64,000 nt of DNA. Origin: Dendrobates tinctorius. Its lineage: Eukaryota. Below the pieces are notes generated by a model. That model was not told where the DNA came from, did no database searches, and was given only the letters and a program-made list of their open reading frames with translations. The stretch's first letter is position 1. Each line of letters starts with the position of its first letter. Shown in pieces: positions 1-64,000 of the stretch. A program made the position numbers and the translations under genes. The stretch lies in contig NW_027361743.1 in the NCBI RefSeq assembly GCF_039654945.1, positions 2,852,001-2,916,000 on the forward strand. The letters are read 5' to 3'.

Positions 1-511
1 TGTGTGCCTGCTCGCTATGGGAGAAATTAGTTCATGTTCATGCTCATGTTTAGTTCCTCTTGTTTCTCCCTGTAAGCAGCACCCAAGGTGTCTCCTGACT
101 CCGCTAAATCCATCCTTCCATTTAAAGAAAGCTCATAATACTAGTTATAATTAAAACAAGGAGACACGTCCATCACGTTTCACAAGGAGACGAAGGACAT
201 GGCCACAAAATAATCTCTGTTCATAGAAGGAAGAAGAAAAAGTACTAGAATACATGGCCTTCATTCAGACATCCGTGATTTTTTCTTGTACGTAAAAACA
301 AGGACTGTTGTTCATCAACATTTATTATTAGCGTTTGATTAGTTTGTCCGTTTTTACCATCACTGTTTTATCAGTGATTATTTGACAAAATCGATCATGC
401 AGAGGAAGTCTGGGCTGCAGCTGATCCCTGGCTTCCTTGTTATGCTCAATTTGTTCAAAGGCAGGGAGAGTGACGCCGGCGCTGATTGGGCACCGGCGTC
501 ACATGTCACAG

Positions 512-1748
512 TGGGACGCCCTCACACCCAGGGCTGTGGGGTACTCGGTACCGGGCCCGATGAACCACAATGGGAGATGTCATGGCAGCTGGGACCCGGC
601 CCCTGGCCCTGGGTGCCCATTGTAAATAGCAGAAATGTTCATGGAATGATTCGTGACGCCACCTTTGGTGTTCGGCAATGAAGATGTTAAGCCGACACTT
701 CAGACAGATCCTCTGGGACAGATGGTGTGGTGCAGCAATGATGTTATAGCCCTCCACAGGCAGGGCTGTAGTCCCAGGGCAGAGTAGGTGAAGTGACACT
801 TAGATGGTGTAGTGTCGGGCGCAGGGGAGATAGCAGTGCCGGGCAGGTTGACGCAGGAATAAGTGGAGGACACCAGAGCATGTAGTTCCAAAGCTTTACT
901 CACAGTCTGTTGTGGCACAAGAGCCCGCATCCGTGCCGTGTCCTCCGGGTCAGGAGCTCAGTCAACCTCCAGGCAAGATGAAGTACTCCTTTCCAACACT
1001 CCGCCAACATATGTGCCTTTTCTGAACGTCTCCCTTTTGTGCCTATAGTGAAGTACTCTCAGTACTGAATTACACTGGACTTCCTCCTGTCAGATGTTCC
1101 TATGAACTCTACTTGTACGGCAGACAGCTGTAGCCTGCTTCAGGGATTCCTTACTACTAAGTCCCGGCTCACTCACGTTGCTGTTGTGCCCCCAAGTCTT
1201 GTATGGGAATTAAGTGGTGACAACTTCTATTCCACTGGTGTCTATCATAGGACCATTAGTATACATACAACCTCGGGGACCGGACCCTGGCCTTGCGCTG
1301 TGAACTTGAGAAGGGTTCTGCTCTAACCCTGATCCTTAGTCCTCCTCTCCTTACGTTCCGTACTAATCTTTCTTCCTTATGGAGAGAGTTAGGTTTTCCT
1401 TCAATGTCTCTTTCCTGTGCCAGCGGACCCAGGTCACTGAGGTCGGCTGCAGCACTTCCTTCAATCCATCCCACTCAGGGGATCTTCACTCCCCGACTCC
1501 GTGAGTCAGACTGACTAAATCCTAAACTCTTCCCGCTCTTTTGATGCTAACTAACTCCACCCGCCTCCCAGCACGCTTCGAGCTCCAAGCAGGGAGCCAC
1601 CAAAGGGTGCTTTGCTACACTACTATGTTGTGCGGGATGCAGGTGTTGGAGTGTGGTCAGGTGTCTCCACCTTACCTGGATGGTGGGGTACCACACCTCA
1701 GGAGGAGGTGCAATACCCTGTGGCGACTGAACCCTCAGGGACGCCACA
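512..1748 (-). mobile_element. Solo LTR (Gypsy-like), ~1.24 kb
   Basis: TG...CA ends (TGGGACGCC...ACGCCACA); 4-bp TSD ACAG at 508-511 and 1749-1752; similar along its length to 11186-12389. Confidence 0.75.
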
Positions 1749-2324
1749 ACAGCACCTCACTGGAGCCCCAGGGAGAGTGAGTGCCGACACTGTGGGAACA
1801 ATGCCAGCATGGGAGGTTAGTATAGGCTTTATTATTTTGTGGGAACCAAGTGTGGGGTTTGAGAAGAAGTTGTACAAGTACTGGACAACTTCTTTAACAT
1901 TTGTACTTTTTAAAGCATTCTTAATGTACAGCATCTTTTTGCACAATGCTGTCAGATTCCACCAGTGATAAAGTTTGGGTTCCCCTGTATTTTTGATAAC
2001 CAGCCTGGTAAAACTGACAGCTACAAACTGCAACCCTCAGCTGTTAGCGTTAGCAAGTCTGGTTATCAAGAATAGAGGTGTCCCCATGCTGTATTTTATA
2101 TTATTTAAATCAACAATAAAAAAAAACAATGTGGGGTCCCCACCATTTTGGACAACAGTTTTCAACCTGGACGGTGCTGTCCAGGCTGAGAAACACTGAG
2201 GAATGAGCTGTTGCGAGCACTGCCTCAGTGGCTAGTGGTGATGTCATCAAGGTTACCGCAGGCACTGAGGCTGCGTTCTCAGCTGGGTCCCTTAACTACG
2301 GTGGCAAAATGAGAAAAAGTCTAA

Positions 2325-2689
2325 GGGCATGTGCACACGCTGCGGATTCTGCTGCGGATCCGCAGCGGTTTTGGCCGCTGCGGATCCGCAGCAGTTTTTG
2401 CTGTGGTGTACAGTAGCATTCAAACCTATGGGAAAAAAAACGCTGTGCAGACGCTGCGGAATTTTCCGCGCAGATTTGCTGCGGTTTCAAAACCGCAGAA
2501 AGAATTGACATGTCAATTCTTTCTGCGGATTCCGCTGCGGTTTGCCATCTCTTCCATTGTGGAGATGAAAAACCGCAGGGCAATCCGCAGGTAAAACCGC
2601 AGGTCTTTTGACCTGCAGATTTACCTGCGGATTTTACAAAATCCGCGCAGCCAAATCCGCAAAGCATTCCGCAGCGTGTGCACATACCC
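2325..2689. mobile_element. PIF/Harbinger-type palindromic MITE
   Basis: TIR GGGCATGTGCACACGCTGCGG / CCGCAGCGTGTGCACATACCC; flanks TAA/TCA; many internal CCGCA/TGCGG motifs. Confidence 0.8.
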
Positions 2690-2840
2690 TCATTGTGCAG
2701 CGCTGATCTCACCGGTCAGTTCAGTTCAGGGGTACGGCTGGGAATGCAGCCTCGGTGCCTGCGGTAACCTCAATGACATCACTGCTAGTCACTGAGGCGG
2801 TGCTCGCAGCAGCTCATTCTTCAGTGGTTCTCGGTCTGGA

Positions 2841-3630
2841 TGCCACAGTCCAATTCTTGGATCTGTGTCAGATTCGGGATTCCCTCATGTAAACCTTTTT
2901 TTTCCTTTCAGGCCTGGGAGTTTAATATGGGTTTTTGCCCCCGGTGGCCATAGGTGTTATTACATGTCTGTTGTTTTCCCTGCTGATGTGACCACTTCCT
3001 TGGCTATATAAGGTCACATTGTGTATCAGCAGGGGTTGGTGATAACAGTTCCTTTTTGGATTCCAACCACAGTGAAATGAGCAGCTGGCTCTGAGGTGTT
3101 GAGCCACTGCTGAAACCTGGTGAAGTTAGCAGCAGGCTCTGAGGTTTCGAGCCACTGCTGAAACTGGTGCTGAACTCTGCCTGCCCAGTGTCTGCAGCAG
3201 AGATAGATAGTGAAGGTAGCAGCTGGCTCTGATTTGTGGAGCCACTGTTGAAAGTTAATCCGGTGATGAACTCTGCTGCTTGGTGACTGCAGCAGAGAAA
3301 GATAAGTGTTTTGGTGTTTTCCCCTTTTTCCTTCATGTGTATTAGTGCAGCGGTGGGACAGTGTCTCCACTATCCAGTTCCCTAGCAAGGGATAGGTGGA
3401 GGTATAGTGAGGGATTCAGGTATCCTGATTGGTGACAGGTGAAGAGCCTGTATAGGGAATGTTAGGCGTGTTCAGGGACACTGCTTCAGGGGAGTGCAGG
3501 AGGTCTCCACGTCCCCATTCCCTATTGCAGGGCCTACCGTTGTAACGGTTTCCCCGGTGTTCCCCTTTTTGTCTTGTTGTTTTAGTTACCGACCTGCGGG
3601 TCATGTCACACAGGACAGGTACACGTGACA
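2841..3630 (+). mobile_element. Solo LTR, 790 bp, with about four internal 40-60-bp repeats
   Basis: TGCCACA...CGTGACA ends; 5-bp TSD CTGGA at 2836-2840 and 3631-3635; TATA-like TATATAAG at ~3005. Confidence 0.75.
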
Positions 3631-4763
3631 CTGGATGGTTGCATCTTAGCACCACCCAGGTGTGTGCTTATTTACAATCTAACAATGGGATTATTAATGG
3701 ATAGGCATCTTATAGACACCTCTCCATTACTAAGTTGTGGGCTTGATGTCACCAGACAATACAAAGTTGACATCAACGAAACAAATATGAACCCCTACTT
3801 TCCACCACCACAGGACAAGTGGGAAGAGCCAGACAAAGTGCCAGAATTGGTGTTTCTAATAGATGTATCATTTCTGGGCAGCTGTGGGCTGCTATTTTTA
3901 GGCCAGGAGCCTATCCATGGCCCCTTACCAACCTGAGAATACCAGCCTCAGCTGTCTGCTTTACCTTGGCTGGTTGTCAAAAAGGGTGGGGACCCCATTA
4001 TTTAAAATTATTTATTTAAACAAATAAAAATTACGGCGTCGCGACCCCTCTATTCTTGATAACCAGCCTTGCTGAAGCTGACAGCTGAATGTTGCAGCCC
4101 GCAGCTGTCAGTTTTGCCTGGCTGGTTATCAAAAATACAGGGGAACACCACATCATTTTTTAACTTATTTATTTATAGCACAGGTGTCGGCTGATGAATA
4201 CTCCCATCAGACACTGCCTGGCCTCACTGTTAACAGTTAAATAAAACTCTCAACATTGTCTCCTGCTAGAGTTGTTCACAGCGTGAGCAGGGGACAGTGA
4301 TGTGAGCTGTCTTCAATCAGTACCCGGCACCGGGGAACAACGTAAAGAGTATCGCTTATTCCCAGGCACCAGTACGTGTCACATTGATGACACAGGGATG
4401 TCATCCGTGCGTCATCAGTGTGCAAGTGTACGGGATTTTTTGTGGCCCGTGCTGAACTGGAAACACGGACGTCTGAAAGAGCCCTTAGCGAACTTGGTCA
4501 TTTACCGAACTTTGGCCGCCTTTTGCCAATTTTTTAAGAAAAAGGCTCAGGAATCCGAACACGAATCTGAATGTGCAAGGTTCGTGCCGAATTTGAAATT
4601 GGCGAATGTTTTCCAAACAAGTTCGCTCATCTCTACTAGTAATGACCCTTTTATTTAAAATAAGCCCTGGTGGAAGATTCTCGGGGAGATCTTAATAGCT
4701 CATTTACATTTTAAGAAAAACGTGTATTTCTCTGGAATAAAAGATTGGTTTTCAGATATCACG

Positions 4764-5275
4764 TGTCACGGCTCCGCTGTCGTGTGACCCTGGACTTTTC
4801 CTCACCCAGGCAAGAGGGGAGCTGCAGTGCACCACAGTACACCAACCAGACGAACAAGGCAAGACGAACAAGGGTAACTGAAAATACCAGATGTACAAAT
4901 TTTCACTCACATGTAACAGAGGAATGCACTGGTGAGTGGAGGATAGGGATAAACCAAAATAAGAGAAGAGAAGGGAATTATCACACTTGCAAACCCATGC
5001 AACAGTCACAGAAAACTACTTCACACTCCTTATCACATAAACACCTCTCCTCCAAGCCGTGCAGCATAAACTAGCTCTGACGTGGGTTTGAATCAGGACC
5101 CTGATTATATAGGGGATGGGAGAGGCTGAACGAGCCCAGCTGAGAGCTCAGACTCCCAGAGGTCCGAACATGGCCGATTAACCCCTGTTCTGTCAAAAGA
5201 AACAAACACCATTTAAAAAGAAAGAGAAATGCTTCTTTTCATTGCAGGAGCAGCAGCAATCAGACGCTGCGGTCA
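4764..5275 (-). mobile_element. Truncated LTR-like fragment
   Basis: Begins TGTCACG; TATA-like motif on the minus strand at ~5105; no second end or TSD found. Confidence 0.4.
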
Positions 5276-5422
5276 TTTTATTCAACTTTTTATGATTTGC
5301 ATGCCCACAATTCCTACAGTGAAACCTTTATTATTTGTGAGCTTAACCTTTTGCATTTATCGTGTTCCTAGTTTGCTACTTTTTGTTATGTGTTGTTTTA
5401 ATAGGCTGGAAATAAAGCTTAC

Positions 5423-5581
5423 CAGTTTTCACAGTTTGCCAACCTAATGAGAAAGGACTTCGGGCTTGTAAGTTGTAATAGAGGATAGGGCTGTGATTGT
5501 CAGCACAGGGACTCCACGACAGGGTGGCTGTACTTTCTGTAATTTCCTCCACAATCACCACCCCGGGTGAACCAGGTGGAC
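5423..5581 (-). CDS. cntn5: Contactin-5 coding exon, N-terminal half of first fibronectin type III domain (159 nt, phase 1-1)
   Basis: Translates (G)[52 protein letters not shown], recognisably CNTN5; acceptor TTTTCCAG| and donor |GTAAG. Confidence 0.93.
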
Positions 5582-5691
5582 CTGGAAAAGAAGACACCAA
5601 GAAAGCGTAAAGTAATACTGTATATATAGTCTATCTATCTATTATCTATCTATCTACTTATCTATGTATCCATCCCATATCTACCTATCTA

Positions 5692-5918
5692 CAGTTGTGG
5701 CCAAAAGTATTGACACCCCTGCAATTCTGTCAGATAATACTCAGTTTCTTCCTAAAAAATGATTGCAAACACAAATTCTTTGGTATTATTATCTTCATTT
5801 AATTTGTCTTAAATGAAAAAACACAAAAGAGAATGAAGCAAAAAGCAAAACATTGATCATTTCACACAAAACTCCAAAAATGGGCCAGACAAAAGTATTG
5901 GCACCCTCAGCCTAATAC
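5692..5918. mobile_element. Tc1-like terminal fragment (IR/DR-type end)
   Basis: TA-CAGTTGTGGCCAAAAGTATTGACACCC with a second AAAAGTATTGGCACCC direct repeat ~190 bp inside. Confidence 0.7.
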
Positions 5919-6439
5919 TGATTCCTTTAGAAATTTAGAAATGTCCTTCTTGGTTCAACATATCCCAAGATGAGTGGAATGAGTTTACCAGGTTGAAAAA
6001 AACAAACAAACAAAAAACCCACAACTTCCGGTTACTCTGCCAGGAGATGTTTCTGCTGTATGTGTCCTAAACTTCATTTCTCAGACTAAAAATTCATCAG
6101 TTATCCTAACACACTAGCAAAACCATCACAACCATTTACATCATGACCACTGTGCAGCCAAAAAGTTACATTTTTCTGCAACAATAATTTCTGACAATAT
6201 CGCAAAATCATGTTTTGTTTGTTTCTAGTCATCTATCATCGCTCTTCTTGGGATATGATGGATAAAGAGATATGTGAATCTCCCAAAATATCATTTGGGC
6301 AGATTTGCACAACTTTGGCTGGCAAATTTAATATGGTCTGAATAAACTAAGTCTAGATCAAAACTGGCACAAAAGCTTTGAAGAAGCAAAACAGAATGGG
6401 CCCATCATGTAACCAGTAATGCTGCAACTTCTCCAAAAA

Positions 6440-6680
6440 GTGTTCCAGGAGCCGTTTTTCAACATGTCTATGTCAGGGTGCCTGTCGTTCGTGCTACTCT
6501 AAGTACTATCATGGCCTGCAGAGTCTCTGGACTTGTCTCCCATTGAGCACATCTAGGAATGTCATTGGTCGGCAACTGCAAAAGTAGCTGCCAGCAGCGG
6601 ATCTTGATGATCAGAGTGCTCAAGTGCATTCAGTGTAGCAGAACAATCCTCAGCCAGCCATTAAAGGAATTTTACACCTC
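6440..6680 (+). mobile_element. Degraded Tc1 transposase C-terminal fragment
   Basis: TGGCCTGCAGAGTCTCTGGACTTGTCTCCCATTGAGCACATC encodes WPAESLDLSPIEHI, matching the WPxxSPDLxPIE motif. Confidence 0.65.
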
Positions 6681-7824
6681 TTGTGGCAACTTTTTTTTTA
6701 TAAAAGCATGTAATTTGGGCATTGCAATTGTGTTTCATTACAAATTTTGACCCTGTAAGAGCAAAATGGTGCAAAATTTGCAGTGATACCCAAAAAAACA
6801 ACCTCTTTAATAACCTCATTGATGGCAGCAAAAGGCTGTAAGTGCGGGGATTTCTGTGTGACAGGCACTCATACTCCAAACTGAATAATTTGAGATGTTT
6901 TGAATTGGTTGTTTCAAAAATTGCGCCATTTTTCCTACTTGGTGTTACAATTTCCATGTTGAGGAGTGTACGTGTAGGTCTTGGATAATGAATTCTCTAA
7001 GTATTTAAAAATGGGTTTTCTTCTAGCCAAGACAACCTCTAATAATTCTAATGTACCCGAGCCGGTAATAGGGTGGTGGGCTGCTCTATGGGTCATTTCC
7101 ATATAATCGCTCATATTCCTGTCCCACATGTCTGGAGGATCCGCAGCCTTCCACATTGTAAATCAGTAGAAAACTTTTAGAATTGGAAGCCAAGTGACAA
7201 ATGTGATTCATTACCGGGACTTCACATATATTACATGTTGACAATCAAATTTCACAGCGCTTGAGATATATAAAGAAAAGGTTGGATCGCAGGCAAAGTC
7301 TTTATGCTGCAAAAAAAAAAAAGCACTTTGGAAGGCTGAGAAGTGGCAATGTATCAAGCTGTAGTCACCAGTGAAGAATTTGTGACAGGCAGCCAGGACC
7401 CGCTATGCAGATGTCATTCCTCTCATTGCTATATCATTACATTTTAGGCCGGGTGGTAATCATTCATGCTGTCAGCTGGATGGTTAGGCTGGAGAATCCT
7501 TTCTTCCCAGGGGCAATATTACTCCTCAGAATCACTCTTAAGCAATAGGAGAATAACCAATTTGGGGAGGAAAAAAAAAAAAAGAATGCGGAACCTTGTA
7601 AAATCATCAAAAAAGACATCCTTGAATGGCCTCAAATGGATTCAATGACTATTCCTTCTTTTTTTTTTCCTAAAATTTCCATTTTTGTAATTTTTTTTTT
7701 CCCCAAAAGACCCTTTTGACATTGTGGAAGAAAAGTTAGAGGTCGTTCCGTTCTAAGAGTATAATTAGATTTATTTTAAAGGTAATGTCCGTATTTCATG
7801 TTGTGTCTAAATCTCACGGCAGTA

Positions 7825-7900
7825 GCCACTAGGGGGAGCTTTGGAGAGTTAAAAAATATTAAACAGTATGCAGTTAAATCCTTGGCGCCATCTAGTGGTG
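7825..7900. promoter_or_regulatory. Two convergent CTCF-like motifs
   Basis: GCCACTAGGGGGAGC (+, 7825-7839) and CACCACTAGATGGCGC (-, 7900-7885) match the CTCF core consensus. Binding is not demonstrated. Confidence 0.45.
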
Positions 7901-8432
7901 GCTGCAGGAAGCCAAAATTACATCAATTAAAATATTGCATCCCTGAATCACATTTCGTCATATCTCCACTTAATTCATATTTCCATGGACAATTTATAGA
8001 TAGAAAAAGAGCACAATGCAAAATAACAAATCCATAATCTCCTTCCATGTGTAAAGATTTATTTTGTTAAATGATTTTAGTCATTTCACTGCCATCATCT
8101 GTACTCCAAGTGAGTTAAAAGTCGATAAATATACTGGGGAAAATTGGATATGGAAATAATTTACATGCATTTTAATTGACATGCATTTTTTAAAATCTTT
8201 TTAAAGGGATGAATATCCTTAAAAAAGTGATATTCAAACTTTTATAACTTTCCATGATGGACAGAGTTATAAAAAAAGCTTTGTTCCTCTTCAATGCTTT
8301 TTTCTTTTCCATAAAAATTGGAAAAATTGGACAAATACTGTTCTAGTGGTGCCATGACATATTGGGGTGGGAAATAAGTGTTCGGAGGATCAGGAGAGAT
8401 GTTGGTGAATCTTCTACTCATTGTCACTTTCA

Positions 8433-8567
8433 GGCTGGTTTTACACATTCATCAATCAGGATTTGAGTACGGACCATGCTGTCCAAGTTCGGATCGGGAG
8501 ACCTGCGGAAGGTAAGGACAATATGGTCCACTCTTGGACTGTGGATATCGGATGTGTGAAACTAGCC
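8433..8567. mobile_element. Short Harbinger-type MITE
   Basis: GGCTGGTTTTACACAT...ATGTGTGAAACTAGCC inverted ends; TCA/TAA flanks. Confidence 0.55.
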
Positions 8568-8582
8568 TAAATGGCAGCTTAA

Positions 8583-9160
8583 AGGGAATCTGTCACCCCA
8601 TTTTTGGCCTATAAGATGCGGCCACCGCCATCAGGGGCTTATCTACAGCATTACAGAATGCTGTAGATAAGCCCCAAATATAACCTGAAAGATGAGAAAA
8701 ACTAGTTAGATTATACTCACCGGGGGGCGGGGGTGATGAGTGTCACGGTGTGGTCCGGCGCCTCCCATCTTCTAGCGATGACGTCCTCCTTCTTACCTCT
8801 GCGGTGGCTCCTGCACAGGCGTACTTTATCTGCCCTGTTGAGGGCAGAGCAGAGAATTGCAGTGCGCCTGCGCCATGAAAGATCAGAGAGGCCCGGCGCC
8901 TGCGCAGGAGCCGCAGCAGAAGTAAGAAGGAGGACGTCATTGCTAGATGAAGGGAGGTGCCGGACCGGACCGCGACACCCACTGCACTCGTTTTTCTTAT
9001 CTTTCAGGTTATATCGGGGGCTTATTCACTGCACCCACTTGTTTTTCTTATTGTTCAGGTTACATCGGGGGCTTATCTACAGCATTACAGAACGCTGCAG
9101 ATAAGCCCCTGATGGCGGCGGCCGCATCTCATAGGCCGAAAATGAGATGACAGATTCTCT
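8583..9160. mobile_element. T2/Kolobok-type palindromic MITE
   Basis: TTAA TSD on both sides; ends AGGGAATCTGTCA / TGACAGATTCTCT; nested inverted arms (8583-8690/9040-9160 and 8750-8835/8885-8970). Confidence 0.85.
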
Positions 9161-10937
9161 TTAAAAGAAAAATGTTTCTTGACCCATTAGTAACTAGGCT
9201 ATTACTCTGTTTCACCCCCATACTTTACACTGCAGCTCCATCTTATCAACGATTTTTCAAGCTCTGAATCCAGGGATTTAGTTTAGGAAGCAGGACCAGA
9301 CTTTGTCCGGCATACAGCACTATCTTCAAGTGCCAACATATTAAGACGTTGACTTGTCAAACAAGGCTGTCCTGTCTGCATTCTACAACCCCCATATGTA
9401 AAAAAACGAGGGGAAAAATGATCGGTTTCGAAGGAAATTGCTAAAATTTTTGCAAACCACTTCCACCACCATCTTGTACATGTCATGGTGTAGAAGCCGG
9501 TGAATAGAGCTGAGCTTGGTCGGTGCACAGTGGGTGCCGACTGTGTTTACTGCCAGCACATGCCTCTATAAGTAGTGACCGGATCTAGCTCCAGTCGCTG
9601 CTGTTTCTCCATTTAGATACCATTGTCAATTACCAAAAGCAGCACCGGTGAGGGCTCCAATATGGTGCCCATCGGTCGCGCAATCATAGGGAACTCTGCC
9701 ATGTAACAGCAATGTGGATCATCCTGCCTAATCTTGTATTATTGTAGTATAGAGAGCAAACAATCAAACGAAGGCAGGTTCAAATCCCACATGGGGACTA
9801 AAAAATAAAGCATGCAATAAAATAAAAAATGCATAAAAATCAAATGATCGCCTGCTTCTCCAGTTAAAAATTCAAAAATAAGAATCTTCCATATGTCAAA
9901 ATCCAAAAAAGTCCAATGTATCAAGATATTAAAAGAGATAACCTGAAAAATAAAAGTCATAAAGAGAAATAAAAGATCAAAACCCCAGAGTCAACGATAC
10001 TAGGACACTTCACCCCACACCAAAAAAAAAAAAAACACAACAGAAAGTGATGATATTGTCATATATACCCAAATGGTACCATGAAAAAATGAAGTTTGGC
10101 ACGCAAAAAGAAAAAAAAAAACAGCATCGATGAAAAAATAAAAGTAAAGCTGCAGCATTAAGCGAGGGCCTCATGATATTCATTTCTCCGAGTCGTATCG
10201 CTTGCCTTTCCTTTTTACCATAAGCGACCGCAAAAAAATAAATAAGAAAAAAATAAATTACTTTTTCCCTCCTTACAATGTGCTAAGCTATAAAAAGTAT
10301 GGGAATGCTTGGAAAATTCTTCGCGGCCACATTCGGAATGTGTCAGCGCCTTCACCATTGTGATTGCCCGTGTACGGCACTTATCTTCATTACATGCCTT
10401 TAAATTGCATTCCCTTCTGTTTTATACTGAGAAATCGCAATTTGTGATTAAAACCTCCGTCCGTAGAGGAGGGCTGCGGACTATTTGCTGGCGCGATAGA
10501 AATAAGGCGATGCCTTTTATGATAATGCATCATCATCAGAACAGAAAATAGATGTAAGTGCATCTGATTTTCCGGTAAATCAAGCGAGACGTTTCGCCAT
10601 GATAACATAGGCCTGTTGTGCTGTGTTCAGTCTTGTGAGCAGAAGGTTATAACGCAGTGAATGGGTGGCATTTCGAAGATTAACTTATGTTCCGGCAGAG
10701 GGAACACGGGCTAAGCACTATTTCCTTGCTGACTTTCTGTTTTGCTTTTCTTTTTTAGTGTTACTCTGTTGCTAAGAGTTGCTACTTTTCAAATTAATGA
10801 GCCGATCGTTTCGGGGATAAATGTTTGTAAATACAATGGCTACACAAATTCGGTCTTCCTACTGTAAAACATAAAAAAAAATAAATTAAAAAATCAAGGA
10901 AATTTGCTGGAGAGATGCAGATGTGACCACTAGTGAT

Positions 10938-12437
10938 TAGTGATGAGCGAGCGTGCTCGGGTGTCCTCTGAGTATTTTGGCATGCTCGGAGTTTTAGTTT
11001 CTGTCGCCGCAGCTGTATGATTTGAGGCTGCTGGACAGCCTGAATACATGTGGGAAGTTCCTAACAAAGGGTGTGTGCACACGTTGCGGATTCACTGAGG
11101 ATCCGCAGCGGTTTTGGTCCTGCGGATCCGCAGCAGTTTCTAAATCTCTGAGCACATGCAAATACTTAGAGGACACCCGAGCATGTGACTCGCCCCCAGA
11201 GGCCGATGCCGGGCCCATTGATTTCAATGGGAGATGTCACAGTGGCAGTGACCCGGTCCGTTGCCTCAGGCGGTCAATGTAAAAGGGGTAGAGTGATGGG
11301 GATAGAGTTTATGAGATGACTTGTGACGCCACCTGTGGTTTCTGGTCAGTGACCAGCGCTGCAGGGTTGCTTCTCTGGGACAGATGGTGTGGTGCAGCAA
11401 TGGTGTTGTAGCCCTCCACAGGTAGGGCTGTAGTCCCAGGGCAGTAGTAATAGGTGTGGAGGGAAAGGGTGCAGTGTTAGGCACAGGGATGTAGCAGTGC
11501 TGAGTGGGTTGATGCAGGAAGAACGAAATGAGACAGCTGAGTGCAGTTCCAGTTCTTTTACTCACGTTCCTGGCACAGACAGGTGCCCGCTTCAATGCTG
11601 CGGTCTCCAGATCAGGGGCTCAGCCAACTCCCAGGCAGATGGAATTAACCTCTCCAGCACTCCCTTTCGTGTGCCTGTTCTGAATGTCTCCTTTATAGCG
11701 CTTATATGAGGTACTTGCAGTACTGAGTTACACTGCAGTTCCTCCTGCTTGATGTTACTCAAACTCCACTCGCATGACAAGTGACTGTAGCCTGCTTTGG
11801 GGACTCCATCCGTCATATCCCAGCTAACACTTAGGTTGCCACCGTGTCTTCGAGTCTTTTGTGGGAACAGAGTGATCACAAGTCCTATTCCTCTGGTTTC
11901 TGCTGCAGGAACATTAGTTTCACAAACAGCCTCGGAGACCAGACTCTGGCTATGCGCTTCAAACTTGAGGAAGGGCTCTGCTCTGACCCTAGTCCTTAGT
12001 TCTCTTCTCCTTATGTTCCGTACTAATCTTTCTTGCTTCTGAAGAATCAGGCTTTCTATTGCTCTTTCCCGTGCCAGCAGATCCAGGTCACTGAAGTCTG
12101 CTGCAGCACTTCCTTTCATTCCATCCCTCTCTGGGGATCTTCTCTCACCAACTGACCACTTCCTATCATTCTCCTGCTCTCTTGTGTCATCTCGGCTCCA
12201 CCCATCACTCAGCACTCTTTGTGTTCCAAGCAGGGAGCCACAAAGGGTGCTCTGCTATTCTAAAGTGTTTGTGTTGGATGTGAGTGGTGGAGTCTGGTCA
12301 GGTGTTCCATCTTACCTGGGAAATGGGATACTACACCTCAGGAGGAGGTGCAGTACCTCTGTGGCGACTGAACCCTCAGTGGTGCCACACATGCTCGAAA
12401 TCTCGAGTAACGAGTATACTCTACTCGCTTATTGCTA
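10938..12437. mobile_element. hAT-type MITE (TAGTGATGAGCG ends) interrupted by a Harbinger fragment and a solo LTR
   Basis: Ends TAGTGATGAGCG / CGCTTATTGCTA; 8-bp TSD CTAGTGAT at 10930-10937 and 12438-12445. Confidence 0.7.
11186..12389 (-). mobile_element. Solo LTR (Gypsy-like), same family as 512-1748
   Basis: TGACTCGCCCC...GGTGCCACA ends; 4-bp TSD CATG at 11182-11185 and 12390-12393; shared blocks such as CTCTGGGACAGATGGTGTGGTGCAGCAATG and CACCTCAGGAGGAGGTGCA. Confidence 0.75.
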
Positions 12438-12448
12438 CTAGTGATCAC

Positions 12449-12971
12449 TGGTGATGAGCACAAGTGCTTGTTACTCGAGTTTGCCTGACAAACACAGGCA
12501 ATCTTCACATGTTTTGTGGCGAAACATGCAACCGCTGGGGCTGGAACATGTCACTCCAGCACCTACGATCAAGTACGGACTGGAGCTGAAATTCAGCCCT
12601 GGCATTTGAAATCGCACAGGACCATGTTGTCCCCGTACCCAAGAACCAGATGGGATATATTACTAATATTACCCTTCTTGGAGGAAAGGAAGATTTACTA
12701 CAGGACCAATATTTCTAATGATACCCGTGGCCTGCTGGGGTAAGTGACAGAGTCAGCGACTTTGTGGTCCGTCACAACTGTTAACAGTATGGGTGTCTTG
12801 AGAACACGGATTATGTTAACAATGTAGCAGACAAGGCAGCCCACGACCAGACAGGCCCTTTTGGCATTTGCCAGAATTGCCAGATGGCCAGTCCGGCCCT
12901 GTCTACGATAATCGGTGCGTACCGGAGTACCCTAGGTAAACTCGACTAACATGTACTTGGGCACATCACTA
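12449..12971. mobile_element. Second hAT-type MITE of the TAGTGATGAGC family
   Basis: Ends TGGTGATGAGC / GCACATCACTA; TSD GTGATCAC / GTGACCAC. Confidence 0.6.
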
Positions 12972-13824
12972 GTGACCACCTTCACTTCTCTTGGACCTCT
13001 GATCTAAATTTCATATTCACATGAATATCAAGTTGGGTATCAATAAAAATTTCACTTTCTGGAGCAAAATAAAAAAAAAGCCCTGACACAGTTCCAACAA
13101 CAACAAAAAATATTGTATTTTTTGCTGCTAAAATAGTAAAAATAAAACTGGATGAGTTTTTATCTCCATATTTGTATTGAAGAATTAGTCTCCAAGGTCA
13201 TTTTTCCCACCCAATAAACATGAAAAAACCCAAAAGAACAATTGTGGAATTGTGGGGCTTTTTTTTAAATTTTTCGCTGCACGTTAACACCATGCGGTTC
13301 ACTAAATGGGGTCAGTGAAAACTGCAACTTATCCTGAGTCTATGGAAAATTAAAAAGTTATGGTTCTAGGAAAAAAGTGGAAGAAAAAAATGCAATATCA
13401 AAGAATTGTACAGTGTTTGTATATGAAGCGCGCATGGCCGCGGGCTTCATTATAGATGTCGTTTTCCACGACCTTTCAGTAAAAATGTACAAAAAATTTC
13501 AAAACCTGTTTTCTATCTCACCGGCCCAGATGACTCAATAGAGATGAAGCGCGTGATTAATATTTATCAGCCTCCTTCCGATGTAAAGCCCGGGGAGAAG
13601 AAGTGCGGCCATAACACTGATGATTAATATATAATAAATGTGATCGGCACATTAATTCAAACACATCATCATGATGCCGGGCATGACAATTCGATTTAGC
13701 TTCATTTCTCTCTTACAGGGATCAAACAAATTAAGTAATGGGATTTGTATATTGCTCTTACTTTACAGCTCATATATTGAGACTGACCACAGACTGATGG
13801 AGGACATGCTAGAAACACAAGGAA

Positions 13825-13850
13825 CTATCTATCTATCCCATATCTATCTC

Positions 13851-13911
<61 letters not shown>

Positions 13912-13949
13912 TATCTCTATCTATTTATATATTATCTCTCTATCTATTA

Positions 13950-13982
<33 letters not shown>

Positions 13983-14002
13983 ATACATGTATCAATCTAT
14001 CT
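13825..14002. repeat. (TCTA)n/(TC)n microsatellite
   Basis: Directly visible tetranucleotide and dinucleotide runs. Confidence 0.95.
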
Positions 14003-14064
14003 AAAAAAAAGATAAAAGGCCACACTGTGGATTATTGGGTGCACACCTCGGGACATTAACTTAA

Positions 14065-14437
14065 AAGGAATCTGTCATCAGGTGTTTGCTATGTAGTCAG
14101 AGAACAGCATGAGGTATAGGCAGAGACCCTGATTCCAGTGATGTGTTACTTACTGGGCTGTGTTTTGCTGCTTCGATAAAGTCAGTGTTTTACCATTAGG
14201 AGGCTACTACTACAGGACTAGGTGTCTCATGACTCCTGGTCCAGCCACGCATCCACCACTGAGCAGTTTTCTGTCAATATATCAGTGTCATGGGAGGGGT
14301 TATAGACAGCACAGCATTCTGAGCACTGCTAGATCAGCACCCAGTAAGCTGAGTGATACATTGCTGGAATCACGGTCTCTGCTCCTACATCATGCTGCTG
14401 TTAGATTACATAGTAAAAGCCTGCTGACATATTCCCT
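14065..14437. mobile_element. T2/Kolobok-type MITE
   Basis: TTAA flanks; AAGGAATCTGTCATCAGG / CCTGCTGACATATTCCCT ends; internal inverted arms. Confidence 0.8.
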
Positions 14438-14855
14438 TTAAAGACCACTCATTATATAAAAAAGCAAGCAGCACTAGAAAATTTATGCACAAAAAAGTAG
14501 GACTACTTTATTGACATATCTCAGGGAGACCTGATTCCAGAAAAAAAAAAAATCAGTGATTATGAGAGAAGATGAGATGAACACACGGTCACTGCTGGTT
14601 TTTCTGGAGCCAAACATGGGTCAGTAAAGCAGCCCCACTTTTTGCACATTAATTTTGTGGTGCCGCCTGCTATTATGCCCATCTTCAGTCTAATTTTTTT
14701 CTATTTACGCGCTTTAGGAAGGAGATGATAATAACGATGATCATGGTGATTATGGCCGCCAAACCAAGAAGAGGAACAGTGCAGTGTGGATGAAGCGGAC
14801 ATGTCAGCCAGTCTGAGGAGTGTTCAGGAGCAGGAAGGGTCCGCTGGGGAAGGAG

Positions 14856-15668
14856 TGGCATAGGGCTGAGGGTGTGGCTTAGGGCTGAGTGCATGGCATA
14901 GGGCAGAGTGCATGGCAAAGGGCTGAGGGCATGGCATAGCGCTGAGGGCATGGCATAGGGCTGAGTGCATGGCATAGGGCTGAGGGCATGGCATAGGGCA
15001 GAGTGCATGGCATAGGGCTGAGGGCATGGCATAGCGCTGATGGCATGGCTTAGGGCTGAGTGCATGGCATAGGGCTGAGTGCGTGGCTTAGGGCTGAGTG
15101 CATGGCATAGGGCTCAGGGCATGGCTTAGGGCTGAGTGTATGGCATAGGGCTGAGTGTATGGCATAGGGCTAAGGGCATGGCATAGGCTGAGGGCATGGC
15201 ATAGCGTTGAGGGCATGGCTTAGGGCTGAGTGCATGGCATTGGGCTGAGTGCATGGCATAGGGCTTAGGGCATGGCTTAGGATTGAGTGCATAGCATAGG
15301 ACTGAGGGCATGGCTTAGGGCTGAGGGCATGGCATAGGGCTGAGGGCATGGCAAAGGGCTGAGTGCATGGCATAGGGCTGAGGGCATGGCATAGGGCTCA
15401 GTGCATGGCTTAGGGCTGAGGGCATGGCTTAGGGCTGAGGGCATGGCATAGGGCTGATTGCATGGCATAGGGATGAGTGCGTGGCATAGGGCTGAGGCAT
15501 GGCATAGGGCTGATTTCATAGCATAGGGCATGGCTTAGGGCTGAGGGCATGGCATAGGGCTGAGTGCATGGCATATGGCTGAGTGCATGGCATAGGGCTG
15601 AGGGCATGGCATAGGGCTGAGGGCATGGCTTAGGGCTGAGGACATGGCTTAGGGCTGAGGGCATGGCT
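14856..15668. repeat. 19-bp G-rich minisatellite, ~43 copies (GGGCTGAGKGCATGGCWTA)
   Basis: Tandem units are directly visible; they explain the repetitive minus-strand ORFs. Confidence 0.95.
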
Positions 15669-17069
15669 TTGAGTTAAGGGCGTATCTCCTCCAGTGAGGG
15701 AGTGTGTTGGGAGTCACCTGCATGACACTGTTGCAAGGGGAAAGCTTCTAAAACAACCATCAGGCTTGCTTAGGAGGATGGATCTGCCTGAGAGCAGGGT
15801 GAGAATGCCTGAAAATTCACAGGGTATACAATCCATATGCCCAACATGGGGAGAATATACAGACTCCTCATCATGTCATTGGTGAGATTTGATCTCAGGA
15901 CCACAGAACTACAAAAAGTGTTAACCACTGAGCCAATATGTCATATTGAAGTTTAGCAGTATGTATAGTGGAAAGTAATTTAAAAAATATTTAAAAAAAA
16001 TATCAAAAAGTTGTATGTCCCAAAATGGAATCAATAAAAAACTACAGCTCCGCACCAAAAAAAACAAGCTCTCATACTTCTCCATCAACATAAAAATAAA
16101 AAAATAAGTTACTTGTTTAAAAAAATGGCGATACAAATCCCTAATGTTTTTTTTTATAAATTTTTGAACTTTTTAAATTAATAAAATATGAAATAAAAAT
16201 GATACAAGTTGTGGAGCCAGTTCAGTACAAGACAAAGATTTTAGCATATTGCGACCAATAGGTACTTATTTACTTGTTTATCTGGTTTTCAAGCGCCACA
16301 ATCAATGTCATTGTTTTCGCATTAGTTTTTATACATGACACTATAACGGTCCGTTCTGCTGCGACCATGAATGAGGACGTCGCTTTATCAATATTAACAA
16401 AGTCTTGGAAATAAAGGACAAGTTCAACGGAGCAATGAGTTTGGTGAAATGATGGATTGACTTGGACGGGATAGCTTGCTCCTTCTACATGTAATCAGTG
16501 CTCCTTGACCTGGGCTGTTTATACAGGAGTAAGCAGGATAAAAAGTTCTCGGCACCAGGTATGATAAATATGCAGGTTCCATGGCTCAGATAAAGTGGAG
16601 GTGACAGATTATCTACGGCAGGATTGATTTTTTGCACTCCGCGTGAAGTATATTAATAACGGCTCTGTTCTCATTGTCATCTGGAGAATAATGATATAAA
16701 CTATAAAAAAGGGAACACTATATTTAATTCGAGCAGATGGGGTCCCTGTCACGTTTGGTTATTGATACCATCCTCCGTCAACAAAATCAATCTAATCCTA
16801 TAAAGTATAGTGGGCTGCTGATCAGGCAATGTGAAATGCGTGGCCCTCGCAAATATGTCACCTATATACCATGAGTGGTCTTATTCAGCAATTATTTGTC
16901 TTTTCTATTGATTAATTTCACATATTTGACCATTCAGCATTGAAAATGCAGGAAATAGTGCATAGGCATCTGTTGTATAAAATGATGAATGGTAACCCCC
17001 CCCCACAATTTGGGTTTTTCTTTCACTTGCAATTTTTGTTGTCTTCTTTGAGCTCTAACTTTACAATTT

Positions 17070-17152
17070 TATTTGTTTTTATTATTGTTTTATTTTATAA
17101 TTTTATGGTACTGTTTATAATATTTTTATGTTATCATTTGTAGTATTATTGA

Positions 17153-17184
<32 letters not shown>

Positions 17185-17622
17185 GTATCATTGTGTATTT
17201 TATTTTTATTATTTTTGCTGTTATTGTTATTACTATTGTTTATACTATTATTATAACAATATGCTATTTGCTAATATTATTTTTGGTTTTTATTACTGTT
17301 ATTATAATTGTTGATAGCATTATTAGTATTATTTATTAGTATTATTTGTTATTTTATTTTTATAATTTTTAGCTGTTACTGTTATCACTATTGTTGATAT
17401 TATTAATACCATAATAGTAATAATACATGTTATCTTTGTTATCATTTTTTATCTAGTATTATTTTTGTTTCTTAGTATTGTTATTATTATTGTTGATAGC
17501 ATTACTAGTATTATTTCTTAGTATTATTTATTAGTATTATTTGCTATTTTATTTTTATAACTTTAGCTGTTATTGTTATTATTGTTCATATTATTATTAT
17601 CAATAATAATACATGTTATCAT
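17070..17622. repeat. AT-rich low-complexity (ATT)n-derived tract
   Basis: Degenerate TAT/ATT repeats with a pure (ATT)n core near 17150-17185. Confidence 0.85.
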
Positions 17623-18658
17623 TTTTTCCAGCATTGCAGACCTTTGGCATTCTAGCAGTTAATTTGCTGAGGTAATCTGTAGAAATTTCACCGCATGCTT
17701 CCAGAAGTCCCTCCCACAAGTTGGTTTGGCTTGATGGGTAATTTTTGCATACCATACGGTCAAGCAGCTCCCACAACAGCTCAATGGGGTTGAGATCTGG
17801 TGACAGTGTGGGAGAGAGTGTCCCTGCCGAGTGTCCGGCTCGGAACCAAGGGGACTGTCACCTGGGTTCCGGGGGAAACTGTTTCCGGGGGACGGCTCGT
17901 GGAGACTGACAGGTTGGCTGGGGGAGGAGCCAATATAAAAGGGGCGGGGAACTCAAGTCACAGTGAGTCAGCAGAACGAGACAGAAGGAGCAGGAGACCG
18001 TGGGAGCGACTGAGAGCCAGAGCGACTTACCGGAGCCAGGAAGGAGGCCAGAGAGAGGAGAGATACTCCCCCTGGACATCAGTGGGACGGCGCCGAGACG
18101 ACCGTCCGAGAACCGCTGCCCCACGTCGACCAGCGGCCGCTGCCACCCTCCTCCAGCCCGCAGCTGTGGCCTGCCCGTGGTCACTCGCGGTCGTTGCTGC
18201 CTGGCTCCTGCCCATGGCTGCGGCCTGCCCACGGACACCAGTGGCCGCTGCCGCCTCACTTCAGCCCGAGGCTGCGGCCTGTCTCCCGCCACCCGCAGCC
18301 GCCCTGCTTCTACCCGTGGCCGCGGCTAGTTCTGTGCTGTTGGCGGCCACCACTGTCCAGCTCCAGTCCATGGCAAGGGCCGGGCAGTTGCTCGCCTTGG
18401 GTCCTCCGTTGCAGTCGCTGGCTGCGCAGGTGGCCTGCCAGCCGCCACCCCACATTGCCGCTGCTTGCCCCTATCCGGGGGCTGCGGCCCATCTGTCGAA
18501 GGACTCCTCCAGGGCCTGTTGTGCCCCTGCTACACCGGAGCGTTGGAACGCTCGAAGAGTATGAAAGATCTTCGGCGACTGGTCCCAGCGGCTGCTACGC
18601 CGAAGAACCATCGTCTGGGACGCCGAGGGACGTCGAGCCGGTTAAGTGACACTATATA

Positions 18659-20265
18659 CAGTGGGGCAAAAAAGTATTTAGTCAGTCAGCAATAGTGCAA
18701 GTTCCACCACTTAAAAAGATGAGAGGCGTCTGTAATTTACATCATAGGTAGACCTCAACTATGGGAGACAAACTGAGAAAACAAAATCCAGAAAATCACA
18801 TTGTCTGTTTTTTTTTTCATTTTATTTGCATATTATGGTGGAAAATAAGTATTTGGTCAGAAACAAGCAATCAAGATTTCTGGCTCTCACAGACCTGTAA
18901 CTTCTTCTTTAAGAGTCTCCTCTTTCCTCCACTCATTACCTGTAGTAATGGCACCTGTTTAAACTTGTTATCAGTATAAAAAGACACCTGTGCACACCCT
19001 CAAACAGTCTGACTCCAAACTCCACTATGGTGAAGACCAAAGAGCTGTCAAAGGACACCAGAAACAAAATTGTAGCCCTGCACCAGGCTGGGAAGACTGA
19101 ATCTGCAATAGCCAACCAGCTTGGAGTGAAGAAATCAACTGTGGGAGCAATAATTAGAAAATGGAAGACATACAAGACCACTGATAATCTCCCTCGATCT
19201 GGTGCTCCACGCAAAATCCCACCCCGTGGGGTCAGAATGATCACAAGAACGGTGAGAAAAAATCCCAGAACCACGCGGGGGGACCTAGTGAATGAACTGC
19301 AGAGAGCTGGGACCAATGTAACAAGGCCTACCATAAGTAACACACTACACCACCATGGACTCAGATCCTGCAGTGCCAGACGTGTCCCACTGCTTAAGCC
19401 TGTACATGTCCGGGCCCGTCTGAAGTTTGCTAGAGAGCATTTGGATGATCCAGAGGAGTTTTGGGAGAATGTCCTATGGTCTGATGAAACCAAACTGGAA
19501 CTGTTTGGTAGAAACACAACTTGTCGTGTTTGGAGGAAAAAGAATACTGAGTTGCATCCATCAAACACCATACCTACTGTAAAGCATGGTGGTGGAAACA
19601 TCATGCTTTGGGGCTGTTTCTCTGCAAAGGGGCCAGGACGACTGATCCGGGTACATGAAAGAATGAATGGGGCCATGTATCGTGAGATTTTGAGTGCAAA
19701 CCTCCTTCCATCAGCAAGGGCATTGATGATGAAACGTGGCTGGGTCTTTCAACATGACAATGATCCAAAGCACACCGCCAGGGCAACGAAGGAGTGGCTT
19801 CGTAAGAAGCATTTCAAGGTCCTGGAGTGGCCTAGCCAGTCTCCAGATCTCAACCCTATAGAAAACCTTTGGAGGGAGTTGAAAGTCCGTGTTGCCAAGC
19901 AAAAAAGCCAAAAACATCACTGCTCTAGAGGAGATCTGCATGGAGGAATGGGCCAACATACCAACAACAGTGTGTGGCAACCTTGTGAAGACTTACAGAA
20001 AACGTTTGACCTCTGTCATTGCCAACAAAGGATATATCACAAAGTATTGAGATGAAATTTTGTTTCTGACCAAATACTTATTTTCCACCATAATATGCAA
20101 ATAAAATGAAAAAAAACAGACAATGTGATTTTCTGGATTTTTTTTTTTCAGTTTGTCTCCCATAGTTGAGGTCTACCTATGATGTAAATTACAGACGCCT
20201 CTCATCTTTTTAAGTGGTGGAACTTGCACTATTGCTGACTGACTAAATACCTTTTTGCCCCACTG
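18659..20265 (+). mobile_element. Full-length Tc1-like transposon (1607 bp)
   Basis: TA TSD; ~200-bp near-identical TIRs starting CAGTGGGGCAAAAAAGTATTTAGTCAG; central transposase. Confidence 0.95.
19027..20055 (+). CDS. Tc1 DD34E transposase with a frameshift in the A-run near 19900 that alters the last ~47 aa
   Basis: Paired-like HTH N-terminus; WSDE, QHDND and [11 protein letters not shown] motifs. The normal tail ([13 protein letters not shown]...NKGYITKY) is in a shifted frame. Confidence 0.9.
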
Positions 20266-21070
20266 TAGTTAAGGACCCATAGTCGGCCATACCACGGCCC
20301 TATAGTGACTGGCTTTGCCGGACGTAGTCGTGTTCTTAGATTTCCGTGTTGGCTTGTATTGAGTCCCTGCAAGGACAATTCCTGTTAATTTGGTCGGTTT
20401 CTTAGACTATCCCTGCAGATAGTTACCTACAACCTATAAAATTTGTTACCAAAACACAAAACCGTCTCGCATCTCGACACTGCATCCTGCGTACCTGCTC
20501 ACAACTGCGCCACTCCCTTACAGATAGAATACCAGCTGCCTGCTTCTTCCCCAACTAGTTCTTGCATAATTTGGAGGTGTGCCTTGGGTCACTGTCCTGT
20601 TGTAGGATGAAATTGGCTCCAATTAGGCGCTGTCCACAGGGTATGGCATGGCGTTGTAAAATGAAGTGATAGCCTTCCTTATTCAAAATCCCTTTTACCT
20701 TGTACAAATCTCCCACTTTACCAGCACCAAAGCAACCCTAGACCATCACATTACCTCCACCATGCTTGACAGATGGCGTCAGGCACTCTTCCAGCATCTT
20801 TTCAGTTGTTCTGCATCTCACAAATGTTCTTCTGTGCGATCCAAACACCTCAAACTTGGATTCGTCTGTCCATGAAACTTTTTACCAATCTTCCTCTGTC
20901 CAATGTCTGTGTTCTTTTGCTCATATTAATCTTTTCCTTTTATTATCCAGTCTCAGATGTGGCTTTTTCATTGCCACTCTGCCCTGAAGGCCAGCATCCC
21001 GGAGTCGCTTCTTCACTATAGACGTTGACACTGGCGTTTTGCGTGTACTATTTAATGAAGCTGCCAGTTT

Positions 21071-21527
21071 TAAGAGGCTGAACAGGAAGGAGACACTTAG
21101 TCTGGGAGGACTGACCCCAATGAAGAATGTCTCCAGACCGCCAATCCAGAACAGGTTCATGTATCCTTAACCAAGGAAGGCCTAAGAGAAGCGTATGGGA
21201 CAATGATGGCAGTACGAAGAAGGCTACCCTCTCCCGATGCAAGGCTCCAATTTGTAACTCTTCGGTGACCAAGGTAATGGTCTCCCGTAGGGGAGCACCG
21301 TCGAATGACGCTAACTGCTGAGGAGTCTCCAAAGACCTGACAGGTATCCGCAATCTTTTTACCGCCTCGAGATGGATGAAGTTCCCTGCCGCCCCAGAAT
21401 CAATATAAGCTACCTCTGAAGAGCATTTAGAACCGTGGTTCAACAAGACAGAAAGGGTCAAAGGTAGAGAGGTGTCATTAACACCTAGGGAGGCCTCTCT
21501 TACCTGTCCTAGGCGGAGGCGTTTCCC
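21071..21527 (-). pseudogene. Retrotransposon aspartic protease (start of pol), truncated
   Basis: DSGA active site in the -1 frame relative to gag, after the GGGAAAC heptamer. Confidence 0.8.
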
Positions 21528-22495
21528 AGTCTCACCGGACAAGAACGCAGGAGATTGGTGGCACTGTCACAATAGAGACAGAGACCTTGTGCGAGTCTCT
21601 CCTGGCGACGCTGCTCAGCCGGCTTGAGTCGGTCCACCTGCATGGGCTCTGGAGCTGCAGCCACGGAGGAAAATCGCCTGAGAGGAGGACTGCGTGTAGC
21701 TGGAGATGAGCGAGGAAATCTTCTCTCCCTGGCAGCTTCGCGGGTACGCTCCTGGAAACGTAGATCGATACGCGTCACCAGGGAAATAATGTTCTCCAGG
21801 GACGTTGGTGTGTCTCGCCCTGCAAACTCGTCTTTATTTCGAGCAGACAAGCCACGCCAAAAGGCTTCTACCAGGGCCTCATTGTTCCATCCTAGCTCGG
21901 AAGCCAACGTACGGAACTGGATGGCATACTGACCCACCAAGAGAGTACCCTGGCAGAGATTAAATAAGGACTCGGTGGCAGAGACCCGGGCTCGTCGAAA
22001 ACTTTACGAAAAGTCTCCAGAAAGGGGCGAGCTGGGAGACCAGAGGATCGTCTTGCTCCCAAAGGGGGTTTACCTAAGCCAGTGCCTCACCCTCCAAGTG
22101 GGATACCACAAAGGCCACTTTGGCTCGGTCGGTGGGGTACTGTTGTGGCAATAATTCAAAATGCAACTGGCATTGGTTAAGGAACCCCCAACACAGCTTG
22201 GGGTCCCCGGAATACTGTGGAGGTTTGGCCAAACAGGGGGAAGGCTGTGGAACTGGAGTCGGAGCGGCGGCCTGTAGGGTGAGCAGCCAATTATCCACCG
22301 AGGCCATGAAATTAAGCATGCGGGCTTGGGTGTCTTGCTGCTGGGTGAGTTCCTGCTGGAGACTGGCTAGCTGGGACACGCTCCCCGGATTGGAGGGCTG
22401 TAGGACCGGGAGACGGGACTCCGTGGTCTTCAAAAATGCCATGATCCGGGTCTGATTTTCCCGCAGGAACGCTAGTTCGTTTTGGGCGGCGCCAT
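21509..22495 (-). pseudogene. Retrotransposon gag, frameshifted
   Basis: ATG at 22495, just inside the LTR; ORF pieces 22442-22074 and 21940-21509. Confidence 0.8.
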
Positions 22496-23228
22496 GGCCT
22501 GATTATACTGTGAGAACTTTGAAGGGGTTCCCGGGGTGGACCCGCTGGACCGTGGCAACGAACCTCCCTCGGGCGAGCTCACCTGGTGTACCACCCCCTA
22601 TACAGGGAGCATTAGGGGCAGACCCAAGGGAGACTATCACCACAGCAGCTGGTACCCAGGGGAGAGGCCCAGGAGTAGCCGCGGGGGGGCCGGAGAGGCT
22701 GGCGGAGAACCGACAGGACTGGAACATGGAGGACGAACAGGACTGGGATGACAGAGGCAGAACAGAAACACAGAGGAGACAGCAAGGTGGAGGCATGGGC
22801 TGGAGGACAAGGCTTGAGACACAGGAATGAGCCTGGGCGGGACCACAGGCAGGCACTAGGAGAGAGGAACACGGAGAGTAAGAAACAGGCACAGGCAAAG
22901 GAACTGCTGGCAGGGGAATGCGCAGCAGGACGTGGGGCCAGGATCACTTGCAAGTCACAAATGATAATCAGGCACCGCCAGGAGGAAGGGGCGGCCTGAT
23001 AAGGGGAGAGGTTGAAGGACTTCCGGGTCAGGGTGCAGAGCGAGCAGGGAGACAAGAGCGGCCGCCCTGGGCAGAAAGGAGTGTGCTTGCGCTGCTGAGC
23101 ACAGCGCGGGCGCGCGCCCGTCGGGAAGCCGGGACAGAGCGGGAGCGCGCAGGGATGCCGGGTGAGTGTGCCGCGGCGAGGCAGGCGGTGGCTGCGGCGG
23201 TGCAAGGAGCGGTGAGGGCGGCGTGACA

Positions 23229-24006
23229 AATATTAGTAGCCTGGGTAGGGGTCAGAGATATTGATACCCCAGGCTACCAATATCAGCCCTCAGCCACCCC
23301 AGAGATGGTGCATCCATAAAATGTGCAAAATCTGGCACTTAGCCTTGCACTTCCATGTTGGCAGCAAGTAGGGTAAAAGGTTTGTGTTGATGTGAGCCTT
23401 GTATTATCAGCTGACATCAAGCCCAGGGGTTAGTAATTAAGAGGCATCTATAACACGCCCCCCATTACTAACCCCAGAGTAAATTTGGAAATAAACACAC
23501 AGCAAAAATAAAATTCTATGACCCTGTTTTACACATTTATTTAAAAATCAAAAAACTAAGTTATACTCACCATACACCTATTCCACTGAAGCCCTTGTCC
23601 CCTGTAAAAGGCAGAAAATAATAAACAACCATACTACTCTCCTCACGCCTATTTCATTGAAGCCCTTGTCCCCTGTAAATAAAACAAAAATAATAAACAA
23701 CCACATCCCTCACCTGTATGAAGTGAAGATTAGCAATACTGTCCCATGCTGTAATCCATCTCAGCTTCAAGACGGGCCAGTGGGCGGTCTCTTCTTGGTT
23801 TCTCTGGTCTACAGCACCAAGATAAGACGCTGCCTACAGTCCCTCCCTGGAGCATGAGCATCTCATTAACTGAAAACTTCTAGCACTGATTACACAAGAA
23901 CCACAAAACGGATTTCTTCACCTCAGGTATCATTTTAATCAGTGAAACAGCAACAACCTGATAATGTCTGTAGTTTCTCTAGCAAAATCCTGCAGACAGG
24001 TTCTCT
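23229..24006. mobile_element. Fragment of non-autonomous DNA element ending in a T2/Kolobok-like terminus
   Basis: Ends GACAGGTTCTCT-TTAA; shares motifs with 3640-3960 in inverted orientation; internal ~75-bp direct repeat. Confidence 0.45.
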
Positions 24007-24019
24007 TTAAGAATTTGGC

Positions 24020-24589
24020 ACATTCAGTCAAGATCACGTGAAATCATTATTGCCCTCTACTCCTCTTTGGTCAGACCTCATCTGGAATACTGTGTCCAGT
24101 TTTGGGCGCCACATTTTAAAAGAGACATCAACAAACTGGAGCAAGTTCAGAAAAGAGCAACCAGAATGATGACTGGTCTGCAAACCCTGTCTTATGAGGA
24201 AAGGTTGCAGGATTTGGGAATGTTTAGCCTGCAAAAGAGAAGAAGACTGAGAGGAGACTTAATAACTGTCTACAAATATCTCAAGGGCTGTCACATTGCA
24301 GAAGGATCATCTTTATTCTCATTTGCACAAGGAAAGACTAAAAGCAATGGGATGAAACTGAATGGGAGGAGATACAGATTAGATATTAGAAAAAACTTTT
24401 TGACAGTTAGAGTGATCAATGAGTGGAACAGGCTGCCACGAGAAGTGGTGAGTTCTCCTTCAATGGAAGTCTTCAAACAGACGCTGGATAGATATCTGTC
24501 TGGGATGATTTAGCGAATCCTGCTTTGAGCAGGGGGTTGGACCAGATGGCCCAGGAGGTCCTTTCCAACTCTACAATTCTATGATTCTA
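24020..24589 (+). mobile_element. CR1 LINE 3' fragment
   Basis: VRPHLEYCVQFWAP...WNRLPREVV RT C-terminus (24067-24513); tail ATTCTATGATTCTA. Confidence 0.92.
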
Positions 24590-25176
24590 AGTATACAACT
24601 GTCAGGAATAGACCAATTAATTCCTAAATATGATTTTGGACCTTGCTAACTCAAAAGGGCATCACAGTATAAGAGGAATACAAAGATGATCCCATAGCTA
24701 TGCTATCAGCTATTTATTATACTGACCCTCTCATACACATGCACCCTTGATTTGGCTGAGCATGCATGTGTGTTTTCAGAAGGAAGAGGGGAGACAGCTT
24801 CTATCAACAAATCAGGCAGTTATTCAACTTGTCCAAATGTTATCTTCACTGACTTCTTCCACCAGAGGAGAGTCAGGAGGCCCCCATAAACATTAGGACA
24901 GTGGTCAGGTCAAAATACCTAATGTGTATGGCAAGCTTAAAAAATGAACTGCAATATATAGAGGTTGTCCACCTTTAGAAATTTGGTACAACTGATGAAG
25001 TTGCATTTTGCTTGGCTATATGCATCTTCACCATCCTGGACTGAAAAAAAAAAACTCTTCTCCAGAAACAATGCCATTCCTGTCCACAGGCTGAGCCTGG
25101 TACTGCAGGATTTAAGTAAATTTGGCTGAGCTGCTATACCAAACACATCCATGGACCATAGGTGCCTACTGTATTT

Positions 25177-25178
<2 letters not shown>

Positions 25179-25235
<57 letters not shown>
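25179..25235. repeat. (TA)n microsatellite
   Basis: Pure TA run. Confidence 0.95.
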
Positions 25236-25239
<4 letters not shown>

Positions 25240-27105
25240 TGTTAAACCACTTACACATTGAAGTCAGTATCCAGTACAGTCTATGCGGCGGCAGCTAACT
25301 TGTTCACTTCTATAATCATATTTATGGAGAGGATTTGGACCTCTGTATCAGAAAAAAAGAGCTACTGAACATCTGCTATGAAGCATATAAAATATGATAG
25401 ATTTCAAGGTACTTAAAGGTAGAAAAAAAAAAGAAATGTCACTTCCAATGACAACAGTTGATCCAATGTGTGCAAGTAGAAAACTGAGCTAGTAATTACC
25501 GTCCTCTACACTACACCTTCAGCTGTGAATATACCGTGTGTAGGTGGATTTCTGCACAATATGTTCTTATCTAAGCTACTGTAGCATTAAATATCATCCA
25601 GATGGATGGCTTTCTGTGGAACATATTCCTAGTCATTACCCGATTCGGATCGTTTTTTTAATAATTTCCTAAAATACCTTTCTATCCAATGCTAAAAATG
25701 TTTCGTTGATTTTGGTAACAGGTATAAAAATAAAAAAATACTCTCATGCACAGTACAGACAGTAAGGACTCATTCTGATGTGCAATTTTTCCACGCACGA
25801 GAAAATAGGACCGATTATTCTGATCAGACTTTGATGAAAGTTTGGTCTGGGTGTCATCCGTTTTTAATACATTTTTTTCCATCTTCTCCATTTTGACAGT
25901 GAAATTCGGACGGTAATCAGATGTCATCCGATTTTTTTTCGTGGACCCATTGACTTGCACTGCTGATTTTGATCAAAATTGGACCTATCTCCGCTATTTT
26001 CGTGCAGGTGAATCACTCCATTGACTATCACAGTTACGAGTCTGAACACTGGGACCCCCACCAATCCCAGGAACAATGAATGAAGTAGCACGAGTGACCA
26101 CTGCTCCAATCTAATGGGACATTAGTCTTGTTTTCAAAACCAGTGGTCGTCCCAGCGGATGAAACTCCAGCAATCAGAAAATTATCTTTCCTGTTCATGA
26201 GTGCTAACTAGCCCGACTGGAAATAACCTTTTAATGGTTCTGTTCAGGCACAGGGAAATTTTCTCATTAATTCTATATTATACTCTGAAAAAAAATTGTG
26301 GAGAGAAGGAGATAGGCTTTCGCTAACTCTCATACACACATGGTGACAAAAATCTGCCACTACTTATTATATTTCAAGTTGGACAAAAACTTTCTCAGGA
26401 CCATGGTCTGTGGCTGCCGGATCAGAGCATGGCAAACCTTCTACTAATCAGGGGCATCGCACCTTCTGATGAGTAGGCTCTGTGACATCACTACATTGGA
26501 GTGTGACGCGCGTCGGGGTGATGGAGGATTACTCATCAGAGGAGGTGCTGGTGATGCTGGCGGTAAAAAGACATTCACAGAGCTCTGGTCCAGGGTCCTG
26601 CAAGTGTTTTTGCCAAACTTTAATCAACTTCTATCACATACATGCATACGCACCCAATATTACACATATGATTGAACGCACACATAATGACACATTTATA
26701 CAAATGCAGCACAAATATATACTCTCTAAACATCACACCATCCAGACAAGTAAGCACAGCACTGTCTGCATGACTGCATACATATTTCTTCATACCAGTT
26801 TACATACATTAAACTGCACGATTCTCTTTGCATAAATATATCCGGCGTAGATAAGTCGTCCGGGATGCTCTACACTGATTCATTAGTCTCTTCTGTTGAC
26901 ACACAAATGTGCATGAAAATGTAATTACTGTTCATCATGGAGATAATTTGCATCAAACGTCTGGTATTGGCTACATTGTAAATCTTCATATTCCATTGCC
27001 TCTCATTACAAACATTTCAGAGTCACATGGCGACATCCAATTCGGCACACCAGCGCCCAATGCCAGTGCTGCTGAGCAATAAATCAGATGTGTTAGCATA
27101 CTCAC

Positions 27106-27226
27106 CCCGAACGAGAAGTTCTGCCTCATCTGATACACTGTCAGCCGTGGTCTGCACCTTGCAACCGTATCTCCCAGCATGGACCAGCAGGATGTTTCTA
27201 ATCATTAAATCAACCGATGACGCTTG
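27106..27226 (-). CDS. cntn5: Contactin-5 coding exon, C-terminal half of last Ig-like domain (121 nt, phase 0-1)
   Basis: Translates [40 protein letters not shown](G); acceptor CTTTTCCAG| and donor |GTGAGT; splices in frame to the 5581 exon (G|GT = Gly). Confidence 0.93.
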
Positions 27227-27311
27227 CTGGAAAAGAAGTGAATGCCCAATTTAGTGCATTATATATGTAAATATGTAAATATCTACAACTGTCAAAGGCG
27301 GCATAGAAATA

Positions 27312-27314
<3 letters not shown>

Positions 27315-27349
<35 letters not shown>
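27315..27349. repeat. (TA)n microsatellite
   Basis: Pure TA run. Confidence 0.9.
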
Positions 27350-27355
<6 letters not shown>

Positions 27356-27664
27356 GTAAATCTGAAAATTCTGGTGCATTTTTGTTGCAAATTTGTCACA
27401 GTAGTTTGGGAAAAATGTAGCAAAAAACAAAAAAGATGGAGCCAATGAAAAAATGGAGCTTGTTAAGCAGGGGTGGACTCAAGGCATGGGATGGCCCCTG
27501 ATGGGCTGTACTGCTCACTTTAAATTTTTCTTTTTCCAGATTAACCATCAATTCATTAATGTGTTACCCAAGAGCTCCACCAATCAGCAAGAGCAAAAGG
27601 GCGCTAGCTGCTGCGGATGCACTGCCTCCCCTCCACTGCAGTACTTCAACAAGCAATGTCCAAT

Positions 27665-28896
27665 CAAATGGCCTTGGCCCCCTTCTCTTCTCTCTCTACA
27701 CGGCCCCAATTGGACAGACCATCAGCAGATTTGGCTTTCGGTACCATCTTTATGCTGATGACACACAACTGTACACATCATCCCCTGACCTTACCTCCGC
27801 TGTACTACAGATCGCCACTGACTGTCTGTCTGCAGTCTCCAACATCATGTCTGCTCTCTATTTGAAACTCAACCTCTCCAAAACTGAACTTCTTCTGCTC
27901 CCACCATCTACCAACCTCCCTAAATCTGACATTTCCCTCTCTGTGGGTGGCACCATAATAACACCCCGACAGCAGGCGCGCTGTCTGGGTGTTATGTTTG
28001 ACTCCAATCTCTTCTTCACCTCCCATATACAATCTCTTGCCCGCTCGTGCCGCTTACACCTAAAGAACATCTCTAGAATCCGCCCTTTTCTCACCATGGA
28101 AACAACAAAAACTCTCACTGTCGCCCTGATCCACTCCCGCCTGGACTACTGTAATGCTCTATTAATTGGCCTCCCTCTCCCTCGACTCTCCCCTCTCCAG
28201 TCTATCCTTAATGCAGCAGCCTGGGTTGTCCATCTGGCTAATCGTTACTCAGACGCGTCCGCTCTTCGCCAGTCGTTACACTGGCTGCCAATTCATTACA
28301 GGGTACAATTCAAAGTACTTGTTCTCACCCACAAAGCGCTCCACAGTGCAGCACCCCCTTACATCTCCTCCCTCATTTCTGTCTATCGGCCTAACCGACC
28401 GCTGCGCTCTGCAAATGACTTTCGACTAACCTCTGCCCTAATCCGTACCTCCCACTCCCGACTCTAAGACTTCTCCCGTGCTGCGCCAATTCTCTGGAAT
28501 GCTCTACCCCAAGATATTAGGACCATCCACAATTTGCATAGTTTTAGGCGCTCGCTCAAAACACATCTGTTCAGAGCGGCCTATCACATTCAGTAATTAA
28601 AGTCATGTTATGTTTGTGTGTGTGTGTAGCCCATTCACTATCTCCATCTAACCCCCACCCCCTGAAGATGGCTGGACCATCATTGTAAATACATCATTGT
28701 AAATACAAACCTGTGCTTTGTATCTCCCCCACCTCATTGTAGATTGTAAGCTCCCACGAGCAGGGTCGTCTTATTTCGCTTTAATTATTGTATTGTTAAC
28801 GTTGTTACTTATGACTATTGTGTTTAAAACTGTTCAACTGTAAAGCGCTGCGGAATATGTTGGCGCTATATAAATAAAGATTATTATTATTATTAT
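27665..28896 (+). mobile_element. L2 LINE, 5'-truncated (RT C-terminal half plus 3' UTR)
   Basis: [24 protein letters not shown] and LHWLP motifs in ORF 27559-28467; 3' end GCGCTGCGGAATATGTTGGCGCTATATAAATAAAG(ATT)n. Confidence 0.92.
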
Positions 28897-29342
28897 AAAT
28901 GCAGCTGTGTAAAAGATTACAGTATTAATTCAATGGCATGGACAAGTGTGTTGCTTTGTTATCTACTCCATCGAGCTCTTGATTCTTTTATTTCTTCCCC
29001 AACATGTTAAAAGCGGGCGCAGTCAATTAACGGATTTCTAACTTTACTCATAATCCATATAGACAATGAGTAAGGAATGTAAAGTCAGAAACGCATCAAT
29101 CCCTGTCATGTTTTTTTCTCCACATTGATCGAGCCTGCCATGTGTTGGTTATTGTATTAATTAATATCTTATTTTACTCGAAAACTGTGCTGGCGTTTGT
29201 GGATACACGATAGATTAATAATGAAGAGAAGTGGACGTTAACTAACTATGGTGAGCTGATGGACTTTCATAATTCTTGAAGCCCTGGAACCTGCTGATCA
29301 TGTCCTCAAGATGGAATTAAAATGGTCAACAGTTGGACACAG

Positions 29343-32119
29343 ACCAATGGCTATAGATACACCCCTGATTAGAGCCCAATGGCTGTAGATACACCCCTGA
29401 TTAGAGCCCAATGGCTGTAGATACACCCCTGATTAGAGCCCAATGGCTGTAGATACACCCCTGATTAGAGCCCAATGGCTGTAGATACACCCCTGATTAG
29501 AGCCCCATGGCTGTAGATACACCCCTGATTAGAGCACATTGGCTGTAAATACACCCCTGATTAGAGCCCCATGGCTGTAGATACACCTCTGATTAGAGCC
29601 CAATGGCTGTAGATACACCCCTGATTAGAGCTGCATTGCTGTAGATACACCTCTGATTAGAGCCCAATAGCTGTAGATACACCCCTGATTTGAGCCCAAT
29701 AGCTGTAGAGACAACCCTGATTAGAGCACATTGGCTGTAAATACACCCCTGATTAGAGCTTAATGGCTGTAGAGACACCCCTGATTAGAGCCCAATGGCT
29801 GTAGATACACCCCTGATTAGAGTGCAATGGTTGTAGATACACCCCTGATTAGAGCCCAATGGCTGTAGATACACCCCTGACTAGAGCCCAATGGCTGTAG
29901 ATACACCCCTGATTAGAGTCAGTAGCAGTAGATACACCCCTTACTAGAGCCCAATGGTTGTAGATACACCCCTGATTAGAGCCTGATGGCTGTAGATACA
30001 CCCCTGATTAGAGCCCAATTGCTGTAGAGACAACCCTGATTAGAGCACATTGGCTGTAAATACACCCCTGATTAGAGCCCCATGGCTGTAGATACACCCT
30101 TGATTAAAGCCCAATGGCTGTAGATACACCCCTGATTAGAGCCCCATGGCTGTAAATACACCCCTGATTAGAGCACTATGGCTGTAGAGACACCCCTGAT
30201 TAGAGCCCAATGGCTGTAGATACACCCCTGATTAGAGCCCAATGGCTGTAGATACACCCCTGATTAGAGCCCAATGGCTGTAGATACACCCCTGATTAGA
30301 GTCAGTAGCAGTAGATACACCCCTTATTAGAGCCCAATAGCTGTAGATACACCCCTGATTAGAGTCAGTAGCAGTAGATTCACCCCTTATTAGAGCCCAA
30401 TGGCTGTAGATACACCCCTGATTAGAGCCTGATGGCTGTAGATACACCCCTGATTAGAGCCCAATTGCTGTAGAGACAACCCTGATTAGAGCACATTGGC
30501 TGTAAATACACCCCTGATTAGAGCCCCATGGCTGTAGATACACCTTTGATTAAAGCCCAATGGCTGTAGATACACCCCTGATTAGAGCCCCATGGCTGTA
30601 GATACACCCCTGATTAGAGCACTATGGCTGTAGAGACACCCCTGATTAGAGCCCAATGGCTGTAGATACACCCCTGATTAGAGCTCAATGGCTGTAGATA
30701 CACCCCTGATTAGAGCCCAATGGCTGTAGATACACCCCTGATTAGAGTCAGTAGCAGTAGATACACCCCTTATTAGAGCCCAATGGCTGTAGATACACCC
30801 CTGTGTTATGAATGAGTCACCGTAGGAGGCAAAAACAGAAATACTAGTTAAGTCCAGAAAACCAGAGAAGTTGGCAGCTATCGGATTGCAGACCCCTGAA
30901 CCTATCAACAACAACTAGCAGTAGCCGTGGGGGGTTCCTACGGTGCCCTAGACCCCTCGATCACAGCCGGAGAACTAAATAGCCTAAAGACAGAAAGGGA
31001 AATCTAAACTGCCCCAGAGCAGACCCCAAAGCAATAGGCAGCCCCCAACATATAATGACGGTGAAGCAAGATGAAAAAACACTCACACAGATAGAAAGAT
31101 AGGCTGAGCAAATGATGGGGCCCAAGCTAACTAAATAGGACAGGATAGAAAAGCTGCTGTCTGCAATCCGCCAAAACCCTATCAAAACAAGAGCCAACAG
31201 ACTGATAGGGAAAAAAACCCTGAAGACGCTAGGCTTCAAAAGACTATATCAGTGCTCAGGTATTTTCTGAAGACAGAGCAAAAAGGAATTCAGCTCACCC
31301 CAGCAGGGAATGGCAGAAATCCAGAAAAACAAGGCAAAACAAAACCAAAACACAAATGCAAAAAGCAGAGCAGAAAACTTAGCTTTTGAGGAGCAGGAAT
31401 CAGACTGGTCTCCAAGAATCCCTCAGAGAAATCACCCGCAAGGCAGAAGGGAGTCGGCTGCCTTATATCCAGTCAGCAATTCCAGTCACCCAGTCATCAT
31501 CATCCTGCTCAGCTGCTTGGTAATCAGCCTCACTACCTTCCTTCACCAGAAGACGGAGTTCATCAGACCTCAATGGTGAAGGGGAAAATGAACTCACAAC
31601 ATCCCTGATTAGAGCCCGATGGCTGTAGATACACCCCTGATTAGAGCCCAATGGCTGTAGATACACCCCAATTAGAGCCCAATGGCTGTAGATACACCCC
31701 TGATTAGAGCCCAATGGCTGTAGATACACCCCTGATTAGAGCCCAATGGCTGTAGATACACCCCTGATTAAAGCCAGTAGCTGTAGACACCCCTGATTAG
31801 AGGCCAATGGCTGTAGATACACCCCTGATTAGAGCCCAATGGCTGTAGGTACACCCCTGATTAGAGCCCAATGGCTGTAGATACACCCCTGATTAGAGCC
31901 CAGTGGCTGTAGATACACCCCTGATTAGAGCAAAATGGCTGTAGGTACACCCCTGATTAGAGCCCAATTGCTGTAGATACACCCCTGACTAGAGCCCAAT
32001 GGCTGTAGGTACACCCCTGATTAGAGACCAATGGTTGTAGATACACCCCTGATTAGAGCCCAATGGCTGTAGATACACCCCTGATTAGAGCCCAATAGCT
32101 GTAGATACACCCCTGATTA
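29343..32119. repeat. 32-bp minisatellite (GATTAGAGCCCAATGGCTGTAGATACACCCCT), ~46 + ~16 copies, split by a solo LTR
   Basis: Tandem units directly visible at 29343-30803 and 31602-32119. Confidence 0.95.
30804..31601. mobile_element. Solo LTR (798 bp) inserted in the minisatellite
   Basis: TGTTATGA...TCACAACA inverted ends; flanking duplication CCCCTG / TCCCTG. Confidence 0.8.
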
Positions 32120-33684
32120 TCTATAATAGCCTACATTTACCTTTTCTGAGCTAAGTCAATAGTATACCCAGCTTAAGACAAATAGTATACTCATTTGAAT
32201 GGATGACCTGTTCTTATTGGTTGATCATTCTGTTCAGCTCACTTGTCAGTTCCAGAGATAAGCAATTGAAATTGAATTTTCCAGCTTCTCTAAATTTCAC
32301 AAGGAAATTATTTTCTCAATAAATCGATTGAATGCTTATCAAAAAGTACTCAAAAGTCTCCAAATTCCCCATAAAATGCATGTACAGCATGAGTGACTGA
32401 GCAGCAATATAACCACATTGGTCAAGCAAGCAGCAGTTGCCAAGTATGAGTTCTGTTTTTCAGAGACAGAGTCTCTCCTATCTCTCTCTTCTTATTAATT
32501 AAATCTGCATTGTTCTCTTTTCCTCACACACTAATCTTCTTTGCTGTGCTGTCACACACACTACCGGTAAAATTTGTTCATCATTCAGCTCTGACGTCCT
32601 CTTACTATCCAGATTCATCACAATGTGGCTGCTGCATTACCTGCTGGAGCTTTCATACAGACTATGATACCCATCACGATTGATCATTCAGGATGTAATA
32701 TGTAATGTGATAACTGCTAGGCATAATGGGGAAGTCTGCCTCTTGATCCCACCAGTGGTCATATCATCCTTATCTTCTGGGACAAGGAGGCAATGCAAAT
32801 TAAAAATTGGTCAAATTTTCAAAGAAATCTTAAACATTCAACATGAATTCAATTTGCATCAAATCTATTTGTTCATATCTAGTCAGTTTTGATTGGCTAA
32901 ACAAAATGTGATTTCTGTTGTCTGTTAAGTAGGGGTGGATCTAGAGGCTGAAATACAACTTCCAGTCAAGTTGACATGTTCTCAGTAGTGTTTTCTAACT
33001 CATATCATACTCTGACCCCACTGACACCTACAAACATGTGAGAGAGATATTCTGGTACCCGCACCGAAAAATGAAATAAAATTTGGTCGAGCTCGACAAA
33101 CCCGAACTTCCACAGGTCCGCTCATCTATAATCACATAGGTAGCGCATTTTGCTTTAACAAGAGACACAATGCCCAGTATTAATTAGCGAATGACAATGT
33201 CTAATTAGCTGACAGAAATAGAAGCAACCCTGTGAATCCGACACAGCACATTGATAAAACTGACATCGACACTGTGGATATTTGCAGCTGTATGTTGTGA
33301 ATGCGTTGATCAAAAAATCACGAGGGAAGGGTTGGTAACAGCGTTATATGCAATAATCAGAATCTAAATGCCGGTCGTTTTTTTTATTATTATTACCATT
33401 CTTTGCCGAGAAGCTTTTCTGAAAAACAACCGACATCACTGGCCATTAACTACAATCAGTATCACATTTGCAGAACATCACTTAGCAGGGGGCGGCAATG
33501 AATAGAGGAAATAGCTGTTTCCAAGGTGAAAATAAAAGTATAGAAATGCATAAATATAGAAGTTTTGTTCTTGTGATGGATGGCTAGATAGATACATATT
33601 TGAAAAAATGGAACAGCACACTATTTATCCAAATGTAGTGGGTGCAAGGTGTGCCAAGCAAATTTTCCACTATTGATAAAACTA

Positions 33685-33884
33685 TAGAAACAAAAAAGCA
33701 GGCAGCGCTCCAATTTTTACCAAAAGATAAGGAGGACTTTATTTAGCCCATGTGGTGCGGCGACGTTTCGGTTACAATGAGAAAGGTTTGATTCATTGTA
33801 ACAGAAATGTCGCCACGCCACATGGTCTAAGTCGACCTTATCTTTTGGTAAAAATTGGAGTGCTGCCTGCTGTTTTTGTTTCTA
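33685..33884. repeat. 200-bp hairpin, probably a Penelope-like element terminal remnant
   Basis: ~90-bp inverted arms; core CGACGTTTCGG...TGAGAAAGG...GAAATGTCG. Family assignment is inferred. Confidence 0.55.
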
Positions 33885-34070
33885 GACAGGCAGAATATAT
33901 TCTTTTACCTCTCTTTTAGTGGATTTTTGAATATTGAAGTAAATGGTTTTTTTTTAACAGTGATTGATGAAAGACTTATACACTAGAGAAGAGGACACTT
34001 CCCTCACAATCTACAGAATATTGGGAAATGAGACAGTAGGTTTGGGAGTTTGCAGCAGCTTCAGTTGTAG

Positions 34071-35280
34071 TAATAATAATAATAATTTTATTTCTATAGT
34101 GCCAACATATTCCGCAGCACTTTACATTATAGAGGGGACTTGTACAGACAATAGACATTACAGCATAGCATAGCAATAAACACATAGATCAAAACAGATA
34201 CCAAGAGAAATGAGGGCCCTGCTCGCAAGCTTACAATCTATAAGGAAAAAGAGGAGACAAGAAAGGTGGATGGTAACAATTGCTTTTATTGTTTTTATGG
34301 TTTGGACCTTCCCTAGTGTAAGAATCGGGTGTTCCTGTTGCTGCATGAACCAGTTAACAGTCTAAATATGTAACAGCACAGACACAGACGGCCATTAAAT
34401 GCAAAAAGCATGTGAGAACATGATGCGAGGAACCTGGATATGGTAAAAATTTAGAAATGAGCCACACAGGGATATTTACGTTATTGTGTTGAGGCGATAG
34501 GCCAGTCTGAACAAATGAATCATAGAATCATAGAATCGTAGAGTTGGAAGGGACCTCCTGGGCCATATGGTCCAACCCCCTGCTAAAATGAGTTTTTAAG
34601 GCACGCTTAAAACTGTGGGGTTTGGGGATTAATCGTACTAGCCTGGGTGGTGCATTCCAAAGAATTGGCGCGGCTCTTGAAAAGTCTTGGAGATGGGAGT
34701 GGGAGGTTCTGATTAATGAGAATGTTAGCCTCAGGTCATTAGTAGAACGGAGGGCACGGGTAGGGTGGTAGGCTGAGATGAGGGAGGAGATGTAGGGTGG
34801 TGCTGAGCCATGGAGGGCTTTGTGGGTGAGGGTAATAAGTTTATACTGAATTCTGGAGTGGATGGGTAGCCAGTGTAAGGACTGGCACAAGGTAGAGGCA
34901 TCGGTATAACGATTGGTGAGGAATATGATCCTGAGTGCTGCATTCAGGACGGATTGGAGAGGGGAGAGTTTGTTAAAAGGGAGACCTATTAGTAGAGAGT
35001 TACAATAGTCCAAACAAGAATGAATAAAAGAAACAGTATGAGTTTTTGCAGAGTCAAAAGTAAGAAAGGGTCGAATTCTAGAAATGTTTTTGAGGTGCAG
35101 ATAACAAGAGCGAGCCAATGATCGGATGTGGGGGGTGAATGAAAGCTCTGAATCAAGTATGACCCCAAAATAGCGGGCATGTTGCTGGGGAGTAATGGTG
35201 GAACAACACACGGAAATGGCAATGTCGGGCATAGGTAAATTAATAGAGGGAGGAAACACAAGGAGTTCAGTTTTTGGTAG
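34071..35280 (-). mobile_element. L2 LINE 3' fragment
   Basis: ORF 35259-34528 ([24 protein letters not shown]); (TTA)n tail at 34071-34086. Confidence 0.9.
34519..34585 (-). mobile_element. 67-bp CR1 3' tail inserted into the L2
   Basis: (ATCATAGA)n tail plus GTTGGAAGGGACC...GGTCCAACCCCCTGCT, as at the end of the 24020-24589 CR1; TSD AAATGA. Confidence 0.8.
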
Positions 35281-35284
35281 TAAG

Positions 35285-36060
35285 ATGACAGCGGGGTTAA
35301 TACAGTCTGCATTTCCTGGAGAGATGAGTTTTCAGGTACTAACTGAAGTTTTCAATCATGAAGGGCAATTAGACATGCGGAGGCACTAAGTTCCAAAGGA
35401 TGGCGGATACACAAGATAATAAACAGAAATCTTGTAGAGAGTTGAGTGAGGAATGCATGAGATGGCAGATGCAAGGGACAAAAGAGTAGACAATGAATAG
35501 GTGGATTAGTCAGGCAGTAGAGTAAAGGATGGACTGGAGAGGTGCAAGAGTATTAGCTTGAAGGCAACACAAGAGGATATAGCAGTAGTCAAGACAAGTG
35601 ATGAAGATGGCATGCAGTAACATTTTAGTAGATTCGGGGTTCTAGTAATATTTTTGAGTTGGAGGAGGCAGGAGGTGGTAGGGCTTGTGGATGTGCAGTT
35701 AGAACACAGCAGAGTCAAAGGTTACACCAAGGAAGCAGACTTGTGACACGGGGTAAAGTGTTTAGTGAAATGGAATAAAGATGGTGAGCTTTAGAAATGT
35801 GATGAGAAGAAGGAAGGTACAGCTGATAGACAAGCTGGGATTCTGGACACCTGAGAGGTGACATCTGAGACAAAGAGGTCGATTTCAGTGTTATCGTCAT
35901 GTAGGCAGCATTGGACGTCATGGGGTTTTGTGAATGGTCCCAAGTTATAGTTATAGATGGTGAATAGTAGGGATCCCAGGACAGTGCATTGAGGAAAAGA
36001 GAGATCGAGAATATAAGTAGTATGGGAATGGGATACGCTATATGTGCGGTTAGTAATGAG
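35285..36060 (-). mobile_element. Older degraded L2 LINE, the target of the giant hAT insertion (continues at 55232-55360 and 55835-55945)
   Basis: Degenerate RT motifs. Across the hAT the minus strand reads SYAVDTADQSLLLEILFSLGIKDFSLSWIFSYL and LQSDFHPLHTTEIALAEVINDLL. Confidence 0.75.
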
Positions 36061-37300
36061 TAGAGTTGAGCGACTTTTGGTTTTTTAGGGTCGAGTTTCG
36101 TTTCGTGAAACCCGACTTTTCCAAAAGTCGGGTCGAGCAAGATCGTCCGATTATAGGGAAAAGTCGGGGTCGTCCCGAAACACGAAACCCAATGTAAGTC
36201 AATGGGGAATAAAAGTCGGCAGTGAGAGGAGGACAGGAAACACACCTTCAGTGCCCATTTGAATGCCAAAAGCATCAATTCTTCTTACTTAAGCTTGTCA
36301 ACCTTAATTAACTTCATAATACAAGTTACGCACTGAAAAATGGGGGTTATTTGGCTAAAGTTGTGGGGGGGAGGGCTGGCTGCAGGTTTTCATGTGCCCT
36401 GGGCGAAAGAGCGCCCCTTTAACACATACCACAACTCATCATGCTCCGATACGGCAGAGAAATAGCGGTATAGTACAATGAAAAATACTTCACTTTTTAC
36501 ATCTCATGACGAGGCCCATCTATTTCTCCATACAGAATCATTGGTCCCATATAATGTTTGAAACAGTATATGATGAGCTCCACATAACGCTACAGTATAT
36601 GTTGGTCCCCATGGATGAAGCTCCACTGTCTTATGGGCCCAAATAATACTCCAAACATAATGGGCCCCATTTCTAATGCTCTAGTGTATAATGGGCCCTG
36701 TAAATGCTGCTCCAGTGTCTGATGTCCACCTTTGGAATGTTCCAGTGTATGGTGGGCCCCATCTATCATTCTCCAGAGTATAGTGCTCCCCAAAAATTGC
36801 TGTCCCAACACTGAAAACAATCAAATAAGTCTCCTCGCTAGGGAATCCCTGTACTTGTCTGGACTCCTCGTCGTCCCCATCTTCCATCTCACTGCACAGT
36901 ATTTCAACTTTGCAAGTGCTGTGATCCTGAGCAAGCAGGGGGGGCCCACTCGTTGGCGACGGCACTGGCACAGGGCCCCTGATAGTACGGTGGTGTGTAT
37001 GATGACGGGTGGGCCGAACCTGCACTTTCATCTGCAGCTTCCTCTTTGTCACCGTGTAAGATGGAACTGTATATGGGAAGGGTAACCTGAGTTTCATCAG
37101 GGTGAGATTCAGGTCGTGTAGCGTGCGAGGGGAATGTAGTGGTCTGGGTCAATGTACCAGCAGATTCATCGAGCAGTGGCTGGGCATCAGTGCACTTGTG
37201 TCGCCCCCAGGAGTACGGTCGCCACAGTGGCATTACCTTCTTCCTAGGGAGTGTGATGTCATGCTTGGGAGCAACGAACGATCTCTCTAGCAGGTTAACT

Positions 37301-37777
37301 GATTGGGCGGCGTTATTCCCACGAGTCATGACCCTCCAAACAGCGTTCATGAAGGCAAAGTGTTTGTTTTACGTGGGCAGTATGGTTGCAAAGCTGAACC
37401 TTAAAGGAATGTCCAGAAGGGCACCACCAGGAGTGGAGCCTACGGTTAAATTCGACTCCACCTGGGAAACCTCAACCATGCCAGCTACAGAACAGATGCA
37501 CACATTGCAAGCTTAATTCCGTTAACGAACGAGACTCCGTCATGCCCCTCGGTCCGAGTCCAGCTTACTAGAGGGACACGTGAGGCTCTGGCACATAAGA
37601 TTGGCCAATAACTGGTGTGTCATGCCCTTACATGTCTGTGGCTGCATGTGCGCTACACTGAAAAGGCCAGCGTTTGTCGCTTACAGGTGCAGATAACCCG
37701 CTGAACAACGTTAGTGATGGGGATCACTGATTACAATTATTACCCGCGAACAATGATTTCCCAGTAAGTGCAGGTCA
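37301..37777 (+). pseudogene. Degenerate 18S rRNA-derived segment (3' half, with internal deletions)
   Basis: Colinear SSU motifs: GGCGGCGTTATTCCC, AGTATGGTTGCAAAGCTGAA-CTTAAAGGAAT, GAAGGGCACCACCAGGAGTGGAGCCT, TAATTCCG-TAACGAACGAGACTC, GCGCTACACTGA, GTGATGGGGATC, TTCCCAGTAAGTGC-GGTCA. Confidence 0.9.
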
Positions 37778-37886
37778 ACCGCAGTTCCGGAATTAGGCCT
37801 AACCGTCATTCCTGAAAAAATGAAAAACTTACGTGTGCAAACCACAGGTGCTGTTGCTTGCTTAACAGCTCGCCAGCCGTTCTCAC

Positions 37887-39200
37887 GCCCAGTATGGATT
37901 ACACGTGATTGCACAAAGGTGAGAAAGGGTACCGTATCCCCAGATAACATGTATAGATAGCGTACACATTCAAAATATATGTCTATACATCAGGAGGCAG
38001 GCTCAGATGGTGTTAGGCCCAGTATGGATTGCACGTGATTGCACAAAGGTTAGAAAGGGTACCGTTTCCCCGGATAACATGTATGGATAGCGTACACATT
38101 CAAAATATATGTCTATACATCAGGAGGCAGGCTCAGACGGTGTTAGGCCCAGTATGGATTGCACGTGATTGCACAAAGGTTAGAAAGGGTACCGTTTCCC
38201 CGGATAACATGTATGGATAGCGTACACATTCAAAATATATGTCTATACATCAGGAGGCAGGCTCAGATGGTGTTAGGCCCAGTATGGATTGCACGTGATT
38301 GCACAAAGGTTAGAAAGGGTGCCGTATCCCCAGATAACATGTATGGATAGCGTACACATTCAAAATATATGTCTATACATCAGGAGGCAGGCTCAGACGG
38401 TGTTAGGCCCAGTATGGATTGCACGTGATTGCACAAAGGTTAGAAAGGGTACCGTTTCCCTGGATAACATGTATGGATAGCGTACACATTCAAAATATAT
38501 GTCTATACATCAGGAGGCAGGCTCAGACGGTGTTAGGCCCAGTATGGATTGCACGTCATTGCACAAAGGTTAGAAAGGGTACCGTTTCCCCGGATAACAT
38601 GTATGGATAGCGTACACATTCAAAATATATGTCTATTCATCAGGAGGCAGGCTCAGACGGTGTTAGGCCCAGTATGGATTGCACGTGATTGCACAAAGGT
38701 TAGAAAGGGTACCGTATCCCCAGATGACATGTATGGATAGCGTACACATTCAAAATATATGTCTATACATCAGGAGGCAGGCTCAGATGGTGTTAAGCCC
38801 AGTATGGATTGCATGTGATTGCACAAAGGTTAGAAAGGGTACCGTTTCCCCGGATAACATGTATGGATAGCGTACACATTCAAAATATATGTCTATACAT
38901 CAGGAGGCAGGCTCAGACGGTGTTAGGCCCAGTATGGATTGCACGTGATTGCACAAAGGTTAGAAAGGGTACCATTTCCCCGGATAACATGTATGGATAG
39001 CGTACACGTTCAAAATATATGTCTATACATCAGGAGGCAGGCTCAGACGGTGTTAGGCCCAGTATGGATTGCACGTGATTGCACAAAGGTTAGAAAGGGT
39101 ACCGTATCCCCGGATAACATGTATGGATAGCGTACACATTCAAAATATATGTCTATACATCAGGAGGCAGGCTCTGACGGTGTCAGGCACAGTATGGATT
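37887..39200. repeat. 130-bp tandem array A, 10 near-identical copies
   Basis: ORF track repeats every 130 bp; unit starts GCCCAGTATGGATTGCACGTGATTGCACAAAGG. Confidence 0.97.
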
Positions 39201-39619
39201 TGACGGCCCAGACTACACAGCGGAGGAGCAGGGAGAAGTAAAGATTGCAAATGCTGGGGCCCTGCCCAAGCAAGGGGGGCCCACTCGTGGGCGTCGGTAC
39301 TGGCACTGGGCCCCTCATAGTACGGTGGTGTGTCTGACGGCGGGTGTGCACCACCACCGTCAGAGACACTTGATTGCTCTATGAAGGACCCTGTGCCAGT
39401 GCCCGTGCCCAAGAGTTGGCCTACCCACCTGTCCAGGGCAACGGCGCTCGCACGGTGTCGTGCGCTAGGTGGTGACCCCGGCCATGGGGGGGGAGGCAGC
39501 ACAGTTAGGGAGTTTTAGAAAGTGGCATATGTTGATGTTGGACATTCAGCTGATGCAAAAGGTGAAATAGGTCAAGTCCCAGGAAGAGGTGGACCAAAGC
39601 AAGCCAGTTTTCTGTCACC

Positions 39620-42600
39620 CTATGTGTCATCAGGGGAAGGTGGGACAAAATCCTTGGAAACCCATGCGTGGTTCATTTTAATGAAGGTTAGATCATCCAC
39701 ATTTTGGGTTGACAGACGGGTCCTTTTTTCTGTCAGGATTGATCCAGCTGCACTGAAGACTCTTTCCGATAGCACACTTGCAGCTGGGCAAGCGAGCTCC
39801 TGTAAGGCATATTGTGCCAATTCAGGCCAGGTGTCCAGTTTAGCGGCCCAATAGTCAAAGGGGAATGACCTGTGTGGGAGAACATCGATATGGGAGGAAA
39901 AGTAGTTTGTAACCATAGTTGACAACTGCTGTCTCCTGTCACTTTCCATCGATGCAGTATTACCAGTTGTGTGAGCGGTACTTGAAAAATCAGTCCACAA
40001 CATTGTCATGAAATCCCTGTCTCCAACGCCACTTCTGCTGTATGCACCACGAACACCTCTGCCAAGCTGCCCCCGGCCCGTATGGCTCGTGTGAGAACCA
40101 TCACCGCTGCTGTGTGCTGGGAATGCCTCAAGCAACCGATTTACCAGAGTTGCTTGTTTATTAGCCAATATTAGGTCAAGGTTCTCCTGTGGCATGATGT
40201 TTTGTAATTTGCCTTTACAGCGTGGATCCAGGATGCTGGCCAACCAGTAGTCGTCATCGTTCATCATTTTGGCAATGCGGGGGTCCCTTTTTAGGATCTG
40301 CAAGGCATAATCTGACATGTGGGCCAATGTTCCCGGTGTCAATGATGCACTGCAAGTGCTGGTTGGAGGAGCACTTTCTGGCAAATCCACATCCCTCCAG
40401 TCACGCACAAACCCTGTACCAGACCTTGCCACGCCAACATTTTCACTTGCCCCATGAGATGCATCCTCCTCCCCTAAGTAATCATCCCCATCATCCTCCT
40501 CCTCCTCTTCTTCCTCCACCTCGTCCAGGAGAGGTCCCTGAGCAGACAATGGCTGAATGTCATCAAGGATTCCCTCCTCTTCCTCCTCATCAACATTGGC
40601 TGCAGAAGCCTGCTCCTTAAGGTGCGTCAAAGTTTGCATGAGCAGACGCATAAGTGGGATGCTCATGCTTAGGATGGCGTCGTCTGCACTTACCAGCCGT
40701 GTGCATTCCTCAAAACACTGAAGGACTTTACAGAGGTCTTTCAGCTTCGACCACTGCACACCGGTCAACTCCATGTCTGCTCTCAAAGTGCCTGGCCGTG
40801 TATCCTCCCACAAATGCATTATGGCCTGCCTCTGCTCGCACAGCCGCTCCACCATGTGCAGGGTGGAGTTCCACCTTGTTGCAATGTCGATAATGAGGCG
40901 GTGGTTGGGAAGGTGGAGCAATCGCTGCAGCTTCTGCATACGAACGGAGTGTACATGCGACCAGCGGATGTGCGCGCACAGTCTTCGCACCTTCTGGAGC
41001 AGGGCTGTTAACTCCGGATAATTTTTGAGGAAGCACTGCACCACCAGGTTCAAGGTGTGAGCCAAGCAAGGTATGTGGCTGAGTTTTGAAAGGGCTATGG
41101 CTGCCACAAAATTACGCCCGTTATCACTAACTACCTTGCCTGTCTCAAGATGTACACTGCCCAGCCATGACTCAGTTTGTCGCTGAAAGTACTCGGCCAG
41201 CACCTCGGCGGTGTGTCTGTCGCCCAAAAACATCATCTGCAACACTGCCTGCTGACGCTTTCCACTAGCTGCTCGATAGGGGGACACCTCGTGTGCAACA
41301 GTGGCAGCTGCAGATGGAGTGCTCGTACGACTGCGCTCTGTGGATGAGCTTTCGCTTCTGGAGGAGGAGGAGAAGGGTCAAACGCCTACAGCCAACTGTT
41401 TCCTATACCGTGGACTAGGCAGCACTGTCCCACCACCGCTGTCCCCTGTGGACCCTGCATCCACCACATTAACCCAGTGCACAGTGATGGACACGTAACG
41501 GCCCTGGCCATGCCGACTGGACCATGCATCAGTTGTGAGGTGCACCTTTCCGCTCACTGACTGCTTGAGTGCATGGACAATGCGGTCTTTCACATGATGG
41601 TGGAGGGCTGGGATGGCTTTGCGAGAGAAGAAGTGGCGACTGGGTAGGTCATAGCGTGGTACTGCATAGGCCATGAGTTCGCGGAAAGCTGCGCTTTCCA
41701 CCAACCGAAAGGGCATAATCTCAAACGAGATTAGTTTGGCAATGTGGGCGTTCAAACCCAGTGTACGTGGATGAGAGACTGAGTACTTTCTTGACCTACT
41801 CATAGTGTCTGGGAGGGTGAGCTGGACTTGAGAGATGCATATGGTGGAAGTAGCGGTGGACAGGGCGGACTGAGAGAGGGTTGATGATGGTGATGGAGTT
41901 GGTGTTCTTTCTGATGGCCTAGAATCAGTCTTTCGTTGATATAACAGTGGGATTCCCTGACTGCTGTGGCCTTGCAACGACACCTCAACATTTGCTGCTG
42001 TGCTAACCGGTGGGCTTACAGTGGGGGAAACAATGTAGCGTTGCTGACTACCTTCGTTGTGATCAGTTGCACATGTGGCACTTGAGGTTTGGTGTTGTGT
42101 CCACGCTTGCAAGTGCATGCTGGTTAAATGTCTAAGCATGCAACTGGTATTCAAATTTTTAAGATTTTTCCCTCGGCTAAAGGTCTTTGCGCACTTCTTA
42201 CAGATAACCTTGGCCTGATCATGAGGATTTTGTTCAAAAAAGTGCCACACTGCACTCTTCCTACTTTGGCAGACATTTTGCGGCCTAGCACACTGTGATC
42301 TTTTGACCCTCTGGACAAGCTGTCCAGCAACTCTTTTGATGTTTGGAACCTGTCTTTGGAGTGCTCCGGGCCTGCCAGATAACAGCTGTTGCGATGTCGA
42401 TGTCTGCTGTGGATGCTCCTCATCTGAGCTATTGGAAGCAGCACCCTCTTCCCCCAATGGATGCCAATCTGGGTCAACAACTGGGTCATCCATCACCTCC
42501 TCTTCTATGTCATGTGCACCTTCCTCTGTGTCACCGTGTATGGTGGTATAGTGTGCGGGAAGGGGCACCTGAGTCTCATCAGGGTCAGAATCTGGCTCTG

Positions 42601-43150
42601 TACACTGCGAGGACAATGTAGTGCTCTGAGTGAATGTACCAGCAGAATCATCCATCAGCGGCTGTGCATCAGTGCACTCCATGTCAGATTCATCTTGGCC
42701 TGGGTAATTCACCATTTCACTTGATAATCCAGGCATGGTATGTGAAAACAGCTCCATGGAGTAATCAGTAGTATGGCCTGCGTCATCCTTCAATCTTGGT
42801 TGGGGTGAAGGACACAAGGAAAGGTGTGGTTCATGAACATGAGCCTCCAATGACGACTCAGTGCTTTTACTTTTTACAACTGACGAAGAGGAGGCGATAG
42901 AGCTGGAGGCTGAGTCAGCAATGTAAGACAAAACTTTTTCCTGATGCTCTGGCTTTAAAAGCGGTTTGCCAACTCCTAGAAAACTAAGCGTTCGAGGCCT
43001 TATGTAGCCAGACGATGACGCAGGCTCAACACCTCCTGCATTCGGTCCTATTTTGCTCTTGCCACTATCATCAGATCCACCACCCACACCATCATTACCA
43101 GCTGCCAACCCCCGCCCAATTCCACGGCCTCTTCCACCAGCCTTCCTCAT
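39620..43150 (-). CDS. hAT (Ac/ZBED-like) transposase, ~1176 aa, with one in-frame TGA at 41380-41378
   Basis: BED finger (SAVWHFF...CKKC...RHLTSMH); LTTDAWS, VSDNG, CLAH and TRWNS motifs; dimerisation motif CPAASVLSERVFSAAG. The two listed ORFs are in the same frame, 30 codons apart. Confidence 0.92.
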
Positions 43151-45516
43151 TTTTGGTAGAAATGTAGACAAAATCCAACAAACTATATAGTAATGTAAAA
43201 CAAGGTACAAGGTGTCTATAGGACAGGGGAGATTTTGAATTTCTGCAGACACTTGTGGACACTGGACACTTTTGGATTGTGTGAGGCCCACTGAATATCT
43301 GAGCGCTCTGTCACAGGCTCGATGGCACAGCTGTGACCAAAGTGACTAGAGGATAAGGGAGATTTTGAATTTCTGCACACACTTGTGGACACTGGACACT
43401 TTTGGATTGTGTGAGGCCCACTGAATATCTGAGCGCTCTGTCACAGGCTCGATGGCACAGCTGTGACCAAAGTGACTAGAGGATAAGGGAGATTTTGAAT
43501 TTCTGCACACACTTGTGGACACTGGACACTTTTGGATTGTGTGAGGCCCACTGAATATCTGAGCGCTCTGTCACAGGCTCGATGGCACAGCTGTGACCAA
43601 AGTGACTAGAGGATAAGGGAGATTTTGAATTTCTGCACACACTTGTGGACACTGGACACTTTTGGATTGTGTGAGGCCCACTGAATATCTGAGCGCTCTG
43701 TCACAGGCTCGATGGCACAGCTGTGACCAAAGTGACTAGAGGATAAGGGAGATTTTGAATTTCTGCACACACTTGTGGACACTGGACACTTTTGGATTGT
43801 GTGAGGTCCACTGATATCTGAGCGCTATGTGACAGGCTCGATGGCACAGCTGTGACCAAAGTGACTAGAGGATAATTGAGATTTTGAATTTCAGCAGACA
43901 CTTGTGGACACTGGACACTTTTGGATTGTGTGAGGCCCAATGAATATCTGAGCGCTATGTGACAGGCTCGATGGCACAGCTGTGACAAAAGTGACGAGAG
44001 GATAAGGGAGATTTTGAATTTCTGCAGACACTTGTGGACACTGGACACTTTTGGATTGTGTGAGGCCCACTGATATCTGAGCGCTATGTCACAGGCTCGA
44101 TGGCACAGCTGTGACAAAAGTGACTAGATGATAAGTGAGATTTTGAATTTCAGCAGACACTTGTGGACACTGGACACTTTTGGATTGTGTGAGGCCCAAT
44201 GAATATCTGAGCGCTATGTGACAGGCTCGATGGCACAGCTGTGACAAAAGTGACGAGAGGATTAAGGAGATTTTGAATTTCTGCAGACACTTGTGGACAC
44301 TGGACACTTTTGGATTGTGTGAGGCCCACTGATATCTGAGCGCTATGTGACAGGCTCGATGGCACAGCTGTGACCAAAGTGACTAGAGGATAAGGGAGAT
44401 TTTGAATTACAGCAGACACTTGTGGACACTGGACACTTTTGGATTGTGTGAGGCCCACTGATATCTGAGCGCTATGTCACAGGCTCGATAGCGCAGCTGT
44501 GACAAAAGTGACTAGAGGATAAGGGAGATTTTGAATTTCAGCAGACACTTGTGGATACTGGACACTTTTGGATTGTGTGAGGCCCACTGATATCTGAGCG
44601 CTATGTCACAGGCTCGATGGCACAGCTGTGACAAAAGTGACGAGAGGATAAGGGAGATTTTGAATTTCTGCAGACACTTGTGGACACTGGACACTTTTGG
44701 ATTGTGTAAGGCCCAATGAATATCTGAGCGCTATGTGACAGGCCCGATGGCACAGTTGTGACAAAAGTGACGAGAGGATAAGGGAGATTTTGAATTTCTG
44801 CAGACACTTGCAAGGAAGTGCATTGAGCAGCAAGGTGGTGTGCTGGTAAAAGGGGAAAAAAAAACAAAAAAAAACTCTTAAATCTTCTTCCTGAGCGAGT
44901 GTGAACGAGCTGAGTGTGACCTGAGCGTAAGTGTGTGACTTGAAATTCAGTGAAGAGGTATTTGGAAAACCTATAATAAATACCTGTGTGAGTTGCTGAA
45001 TTGTAAGTTGCTGAGTGCTTTCTACCTGTTCAATTTTTGTGGGGCTTTGGGGGCTTGTTTAACCTATATTTTCTCTCTTCAGGGTTAATCTCTTATTTTA
45101 CTATCTGTGTTTTTAAGGGTAAACTATATTGCATTTAAATCTTGAGGTGTAACTATATTCACAAGGGGTTAATTAAGGGTGGGAGTTCATACAGTAATTA
45201 AGGGTTTATAAGGGGCAGCTGGTTGGGGCTCAACTCCTTTTGGAAGTGCATTGAGCAGCAAGGTGGTGTGCTGGTAAAAGGGGAAAAAAACAAAACTCTT
45301 TTAAATCTTCTTCCTGAGCGAGTGTGAACGACCTGCTGAGTGTGACCTGAGCGTAAGTGCGAACTGTGTTAAGTGTGTGACTTGAAATTCAGTGACTTTA
45401 GATTCAGGGCGTTTCCAAGGGAGGTCTTACTGAATTGCTGTTATATTAATACTTTTTTTTTTTTTTTTTTTAATTTATTTTTGCTTATCTTATTGTCTGG
45501 TGCAATCCCCATTAGG

Positions 45517-46501
45517 ATGTGCTCCACTATTGCCAATGCCATCCAGTGCACGTCTTGCCGCATGTATGAAATCCTTGAACAGCCGGTCGAGGGTGCATAC
45601 TGCTGTGCAAGATGTGAGCACGTTGTGCATTTGGAAGCCCAGATACTGAATCTAAATGTGCAGCTGGCAACACTGAGATCCATAGACAATATGGAAAGGA
45701 GTCTTCTGCTCACTGAGCAGACGCTCAATGGGATAGATGAGGGGGGGGGATGCTAGGTTGGAGCTGCAGGACAATGAAGCAGCTAGCTGGGTGACAGTTA
45801 GAAGGTGGGGTAGAGGGAAGAGCACCAGGGAGGCTAGTCCTGATCTGGCACACCCCAATAAGTTTGCTAAGTTGGCGGATGAGGGGAGTGTTAGTGCAGG
45901 AGTAGCACTGCTGCAGCAAGGCATGTCCTCTGAAAGCCGGAGGAGTGTCTGCTCCAGTAAGGGGGGAAATAGGAGAGCAGGGCAGGCCAGACAGTTTCTG
46001 GTAGTGGGAGACTCAATTATTAGGGGAACAGATAGGGCAATCTGTCACAAAGACAGGGATCGTCGAACGGTGTGCTGCCTACCTGGCGCTCGAGTCTGAC
46101 ACATCGCTGATCGGGTTGACAGATTACTGGGAGGGGCTGGAGAGGATCCAGTGGTCATGGTGCATATTGGCACAAATGACAAAGTTAGAGGTAGGTGGAA
46201 GGTCCTTAAAGATGATTTCAGGGAATTAGGCTGTAAGCTTAAAGCAAGGACCTCCAAGGTGGTATTTTCGGAAATACTTCCTGTACCACGTGCCACGCCA
46301 GAGAGGCAACGGGAGATTAGGGAGGTTAATAAGTGGCTCAGGAATTGGTGTAGGAAGGAGGGGTTTGGGTTCCTGCAGAACTGGGCCGACTTCTCAGTTG
46401 GCTACAGGTTCTACGCTAGGGACGGGCTGCACCTCAATGGGGAGGGTGCAGCTGTGCTGGGGGAGAAAATGGCTAGAAGGTTGGAGGAGTGTTTAAACTA
46501 G
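45517..46501 (+). pseudogene. CR1 ORF1: zinc finger/leucine zipper plus SGNH esterase; one frameshift (G-run ~45745) and one TGA (46097)
   Basis: CTSC...CARC; LVVGDSII, HIGTND and DGLHLN motifs. Confidence 0.88.
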
Positions 46502-46592
46502 GGACGGGGGGGAGGGTATTCCTTTTATAGGAGGGGAAGACAGTGCAGATAGAGACCTGGGCACAAATAATGACATTGGGGGTGGGGGTGGC

Positions 46593-49445
46593 ATGGGGGG
46601 TGGGGTTAGAACAGTTAATAATTTAAGAAAGAATAGAGGTACAGAGAGATACATAAAGTGCATGTATACTAATGCCAGAAGTCTCGCCAACAAAATGGAG
46701 GAATTGGAGTTAATGTTGTTGGAACATAATTATGACATGGTGGGGATATCTGAGACATGGCTGGATGAGAGCCATGACTGGGCTGTTAATTTACAGGGCT
46801 ATAGTCTGTTCAGAAATGACCGTACAAATAAGCGAGGGGGAGGCGTGTGTTTATATGTAAAATCATCCTTAAAACCCATCCTTCGTGATAATACAGTATA
46901 TATGAATCTAATGAAAATGTAGAGTCCCTGTGGGTAGAGATAAGGGGAGGGGGGAAAAATAATAAATTACTGATAGGGGTTTGTTATAAATCTCCAAAAA
47001 TAATGGAAGCAACAGAGAATATCCTCATAAAGCAAATAGATGAAGCAGCGACTAAAGGAGAAGTCATTATTATGGGGGACTTCAACTACCCTGAAATACA
47101 TTGGGGAACCGAAACCTGCAGTTCCAGCAAAGGTGACAGGTTTCTGACAACGTTGAGAGACAATTACCTTTCACAACTGGTTCAGGACCCAACAAGAGGG
47201 GGGGCACTGCTAGACCTAATATTAACCAACAGGCCAGACCGCATATCAAATGTAAGGGTTGAGGGTCACTTGGGTAATAGTGATCACAAATTAATAAGTT
47301 TTCATGTATCCTTTAATAAGATGTGTAGTAGAGGGGTTACAAGGACACTAAACTTCAGGAAGGCAAATTTCCATTGGATGAGAGATGATCTTGGTGCAAT
47401 TAACTGGGACGATATCCTGAGACATAAAAATACACAAAGAAAATGGGAGGCGTTTATTAGCATCCTGAATAGGACCTGTGCACAATATATACCGTATGGG
47501 AATAAACATGTGAGAAATAGGAGGAAACCACTATGGCTAAATAGAGCTGTAAGGGGCGCAATAAGAGATAAAAATAAAGCATTTAGAGAATTAAAGCAAG
47601 TAGGTAGTGATGAGGCATTAACTAAATACAGAAGATTAAATAAATTCTGTAAAAAGCAAATCAAGACAGCAAAGATTGAGACAGAGAGACTCATTGCCAG
47701 AGAAAGTAAAAATAATCCCAAAATATTCTTTAACTACATAAATAGTAAGAAACTAAAAAATGATAGTGTTGGTCCCCTTAAAAATAGTCTGGGTGAAATG
47801 GTGGATGAGGAGGAGGAAAAAGCCAATATGCTAAATGACTTTTTTTCAACAGTATTTACACAAGAAAATCCCATGACAGATAACATGATCAGGGATAAAA
47901 ATTCTCCATTAAATGTCACCTGCTTAACCGAGCAGGAAGTACGGCGGCGTCTACAAATCACTAAAATTGACAAATCCCCGGGCCCGGATGGGATACACCC
48001 ACGAGTACTGCAGGAATTAAGCACAGTCATAGATAGACCACTATTTTTAATCTTTAAAGATTCCATAATAACAGGGTCTGTACCACAGGACTGGCGTATA
48101 GCAAATGTGGTGCCAATATTCAAAAAGGGGACAAAAACTGAACTTGGAAATTATAGGCCAGTAAGTTTAACCTCAACTGTGGGTAAAATCCTGGAGGGTT
48201 TTCTAAGAGATACTATACTGGAGTATCTGGAGAAGAATAACCTTATGACCCAATATCAACATGGGTTTACAAGAGACCGTTTGTGTCAGACTAATCTGAT
48301 AAGCTTTTATGAAGAGGCAAGTTCCGGACTGGACCAAGGGAATGCAGTGGACGTGGTGTACATGGACTTTTCAAAAGCTTTTGATACGGTGCCACACAAG
48401 AGGTTGATACATAAAATGAGAACAATGGGGATAGGGGAAAATATGTGTAGGTGGGTTAAGAGCTGGCTCAGGGATAGGAAACAAAGGGTGGTTATTAATG
48501 GAGCACACTCGGACTGGGTCACGGTTAGCAGTGGGGTACCACAGGGGTCAGTTTTGGGCCCGCTTCTTTTTAACATATTTATTAATGACCTTGTAGGGGG
48601 CATAGAGAGTAGAATTTCAATATTTGCAGATGACACTAAACTCTGCAGGGTAATTAATACAGAGGAGGACAATTTTATATTACAGGAGGATTTATGTAAA
48701 CTAGAAGCTTGGGCTGATAAATGGCAAATGAGCTTTAATGGGGATAAATGTAAGGTCATGCACTTGGGTAGAACGAACAAGTTGTATAATTATGTGCTTA
48801 ATTGTAAAACACTGGGCAAAACAGTCACTGAAAAAGACCTGGGTGTATGGGTGGACGACAAACTCACATTTAGTGGCCAGAGTCAAGTAGCTGCTGCAAA
48901 GGCAAATAAAATAATGGGATGCATTAAAAGAGGCATAGATGCTCATGAGGAGAACATAATTTTACCTCTATATAAGTCACTAGTGCGACCACACTTAGAA
49001 TACTGTGTACAGTTCTGGTCTCCGGTGTATAAGAAAGACATAGCTGAACTGGAGCGGGTGCAGAGAAGAGCGACCAAAGGTTATTAGGGAACTAGGGGGT
49101 CTGCAATACCAAGACAGGTTATTACACTTGGGGTTATTTAGTTTGGAGAATCGAAGGCTTAGGGATGATCTTATTACAATGTATAAATATATGTGGGGAC
49201 AATACAAAGACCTTTCTAATGATCTTTTTACTCTTAGACCTGTGACGGGGACAAGGGGGCATCCTCTACGTCTGGAGGAAAGAAGGTTTAAGCATACTCA
49301 CAGACGCGGATTCTTTACTGTAAGAGCAGTGAGACTATGGAACTCTCTGCCATATGATGTTGTAATGAGTGATTCACTACAAAAATTTAAGAAGGGCCTG
49401 GATGCCTTTCTTGAAAAGTATAATATTACAGGGTATATACACTAG
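46593..49445 (+). pseudogene. CR1 ORF2: APE endonuclease plus reverse transcriptase; frameshifts at ~46895 and ~49078
   Basis: YTNARS, GISETW, MGDFN, GNSDH, PQGSVLGP, FADD and WNSLP motifs. Confidence 0.93.
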
Positions 49446-50600
49446 TCTCCTTAATATTGCGTTGATCCAGGGAGCTAGTCTGATTGCCGTATGTGGAGTC
49501 GGGAAGGAATTTTTTTCCCTAATGTGAAGCTTACTGTTGCCACATGGGGTTTTTTTGCCTTCCTCTGGATCAACATGTTAGGGCAAGTTAGGATAGGATA
49601 TTGGTTGAACTAGATGGTCTCAAAGTCTCCCTTCAACCTTAATAACTATGTTACTATGTTACTATGTTACTGGACACTTTTGGATTGTGTGAGGCCCACT
49701 GATATCTGAGCGCTATGTGACAGGCTCGATGGCACAGCTGTGACCAAAGTGACTAGAGGATAAGGGAGATTTTGAATTTCAGCAGACACTTGTGGACATT
49801 GGACACTTTTGGATTGTGTGAGGCCCACTGATATCTGAGCGCTATGTCACAGGCTCGATGGCACAGCTGTGACAAAAGTGACTAGAGAATAAGGGAGATT
49901 TTGAATTTCAGCAGACACTTGTGGACACTGGACACTTTTGGATTGTGTGAGGCCCACTGATATCTGAGCGCTATGTCACAGGCTCGATGGCACAGCTGTG
50001 ACAAAAGTGACGAGAGGATAAGGGAGATTTTGAATTTCTGCAGACACTAGTGGACACTGGACACTTTTGGATTGTGTGAGGCCCACTGATATCTGAGCGC
50101 TATGTGACAGGCTCGATGGCACAGCTGTGACCAAAGTGACTAGAGGATAAGTGAGATTTTGAATTTTAGCAGACACTTGTGGACACTGGACACTTTTGGA
50201 TTGTGTGAGGCCCACTGATATCTGAGCGCTATGTCACAGGCTCGATGGCACAGCTGTGACAAAAGTGACTAGAGGATAAGGGAGATTTTGAATTTCAGCA
50301 GACACTTGTGGACACTGGACACTTTTGGATTGTGTGAGGCCCACTAATATCTGAGCGCTATGTCACAGGCTCGATGGCACAGCTGTGACAAAAGTGACTA
50401 GAGGATAAGGGAGATTTTGAATTTCAGCAGACACTTGTGGACACTGGACACTTTTGGATTGTGTGAGGCCCAATGAATATCTGAGGGCTATGTGACAGGC
50501 TCGATGGCACAGCTGTGACCAAAGTGACTAGAGGATAAGTGAGATTTTGAATTTCAGCAGACACTTGTGGACACTGGACACTTTTGGATTGTGTGAGGCC

Positions 50601-53226
50601 TAGAGTTGAGCGATACCGTCCGATACTTCAAAGTATCGTATCGGATGGTATCGGCCGATCTTTAAAAAAAGTATCGGTATCGCCGATTCCGATACCGGAA
50701 GTCCCATTCAAGTCTATGGGACTTCCGGTATCGGAATAAGAAAAACCCTTTCCTGCCCTTGTACAGCCTCTCTGGGGTCTGTACGGGCCTTTCGGGGGGC
50801 TGTGCCGGCCTGCCAGGGGGTCTGTGCAGGCTCCGGTGGTCTGTGCCGGCCTGCCGGTTGTCTGTGCAGGCTCCGGGGGGCTGTGCCGGCCTGCCGGGGG
50901 GCTGTGCCGGCCTGCCGGGGGGCTGTGCAGGCTCCGGGGGGCTGTGCCGGCCTGCCGGGGGGCTGTGCCGGCCTGCCGGGGGGCTGTGCCGGCCTGCCGG
51001 TGGTCAGTGCAGGGTCCGGGGGTCTGTGCAGGCATCGTCCGATGGGACTACAAGTCCCATCGGGCGATGCCTGCTACCATGACAGTGATTGACACATTAG
51101 CCAATGATGGGACAGTAGTAGTCCCATCATCCGGCTAATGTGTTAAATGTAAAAAAAAAAAAAAAAAAAAAAAAAATTACATGCTACAAACATACAACAT
51201 GCATACTACATACATGCTACATTCATACTACATACTACATACATGCTACATACATACTACATATATACTACATGCATGCTACATACATACTACATGCTAC
51301 ATACATACCACATACATGCTACATATATACTACATGCATGCTACATACATACTACATATATACTACATGCATGCTACATACATACTGCATGCTACATGCA
51401 TGCTACATACATACTACATACATACTACATGCTACATACATACCACATATATACTACATACATACAATACATTCATACAATACATACATAGACATACAGT
51501 ACATATAACATAGAGTAACATACTTACCAATACTTGTCACATTGTTCCCCGAAGCCATTGTCGTCTACGGAATAAATATTAACATAACAAACCACAAAAA
51601 TACTCACCCACGATCCGAAGCAGTCCACGAGTGTGTCCCACGACGATCTTGGGTAGAGAACTGCAGCATCAGCTGTTGCTGCCGTTCTCTACGGGCTGCA
51701 GGAATCCAATGACGGAAGGTAGGTATCCTTCCGCACTGTATTCCTCCGCCACTTAAAAAAAAAAAAGTCCCTAGTCTCACTTTATGCCATTGCTGTGTGG
51801 GAATTTCCCACGCAGCAATGGCATAAAGTGAGACTAGGGACTTTTTTTTTTTTAAGTGGCGGAGGAATACAGTGCGGAAGGATACCTACCTTCCGTCATT
51901 GGATTCCTGCAGCCCGTAGAGAACGGCAGCATCATCTGATGCTGCAGTTCTCTACCCAAGATCGTCGTGGGACACACTCGTGGACTGCTTCAGATCGTGG
52001 GTGAGTATTTTTGTGGTTTGTTATGTTAATATTTATTCCGTAGATGACAATGGCTTTGGGGAACAATGTGACAAGTATTGGTAAGTATGTTACTCTATGT
52101 TATATGTACTGTATGTCTATGTATGTATTGTATGAATGTATTGTATGTATGTAGTATATATGTGGTATGTATGTAGCATGTAGTATGTATGTAGTATGTA
52201 TGTAGCATGCATGTAGTATATATGTAGTATGTATGTAGCATGCATGTAGTATATATGTAGTATGTATGTAGCATGTAGTATGTATGTAGTATGTATTGTA
52301 TGTATGTAGTATATATGTGGTATGTATGTAGCATGTAGTATGTAGCATGCATGTAGTATATATGTAGTATGTAGTATGTATGTAGTATGTATGTGGTATG
52401 TATGTAGTATGTATGTAGCATGCATGTAGTATGTATGTAGTATGTATGTAGTATGTATGTAGTATGTATGTAGCATGTAGCATGCATGTAGTATATATGT
52501 AGTATGTATGTAGTATGTATGTAGTATGTATGTAGCATGCAGTATGTATGTAGCATGTATGTAGTATATATGTAGTATGTATGTAGCATGCATGTAGTAT
52601 GTATGTAGCATGTATGTAGTATGTATGTAGTATATATGTAGTATGTATGTAGCATGTAGTATGTATGTAGCATGCATGTAGTATGTATGTAGTATTTTTT
52701 TTTTTTTTTTAACATTTAACACATTAGCCGGATGATGGGACTACTACTGTCCCATCATTGGCTAATGTGTCAATCACTGTCATGGTAGCAGGCATCGCCA
52801 GATGGGACTTGTAGTCCCATCGGACGATGCTTGCACAGACCCCCGGACATCAGCACAGCCCCCCGGCAGGCCGGCACAGCCCCCCGGCAGGCCGGTACAG
52901 ACCCCCACAGGGTGCACAGACCACCGGCAGGCCGGCACAGCCCCCCGGCAGGCCGGTACAGACCCCGGGCAGTCCACACAGCCCCCCGGCAGGCCGGCAC
53001 AGCCCCCCGGCAGGCCGGCAGAGACCCCCGGAAGGCCCGAAATGACGGCGCATCATGATGCGCACACACCGCGCATCATGATGACGTCAGGCCGTCAATC
53101 AACTGAACTTCCGATTCCGATGCCGAATTCCGATATTGAAAAAATATCGGAAGTCGGTATCGGAATTCCGATACAGCAAGTATCGGCCGATACCCGATAC
53201 TTGCGGTATCGGAATGCTCAACACTA
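50601..53226. mobile_element. 2.6-kb palindromic (foldback) non-autonomous hAT element
   Basis: Ends TAGAGTTGAGC / GCTCAACACTA; 8-bp TSD GTGAGGCC (50593-50600, 53227-53234); arms over 1 kb symmetric about 51804, containing a GC-rich ~20-bp minisatellite, poly(A) and TACA/CATA repeats. Confidence 0.92.
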
Positions 53227-54409
53227 GTGAGGCCCAATGAATATCTGAGCGCTATGTCACAGGCTCGATGGCACAGCTGTGACAAAAGTGACGAGAGGAT
53301 AAGGGAGATTTTGAATTTCTGCAGACACTTGTGGACACTGGACACTTTTGGATTGTGTGAGGCCCACTGATATCTGAGCGCTATGTGACAGGCTCGATGG
53401 CACAGCTGTGACCAAAGTGACTAGAGGATAAGGGAGATTTTGAATTTCAGCAGACACTTGTGGACACTGGACACTTTTGGATTGTGTGAGGCCCACTGAT
53501 ATCTGAGCGCTATGTCACAGGCTCGATGGCACAGCTGTGACAAAAGTGACTAGAGGATAAGGGAGATTTTGAATTTCAGCAGACACTTGTGGACACTGGA
53601 CACTTTTGGATTGTGTGAGTCCCACTGATATCTGAGCGCTATGTCACAGGCTCGATGGCACAGCTGTGACAAAAGTGACTAGAGGATAAGGGAGATTTTG
53701 AATTTCAGCAGACACTTGTGGACACTGGACACTTTTGGATTGTGTGAGGCCCAATGAATATCTGAGCGCTATGTGACAGGCTCGATGGCACAGCTGTGAC
53801 CAAAGTGACTAGAGGATAAGTGAGATTTTGAATTTCAGCAGACACTTGTGGACACTGGACACTTTTGGATTGTGTGAGGCCCAATGAATATCTGAGCGCT
53901 ATGTGACAGGCTCGATGGCACAGCTGTGACAAAAGTGACGAGAGGATAAGGGAGATTTTGAATTTCTGCAGACACTTGTGGACAATGGACACTTTTGGAT
54001 TGTGTGAGGCCCACTGATATCTGAGCGCTATGTGACAGGCTCGATGGCACAGCTGTGACAAAAGTGACGAGAGGATAAGGGAGATTTTGAATTTCTGCAG
54101 ACACTTGTGGACACTGGACACTTATGGATTGTGTGGACAATTATGGATTGTGTGAGGCCCACTGAATATCACAGCACTATGTCACAGGCAGAAATTGGCT
54201 AGTGTATCACAAACTACAAGGTGTATGTAGAATTGGGCAGAATAGGAATCTCCCTAGAGTGCAGATCTGTAAGAACGGAACATGTCCTCGTTTTATTCTC
54301 ACAGAGTGACACACTGATAGCTTCACTGTGGCTGTGATAACAGCCGTTACACGGTACTGTGTGAGGAGCGTACACCGCTGTATGGTGTGAAAAAATGCAC
54401 GCTCAGTAC

Positions 54410-54839
54410 CTCAGCAGGACAAAAAAAAAAATTGGGATTGCTTTTAAAAAAAGCAGTTTGCGGAGCAGTGGGTAAACAGCAATGCAGGAATGTCAGGAAG
54501 CCTTAGAAGGCAGCCCAACAACCAACACCACTGATACACCACTATATAGCCTCCCCTTGCACTGCACACACAGTGACTGATGTGTTGTACAGGCAAAATC
54601 GCTAGCAGCAGAAGCAGTTTTTTTTTCTTCTCAGCAGGACAAAAAAAAAAATTGGGATTGCTTTTAAAAAAAAGCAGTTTGCGGAGCAGTGGGTAAACAG
54701 CAATGCAGGAATGTCAGGAAGCCTTAGAAGGCAGCCCAACAACCAACACCACTGATACACCACTATATAGCCTCCCCTTGCACTGCACACACAGTGACTG
54801 GTGTGTTGTACAGGCAAAATCGCTAGCAGCAGAAGCAGT
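54410..54839. repeat. 220-bp tandem duplication in the hAT subterminal region
   Basis: CTCAGCAGGACAAAA...CGCTAGCAGCAGAAGCAGT at 54410 and 54630. Confidence 0.9.
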
Positions 54840-54919
54840 ATTTGGTGTCTTCTTCCCTGCCTAACGCTCTCCCTACAAAATCATCATCAGCAGCAGCTCT
54901 CCCTATTCTGAGATCAGCA

Positions 54920-55070
54920 TGAGTAACATGGCGGTCGGCGTGCACGCCCTTTTATATCCCCTGTGACGCCCCCCAAAGCAAGCCAATCACTTGCATGCCC
55001 TTCTGAAAGATGGTGGTGACCCGTGCCTATGTCATCACGTTGCCCACAGTGTCCGTGGATCCTGATTGGC
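54920..55070 (-). promoter_or_regulatory. Putative transposase promoter (two CCAAT boxes, TATAAAA at 54956-54950, CCGCCATGTT downstream)
   Basis: Motif order and spacing fit a Pol II core promoter facing the transposase; locally CpG-rich. Confidence 0.5.
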
Positions 55071-55364
55071 TGAAAAAGAGCGCAAAACAAACTTTTGAAA
55101 CGCGACTTTGGCGCGTAAGTCGCCGACCTCGTGGCCGACCTCATCCTAGGGTCGGGTTTCGTTTCATGAAACCCGACTTTGCCAAAAGTCGGCGACTTTT
55201 GAAATTTTTCGACCCGTTTCGCTCAACTCTAGTAATGAGGTATGAGAAGATCCAGGAGAGGGAAAAGTCTTTGATGCCAAGTGAAAAGAGGATCTCTAGT
55301 AGGAGGGACTGGTCAGCTGTGTCAACGGCATAAGACAAGCGTAGGTGGAGGACAGAGTAATGTA

Positions 55365-55830
55365 AAAGGCAGATGACAGGTCTAGGAGGAGTACAGAGTA
55401 AAGTAGAAAGCAGAGGACATGTCTAGGAGGAGTAATGTAGAAAGCATAGGATGGGTTTAGAAGGAGGACTATAGAGCAAAGTGCAAAGCAGGAGGCGGGT
55501 CTAAGAGGAGTAGTGCAGAGTATTGTAAAAGGCAGGTGAAATGTCTAGGAGGAGGAGTACAGAGTAATATAGAAGGCAGAGGACAGATCTAAGAAGAGGA
55601 GTACAGAGCAGTGTAGAGAGCAGAGCACAGTCCTAAGAGGAAGAGTACATGGTAATGTAGAAGGCAGAGGACATGTCTAGGAGGAGAAGTACAGAATAAT
55701 GTAGAAAACAGAGGATAGGTCTTACTGGAGGAGTATAGAGTAATGTAGAGGGCAGAAGACGTGTCTAGGAGGAGGAGTAAAGAAAAAAGAAGAAGACAAA
55801 GGACAGTTTTAGGAGGGGTACAGAGTATTG
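55365..55830. repeat. Degenerate purine-rich ~44-bp minisatellite
   Basis: Recurring GTCTAGGAGGAGGAGTACAGAGTAATGTAGAAGGCAGAGGACA-like units. Confidence 0.8.
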
Positions 55831-57468
55831 TCTGTTGGTTCTGGCAGTTAACAGGTCATTTATAACTTCAGCTAGGGCAATTTCAGTAGTGTGTAAGGGA
55901 TGGAAGTCGGATTGCAGTCGGTCGAATAGTGTGTTCAATGAGATACATACAGTACATAGGTCAATAGATAGGGAAATAGATAGATAGATATTAGATGAAT
56001 AAATTGGTTATTAACCTATTTTTACTAGTACAATTTCATGTTATAACACTCTGCTTACTACCAATTCTTGACCCTTTTTTAACATTTCGGGTCTGTTTGT
56101 TGCAGACAACGTCCTGACACCATTTAAAATGTTTCCCTAGAGTGTAAGTTGCAGAGATTACCAGTTACATAATATCTTTTAGAGCAAATATTACAAACAT
56201 GCTAAAAATACTCCTTGCTGCATATCATATACATATAATTTTCAGCAATCAAACGTCTGCAGAAATGCTGATGAGATAAGACAAGAACATTACAGTTCAC
56301 CCTACTAGTGAGATTCGGGTGGGCTGAATAAAAGGTGACATTATCAGTGATTCTGAGGTGCTCCCTGGTCCGGGTGACATGTCTGCATAATGATGGCGTC
56401 TGGAAAGGCTACTCTGTAGACAAGCTATTGTCGTCAAATGTTCCCTATAATTAAACATTTCTTTACTGCTGACTAATCTCTTCGAGTTGCTATTTCTATG
56501 AATTGACTTCAACCTTCACTTTCGGAAGGAAAATCATTTTGCAAAAAAAAAAAAATTGTTAGTCATTTTCTGTTCAGGAAAAAAAGAAATCTCAGAAATG
56601 AATCTTCAGCAGAACCTGAAATAGTTCTTCAGTCTTTTTTATCTTTGCTATCTGTCACTTTCACCTGTATGGATATTTTTTTTTCTCTCTCTCGGTGCTT
56701 TATGATGAAGACCAGATTGAATTCATATTTTGGAACACAAACAAAATGACTTTTCTTGCCCCCTCCTTGGTACTCAGCTGGAAATATTTTGAAAAATAAC
56801 AGTAGGTGCAAAAAGTCACTTACTTACTGATAAATCCACATATTTATCACACGGCATCAAATAAGAGTTGAAAGGTTTCGAGACTCCATATACTCCGAGA
56901 AGAGGGTTTTTTTTTGCCTCCCCGTATTTTCTACTATAAATCGACCAATGGAGTTGACCTGAACTCTTTGTTAAATGCTTGTTTGGCTGTACAACATTGT
57001 GGAGTTCTTAAAGTTGAAAAATTGAACCTGTCCTATCTACAACCTCAACATACAGTATATGGATTAGACTAAAAAGTTTTTTGTTTGACAAAAAAAGAAG
57101 ACATGTTATTTTCTACTTGACTGTGTCATGTCTCAGCAGTAGATTTGTTGGAGGAGGCTACTGGGCAGAATATTGGTGGAGACCTCCATTGCACCCCACT
57201 TGAATCTATGCATAGGAGAGGTGTGCATGGCCTTCTACACATGGAAGTTAAAGATATGTGAGCCACTGAGTCAAATATTGACTTCAATGGAAGGTTCCCC
57301 ATAGATTCTACCTCTTCTTAGCTGTAGAGTATTGTTAAACTAGTAACTAACAGGTTATTGCCTATGGCCTTTATACACTGCTCAAAAAAATAAAGGGAAC
57401 ACGTAAACAACAGAATATAACTCCAAGTAAATCAAACTGTTCATTTAGGAAGCAACATTGATTGATAA

Positions 57469-58780
57469 CACTGGTCAACAGCATTTTTGGTGCCAAAGAT
57501 ATTTCATCGAATTTAGGGTATTTTTGGGGTGCTGATTCTGAATATGTCATCAGTTTTGCCAGATTGGCTCAAGTTTTTGAGATTTTTGGTATCTTATTTA
57601 TAGCACTTGTTGGTAAATGCGACGCATCATCTCATTAATTTCTTTGGATTAGTACTTGAACTGAGCAGTTCTCAATATAGTTTTGTGTTAATTAGTGTTC
57701 TAAAAGTTTGTTCATAGCTTGATTTTTGCACTAACTTTATGTTGTTGTCTGTTTTCCAGTGAAAAGCATGAACTCATCAAGAAGAAGTTGTCTTAACGAT
57801 CCAGACTCATTCTGTTACATTTGTGGTGAATACACACTGCCAAAACATAGAAGAAACATAACAGACTTCGTAAAAAAAGTGTATTTTGCCTATTTTGGGG
57901 TTATGCTTGGGGACCAAGACAAGTTTTGGGCACCACACATAGTGTGCAAAGCATGTATCGAATTATTACGAAAATGGAGCAAAGGACAAAGAAAAAGCTT
58001 CAAATTTGGTGTTCCAATGGTGTGGAGAGAGCCAAAAAATCATCATGATGACTGTTATTTATGGTAAACACAGGTACAGGCACATCTTCACAATGAGGGA
58101 CAGGCCTTCTTGCAGATTCCATGTTACTCCCATTTTCGTTTCTTATGCTTATTGAATCCTTGCACTTGCACTGCACAGAAATAACAGTCATCATGATGAT
58201 TTTTTGGCTCTCTCCACACCATTGGAACACCAAATTTGAAGCTTTTTCTTTGTCCTTTGCTCCATTTTCGTAATAATTCGATACATGCTTTGCACACTAT
58301 GTGTGGTGCCCAAAACTTGTCTTGGTCCCCAAGCATAACCCCAAAATAGGCAAAATACACTTTTTTTACGAAGTGTGTTATGTTTCTTCTATGTTTTGGC
58401 AGTGTATATTCACCACAAATGTAACAGAATGAGTCTGGATCGTTAAGACAACTTCTTCATGATGAGTTCATGCTTTTCACTGGAAAACAGACAACAACAT
58501 AAAGTTAGTGCAAAAATCAAGCTATGAACAAACTTTTAGAACACTAATTAACACAAAACTATATTGAGAACTGCTCAGTTCAAGTACTAATCCAAAGAAA
58601 TTAATGAGATGATGCGTCGCATTTACCAACAAGTGCTATAAATAAGATACCAAAAATCTCAAAAACTTGAGCCAATCTGGCAAAACTGATGACATATTCA
58701 GAATCAGCACCCCAAAAATACCCCAAATTCATTAAAATATTTTGGACACCAGAAAAAAAAATTTTTTTCGTTGACCTGTG
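57469..58780. mobile_element. Chapaev3-type (CMC) foldback element made of two inverted 5' ends
   Basis: CACTGGTCAAC / GTTGACCTGTG ends; TAA TSD; both arms encode FCYICGEY...YFG..LGDQDKFWAPHIVC...PMVWREPKNHHDDCY. Confidence 0.8.
57768..58067 (+). pseudogene. Chapaev3-type transposase N-terminal Cys/His-rich domain, truncated (mirror copy on the minus strand ~58471-58065)
   Basis: ORFs 57759-58067 (+) and 58360-58124 (-) give the same peptide. Confidence 0.75.
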
Positions 58781-58971
58781 TAATCAATTTCACATGCTGT
58801 TATGCAAATGGAATAGACAACAGATGGAAATTATTGGCAATTATCAAGACACACTCAATAAAGGAGTGGTTCTCTAGGCGGGGACCACAGACCACATCTC
58901 AGTACCAATGCTTTCTGGCTGATGTTTTGGTCACTTCTGAATGTTGGTTGAGATTTCACACTCGTGGTAGC

Positions 58972-59996
58972 ATGAGACGGACTTTACAACCTACACAAGT
59001 TGCTCAGGTATTGCAGATCATCCAGGATGGCACATCAATGCGAGCTGTGGCAAGAAGGTTTGCTTTGTCTGTCAGTGCAGTGTCCAGAGGCTGGAGGCGC
59101 TACCAGGAGACAGGCCAGTAAACCAGGAGACGTGGAAGGGGCCGTAGGAGGGCAACAAACCAGCAGCAGGACCGCTACCTCAGCCTTTGTGCAAGGAGGA
59201 ACAGAAGGAGCACTGCCAGAGCCCTGCAAAATGACCTCCAGCAGGTCACAAATGTGCATTTGTCTGCACAAACGGTTAGAAACCGACTCCATGAGGATGT
59301 CTGAGGGCCCGATGTCCACAATTGGGGGTTGTGCTCACAGCCCAACACCATGCAGGATGCTTGGCATTTGCCACAGAAGACCAGGATTGGCAAATTCGCC
59401 ACTGGCTCCCTGTGCTCTTCACAGATGAAAGCAGATTCACACTGAGCACATGTGACAGACGTGACAGAGTCTGGAGACTCAGTGGAGAGTGATCTGCTGC
59501 CTACAACATCCTTCAGCATGACCGGTTTGGCAGTGGGTCAGTAATGGTGTGGGGTGGCATTTCTTTGGAGGGCCGCACAGCCCTCCATGTGCTCGCCAGT
59601 GGTGGACTGACTGCCATTAGGTACCGAGATGAGATCCCAAGACCCCTTGTGAGACCATATGCTGGTGCGGTTGGCCCTGGGTTCCTACTAATGCAGGACA
59701 ATGCCAGACCTCATGTGGCTGGAGTGTGTCAGCAGTTCCTGCAAGATGATGGCATTAAAGCTATGGACTGGCCCGCCCATTCCCCAGACCTGAATCTGAT
59801 TGAACACATCTGGAAGATCATGTCTCGCTCCATCCACCAACGTCACATTGCACCACAGACTGTCCAGGAGTTGGCGGATGCTTTATTCCAGGACTGGGAG
59901 GAGATCCCTCATGAAAACATCTGCCGACTCATCAGGAGCATGCCCAGGTGTTGTGGAGAGGTCAAACAGGCACGTGGAGGCCACACACACTACTGA
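58972..59996 (+). pseudogene. Tc1 transposase pseudogene
   Basis: HTH N-terminus; FTDESRF, MQDNARPH and WPAHSPDLNLIEHIW motifs; several stops and frameshifts. Confidence 0.9.
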
Positions 59997-60275
59997 GCAT
60001 CATTTCCTTGTCTTGAGGCATTTCCACTGAAGGTGGATCAGCCTGTAATTTTTTTTTCCACTTTGATTTTGAGTATCCTTCCAAATCCAGACCTCCATGG
60101 AACATTAATTTTGATATGCACTGATTATTTTTATGTTTTCTTGTTCTCATTGCATGCCACTATGTAATGAATAAAGATTTGCAGCTGTGATATTTCATTC
60201 AGTAATATCTACGATGTGGTATCTTAGTGTTCCCTTTATTTTTTTGAGCAGTGTATAAAGAGGATACCTGAAATA

Positions 60276-60981
60276 CTGCTTTTTTCAGAATATAAGACGC
60301 ACCGGACCATACGACGCACCACAAGTTTTCAAAATGAAAATAGTGAAAAAAATTAATGTATCAAATGTGGGTCCGTCTTAGTCTGAATTCAGCTTACTGG
60401 GGGAGGTAGGTATCAGCCGCACTGGTGGAGCGGGGTCACAGGAAGTGTTCGGTGGTCTGGCGATGATCTGCCTCCCAGGATGTTGCAGCAGGTTCGGCGC
60501 TGCTCGTTGGTGCGGGGGCTCCGGCAACATTTTGTTAAAACGTGGAGCCCCTGCGCATCCATTGCTGCAATGTGGTGGCCTCTGGGAAAATGGCGGCGCA
60601 TGCGCAGATTGAGATCTTGGCACCGAGACCTTGGGACAAGATCTCGTTGACGAGATCTCAATCTGCACATGCGCCACATCCAGTGGCCATTTTCTCACAG
60701 CAATGGAAGTGCGGGGGCTCTGGGCTTTCACAAAATGATGGAGCCCCCACACCACCGAGTACCGCCGAACCTGCCGCAACAGCCTGGGATGAGAGTCAGA
60801 TCATAGCCCTTCAGAGTCGAATCACCGAACACCCCCTCTTCATAGCCCAGGGCCCAACAGAATCACCAGATAACTTCTGCTGCCATACTCCTGGTGAGTA
60901 AATTCATACTATAAGACGGACCCCCATTTTCCCATTACATTTTTTGGGGAAAAGGTGCATCTTATAGTCCATAAAATACAG
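60276..60981. mobile_element. Tc1/pogo-type MITE with internal palindromes
   Basis: TA flanks; CTGCTTTTTTCAGAATATAAGACGCACC / GGTGCATCTTATAGTCCATAAAATACAG imperfect TIR. Confidence 0.7.
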
Positions 60982-61666
60982 TAATAATCCTGCAGCCCAC
61001 ATGTTGAGTAGTGACAAAGACTTCCATACACCTAATGTAACAATTTTTATCCATCCAGTTGTGATTTTACCAGATAGATTGCAAAAACTGGTCAGAGAAA
61101 GGAGACAGGTTGGTAGAGTCGGGAGGCCTGTGGGAGCCAAGTGGCACAGAACCTTTGTGCCATCGATATTATTTTAACTATAATTGATTTGTCATTACCA
61201 TGAAATAGAGTACTTAGAAGTGAAAAATGTTTAGGACAAATCAAACTCGGTCAGCCGTTACGGTTTTACCGCCAAGGCCTTTTGAATCTTATATTTGGCT
61301 TTAATCATTAGATAAGATTGAATTCTACTGTGGCAAAAACTATAGAACTTAGGGAAATCTCAAAAATTAAGTCTATTAATGTCCATACTGTTTGCATGAA
61401 TGTCAGTTTATTTTTGAGAAACTCGCAGTTTCTCTCAAGGCTGGGATGTGAGTTTGACAAAGCCATGCAATTGCATTTTGTGTTTGGTGACTAAGCCAAG
61501 GGCTTGACCATGTTGATTTGCTGAATCTTGGATCAGTCTTATTTCAAATAGTAGTTGTCTTCATAAGAAAACTTTATAGTTGTATTAAAAATGCACAATA
61601 CCCTTTATGACTAACTGAGACACGTTCTTTAGATTCTGCTATTACATTCATTAACCAACAAATTAA

Positions 61667-62277
61667 GGCATTTTTCACATTTCCGTTTTTTGACGCAGTC
61701 CAAATCCACCACAATGTGAAAAAACGGATCCGTTTCCGTTGTTGCACAAAAGGAAGCCAATGGATCTATTTTTTGACGGATCCGCTTTATCAGGTAGTGC
61801 TGGAAATGTAAAGGCACATGAGCCTGGGAAAAAAGGAGAGAGAGAGATTTTTTCTGCCGCCAGAATGGAATTTAGGGGTTAAATTTCTGACAAGGAAATT
61901 CTTCTGGGCATGCTCAGTGTCAAAAAGCCTATGGGCGGCGGATCCGTTGCCAACCTTTTTTTGACGGAATTTGGCAATGGATCCGCCGCCCATAGACGAC
62001 CATTATAACGAATGGCGGATAGCGGCGGATCCGTTGCTATGCGCTATTTTGACGCTGACAAAAAACGTTTCATTGTCAGTCCACTGAAGTCAGGGGACGC
62101 CAACATTTTGGCAGATCTGTCAAAAAACAGATCCAATGGATGACCATCCGTCAAAATCCGCCACTAAAGCAAGTCAATGGGAAAAAAATGGATCCGCCCA
62201 AAAAAATGGCGGATCCGTTTTTTTTACAAAATGGCGGATTTTGACTGATGGCAACAAACGGAAATGTGAAACAGGCC
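61667..62277. mobile_element. PIF/Harbinger-type MITE
   Basis: TAA TSD; GGCATTTTTCACATTTCCGTTT / AAACGGAAATGTGAAACAGGCC ends; many CGGATCCG motifs. Confidence 0.82.
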
Positions 62278-62709
62278 TAACTTCTTGGAAATTGATGACT
62301 TGACTAATTTCTTGCCTACAGTGTACTCCATTAGAGACTAGATATGGACAGTCACTAAAATTTACTATAGCTATAGAGTCTAAAGGGATTCTGTAACCTC
62401 CATGTGCAATCTGCCAAATAGAAAATTAATTTCTTCTCCTGTCACAACCCTTCTATGGAAGCTTACCAGTATGTGTGCTTGTGATACAGCTACTCTGTCA
62501 GTTGAGACACAGGTCTTAGAACCTGTTCTTCTTAAGTCTCCAGCCAATGCTAACACATGACTAGGATGGGCTTCCATTTGGTGAAGCCATTAAATCATAT
62601 TCTTGGAAAACCCCTTTAGTGACAGCTGAATAAGGAAACTACATAGAACTGAATCACTAAGGAGACATTTGTCAGATAAAACATTTAAATCTGCTTTATA
62701 GTATATGTA

Positions 62710-63705
62710 CAGGATGGGCCATGTGTATGGATACACCTAAATAAAATGGGAATAGTTGGTGATATCAACTTCCTGTTTGTGGCACATTAGTATATGGGAG
62801 AGGAAAACCTTACAAGATCAGTGGTGACCATGGCAGGCATTTTGAAGTCTATCATTTTGGATCCAACTTTATTTTTTCCAATGGGAAGAGGGTCAAGTGA
62901 CACATCAAACTCATTAAGAATTTCACAAGAAAAACAATGGTGTGCTTGGTTTTAATGTAACTTTATTCTTTTATGAGTTATTTGCAAGTTTCTCTTTGTT
63001 TACAGCCATTGACATGTCGCAGAGGTTAACACATGAGGAGCGGTTAGAAATTGTGTTGATATCTGATGAACACAGTACCTGAGTCATTGCAGCAGATTCG
63101 TTGAGATGCTACAGCAGCTGGATTTTGTAAAGGTGCCATTTGTGAGTAGCTAATATCTGCAGAAAGGATGTTCAACTGATGCCAGATCGGTGCGCTGAAT
63201 TTACAGAATGGGCAAACCAAAAATTGGAACAGGACCCTCAGTTTACACAGAACATTATGTTCAGTGATGAGGCAAACTTTTTTGGCTGGGCCATTTATAT
63301 GGATACACCTAAACAAAATGGGAATGGTGACAGTTTTCTTGCGTAGGGTGTCTTGCATTGAAATCTGCTGCAATTACCCAGGTACTGCACTCACGTGTTA
63401 ACCTTTGCGACATGTCAATGACTGTAAACAAAGAGAAACTTGTAAATAACTCATGAAAGAATAAAGTTACATTAAAGCCAAGCACACCATTGTTTTTCTT
63501 GTGAAATTCTCAATAGGTTTGAGGTGTCTTCCCATTGGAAAAAATAAAGTTGGATCCAAAATGGCAGACTTCAAAATGGCCACCTTGGTCACCACCCATC
63601 TTGATAAGTTCCCCCTCCCATATACTAATGTGCCACAAACAGGAAGTTGATATCACCAACCATTCCCATTTTATTTAGATGTATCCATATACATGGCCCA
63701 CCTTG
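62710..63705. mobile_element. Non-autonomous Tc1/mariner (probably DD41D/rosa-like) element with ~320-bp inverted arms
   Basis: TA TSD; arms 62710-63035 and 63395-63705; remnants MSQRLTHEERLEIVLI and QDPQFTQNIMFSDEANF. Confidence 0.78.
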
Positions 63706-64000
63706 TAGATGTAGAACTAAATGCAAATCTCTCATCCATGGGCTGAGTCTTACATTGTAAATCAGATTGACTGGAGTAAATGGAACAGAGCTGTAATGAC
63801 CAACGTCCTGTTCATTTTTAAAGTGATTTTGAATGCAGATATAGGTTTCTCCTAGACTCACTCTTGTCATACTCAAAAGTGCATTGGTCACAACAGGTTG
63901 CATTTCTACAACCATGGTTTGGTCTTGCTTCAGTTATCTTAATTTGGAATTAGCATCTTAATGCCAATGGTTGCTACGATCGGAAACTATGCTAAGGAGC

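Follow-up and report, generated by a model that had tools for sequence, protein, structure and literature searches.

A large dendrobatid hAT transposon carrying two tandem arrays and a decayed 18S rRNA fragment

INTRODUCTION

Positions 36061-55231 of a 64,000-nt stretch of Dendrobates tinctorius DNA (hereafter, the window) hold a transposase gene, two arrays of ~130-bp repeats, and an rRNA-like piece, raising the question of whether these are parts of one transposon and, if so, of what kind and how it came by its cargo. In hAT elements, the transposase excises the element, reinserts it elsewhere, and duplicates 8 bp of the target. A BED zinc finger is common, but not universal, in hAT transposases, and the Ac-type hAT clade includes the ancestors of ZBED1, ZBED4, and ZBED6. 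The usual size of a hAT is 2.5-5 kb, and the usual length of its terminal inverted repeats (TIRs) is 10-25 bp (PMC3942097).

RESULTS

Ends and overall organization

The boundaries are defined by the following features (strand given where assigned):

36053-36060: left copy of the target-site duplication (TSD), 8 bp, GTAATGAG, identical to 55232-55239
36061-36073, + strand: left TIR, TAGAGTTGAGCGA, the 3′ end in the transposase sense
36074-36260: left subterminal region with repeated AAGTCG/CGACTT motifs
55219-55231, − strand: right TIR, TAGAGTTGAGCGA inverted, the 5′ end in the transposase sense
55232-55239: right TSD copy, 8 bp, GTAATGAG

The exact 13-bp TIRs, beyond which similarity ceases, and the perfect 8-bp TSD bear out the original prediction that the locus is one insertion; only 0.04 TIR matches with at most one mismatch are expected by chance in the window. 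The flanks are purine-rich on both sides (66% and 72%), consistent with one sequence interrupted by the insertion. They had been proposed to be an interrupted L2; a Pfam search of them returned no match. Farther from the element, weak reverse-transcriptase-like similarity is present at 27661-28152. With T at position 2 and A at position 7, the TSD fits nTnnnnAn, the target preference that Arensburger et al. reportedly described for Ac-type hATs in 2011; of two other flanks, one fits at both positions and one only at the T, a comparison of three sites only.

Within 200 bp of either end, AAGTCG is the top 6-mer; elsewhere within the element it occurs only in two nested insertions. In addition, a 46-bp segment of the left subterminal region (36086-36131) recurs in direct orientation at 55147-55192. 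By analogy with other hATs, the BED-finger/DDE transposase would bind the 13-bp TIRs together with the subterminal regions rich in AAGTCG. AAGTCG/CGACTT is absent from both array A and array B, and the idea that the arrays contain transposase-binding motifs was therefore rejected.

Without both nested elements and one copy of the TSD, the core measures 11,680 bp, in agreement with an anticipated ~11.7 kb, and the predicted 18S piece, arrays, transposase, transposase fragment, and CR1 element all lie at or near the positions expected for them. In the transposase sense, the core runs from its 5′ end through a CCAAT/TATA promoter-like region and array B into the transposase gene, and then through a hairpin, array A, an antisense 18S piece, and a relic to its 3′ end.

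Transposase gene

The gene and its motifs are located as follows:

39620-43150, − strand: transposase gene, 1,176 codons including one in-frame TGA
42113-42256, − strand: BED finger (Pfam PF02892, E = 9e-12)
41528-41530, − strand: D of catalytic motif TTDAW, the first Asp, identified by motif only
41123-41125, − strand: D of catalytic motif SDNGRN, the second Asp
39764-39766, − strand: E of catalytic motif SERVFS, the Glu
39674-39883, − strand: C-terminal hAT dimerisation domain (Pfam PF05699, E = 6e-12)

The transposase had been called near-intact, and so it is: the BED-hAT gene is broken only by the TGA at 41380-41378 (residue 591), at an alignment column where relatives have a sense codon. 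Because of this stop, the present copy cannot yield full-length enzyme; because both ends are intact, it could in principle be mobilised in trans by intact copies.

A family profile searched against the PDB matches the Hermes transposase in two stretches (E = 5e-18), aligning the second Asp, CxxH, RW, and the Glu. The dimerisation domain aligns with the Hermes C-terminus, SER..FS motif included, and the profile also matches the BED domain of ZBED2. The nearest proteins are dendrobatid (D. tinctorius, 90% identity; Ranitomeya, 63-72%). An N-terminal extension of ~300 residues has counterparts of 63-67% identity in the closest dendrobatid relatives alone and is covered in part by a few more distant ones. 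One Logan contig belongs to a 43%-identical family. A metagenome scan with the 25-mer just upstream of the start codon returned no match.

The original prediction saw in this locus a candidate for an undescribed system. That description is not supported, since the testable features are all standard for hATs: the 8-bp TSD, the short TIRs, the BED finger, the Hermes-like D-D-E core, the dimerisation domain, and multiple copies with the same ends at different genomic sites (see below).

Downstream cargo and its possible origin

Three modules lie between the hairpin and the 3′ end:

37887-39200: array A, 130-bp unit × 10.1, 96% matches
37375-37806, + strand (antisense to the transposase): decayed internal 18S rRNA fragment (Rfam SSU_rRNA_eukarya, 98.6 bits)
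36910-37196, − strand: relic of an older transposase gene copy that had undergone internal deletion

The 18S fragment corresponds to model positions about 1118-1666, contains internal deletions, and is not a full-length, structure-preserving SSU rRNA; with many of the 18S base pairs broken, the cargo looks, as judged from its sequence, like decayed passenger DNA. The array A unit has no other occurrence in the window. The best local alignment between the units of arrays A and B scores 10, as compared to a shuffle mean of 10.7 (all rotations, both strands), and a common origin of the two was rejected on this ground. Accordingly, the arrays are "twin", as they had been termed, in period and not in sequence.

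The relic contains the diverged transposase fragment that had been predicted near the left end (37033-37197, matching transposase residues 158-212 with 62% amino-acid identity). Specifically, 36910-37048 is similar to the 3′ UTR at 39245-39383, and 37018-37196 to the coding sequence at 42495-42678, each with ~80% identity; the two pieces adjoin here, but in the resident gene 3.1 kb separates their counterparts. The homologous stretch of the resident 3′ UTR ends at the start of array A.

From these ~80% internal homologies only, we infer, as a new proposal, that the downstream half formed once, long ago, as a composite, macrotransposon-like unit. An autonomous element would have recruited the distal end of a nearby copy with an internal deletion and would thereby have captured the intervening host DNA, comprising satellite A and an orphan 18S piece. 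The composite would then have amplified. The CR1 LINE and the non-autonomous hAT-like element described below landed in array B later.

A nested insertion with a subsequent deletion could produce the same layout, as could template switching in the course of gap repair. In the template-switching version, a possible but unlikely one in our judgement, the 18S piece and array A were acquired during post-excision repair as filler DNA or by transduplication, with no composite two-element transposition, and the relic is an unrelated nested fragment. hAT excision sites are indeed repaired from templates; the 18S piece has both of its breakpoints within the rRNA and lacks poly(A) as well as an rDNA junction; and the relic is an internal deletion product of the kind made by abortive gap repair. 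However, separate events would be needed for a satellite, an rRNA piece, and a deleted gene copy to become neighbours just inside the same end, and the composite model accounts for these three modules at once.

Array B, nested insertions, and flanking non-coding modules

The region upstream of the gene, together with the hairpin downstream of it, comprises:

43208-44810: array B part 1, 130-bp unit × 12.4
44811-49668, + strand: nested CR1 LINE with esterase-type ORF1, endonuclease and reverse transcriptase, and (ACTATGTT)n tail
49669-50600: array B part 2, 129-bp unit × 7.2
50601-53225: nested non-autonomous hAT-like element with 1.3-kb palindromic arms
53234-54189: array B part 3, 129-bp unit × 7 and an incomplete final one (53227-54135 as called by repeat detection)
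54410-54853: 221-bp direct duplication in the 5′ region, 97-98% identical
54950-55069, − strand: promoter-like region, motifs read from sequence (CCAAT, 55065-55069; inverted CCAAT, 54983-54987; TATAAAA, 54950-54956)
39260-39440, − strand: long hairpin with imperfect pairing, in the part of the 3′ UTR that separates the stop codon from array A

Array B totals ~26.6 units, in a phase unbroken across both nested insertions; ~5 bp of the array were lost at the CR1 insertion site. The second nested insertion had been labelled a foldback element. Its hAT-type TIRs (TAGAGTTGAGCGATACC and TAGTGTTGAGCATTCC) and its own 8-bp TSD (GTGAGGCC, at 50593-50600 and 53226-53233) identify it instead as a non-autonomous hAT-like element. 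Rfam microRNA matches at 51742-51866 were treated as artefacts because they score below the gathering threshold and sit at the palindrome centre of this element.

The ratio of observed to expected CpG is 1.04 over 54854-55231. On the strand of the gene, no AATAAA or ATTAAA poly(A) signal was found downstream of the stop; no consensus splice donor was found for a 5′-UTR intron that would remove array B; and a search for the exact product of a 76-aa ORF in the 5′ region gave no match.

Some features of the non-coding modules would fit a function. The 5′ region contains 4 ATGs on its sense strand, as compared to 15.9 expected (P = 0.0006), and 15 on its antisense strand; array B contains, in 3,437 nt, 1 ATG on the sense strand versus 57 on the antisense strand; and the ~180-nt hairpin is very stable (−114.3 kcal/mol; z = −8.9 versus 200 shuffles). 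Array B could thus be a long leader, free of upstream ATGs, that tunes translation or transcription of the transposase, and the hairpin, the arrays, or both could feed or decoy small-RNA silencing, which would help to explain the success of the family. We consider it doubtful that the modules are functional in this way rather than baggage. The ATG depletion of the 5′ region stems partly from the duplicated 221-bp segment, and the depletion is weak for the array B unit alone, in which 12 of the 64 trinucleotides are nearly absent; for a 130-bp unit, such absence is expected for about one-fifth of trinucleotides. Moreover, deletion derivatives and MITE-like forms without the modules have spread too, and recent common descent alone would explain a conserved module order.

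Copies of the family in public sequencing runs

All public runs used consist of contigs, in which depth does not equal copy number and array interiors are poorly represented. The left 6 kb is matched tens of thousands of times by contigs from runs under three organism labels. In one DNA run, 77,389 contig pieces match 36000-41999 at ≥90% identity (27% of them at 99% or more, and 40% at 95-99%), and summed depth is roughly even over the left end, the relic, the 18S piece, and the transposase gene. In runs X9 and X15, contigs start at 36060/36061 beside unrelated flanks and bridge the 18S piece on both sides (37242-37782 in X9; 37264-37873 in X15), indicating that the left-side cargo is family-wide. 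Contigs also bridge 39160-39667, and the head-to-tail joint of array A is seen in the run of another organism. Thus, over the left 6 kb, the contigs support the claim of an oversized hAT family that carries an rRNA-like piece and arrays.

The expectation that other copies with these ends share the 18S piece held in part: some do, as the bridging contigs show, but deletion derivatives without it also exist, as do MITE-like forms. In organism C, summed depth over the 18S piece and array A is far below that of neighbouring segments, and these two modules may be absent from some lineages or subfamilies.

Because arrays are prone to assembly error, we considered whether the cargo is private to this locus or an assembly artefact. 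Nothing was found in support of this reading, which is very improbable: independent samples and other organism labels bridge the left-side module junctions, array phase is continuous across the nested insertions, and the window contains no ambiguous bases (N). It is scarcely credible that the gene is a domesticated host ZBED4- or ZBED6-like gene, as the automatic NCBI names of its relatives ("zinc finger BED domain-containing protein 4-like / 6-like") might suggest, given that it lies between intact TIRs with a TSD, occurs in very many near-identical copies at different sites, carries a premature stop, and has relatives fused into unrelated gene models (P450, kinase, Ig-like), as expected of transposons caught by gene prediction.

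DISCUSSION

The best overall explanation, and very probably the correct one, is a single autonomous-type hAT insertion of a family that is very abundant in dendrobatids and whose non-coding modules are baggage. The family is apparently undescribed but ordinary, and the element is an unusually large yet otherwise ordinary transposon. Its extra 7 kb would be non-coding baggage of the family: upstream of the gene, a promoter-like region and array B in a putative ATG-poor 5′ leader; downstream, the hairpin, array A, the decayed antisense 18S fragment, and the relic of a deleted copy.

The element resembles the autonomous hATs Ac, hobo, and Hermes in its 8-bp TSD, 13-bp TIRs, and short subterminal repeats, in its N-terminal BED finger, D-D-E core with inserted domain, and C-terminal dimerisation domain, and in its deletion derivatives and MITE-like forms. 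It differs in its core of 11.7 kb as compared to the usual 2.5-5 kb, in a 1,176-codon transposase with a ~300-residue N-terminal extension, and in holding tandem arrays that total 4.8 kb as well as an rRNA fragment. Like satellite-carrying transposons, it contains homogeneous arrays between TIRs and TSDs; unlike them, it has two unrelated arrays of the same period flanking an autonomous-type gene, in a probably family-wide layout. Its 18S piece, decayed, internal, and with no sign of function, resembles scattered rRNA pseudogene fragments, but it has been multiplied by DNA transposition as a fixed part of a transposon.

A parallel to the proposed origin is found in maize, where Ac/fAc macrotransposons are composite insertions that move by means of the outermost termini of a pair of hAT copies; excision and reinsertion are known for examples of 10-28 kb (PMC9910405). 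As in maize, the outer ends of the frog element would come from two sources, an intact part bearing the gene and a broken or deleted copy, and foreign DNA would lie between them. Unlike Ac/fAc, the frog structure is a high-copy family in an animal and not a one-off allele, and its composite origin is proposed from relic homologies of ~80%. A fuller scenario, in which a macrotransposon origin was followed by amplification across poison frogs, with the leader and hairpin perhaps retained for effects on expression or silencing, is tentative and, in our view, rather improbable; if true, this would be the first case in animals of a high-copy family founded by alternative transposition.

For the 6-Gb frog genome, the family means very many scattered false 18S matches, because the 18S piece is multiplied as a fixed internal part, together with two 130-bp "satellites". 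It also contaminates gene models: relatives bear ZBED4/6-like names or have been merged with P450, kinase, and Ig-like predictions. In D. tinctorius, hATs account for 3.9% of the assembly (PMC11152451); in O. pumilio, they amount to 255 Mb (PMC6278860). This family adds to the hAT share of dendrobatid genomes. The element offers a clean case of a DNA transposon that was more than doubled in size by passenger DNA and amplified nonetheless, and the relic near one end points to a testable route, composite transposition, by which transposons may acquire cargo in animals.

Architecture of the host element

The interval 36061-55231 holds a genuine hAT copy, oversized and with clean boundaries, from an abundant family. 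The left end, from 36061, reads TAGAGTTGAGCGA; the right end, terminating at 55231, is its exact reverse complement; and the 8-bp sequence GTAATGAG flanks the element on either side, bearing out the original prediction of one insertion with 13-bp terminal inverted repeats (TIRs) and an 8-bp target-site duplication (TSD). The purine content of the flanks on the + strand (66% and 72%) is consistent with a single interrupted sequence; Pfam gave no hit there in support of the proposed L2 identity. With up to one mismatch, the TIR 13-mer occurs at four sites in the window versus 0.04 expected, the two extra sites marking a nested element's left end (50601) and, at 4623-4635, an unrelated hAT-like end. 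Beyond 13 bp the two ends of the host element are no longer similar; a 46-bp subterminal segment (36086-36131) recurs at 55147-55192 in direct orientation with 93% identity, and in the outermost 200 bp on each side the most frequent hexamer is AAGTCG/CGACTT. The hAT-like terminus at 4623-4635 lies on the minus strand, reads TAGAGATGAGCGAAC, and has a different subterminal sequence; TAGAG.TGAGCG ends seem common to several hAT families in the D. tinctorius genome.

Read in the sense of the transposase gene, which lies on the minus strand, the host element comprises ten modules:

1. Ending at 55231: right TIR and subterminal repeats (first module)
2. CpG-rich stretch (CpG observed/expected 1.04), with CCAAT at 55065-55069, inverted CCAAT at 54983-54987 and TATAAAA at 54950-54956
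3. 54410-54853: 221-bp direct duplication
4. 43208-54135, in three pieces: array B, ~26.6 units of 129-130 bp
5. 43150-39620, minus strand: transposase gene
6. 3' UTR, with a 180-nt hairpin at 39260-39440 (-114 kcal/mol, z = -8.9)
7. 37887-39200: array A, 130 bp x 10.1
8. 37375-37806, strand opposite to the transposase: 18S rRNA fragment
9. 36910-37196: relic of an older transposase gene copy, then ~0.8 kb lacking a paralogue within the host element
10. Starting at 36061: left TIR (final module)

Once the two nested elements are taken out, 11,680 bp remain, matching the predicted core of ~11.7 kb and amounting to more than double the 2.5-5 kb typical of hATs (PMC3942097). The 129-130-bp period is limited in the window to arrays A (37887-39200) and B (43208-54135). 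The arrays had been described as twins, but they have only this period in common: BLAST finds no similarity between them, and shuffled sequences score as well as the best alignment obtained when every rotation and either strand is tried.

Nested elements

A CR1 LINE (44811-49668) entered array B with loss of ~5 bp and no duplication; it carries a GDSL-esterase-type ORF1, an ORF2 with endonuclease and reverse transcriptase (694-aa open stretch), and a (ACTATGTT)n tail. The phase of array B is kept across the CR1 and across the second nested element (50601-53225), where exactly 8 bp are duplicated. The second nested element, formerly called a foldback, is instead a non-autonomous hAT-like element, a transposon of the same superfamily as its host: it is bounded by TIRs (TAGAGTTGAGCGATACC and TAGTGTTGAGCATTCC) and an 8-bp TSD of its own (GTGAGGCC), and has 1.3-kb palindromic arms and a GGTATCGG-type subterminal motif unlike that of the host element. 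Its first 13 nt are identical to the host TIR, which prompts the question whether one transposase could mobilise both elements. The arms contain 21-bp GC-rich arrays and 11-bp TACATACTACA arrays. Rfam matches to MIR6288 and mir-4477, under the gathering score, fall at 51742-51866, the centre (~51804) of the palindrome, and most likely arise artefactually from its perfect hairpin. Elsewhere in the window are a 32-bp satellite (CCAATGGCTGTAGATACACCCCTGATTAGAGC; 29344-32119) forming one block of 46 units and another of 16, and an ORF (59544-59996) with a DDE_3 (Tc1/mariner-type) endonuclease domain (E = 5e-11), a fragment of a different DNA transposon.

The transposase gene

The transposase reading frame begins with an ATG at 43150 and runs for 590 codons to a TGA at 41380-41378; past this TGA, the same frame continues for 585 codons to a stop with last base 39620. 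The gene is near-intact, as predicted, with a single in-frame TGA in an otherwise open frame. The product contains a BED finger (Pfam, E = 9e-12) and a hAT dimerisation domain (E = 6e-12), and the solved Hermes transposase is matched by the C-terminal piece alone (E = 1e-14) and by a 13-sequence family profile (E = 5e-18). The alignment with Hermes includes the second Asp (in VVSDNGRN), the CLAH and TRWNS motifs, and the Glu (in SERVFS); the first Asp occupies the standard TTDAW motif. Where this copy has its in-frame stop, relatives carry a sense codon, so this is an autonomous hAT copy disabled recently.

The nearest proteins come from dendrobatids: identity is 90% across the C-terminal 298 residues for D. 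tinctorius and 63-72% for Ranitomeya. Most remoter frog relatives (35-45% identical, ~750-970 aa) align only from residue 297 onward, and a few extend back to ~residue 180, so the long N-terminal extension is specific to the lineage of this transposase. Many relatives carry ZBED4/6-like names or sit fused within unrelated gene models, the typical look of transposon copies under automatic annotation. Six Ranitomeya imitator gene models (P0001, P0003, P0004, P0011, P0025 and P0030) join pieces of the transposase family to domains of P450, Ig-like, fibronectin, kinase and Ras type; these fusions mean that public protein sets are contaminated by transposon sequence.

Other copies of the family

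Contigs from four public sequencing runs (X1, X9, X15 and X17, under three organism labels) were aligned to the left side of the element (36000-41999). The DNA run X1 yielded 77,389 pieces at ≥90% identity, including 21,267 at ≥99% and 31,076 at 95-99%. Summed word depth, which does not give copy number, is of the same order for the end region, relic and 18S piece (~0.7-1.0 million) and for the gene (~1.2-1.5 million); a drop is seen only in the interior of array A, where contigs collapse. All left-side modules are repeated highly and to a similar degree. Contigs from X9 and from X15, which carries a different organism label, start exactly at 36061/36060 beside unrelated flanks, independently confirming the left end. 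The 18S piece is spanned on both sides by an X15 contig (37264-37873, 7 differences) and an X9 contig (37242-37782), and another X15 contig (39160-39667) starts in array A, crosses the hairpin and reaches the stop of the gene.

An oversized family with rRNA-like cargo is thus upheld as regards its repeated left modules and bridged 18S piece, but derivatives lacking the 18S piece exist. Specifically, a 981-bp deletion (36862 to 37844), present in three runs, takes most of the relic and the entire 18S piece; larger deletions also take array A; and in a MITE-like form 36131 is fused to right terminal sequence. For organism C (X17), the summed depth of the 18S piece and array A is far below that of neighbouring modules; presence of these two modules may vary among lineages, though faster divergence would look the same. 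Variable sites number at most 233 of 6,000 (36000-41999). At no fewer than 23 of the 40 best-supported differences, nearly all other copies differ from this copy, placing it at least ~0.5% away from the family majority.

Non-coding modules

The AAGTCG/CGACTT subterminal motif is absent from arrays A and B, making the arrays unlikely transposase-binding sites. Between the putative start site and the ATG, the 977 nt counted in sense orientation (the leader outside the array, a single array unit, and 57 nt just before the start codon) contain 4 ATG versus 15.9 expected (P = 0.0006), a depletion count inflated by the 221-bp duplication. Among trinucleotides that do not contain CpG, ATG shows the strongest depletion in these 977 nt, and the antisense strand has 15; the entire array B (3,437 nt) has 1 ATG in sense versus 57 in antisense. 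This depletion is consistent with a putative long 5' leader; the array unit taken by itself makes a weak argument, since 12 of the 64 trinucleotides hardly occur in it.

The predicted 18S segment is present, as a decayed internal fragment only, corresponding to model positions 1118-1666 with deletions and many broken pairs. Being decayed and antisense, it is read as a passenger.

Possible origin of the layout

The relic comprises two pieces, each ~80% identical, in the same orientation, to part of the resident gene region: 36910-37048 to 39245-39383 (3' UTR), and 37018-37196 to 42495-42678 (N-terminal coding region). The pieces adjoin near the left end while their counterparts lie 3.1 kb apart, a layout that marks an older copy with an internal deletion. 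The homology of the resident 3' UTR ends at 39245, the start of array A. The simplest single event for the layout would be a transposition that used the distant end of a deleted copy nearby and carried the intervening DNA along; the outcome would be the order gene, 3' UTR, satellite A, 18S piece, deleted copy, end. Template switching in gap repair is the main alternative for producing this layout. Far-end use would resemble the situation in maize, where Ac and fractured-Ac termini make macrotransposons of 10-28 kb able to excise and reinsert (PMC9910405), intervening DNA likewise being mobilised between the termini of two copies.

hAT elements make up 3.91% of the D. tinctorius assembly, in 265,361 annotated pieces (PMC11152451), and 255 Mb in O. 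pumilio (PMC6278860). Both the host element architecture and 18S are absent from these two dendrobatid genome papers, and full-text literature searches returned nothing relevant on hAT elements with captured 18S. Judged on the literature, the family is provisionally undescribed. The main value of the finding lies in annotation hygiene and in a testable idea of composite origin.
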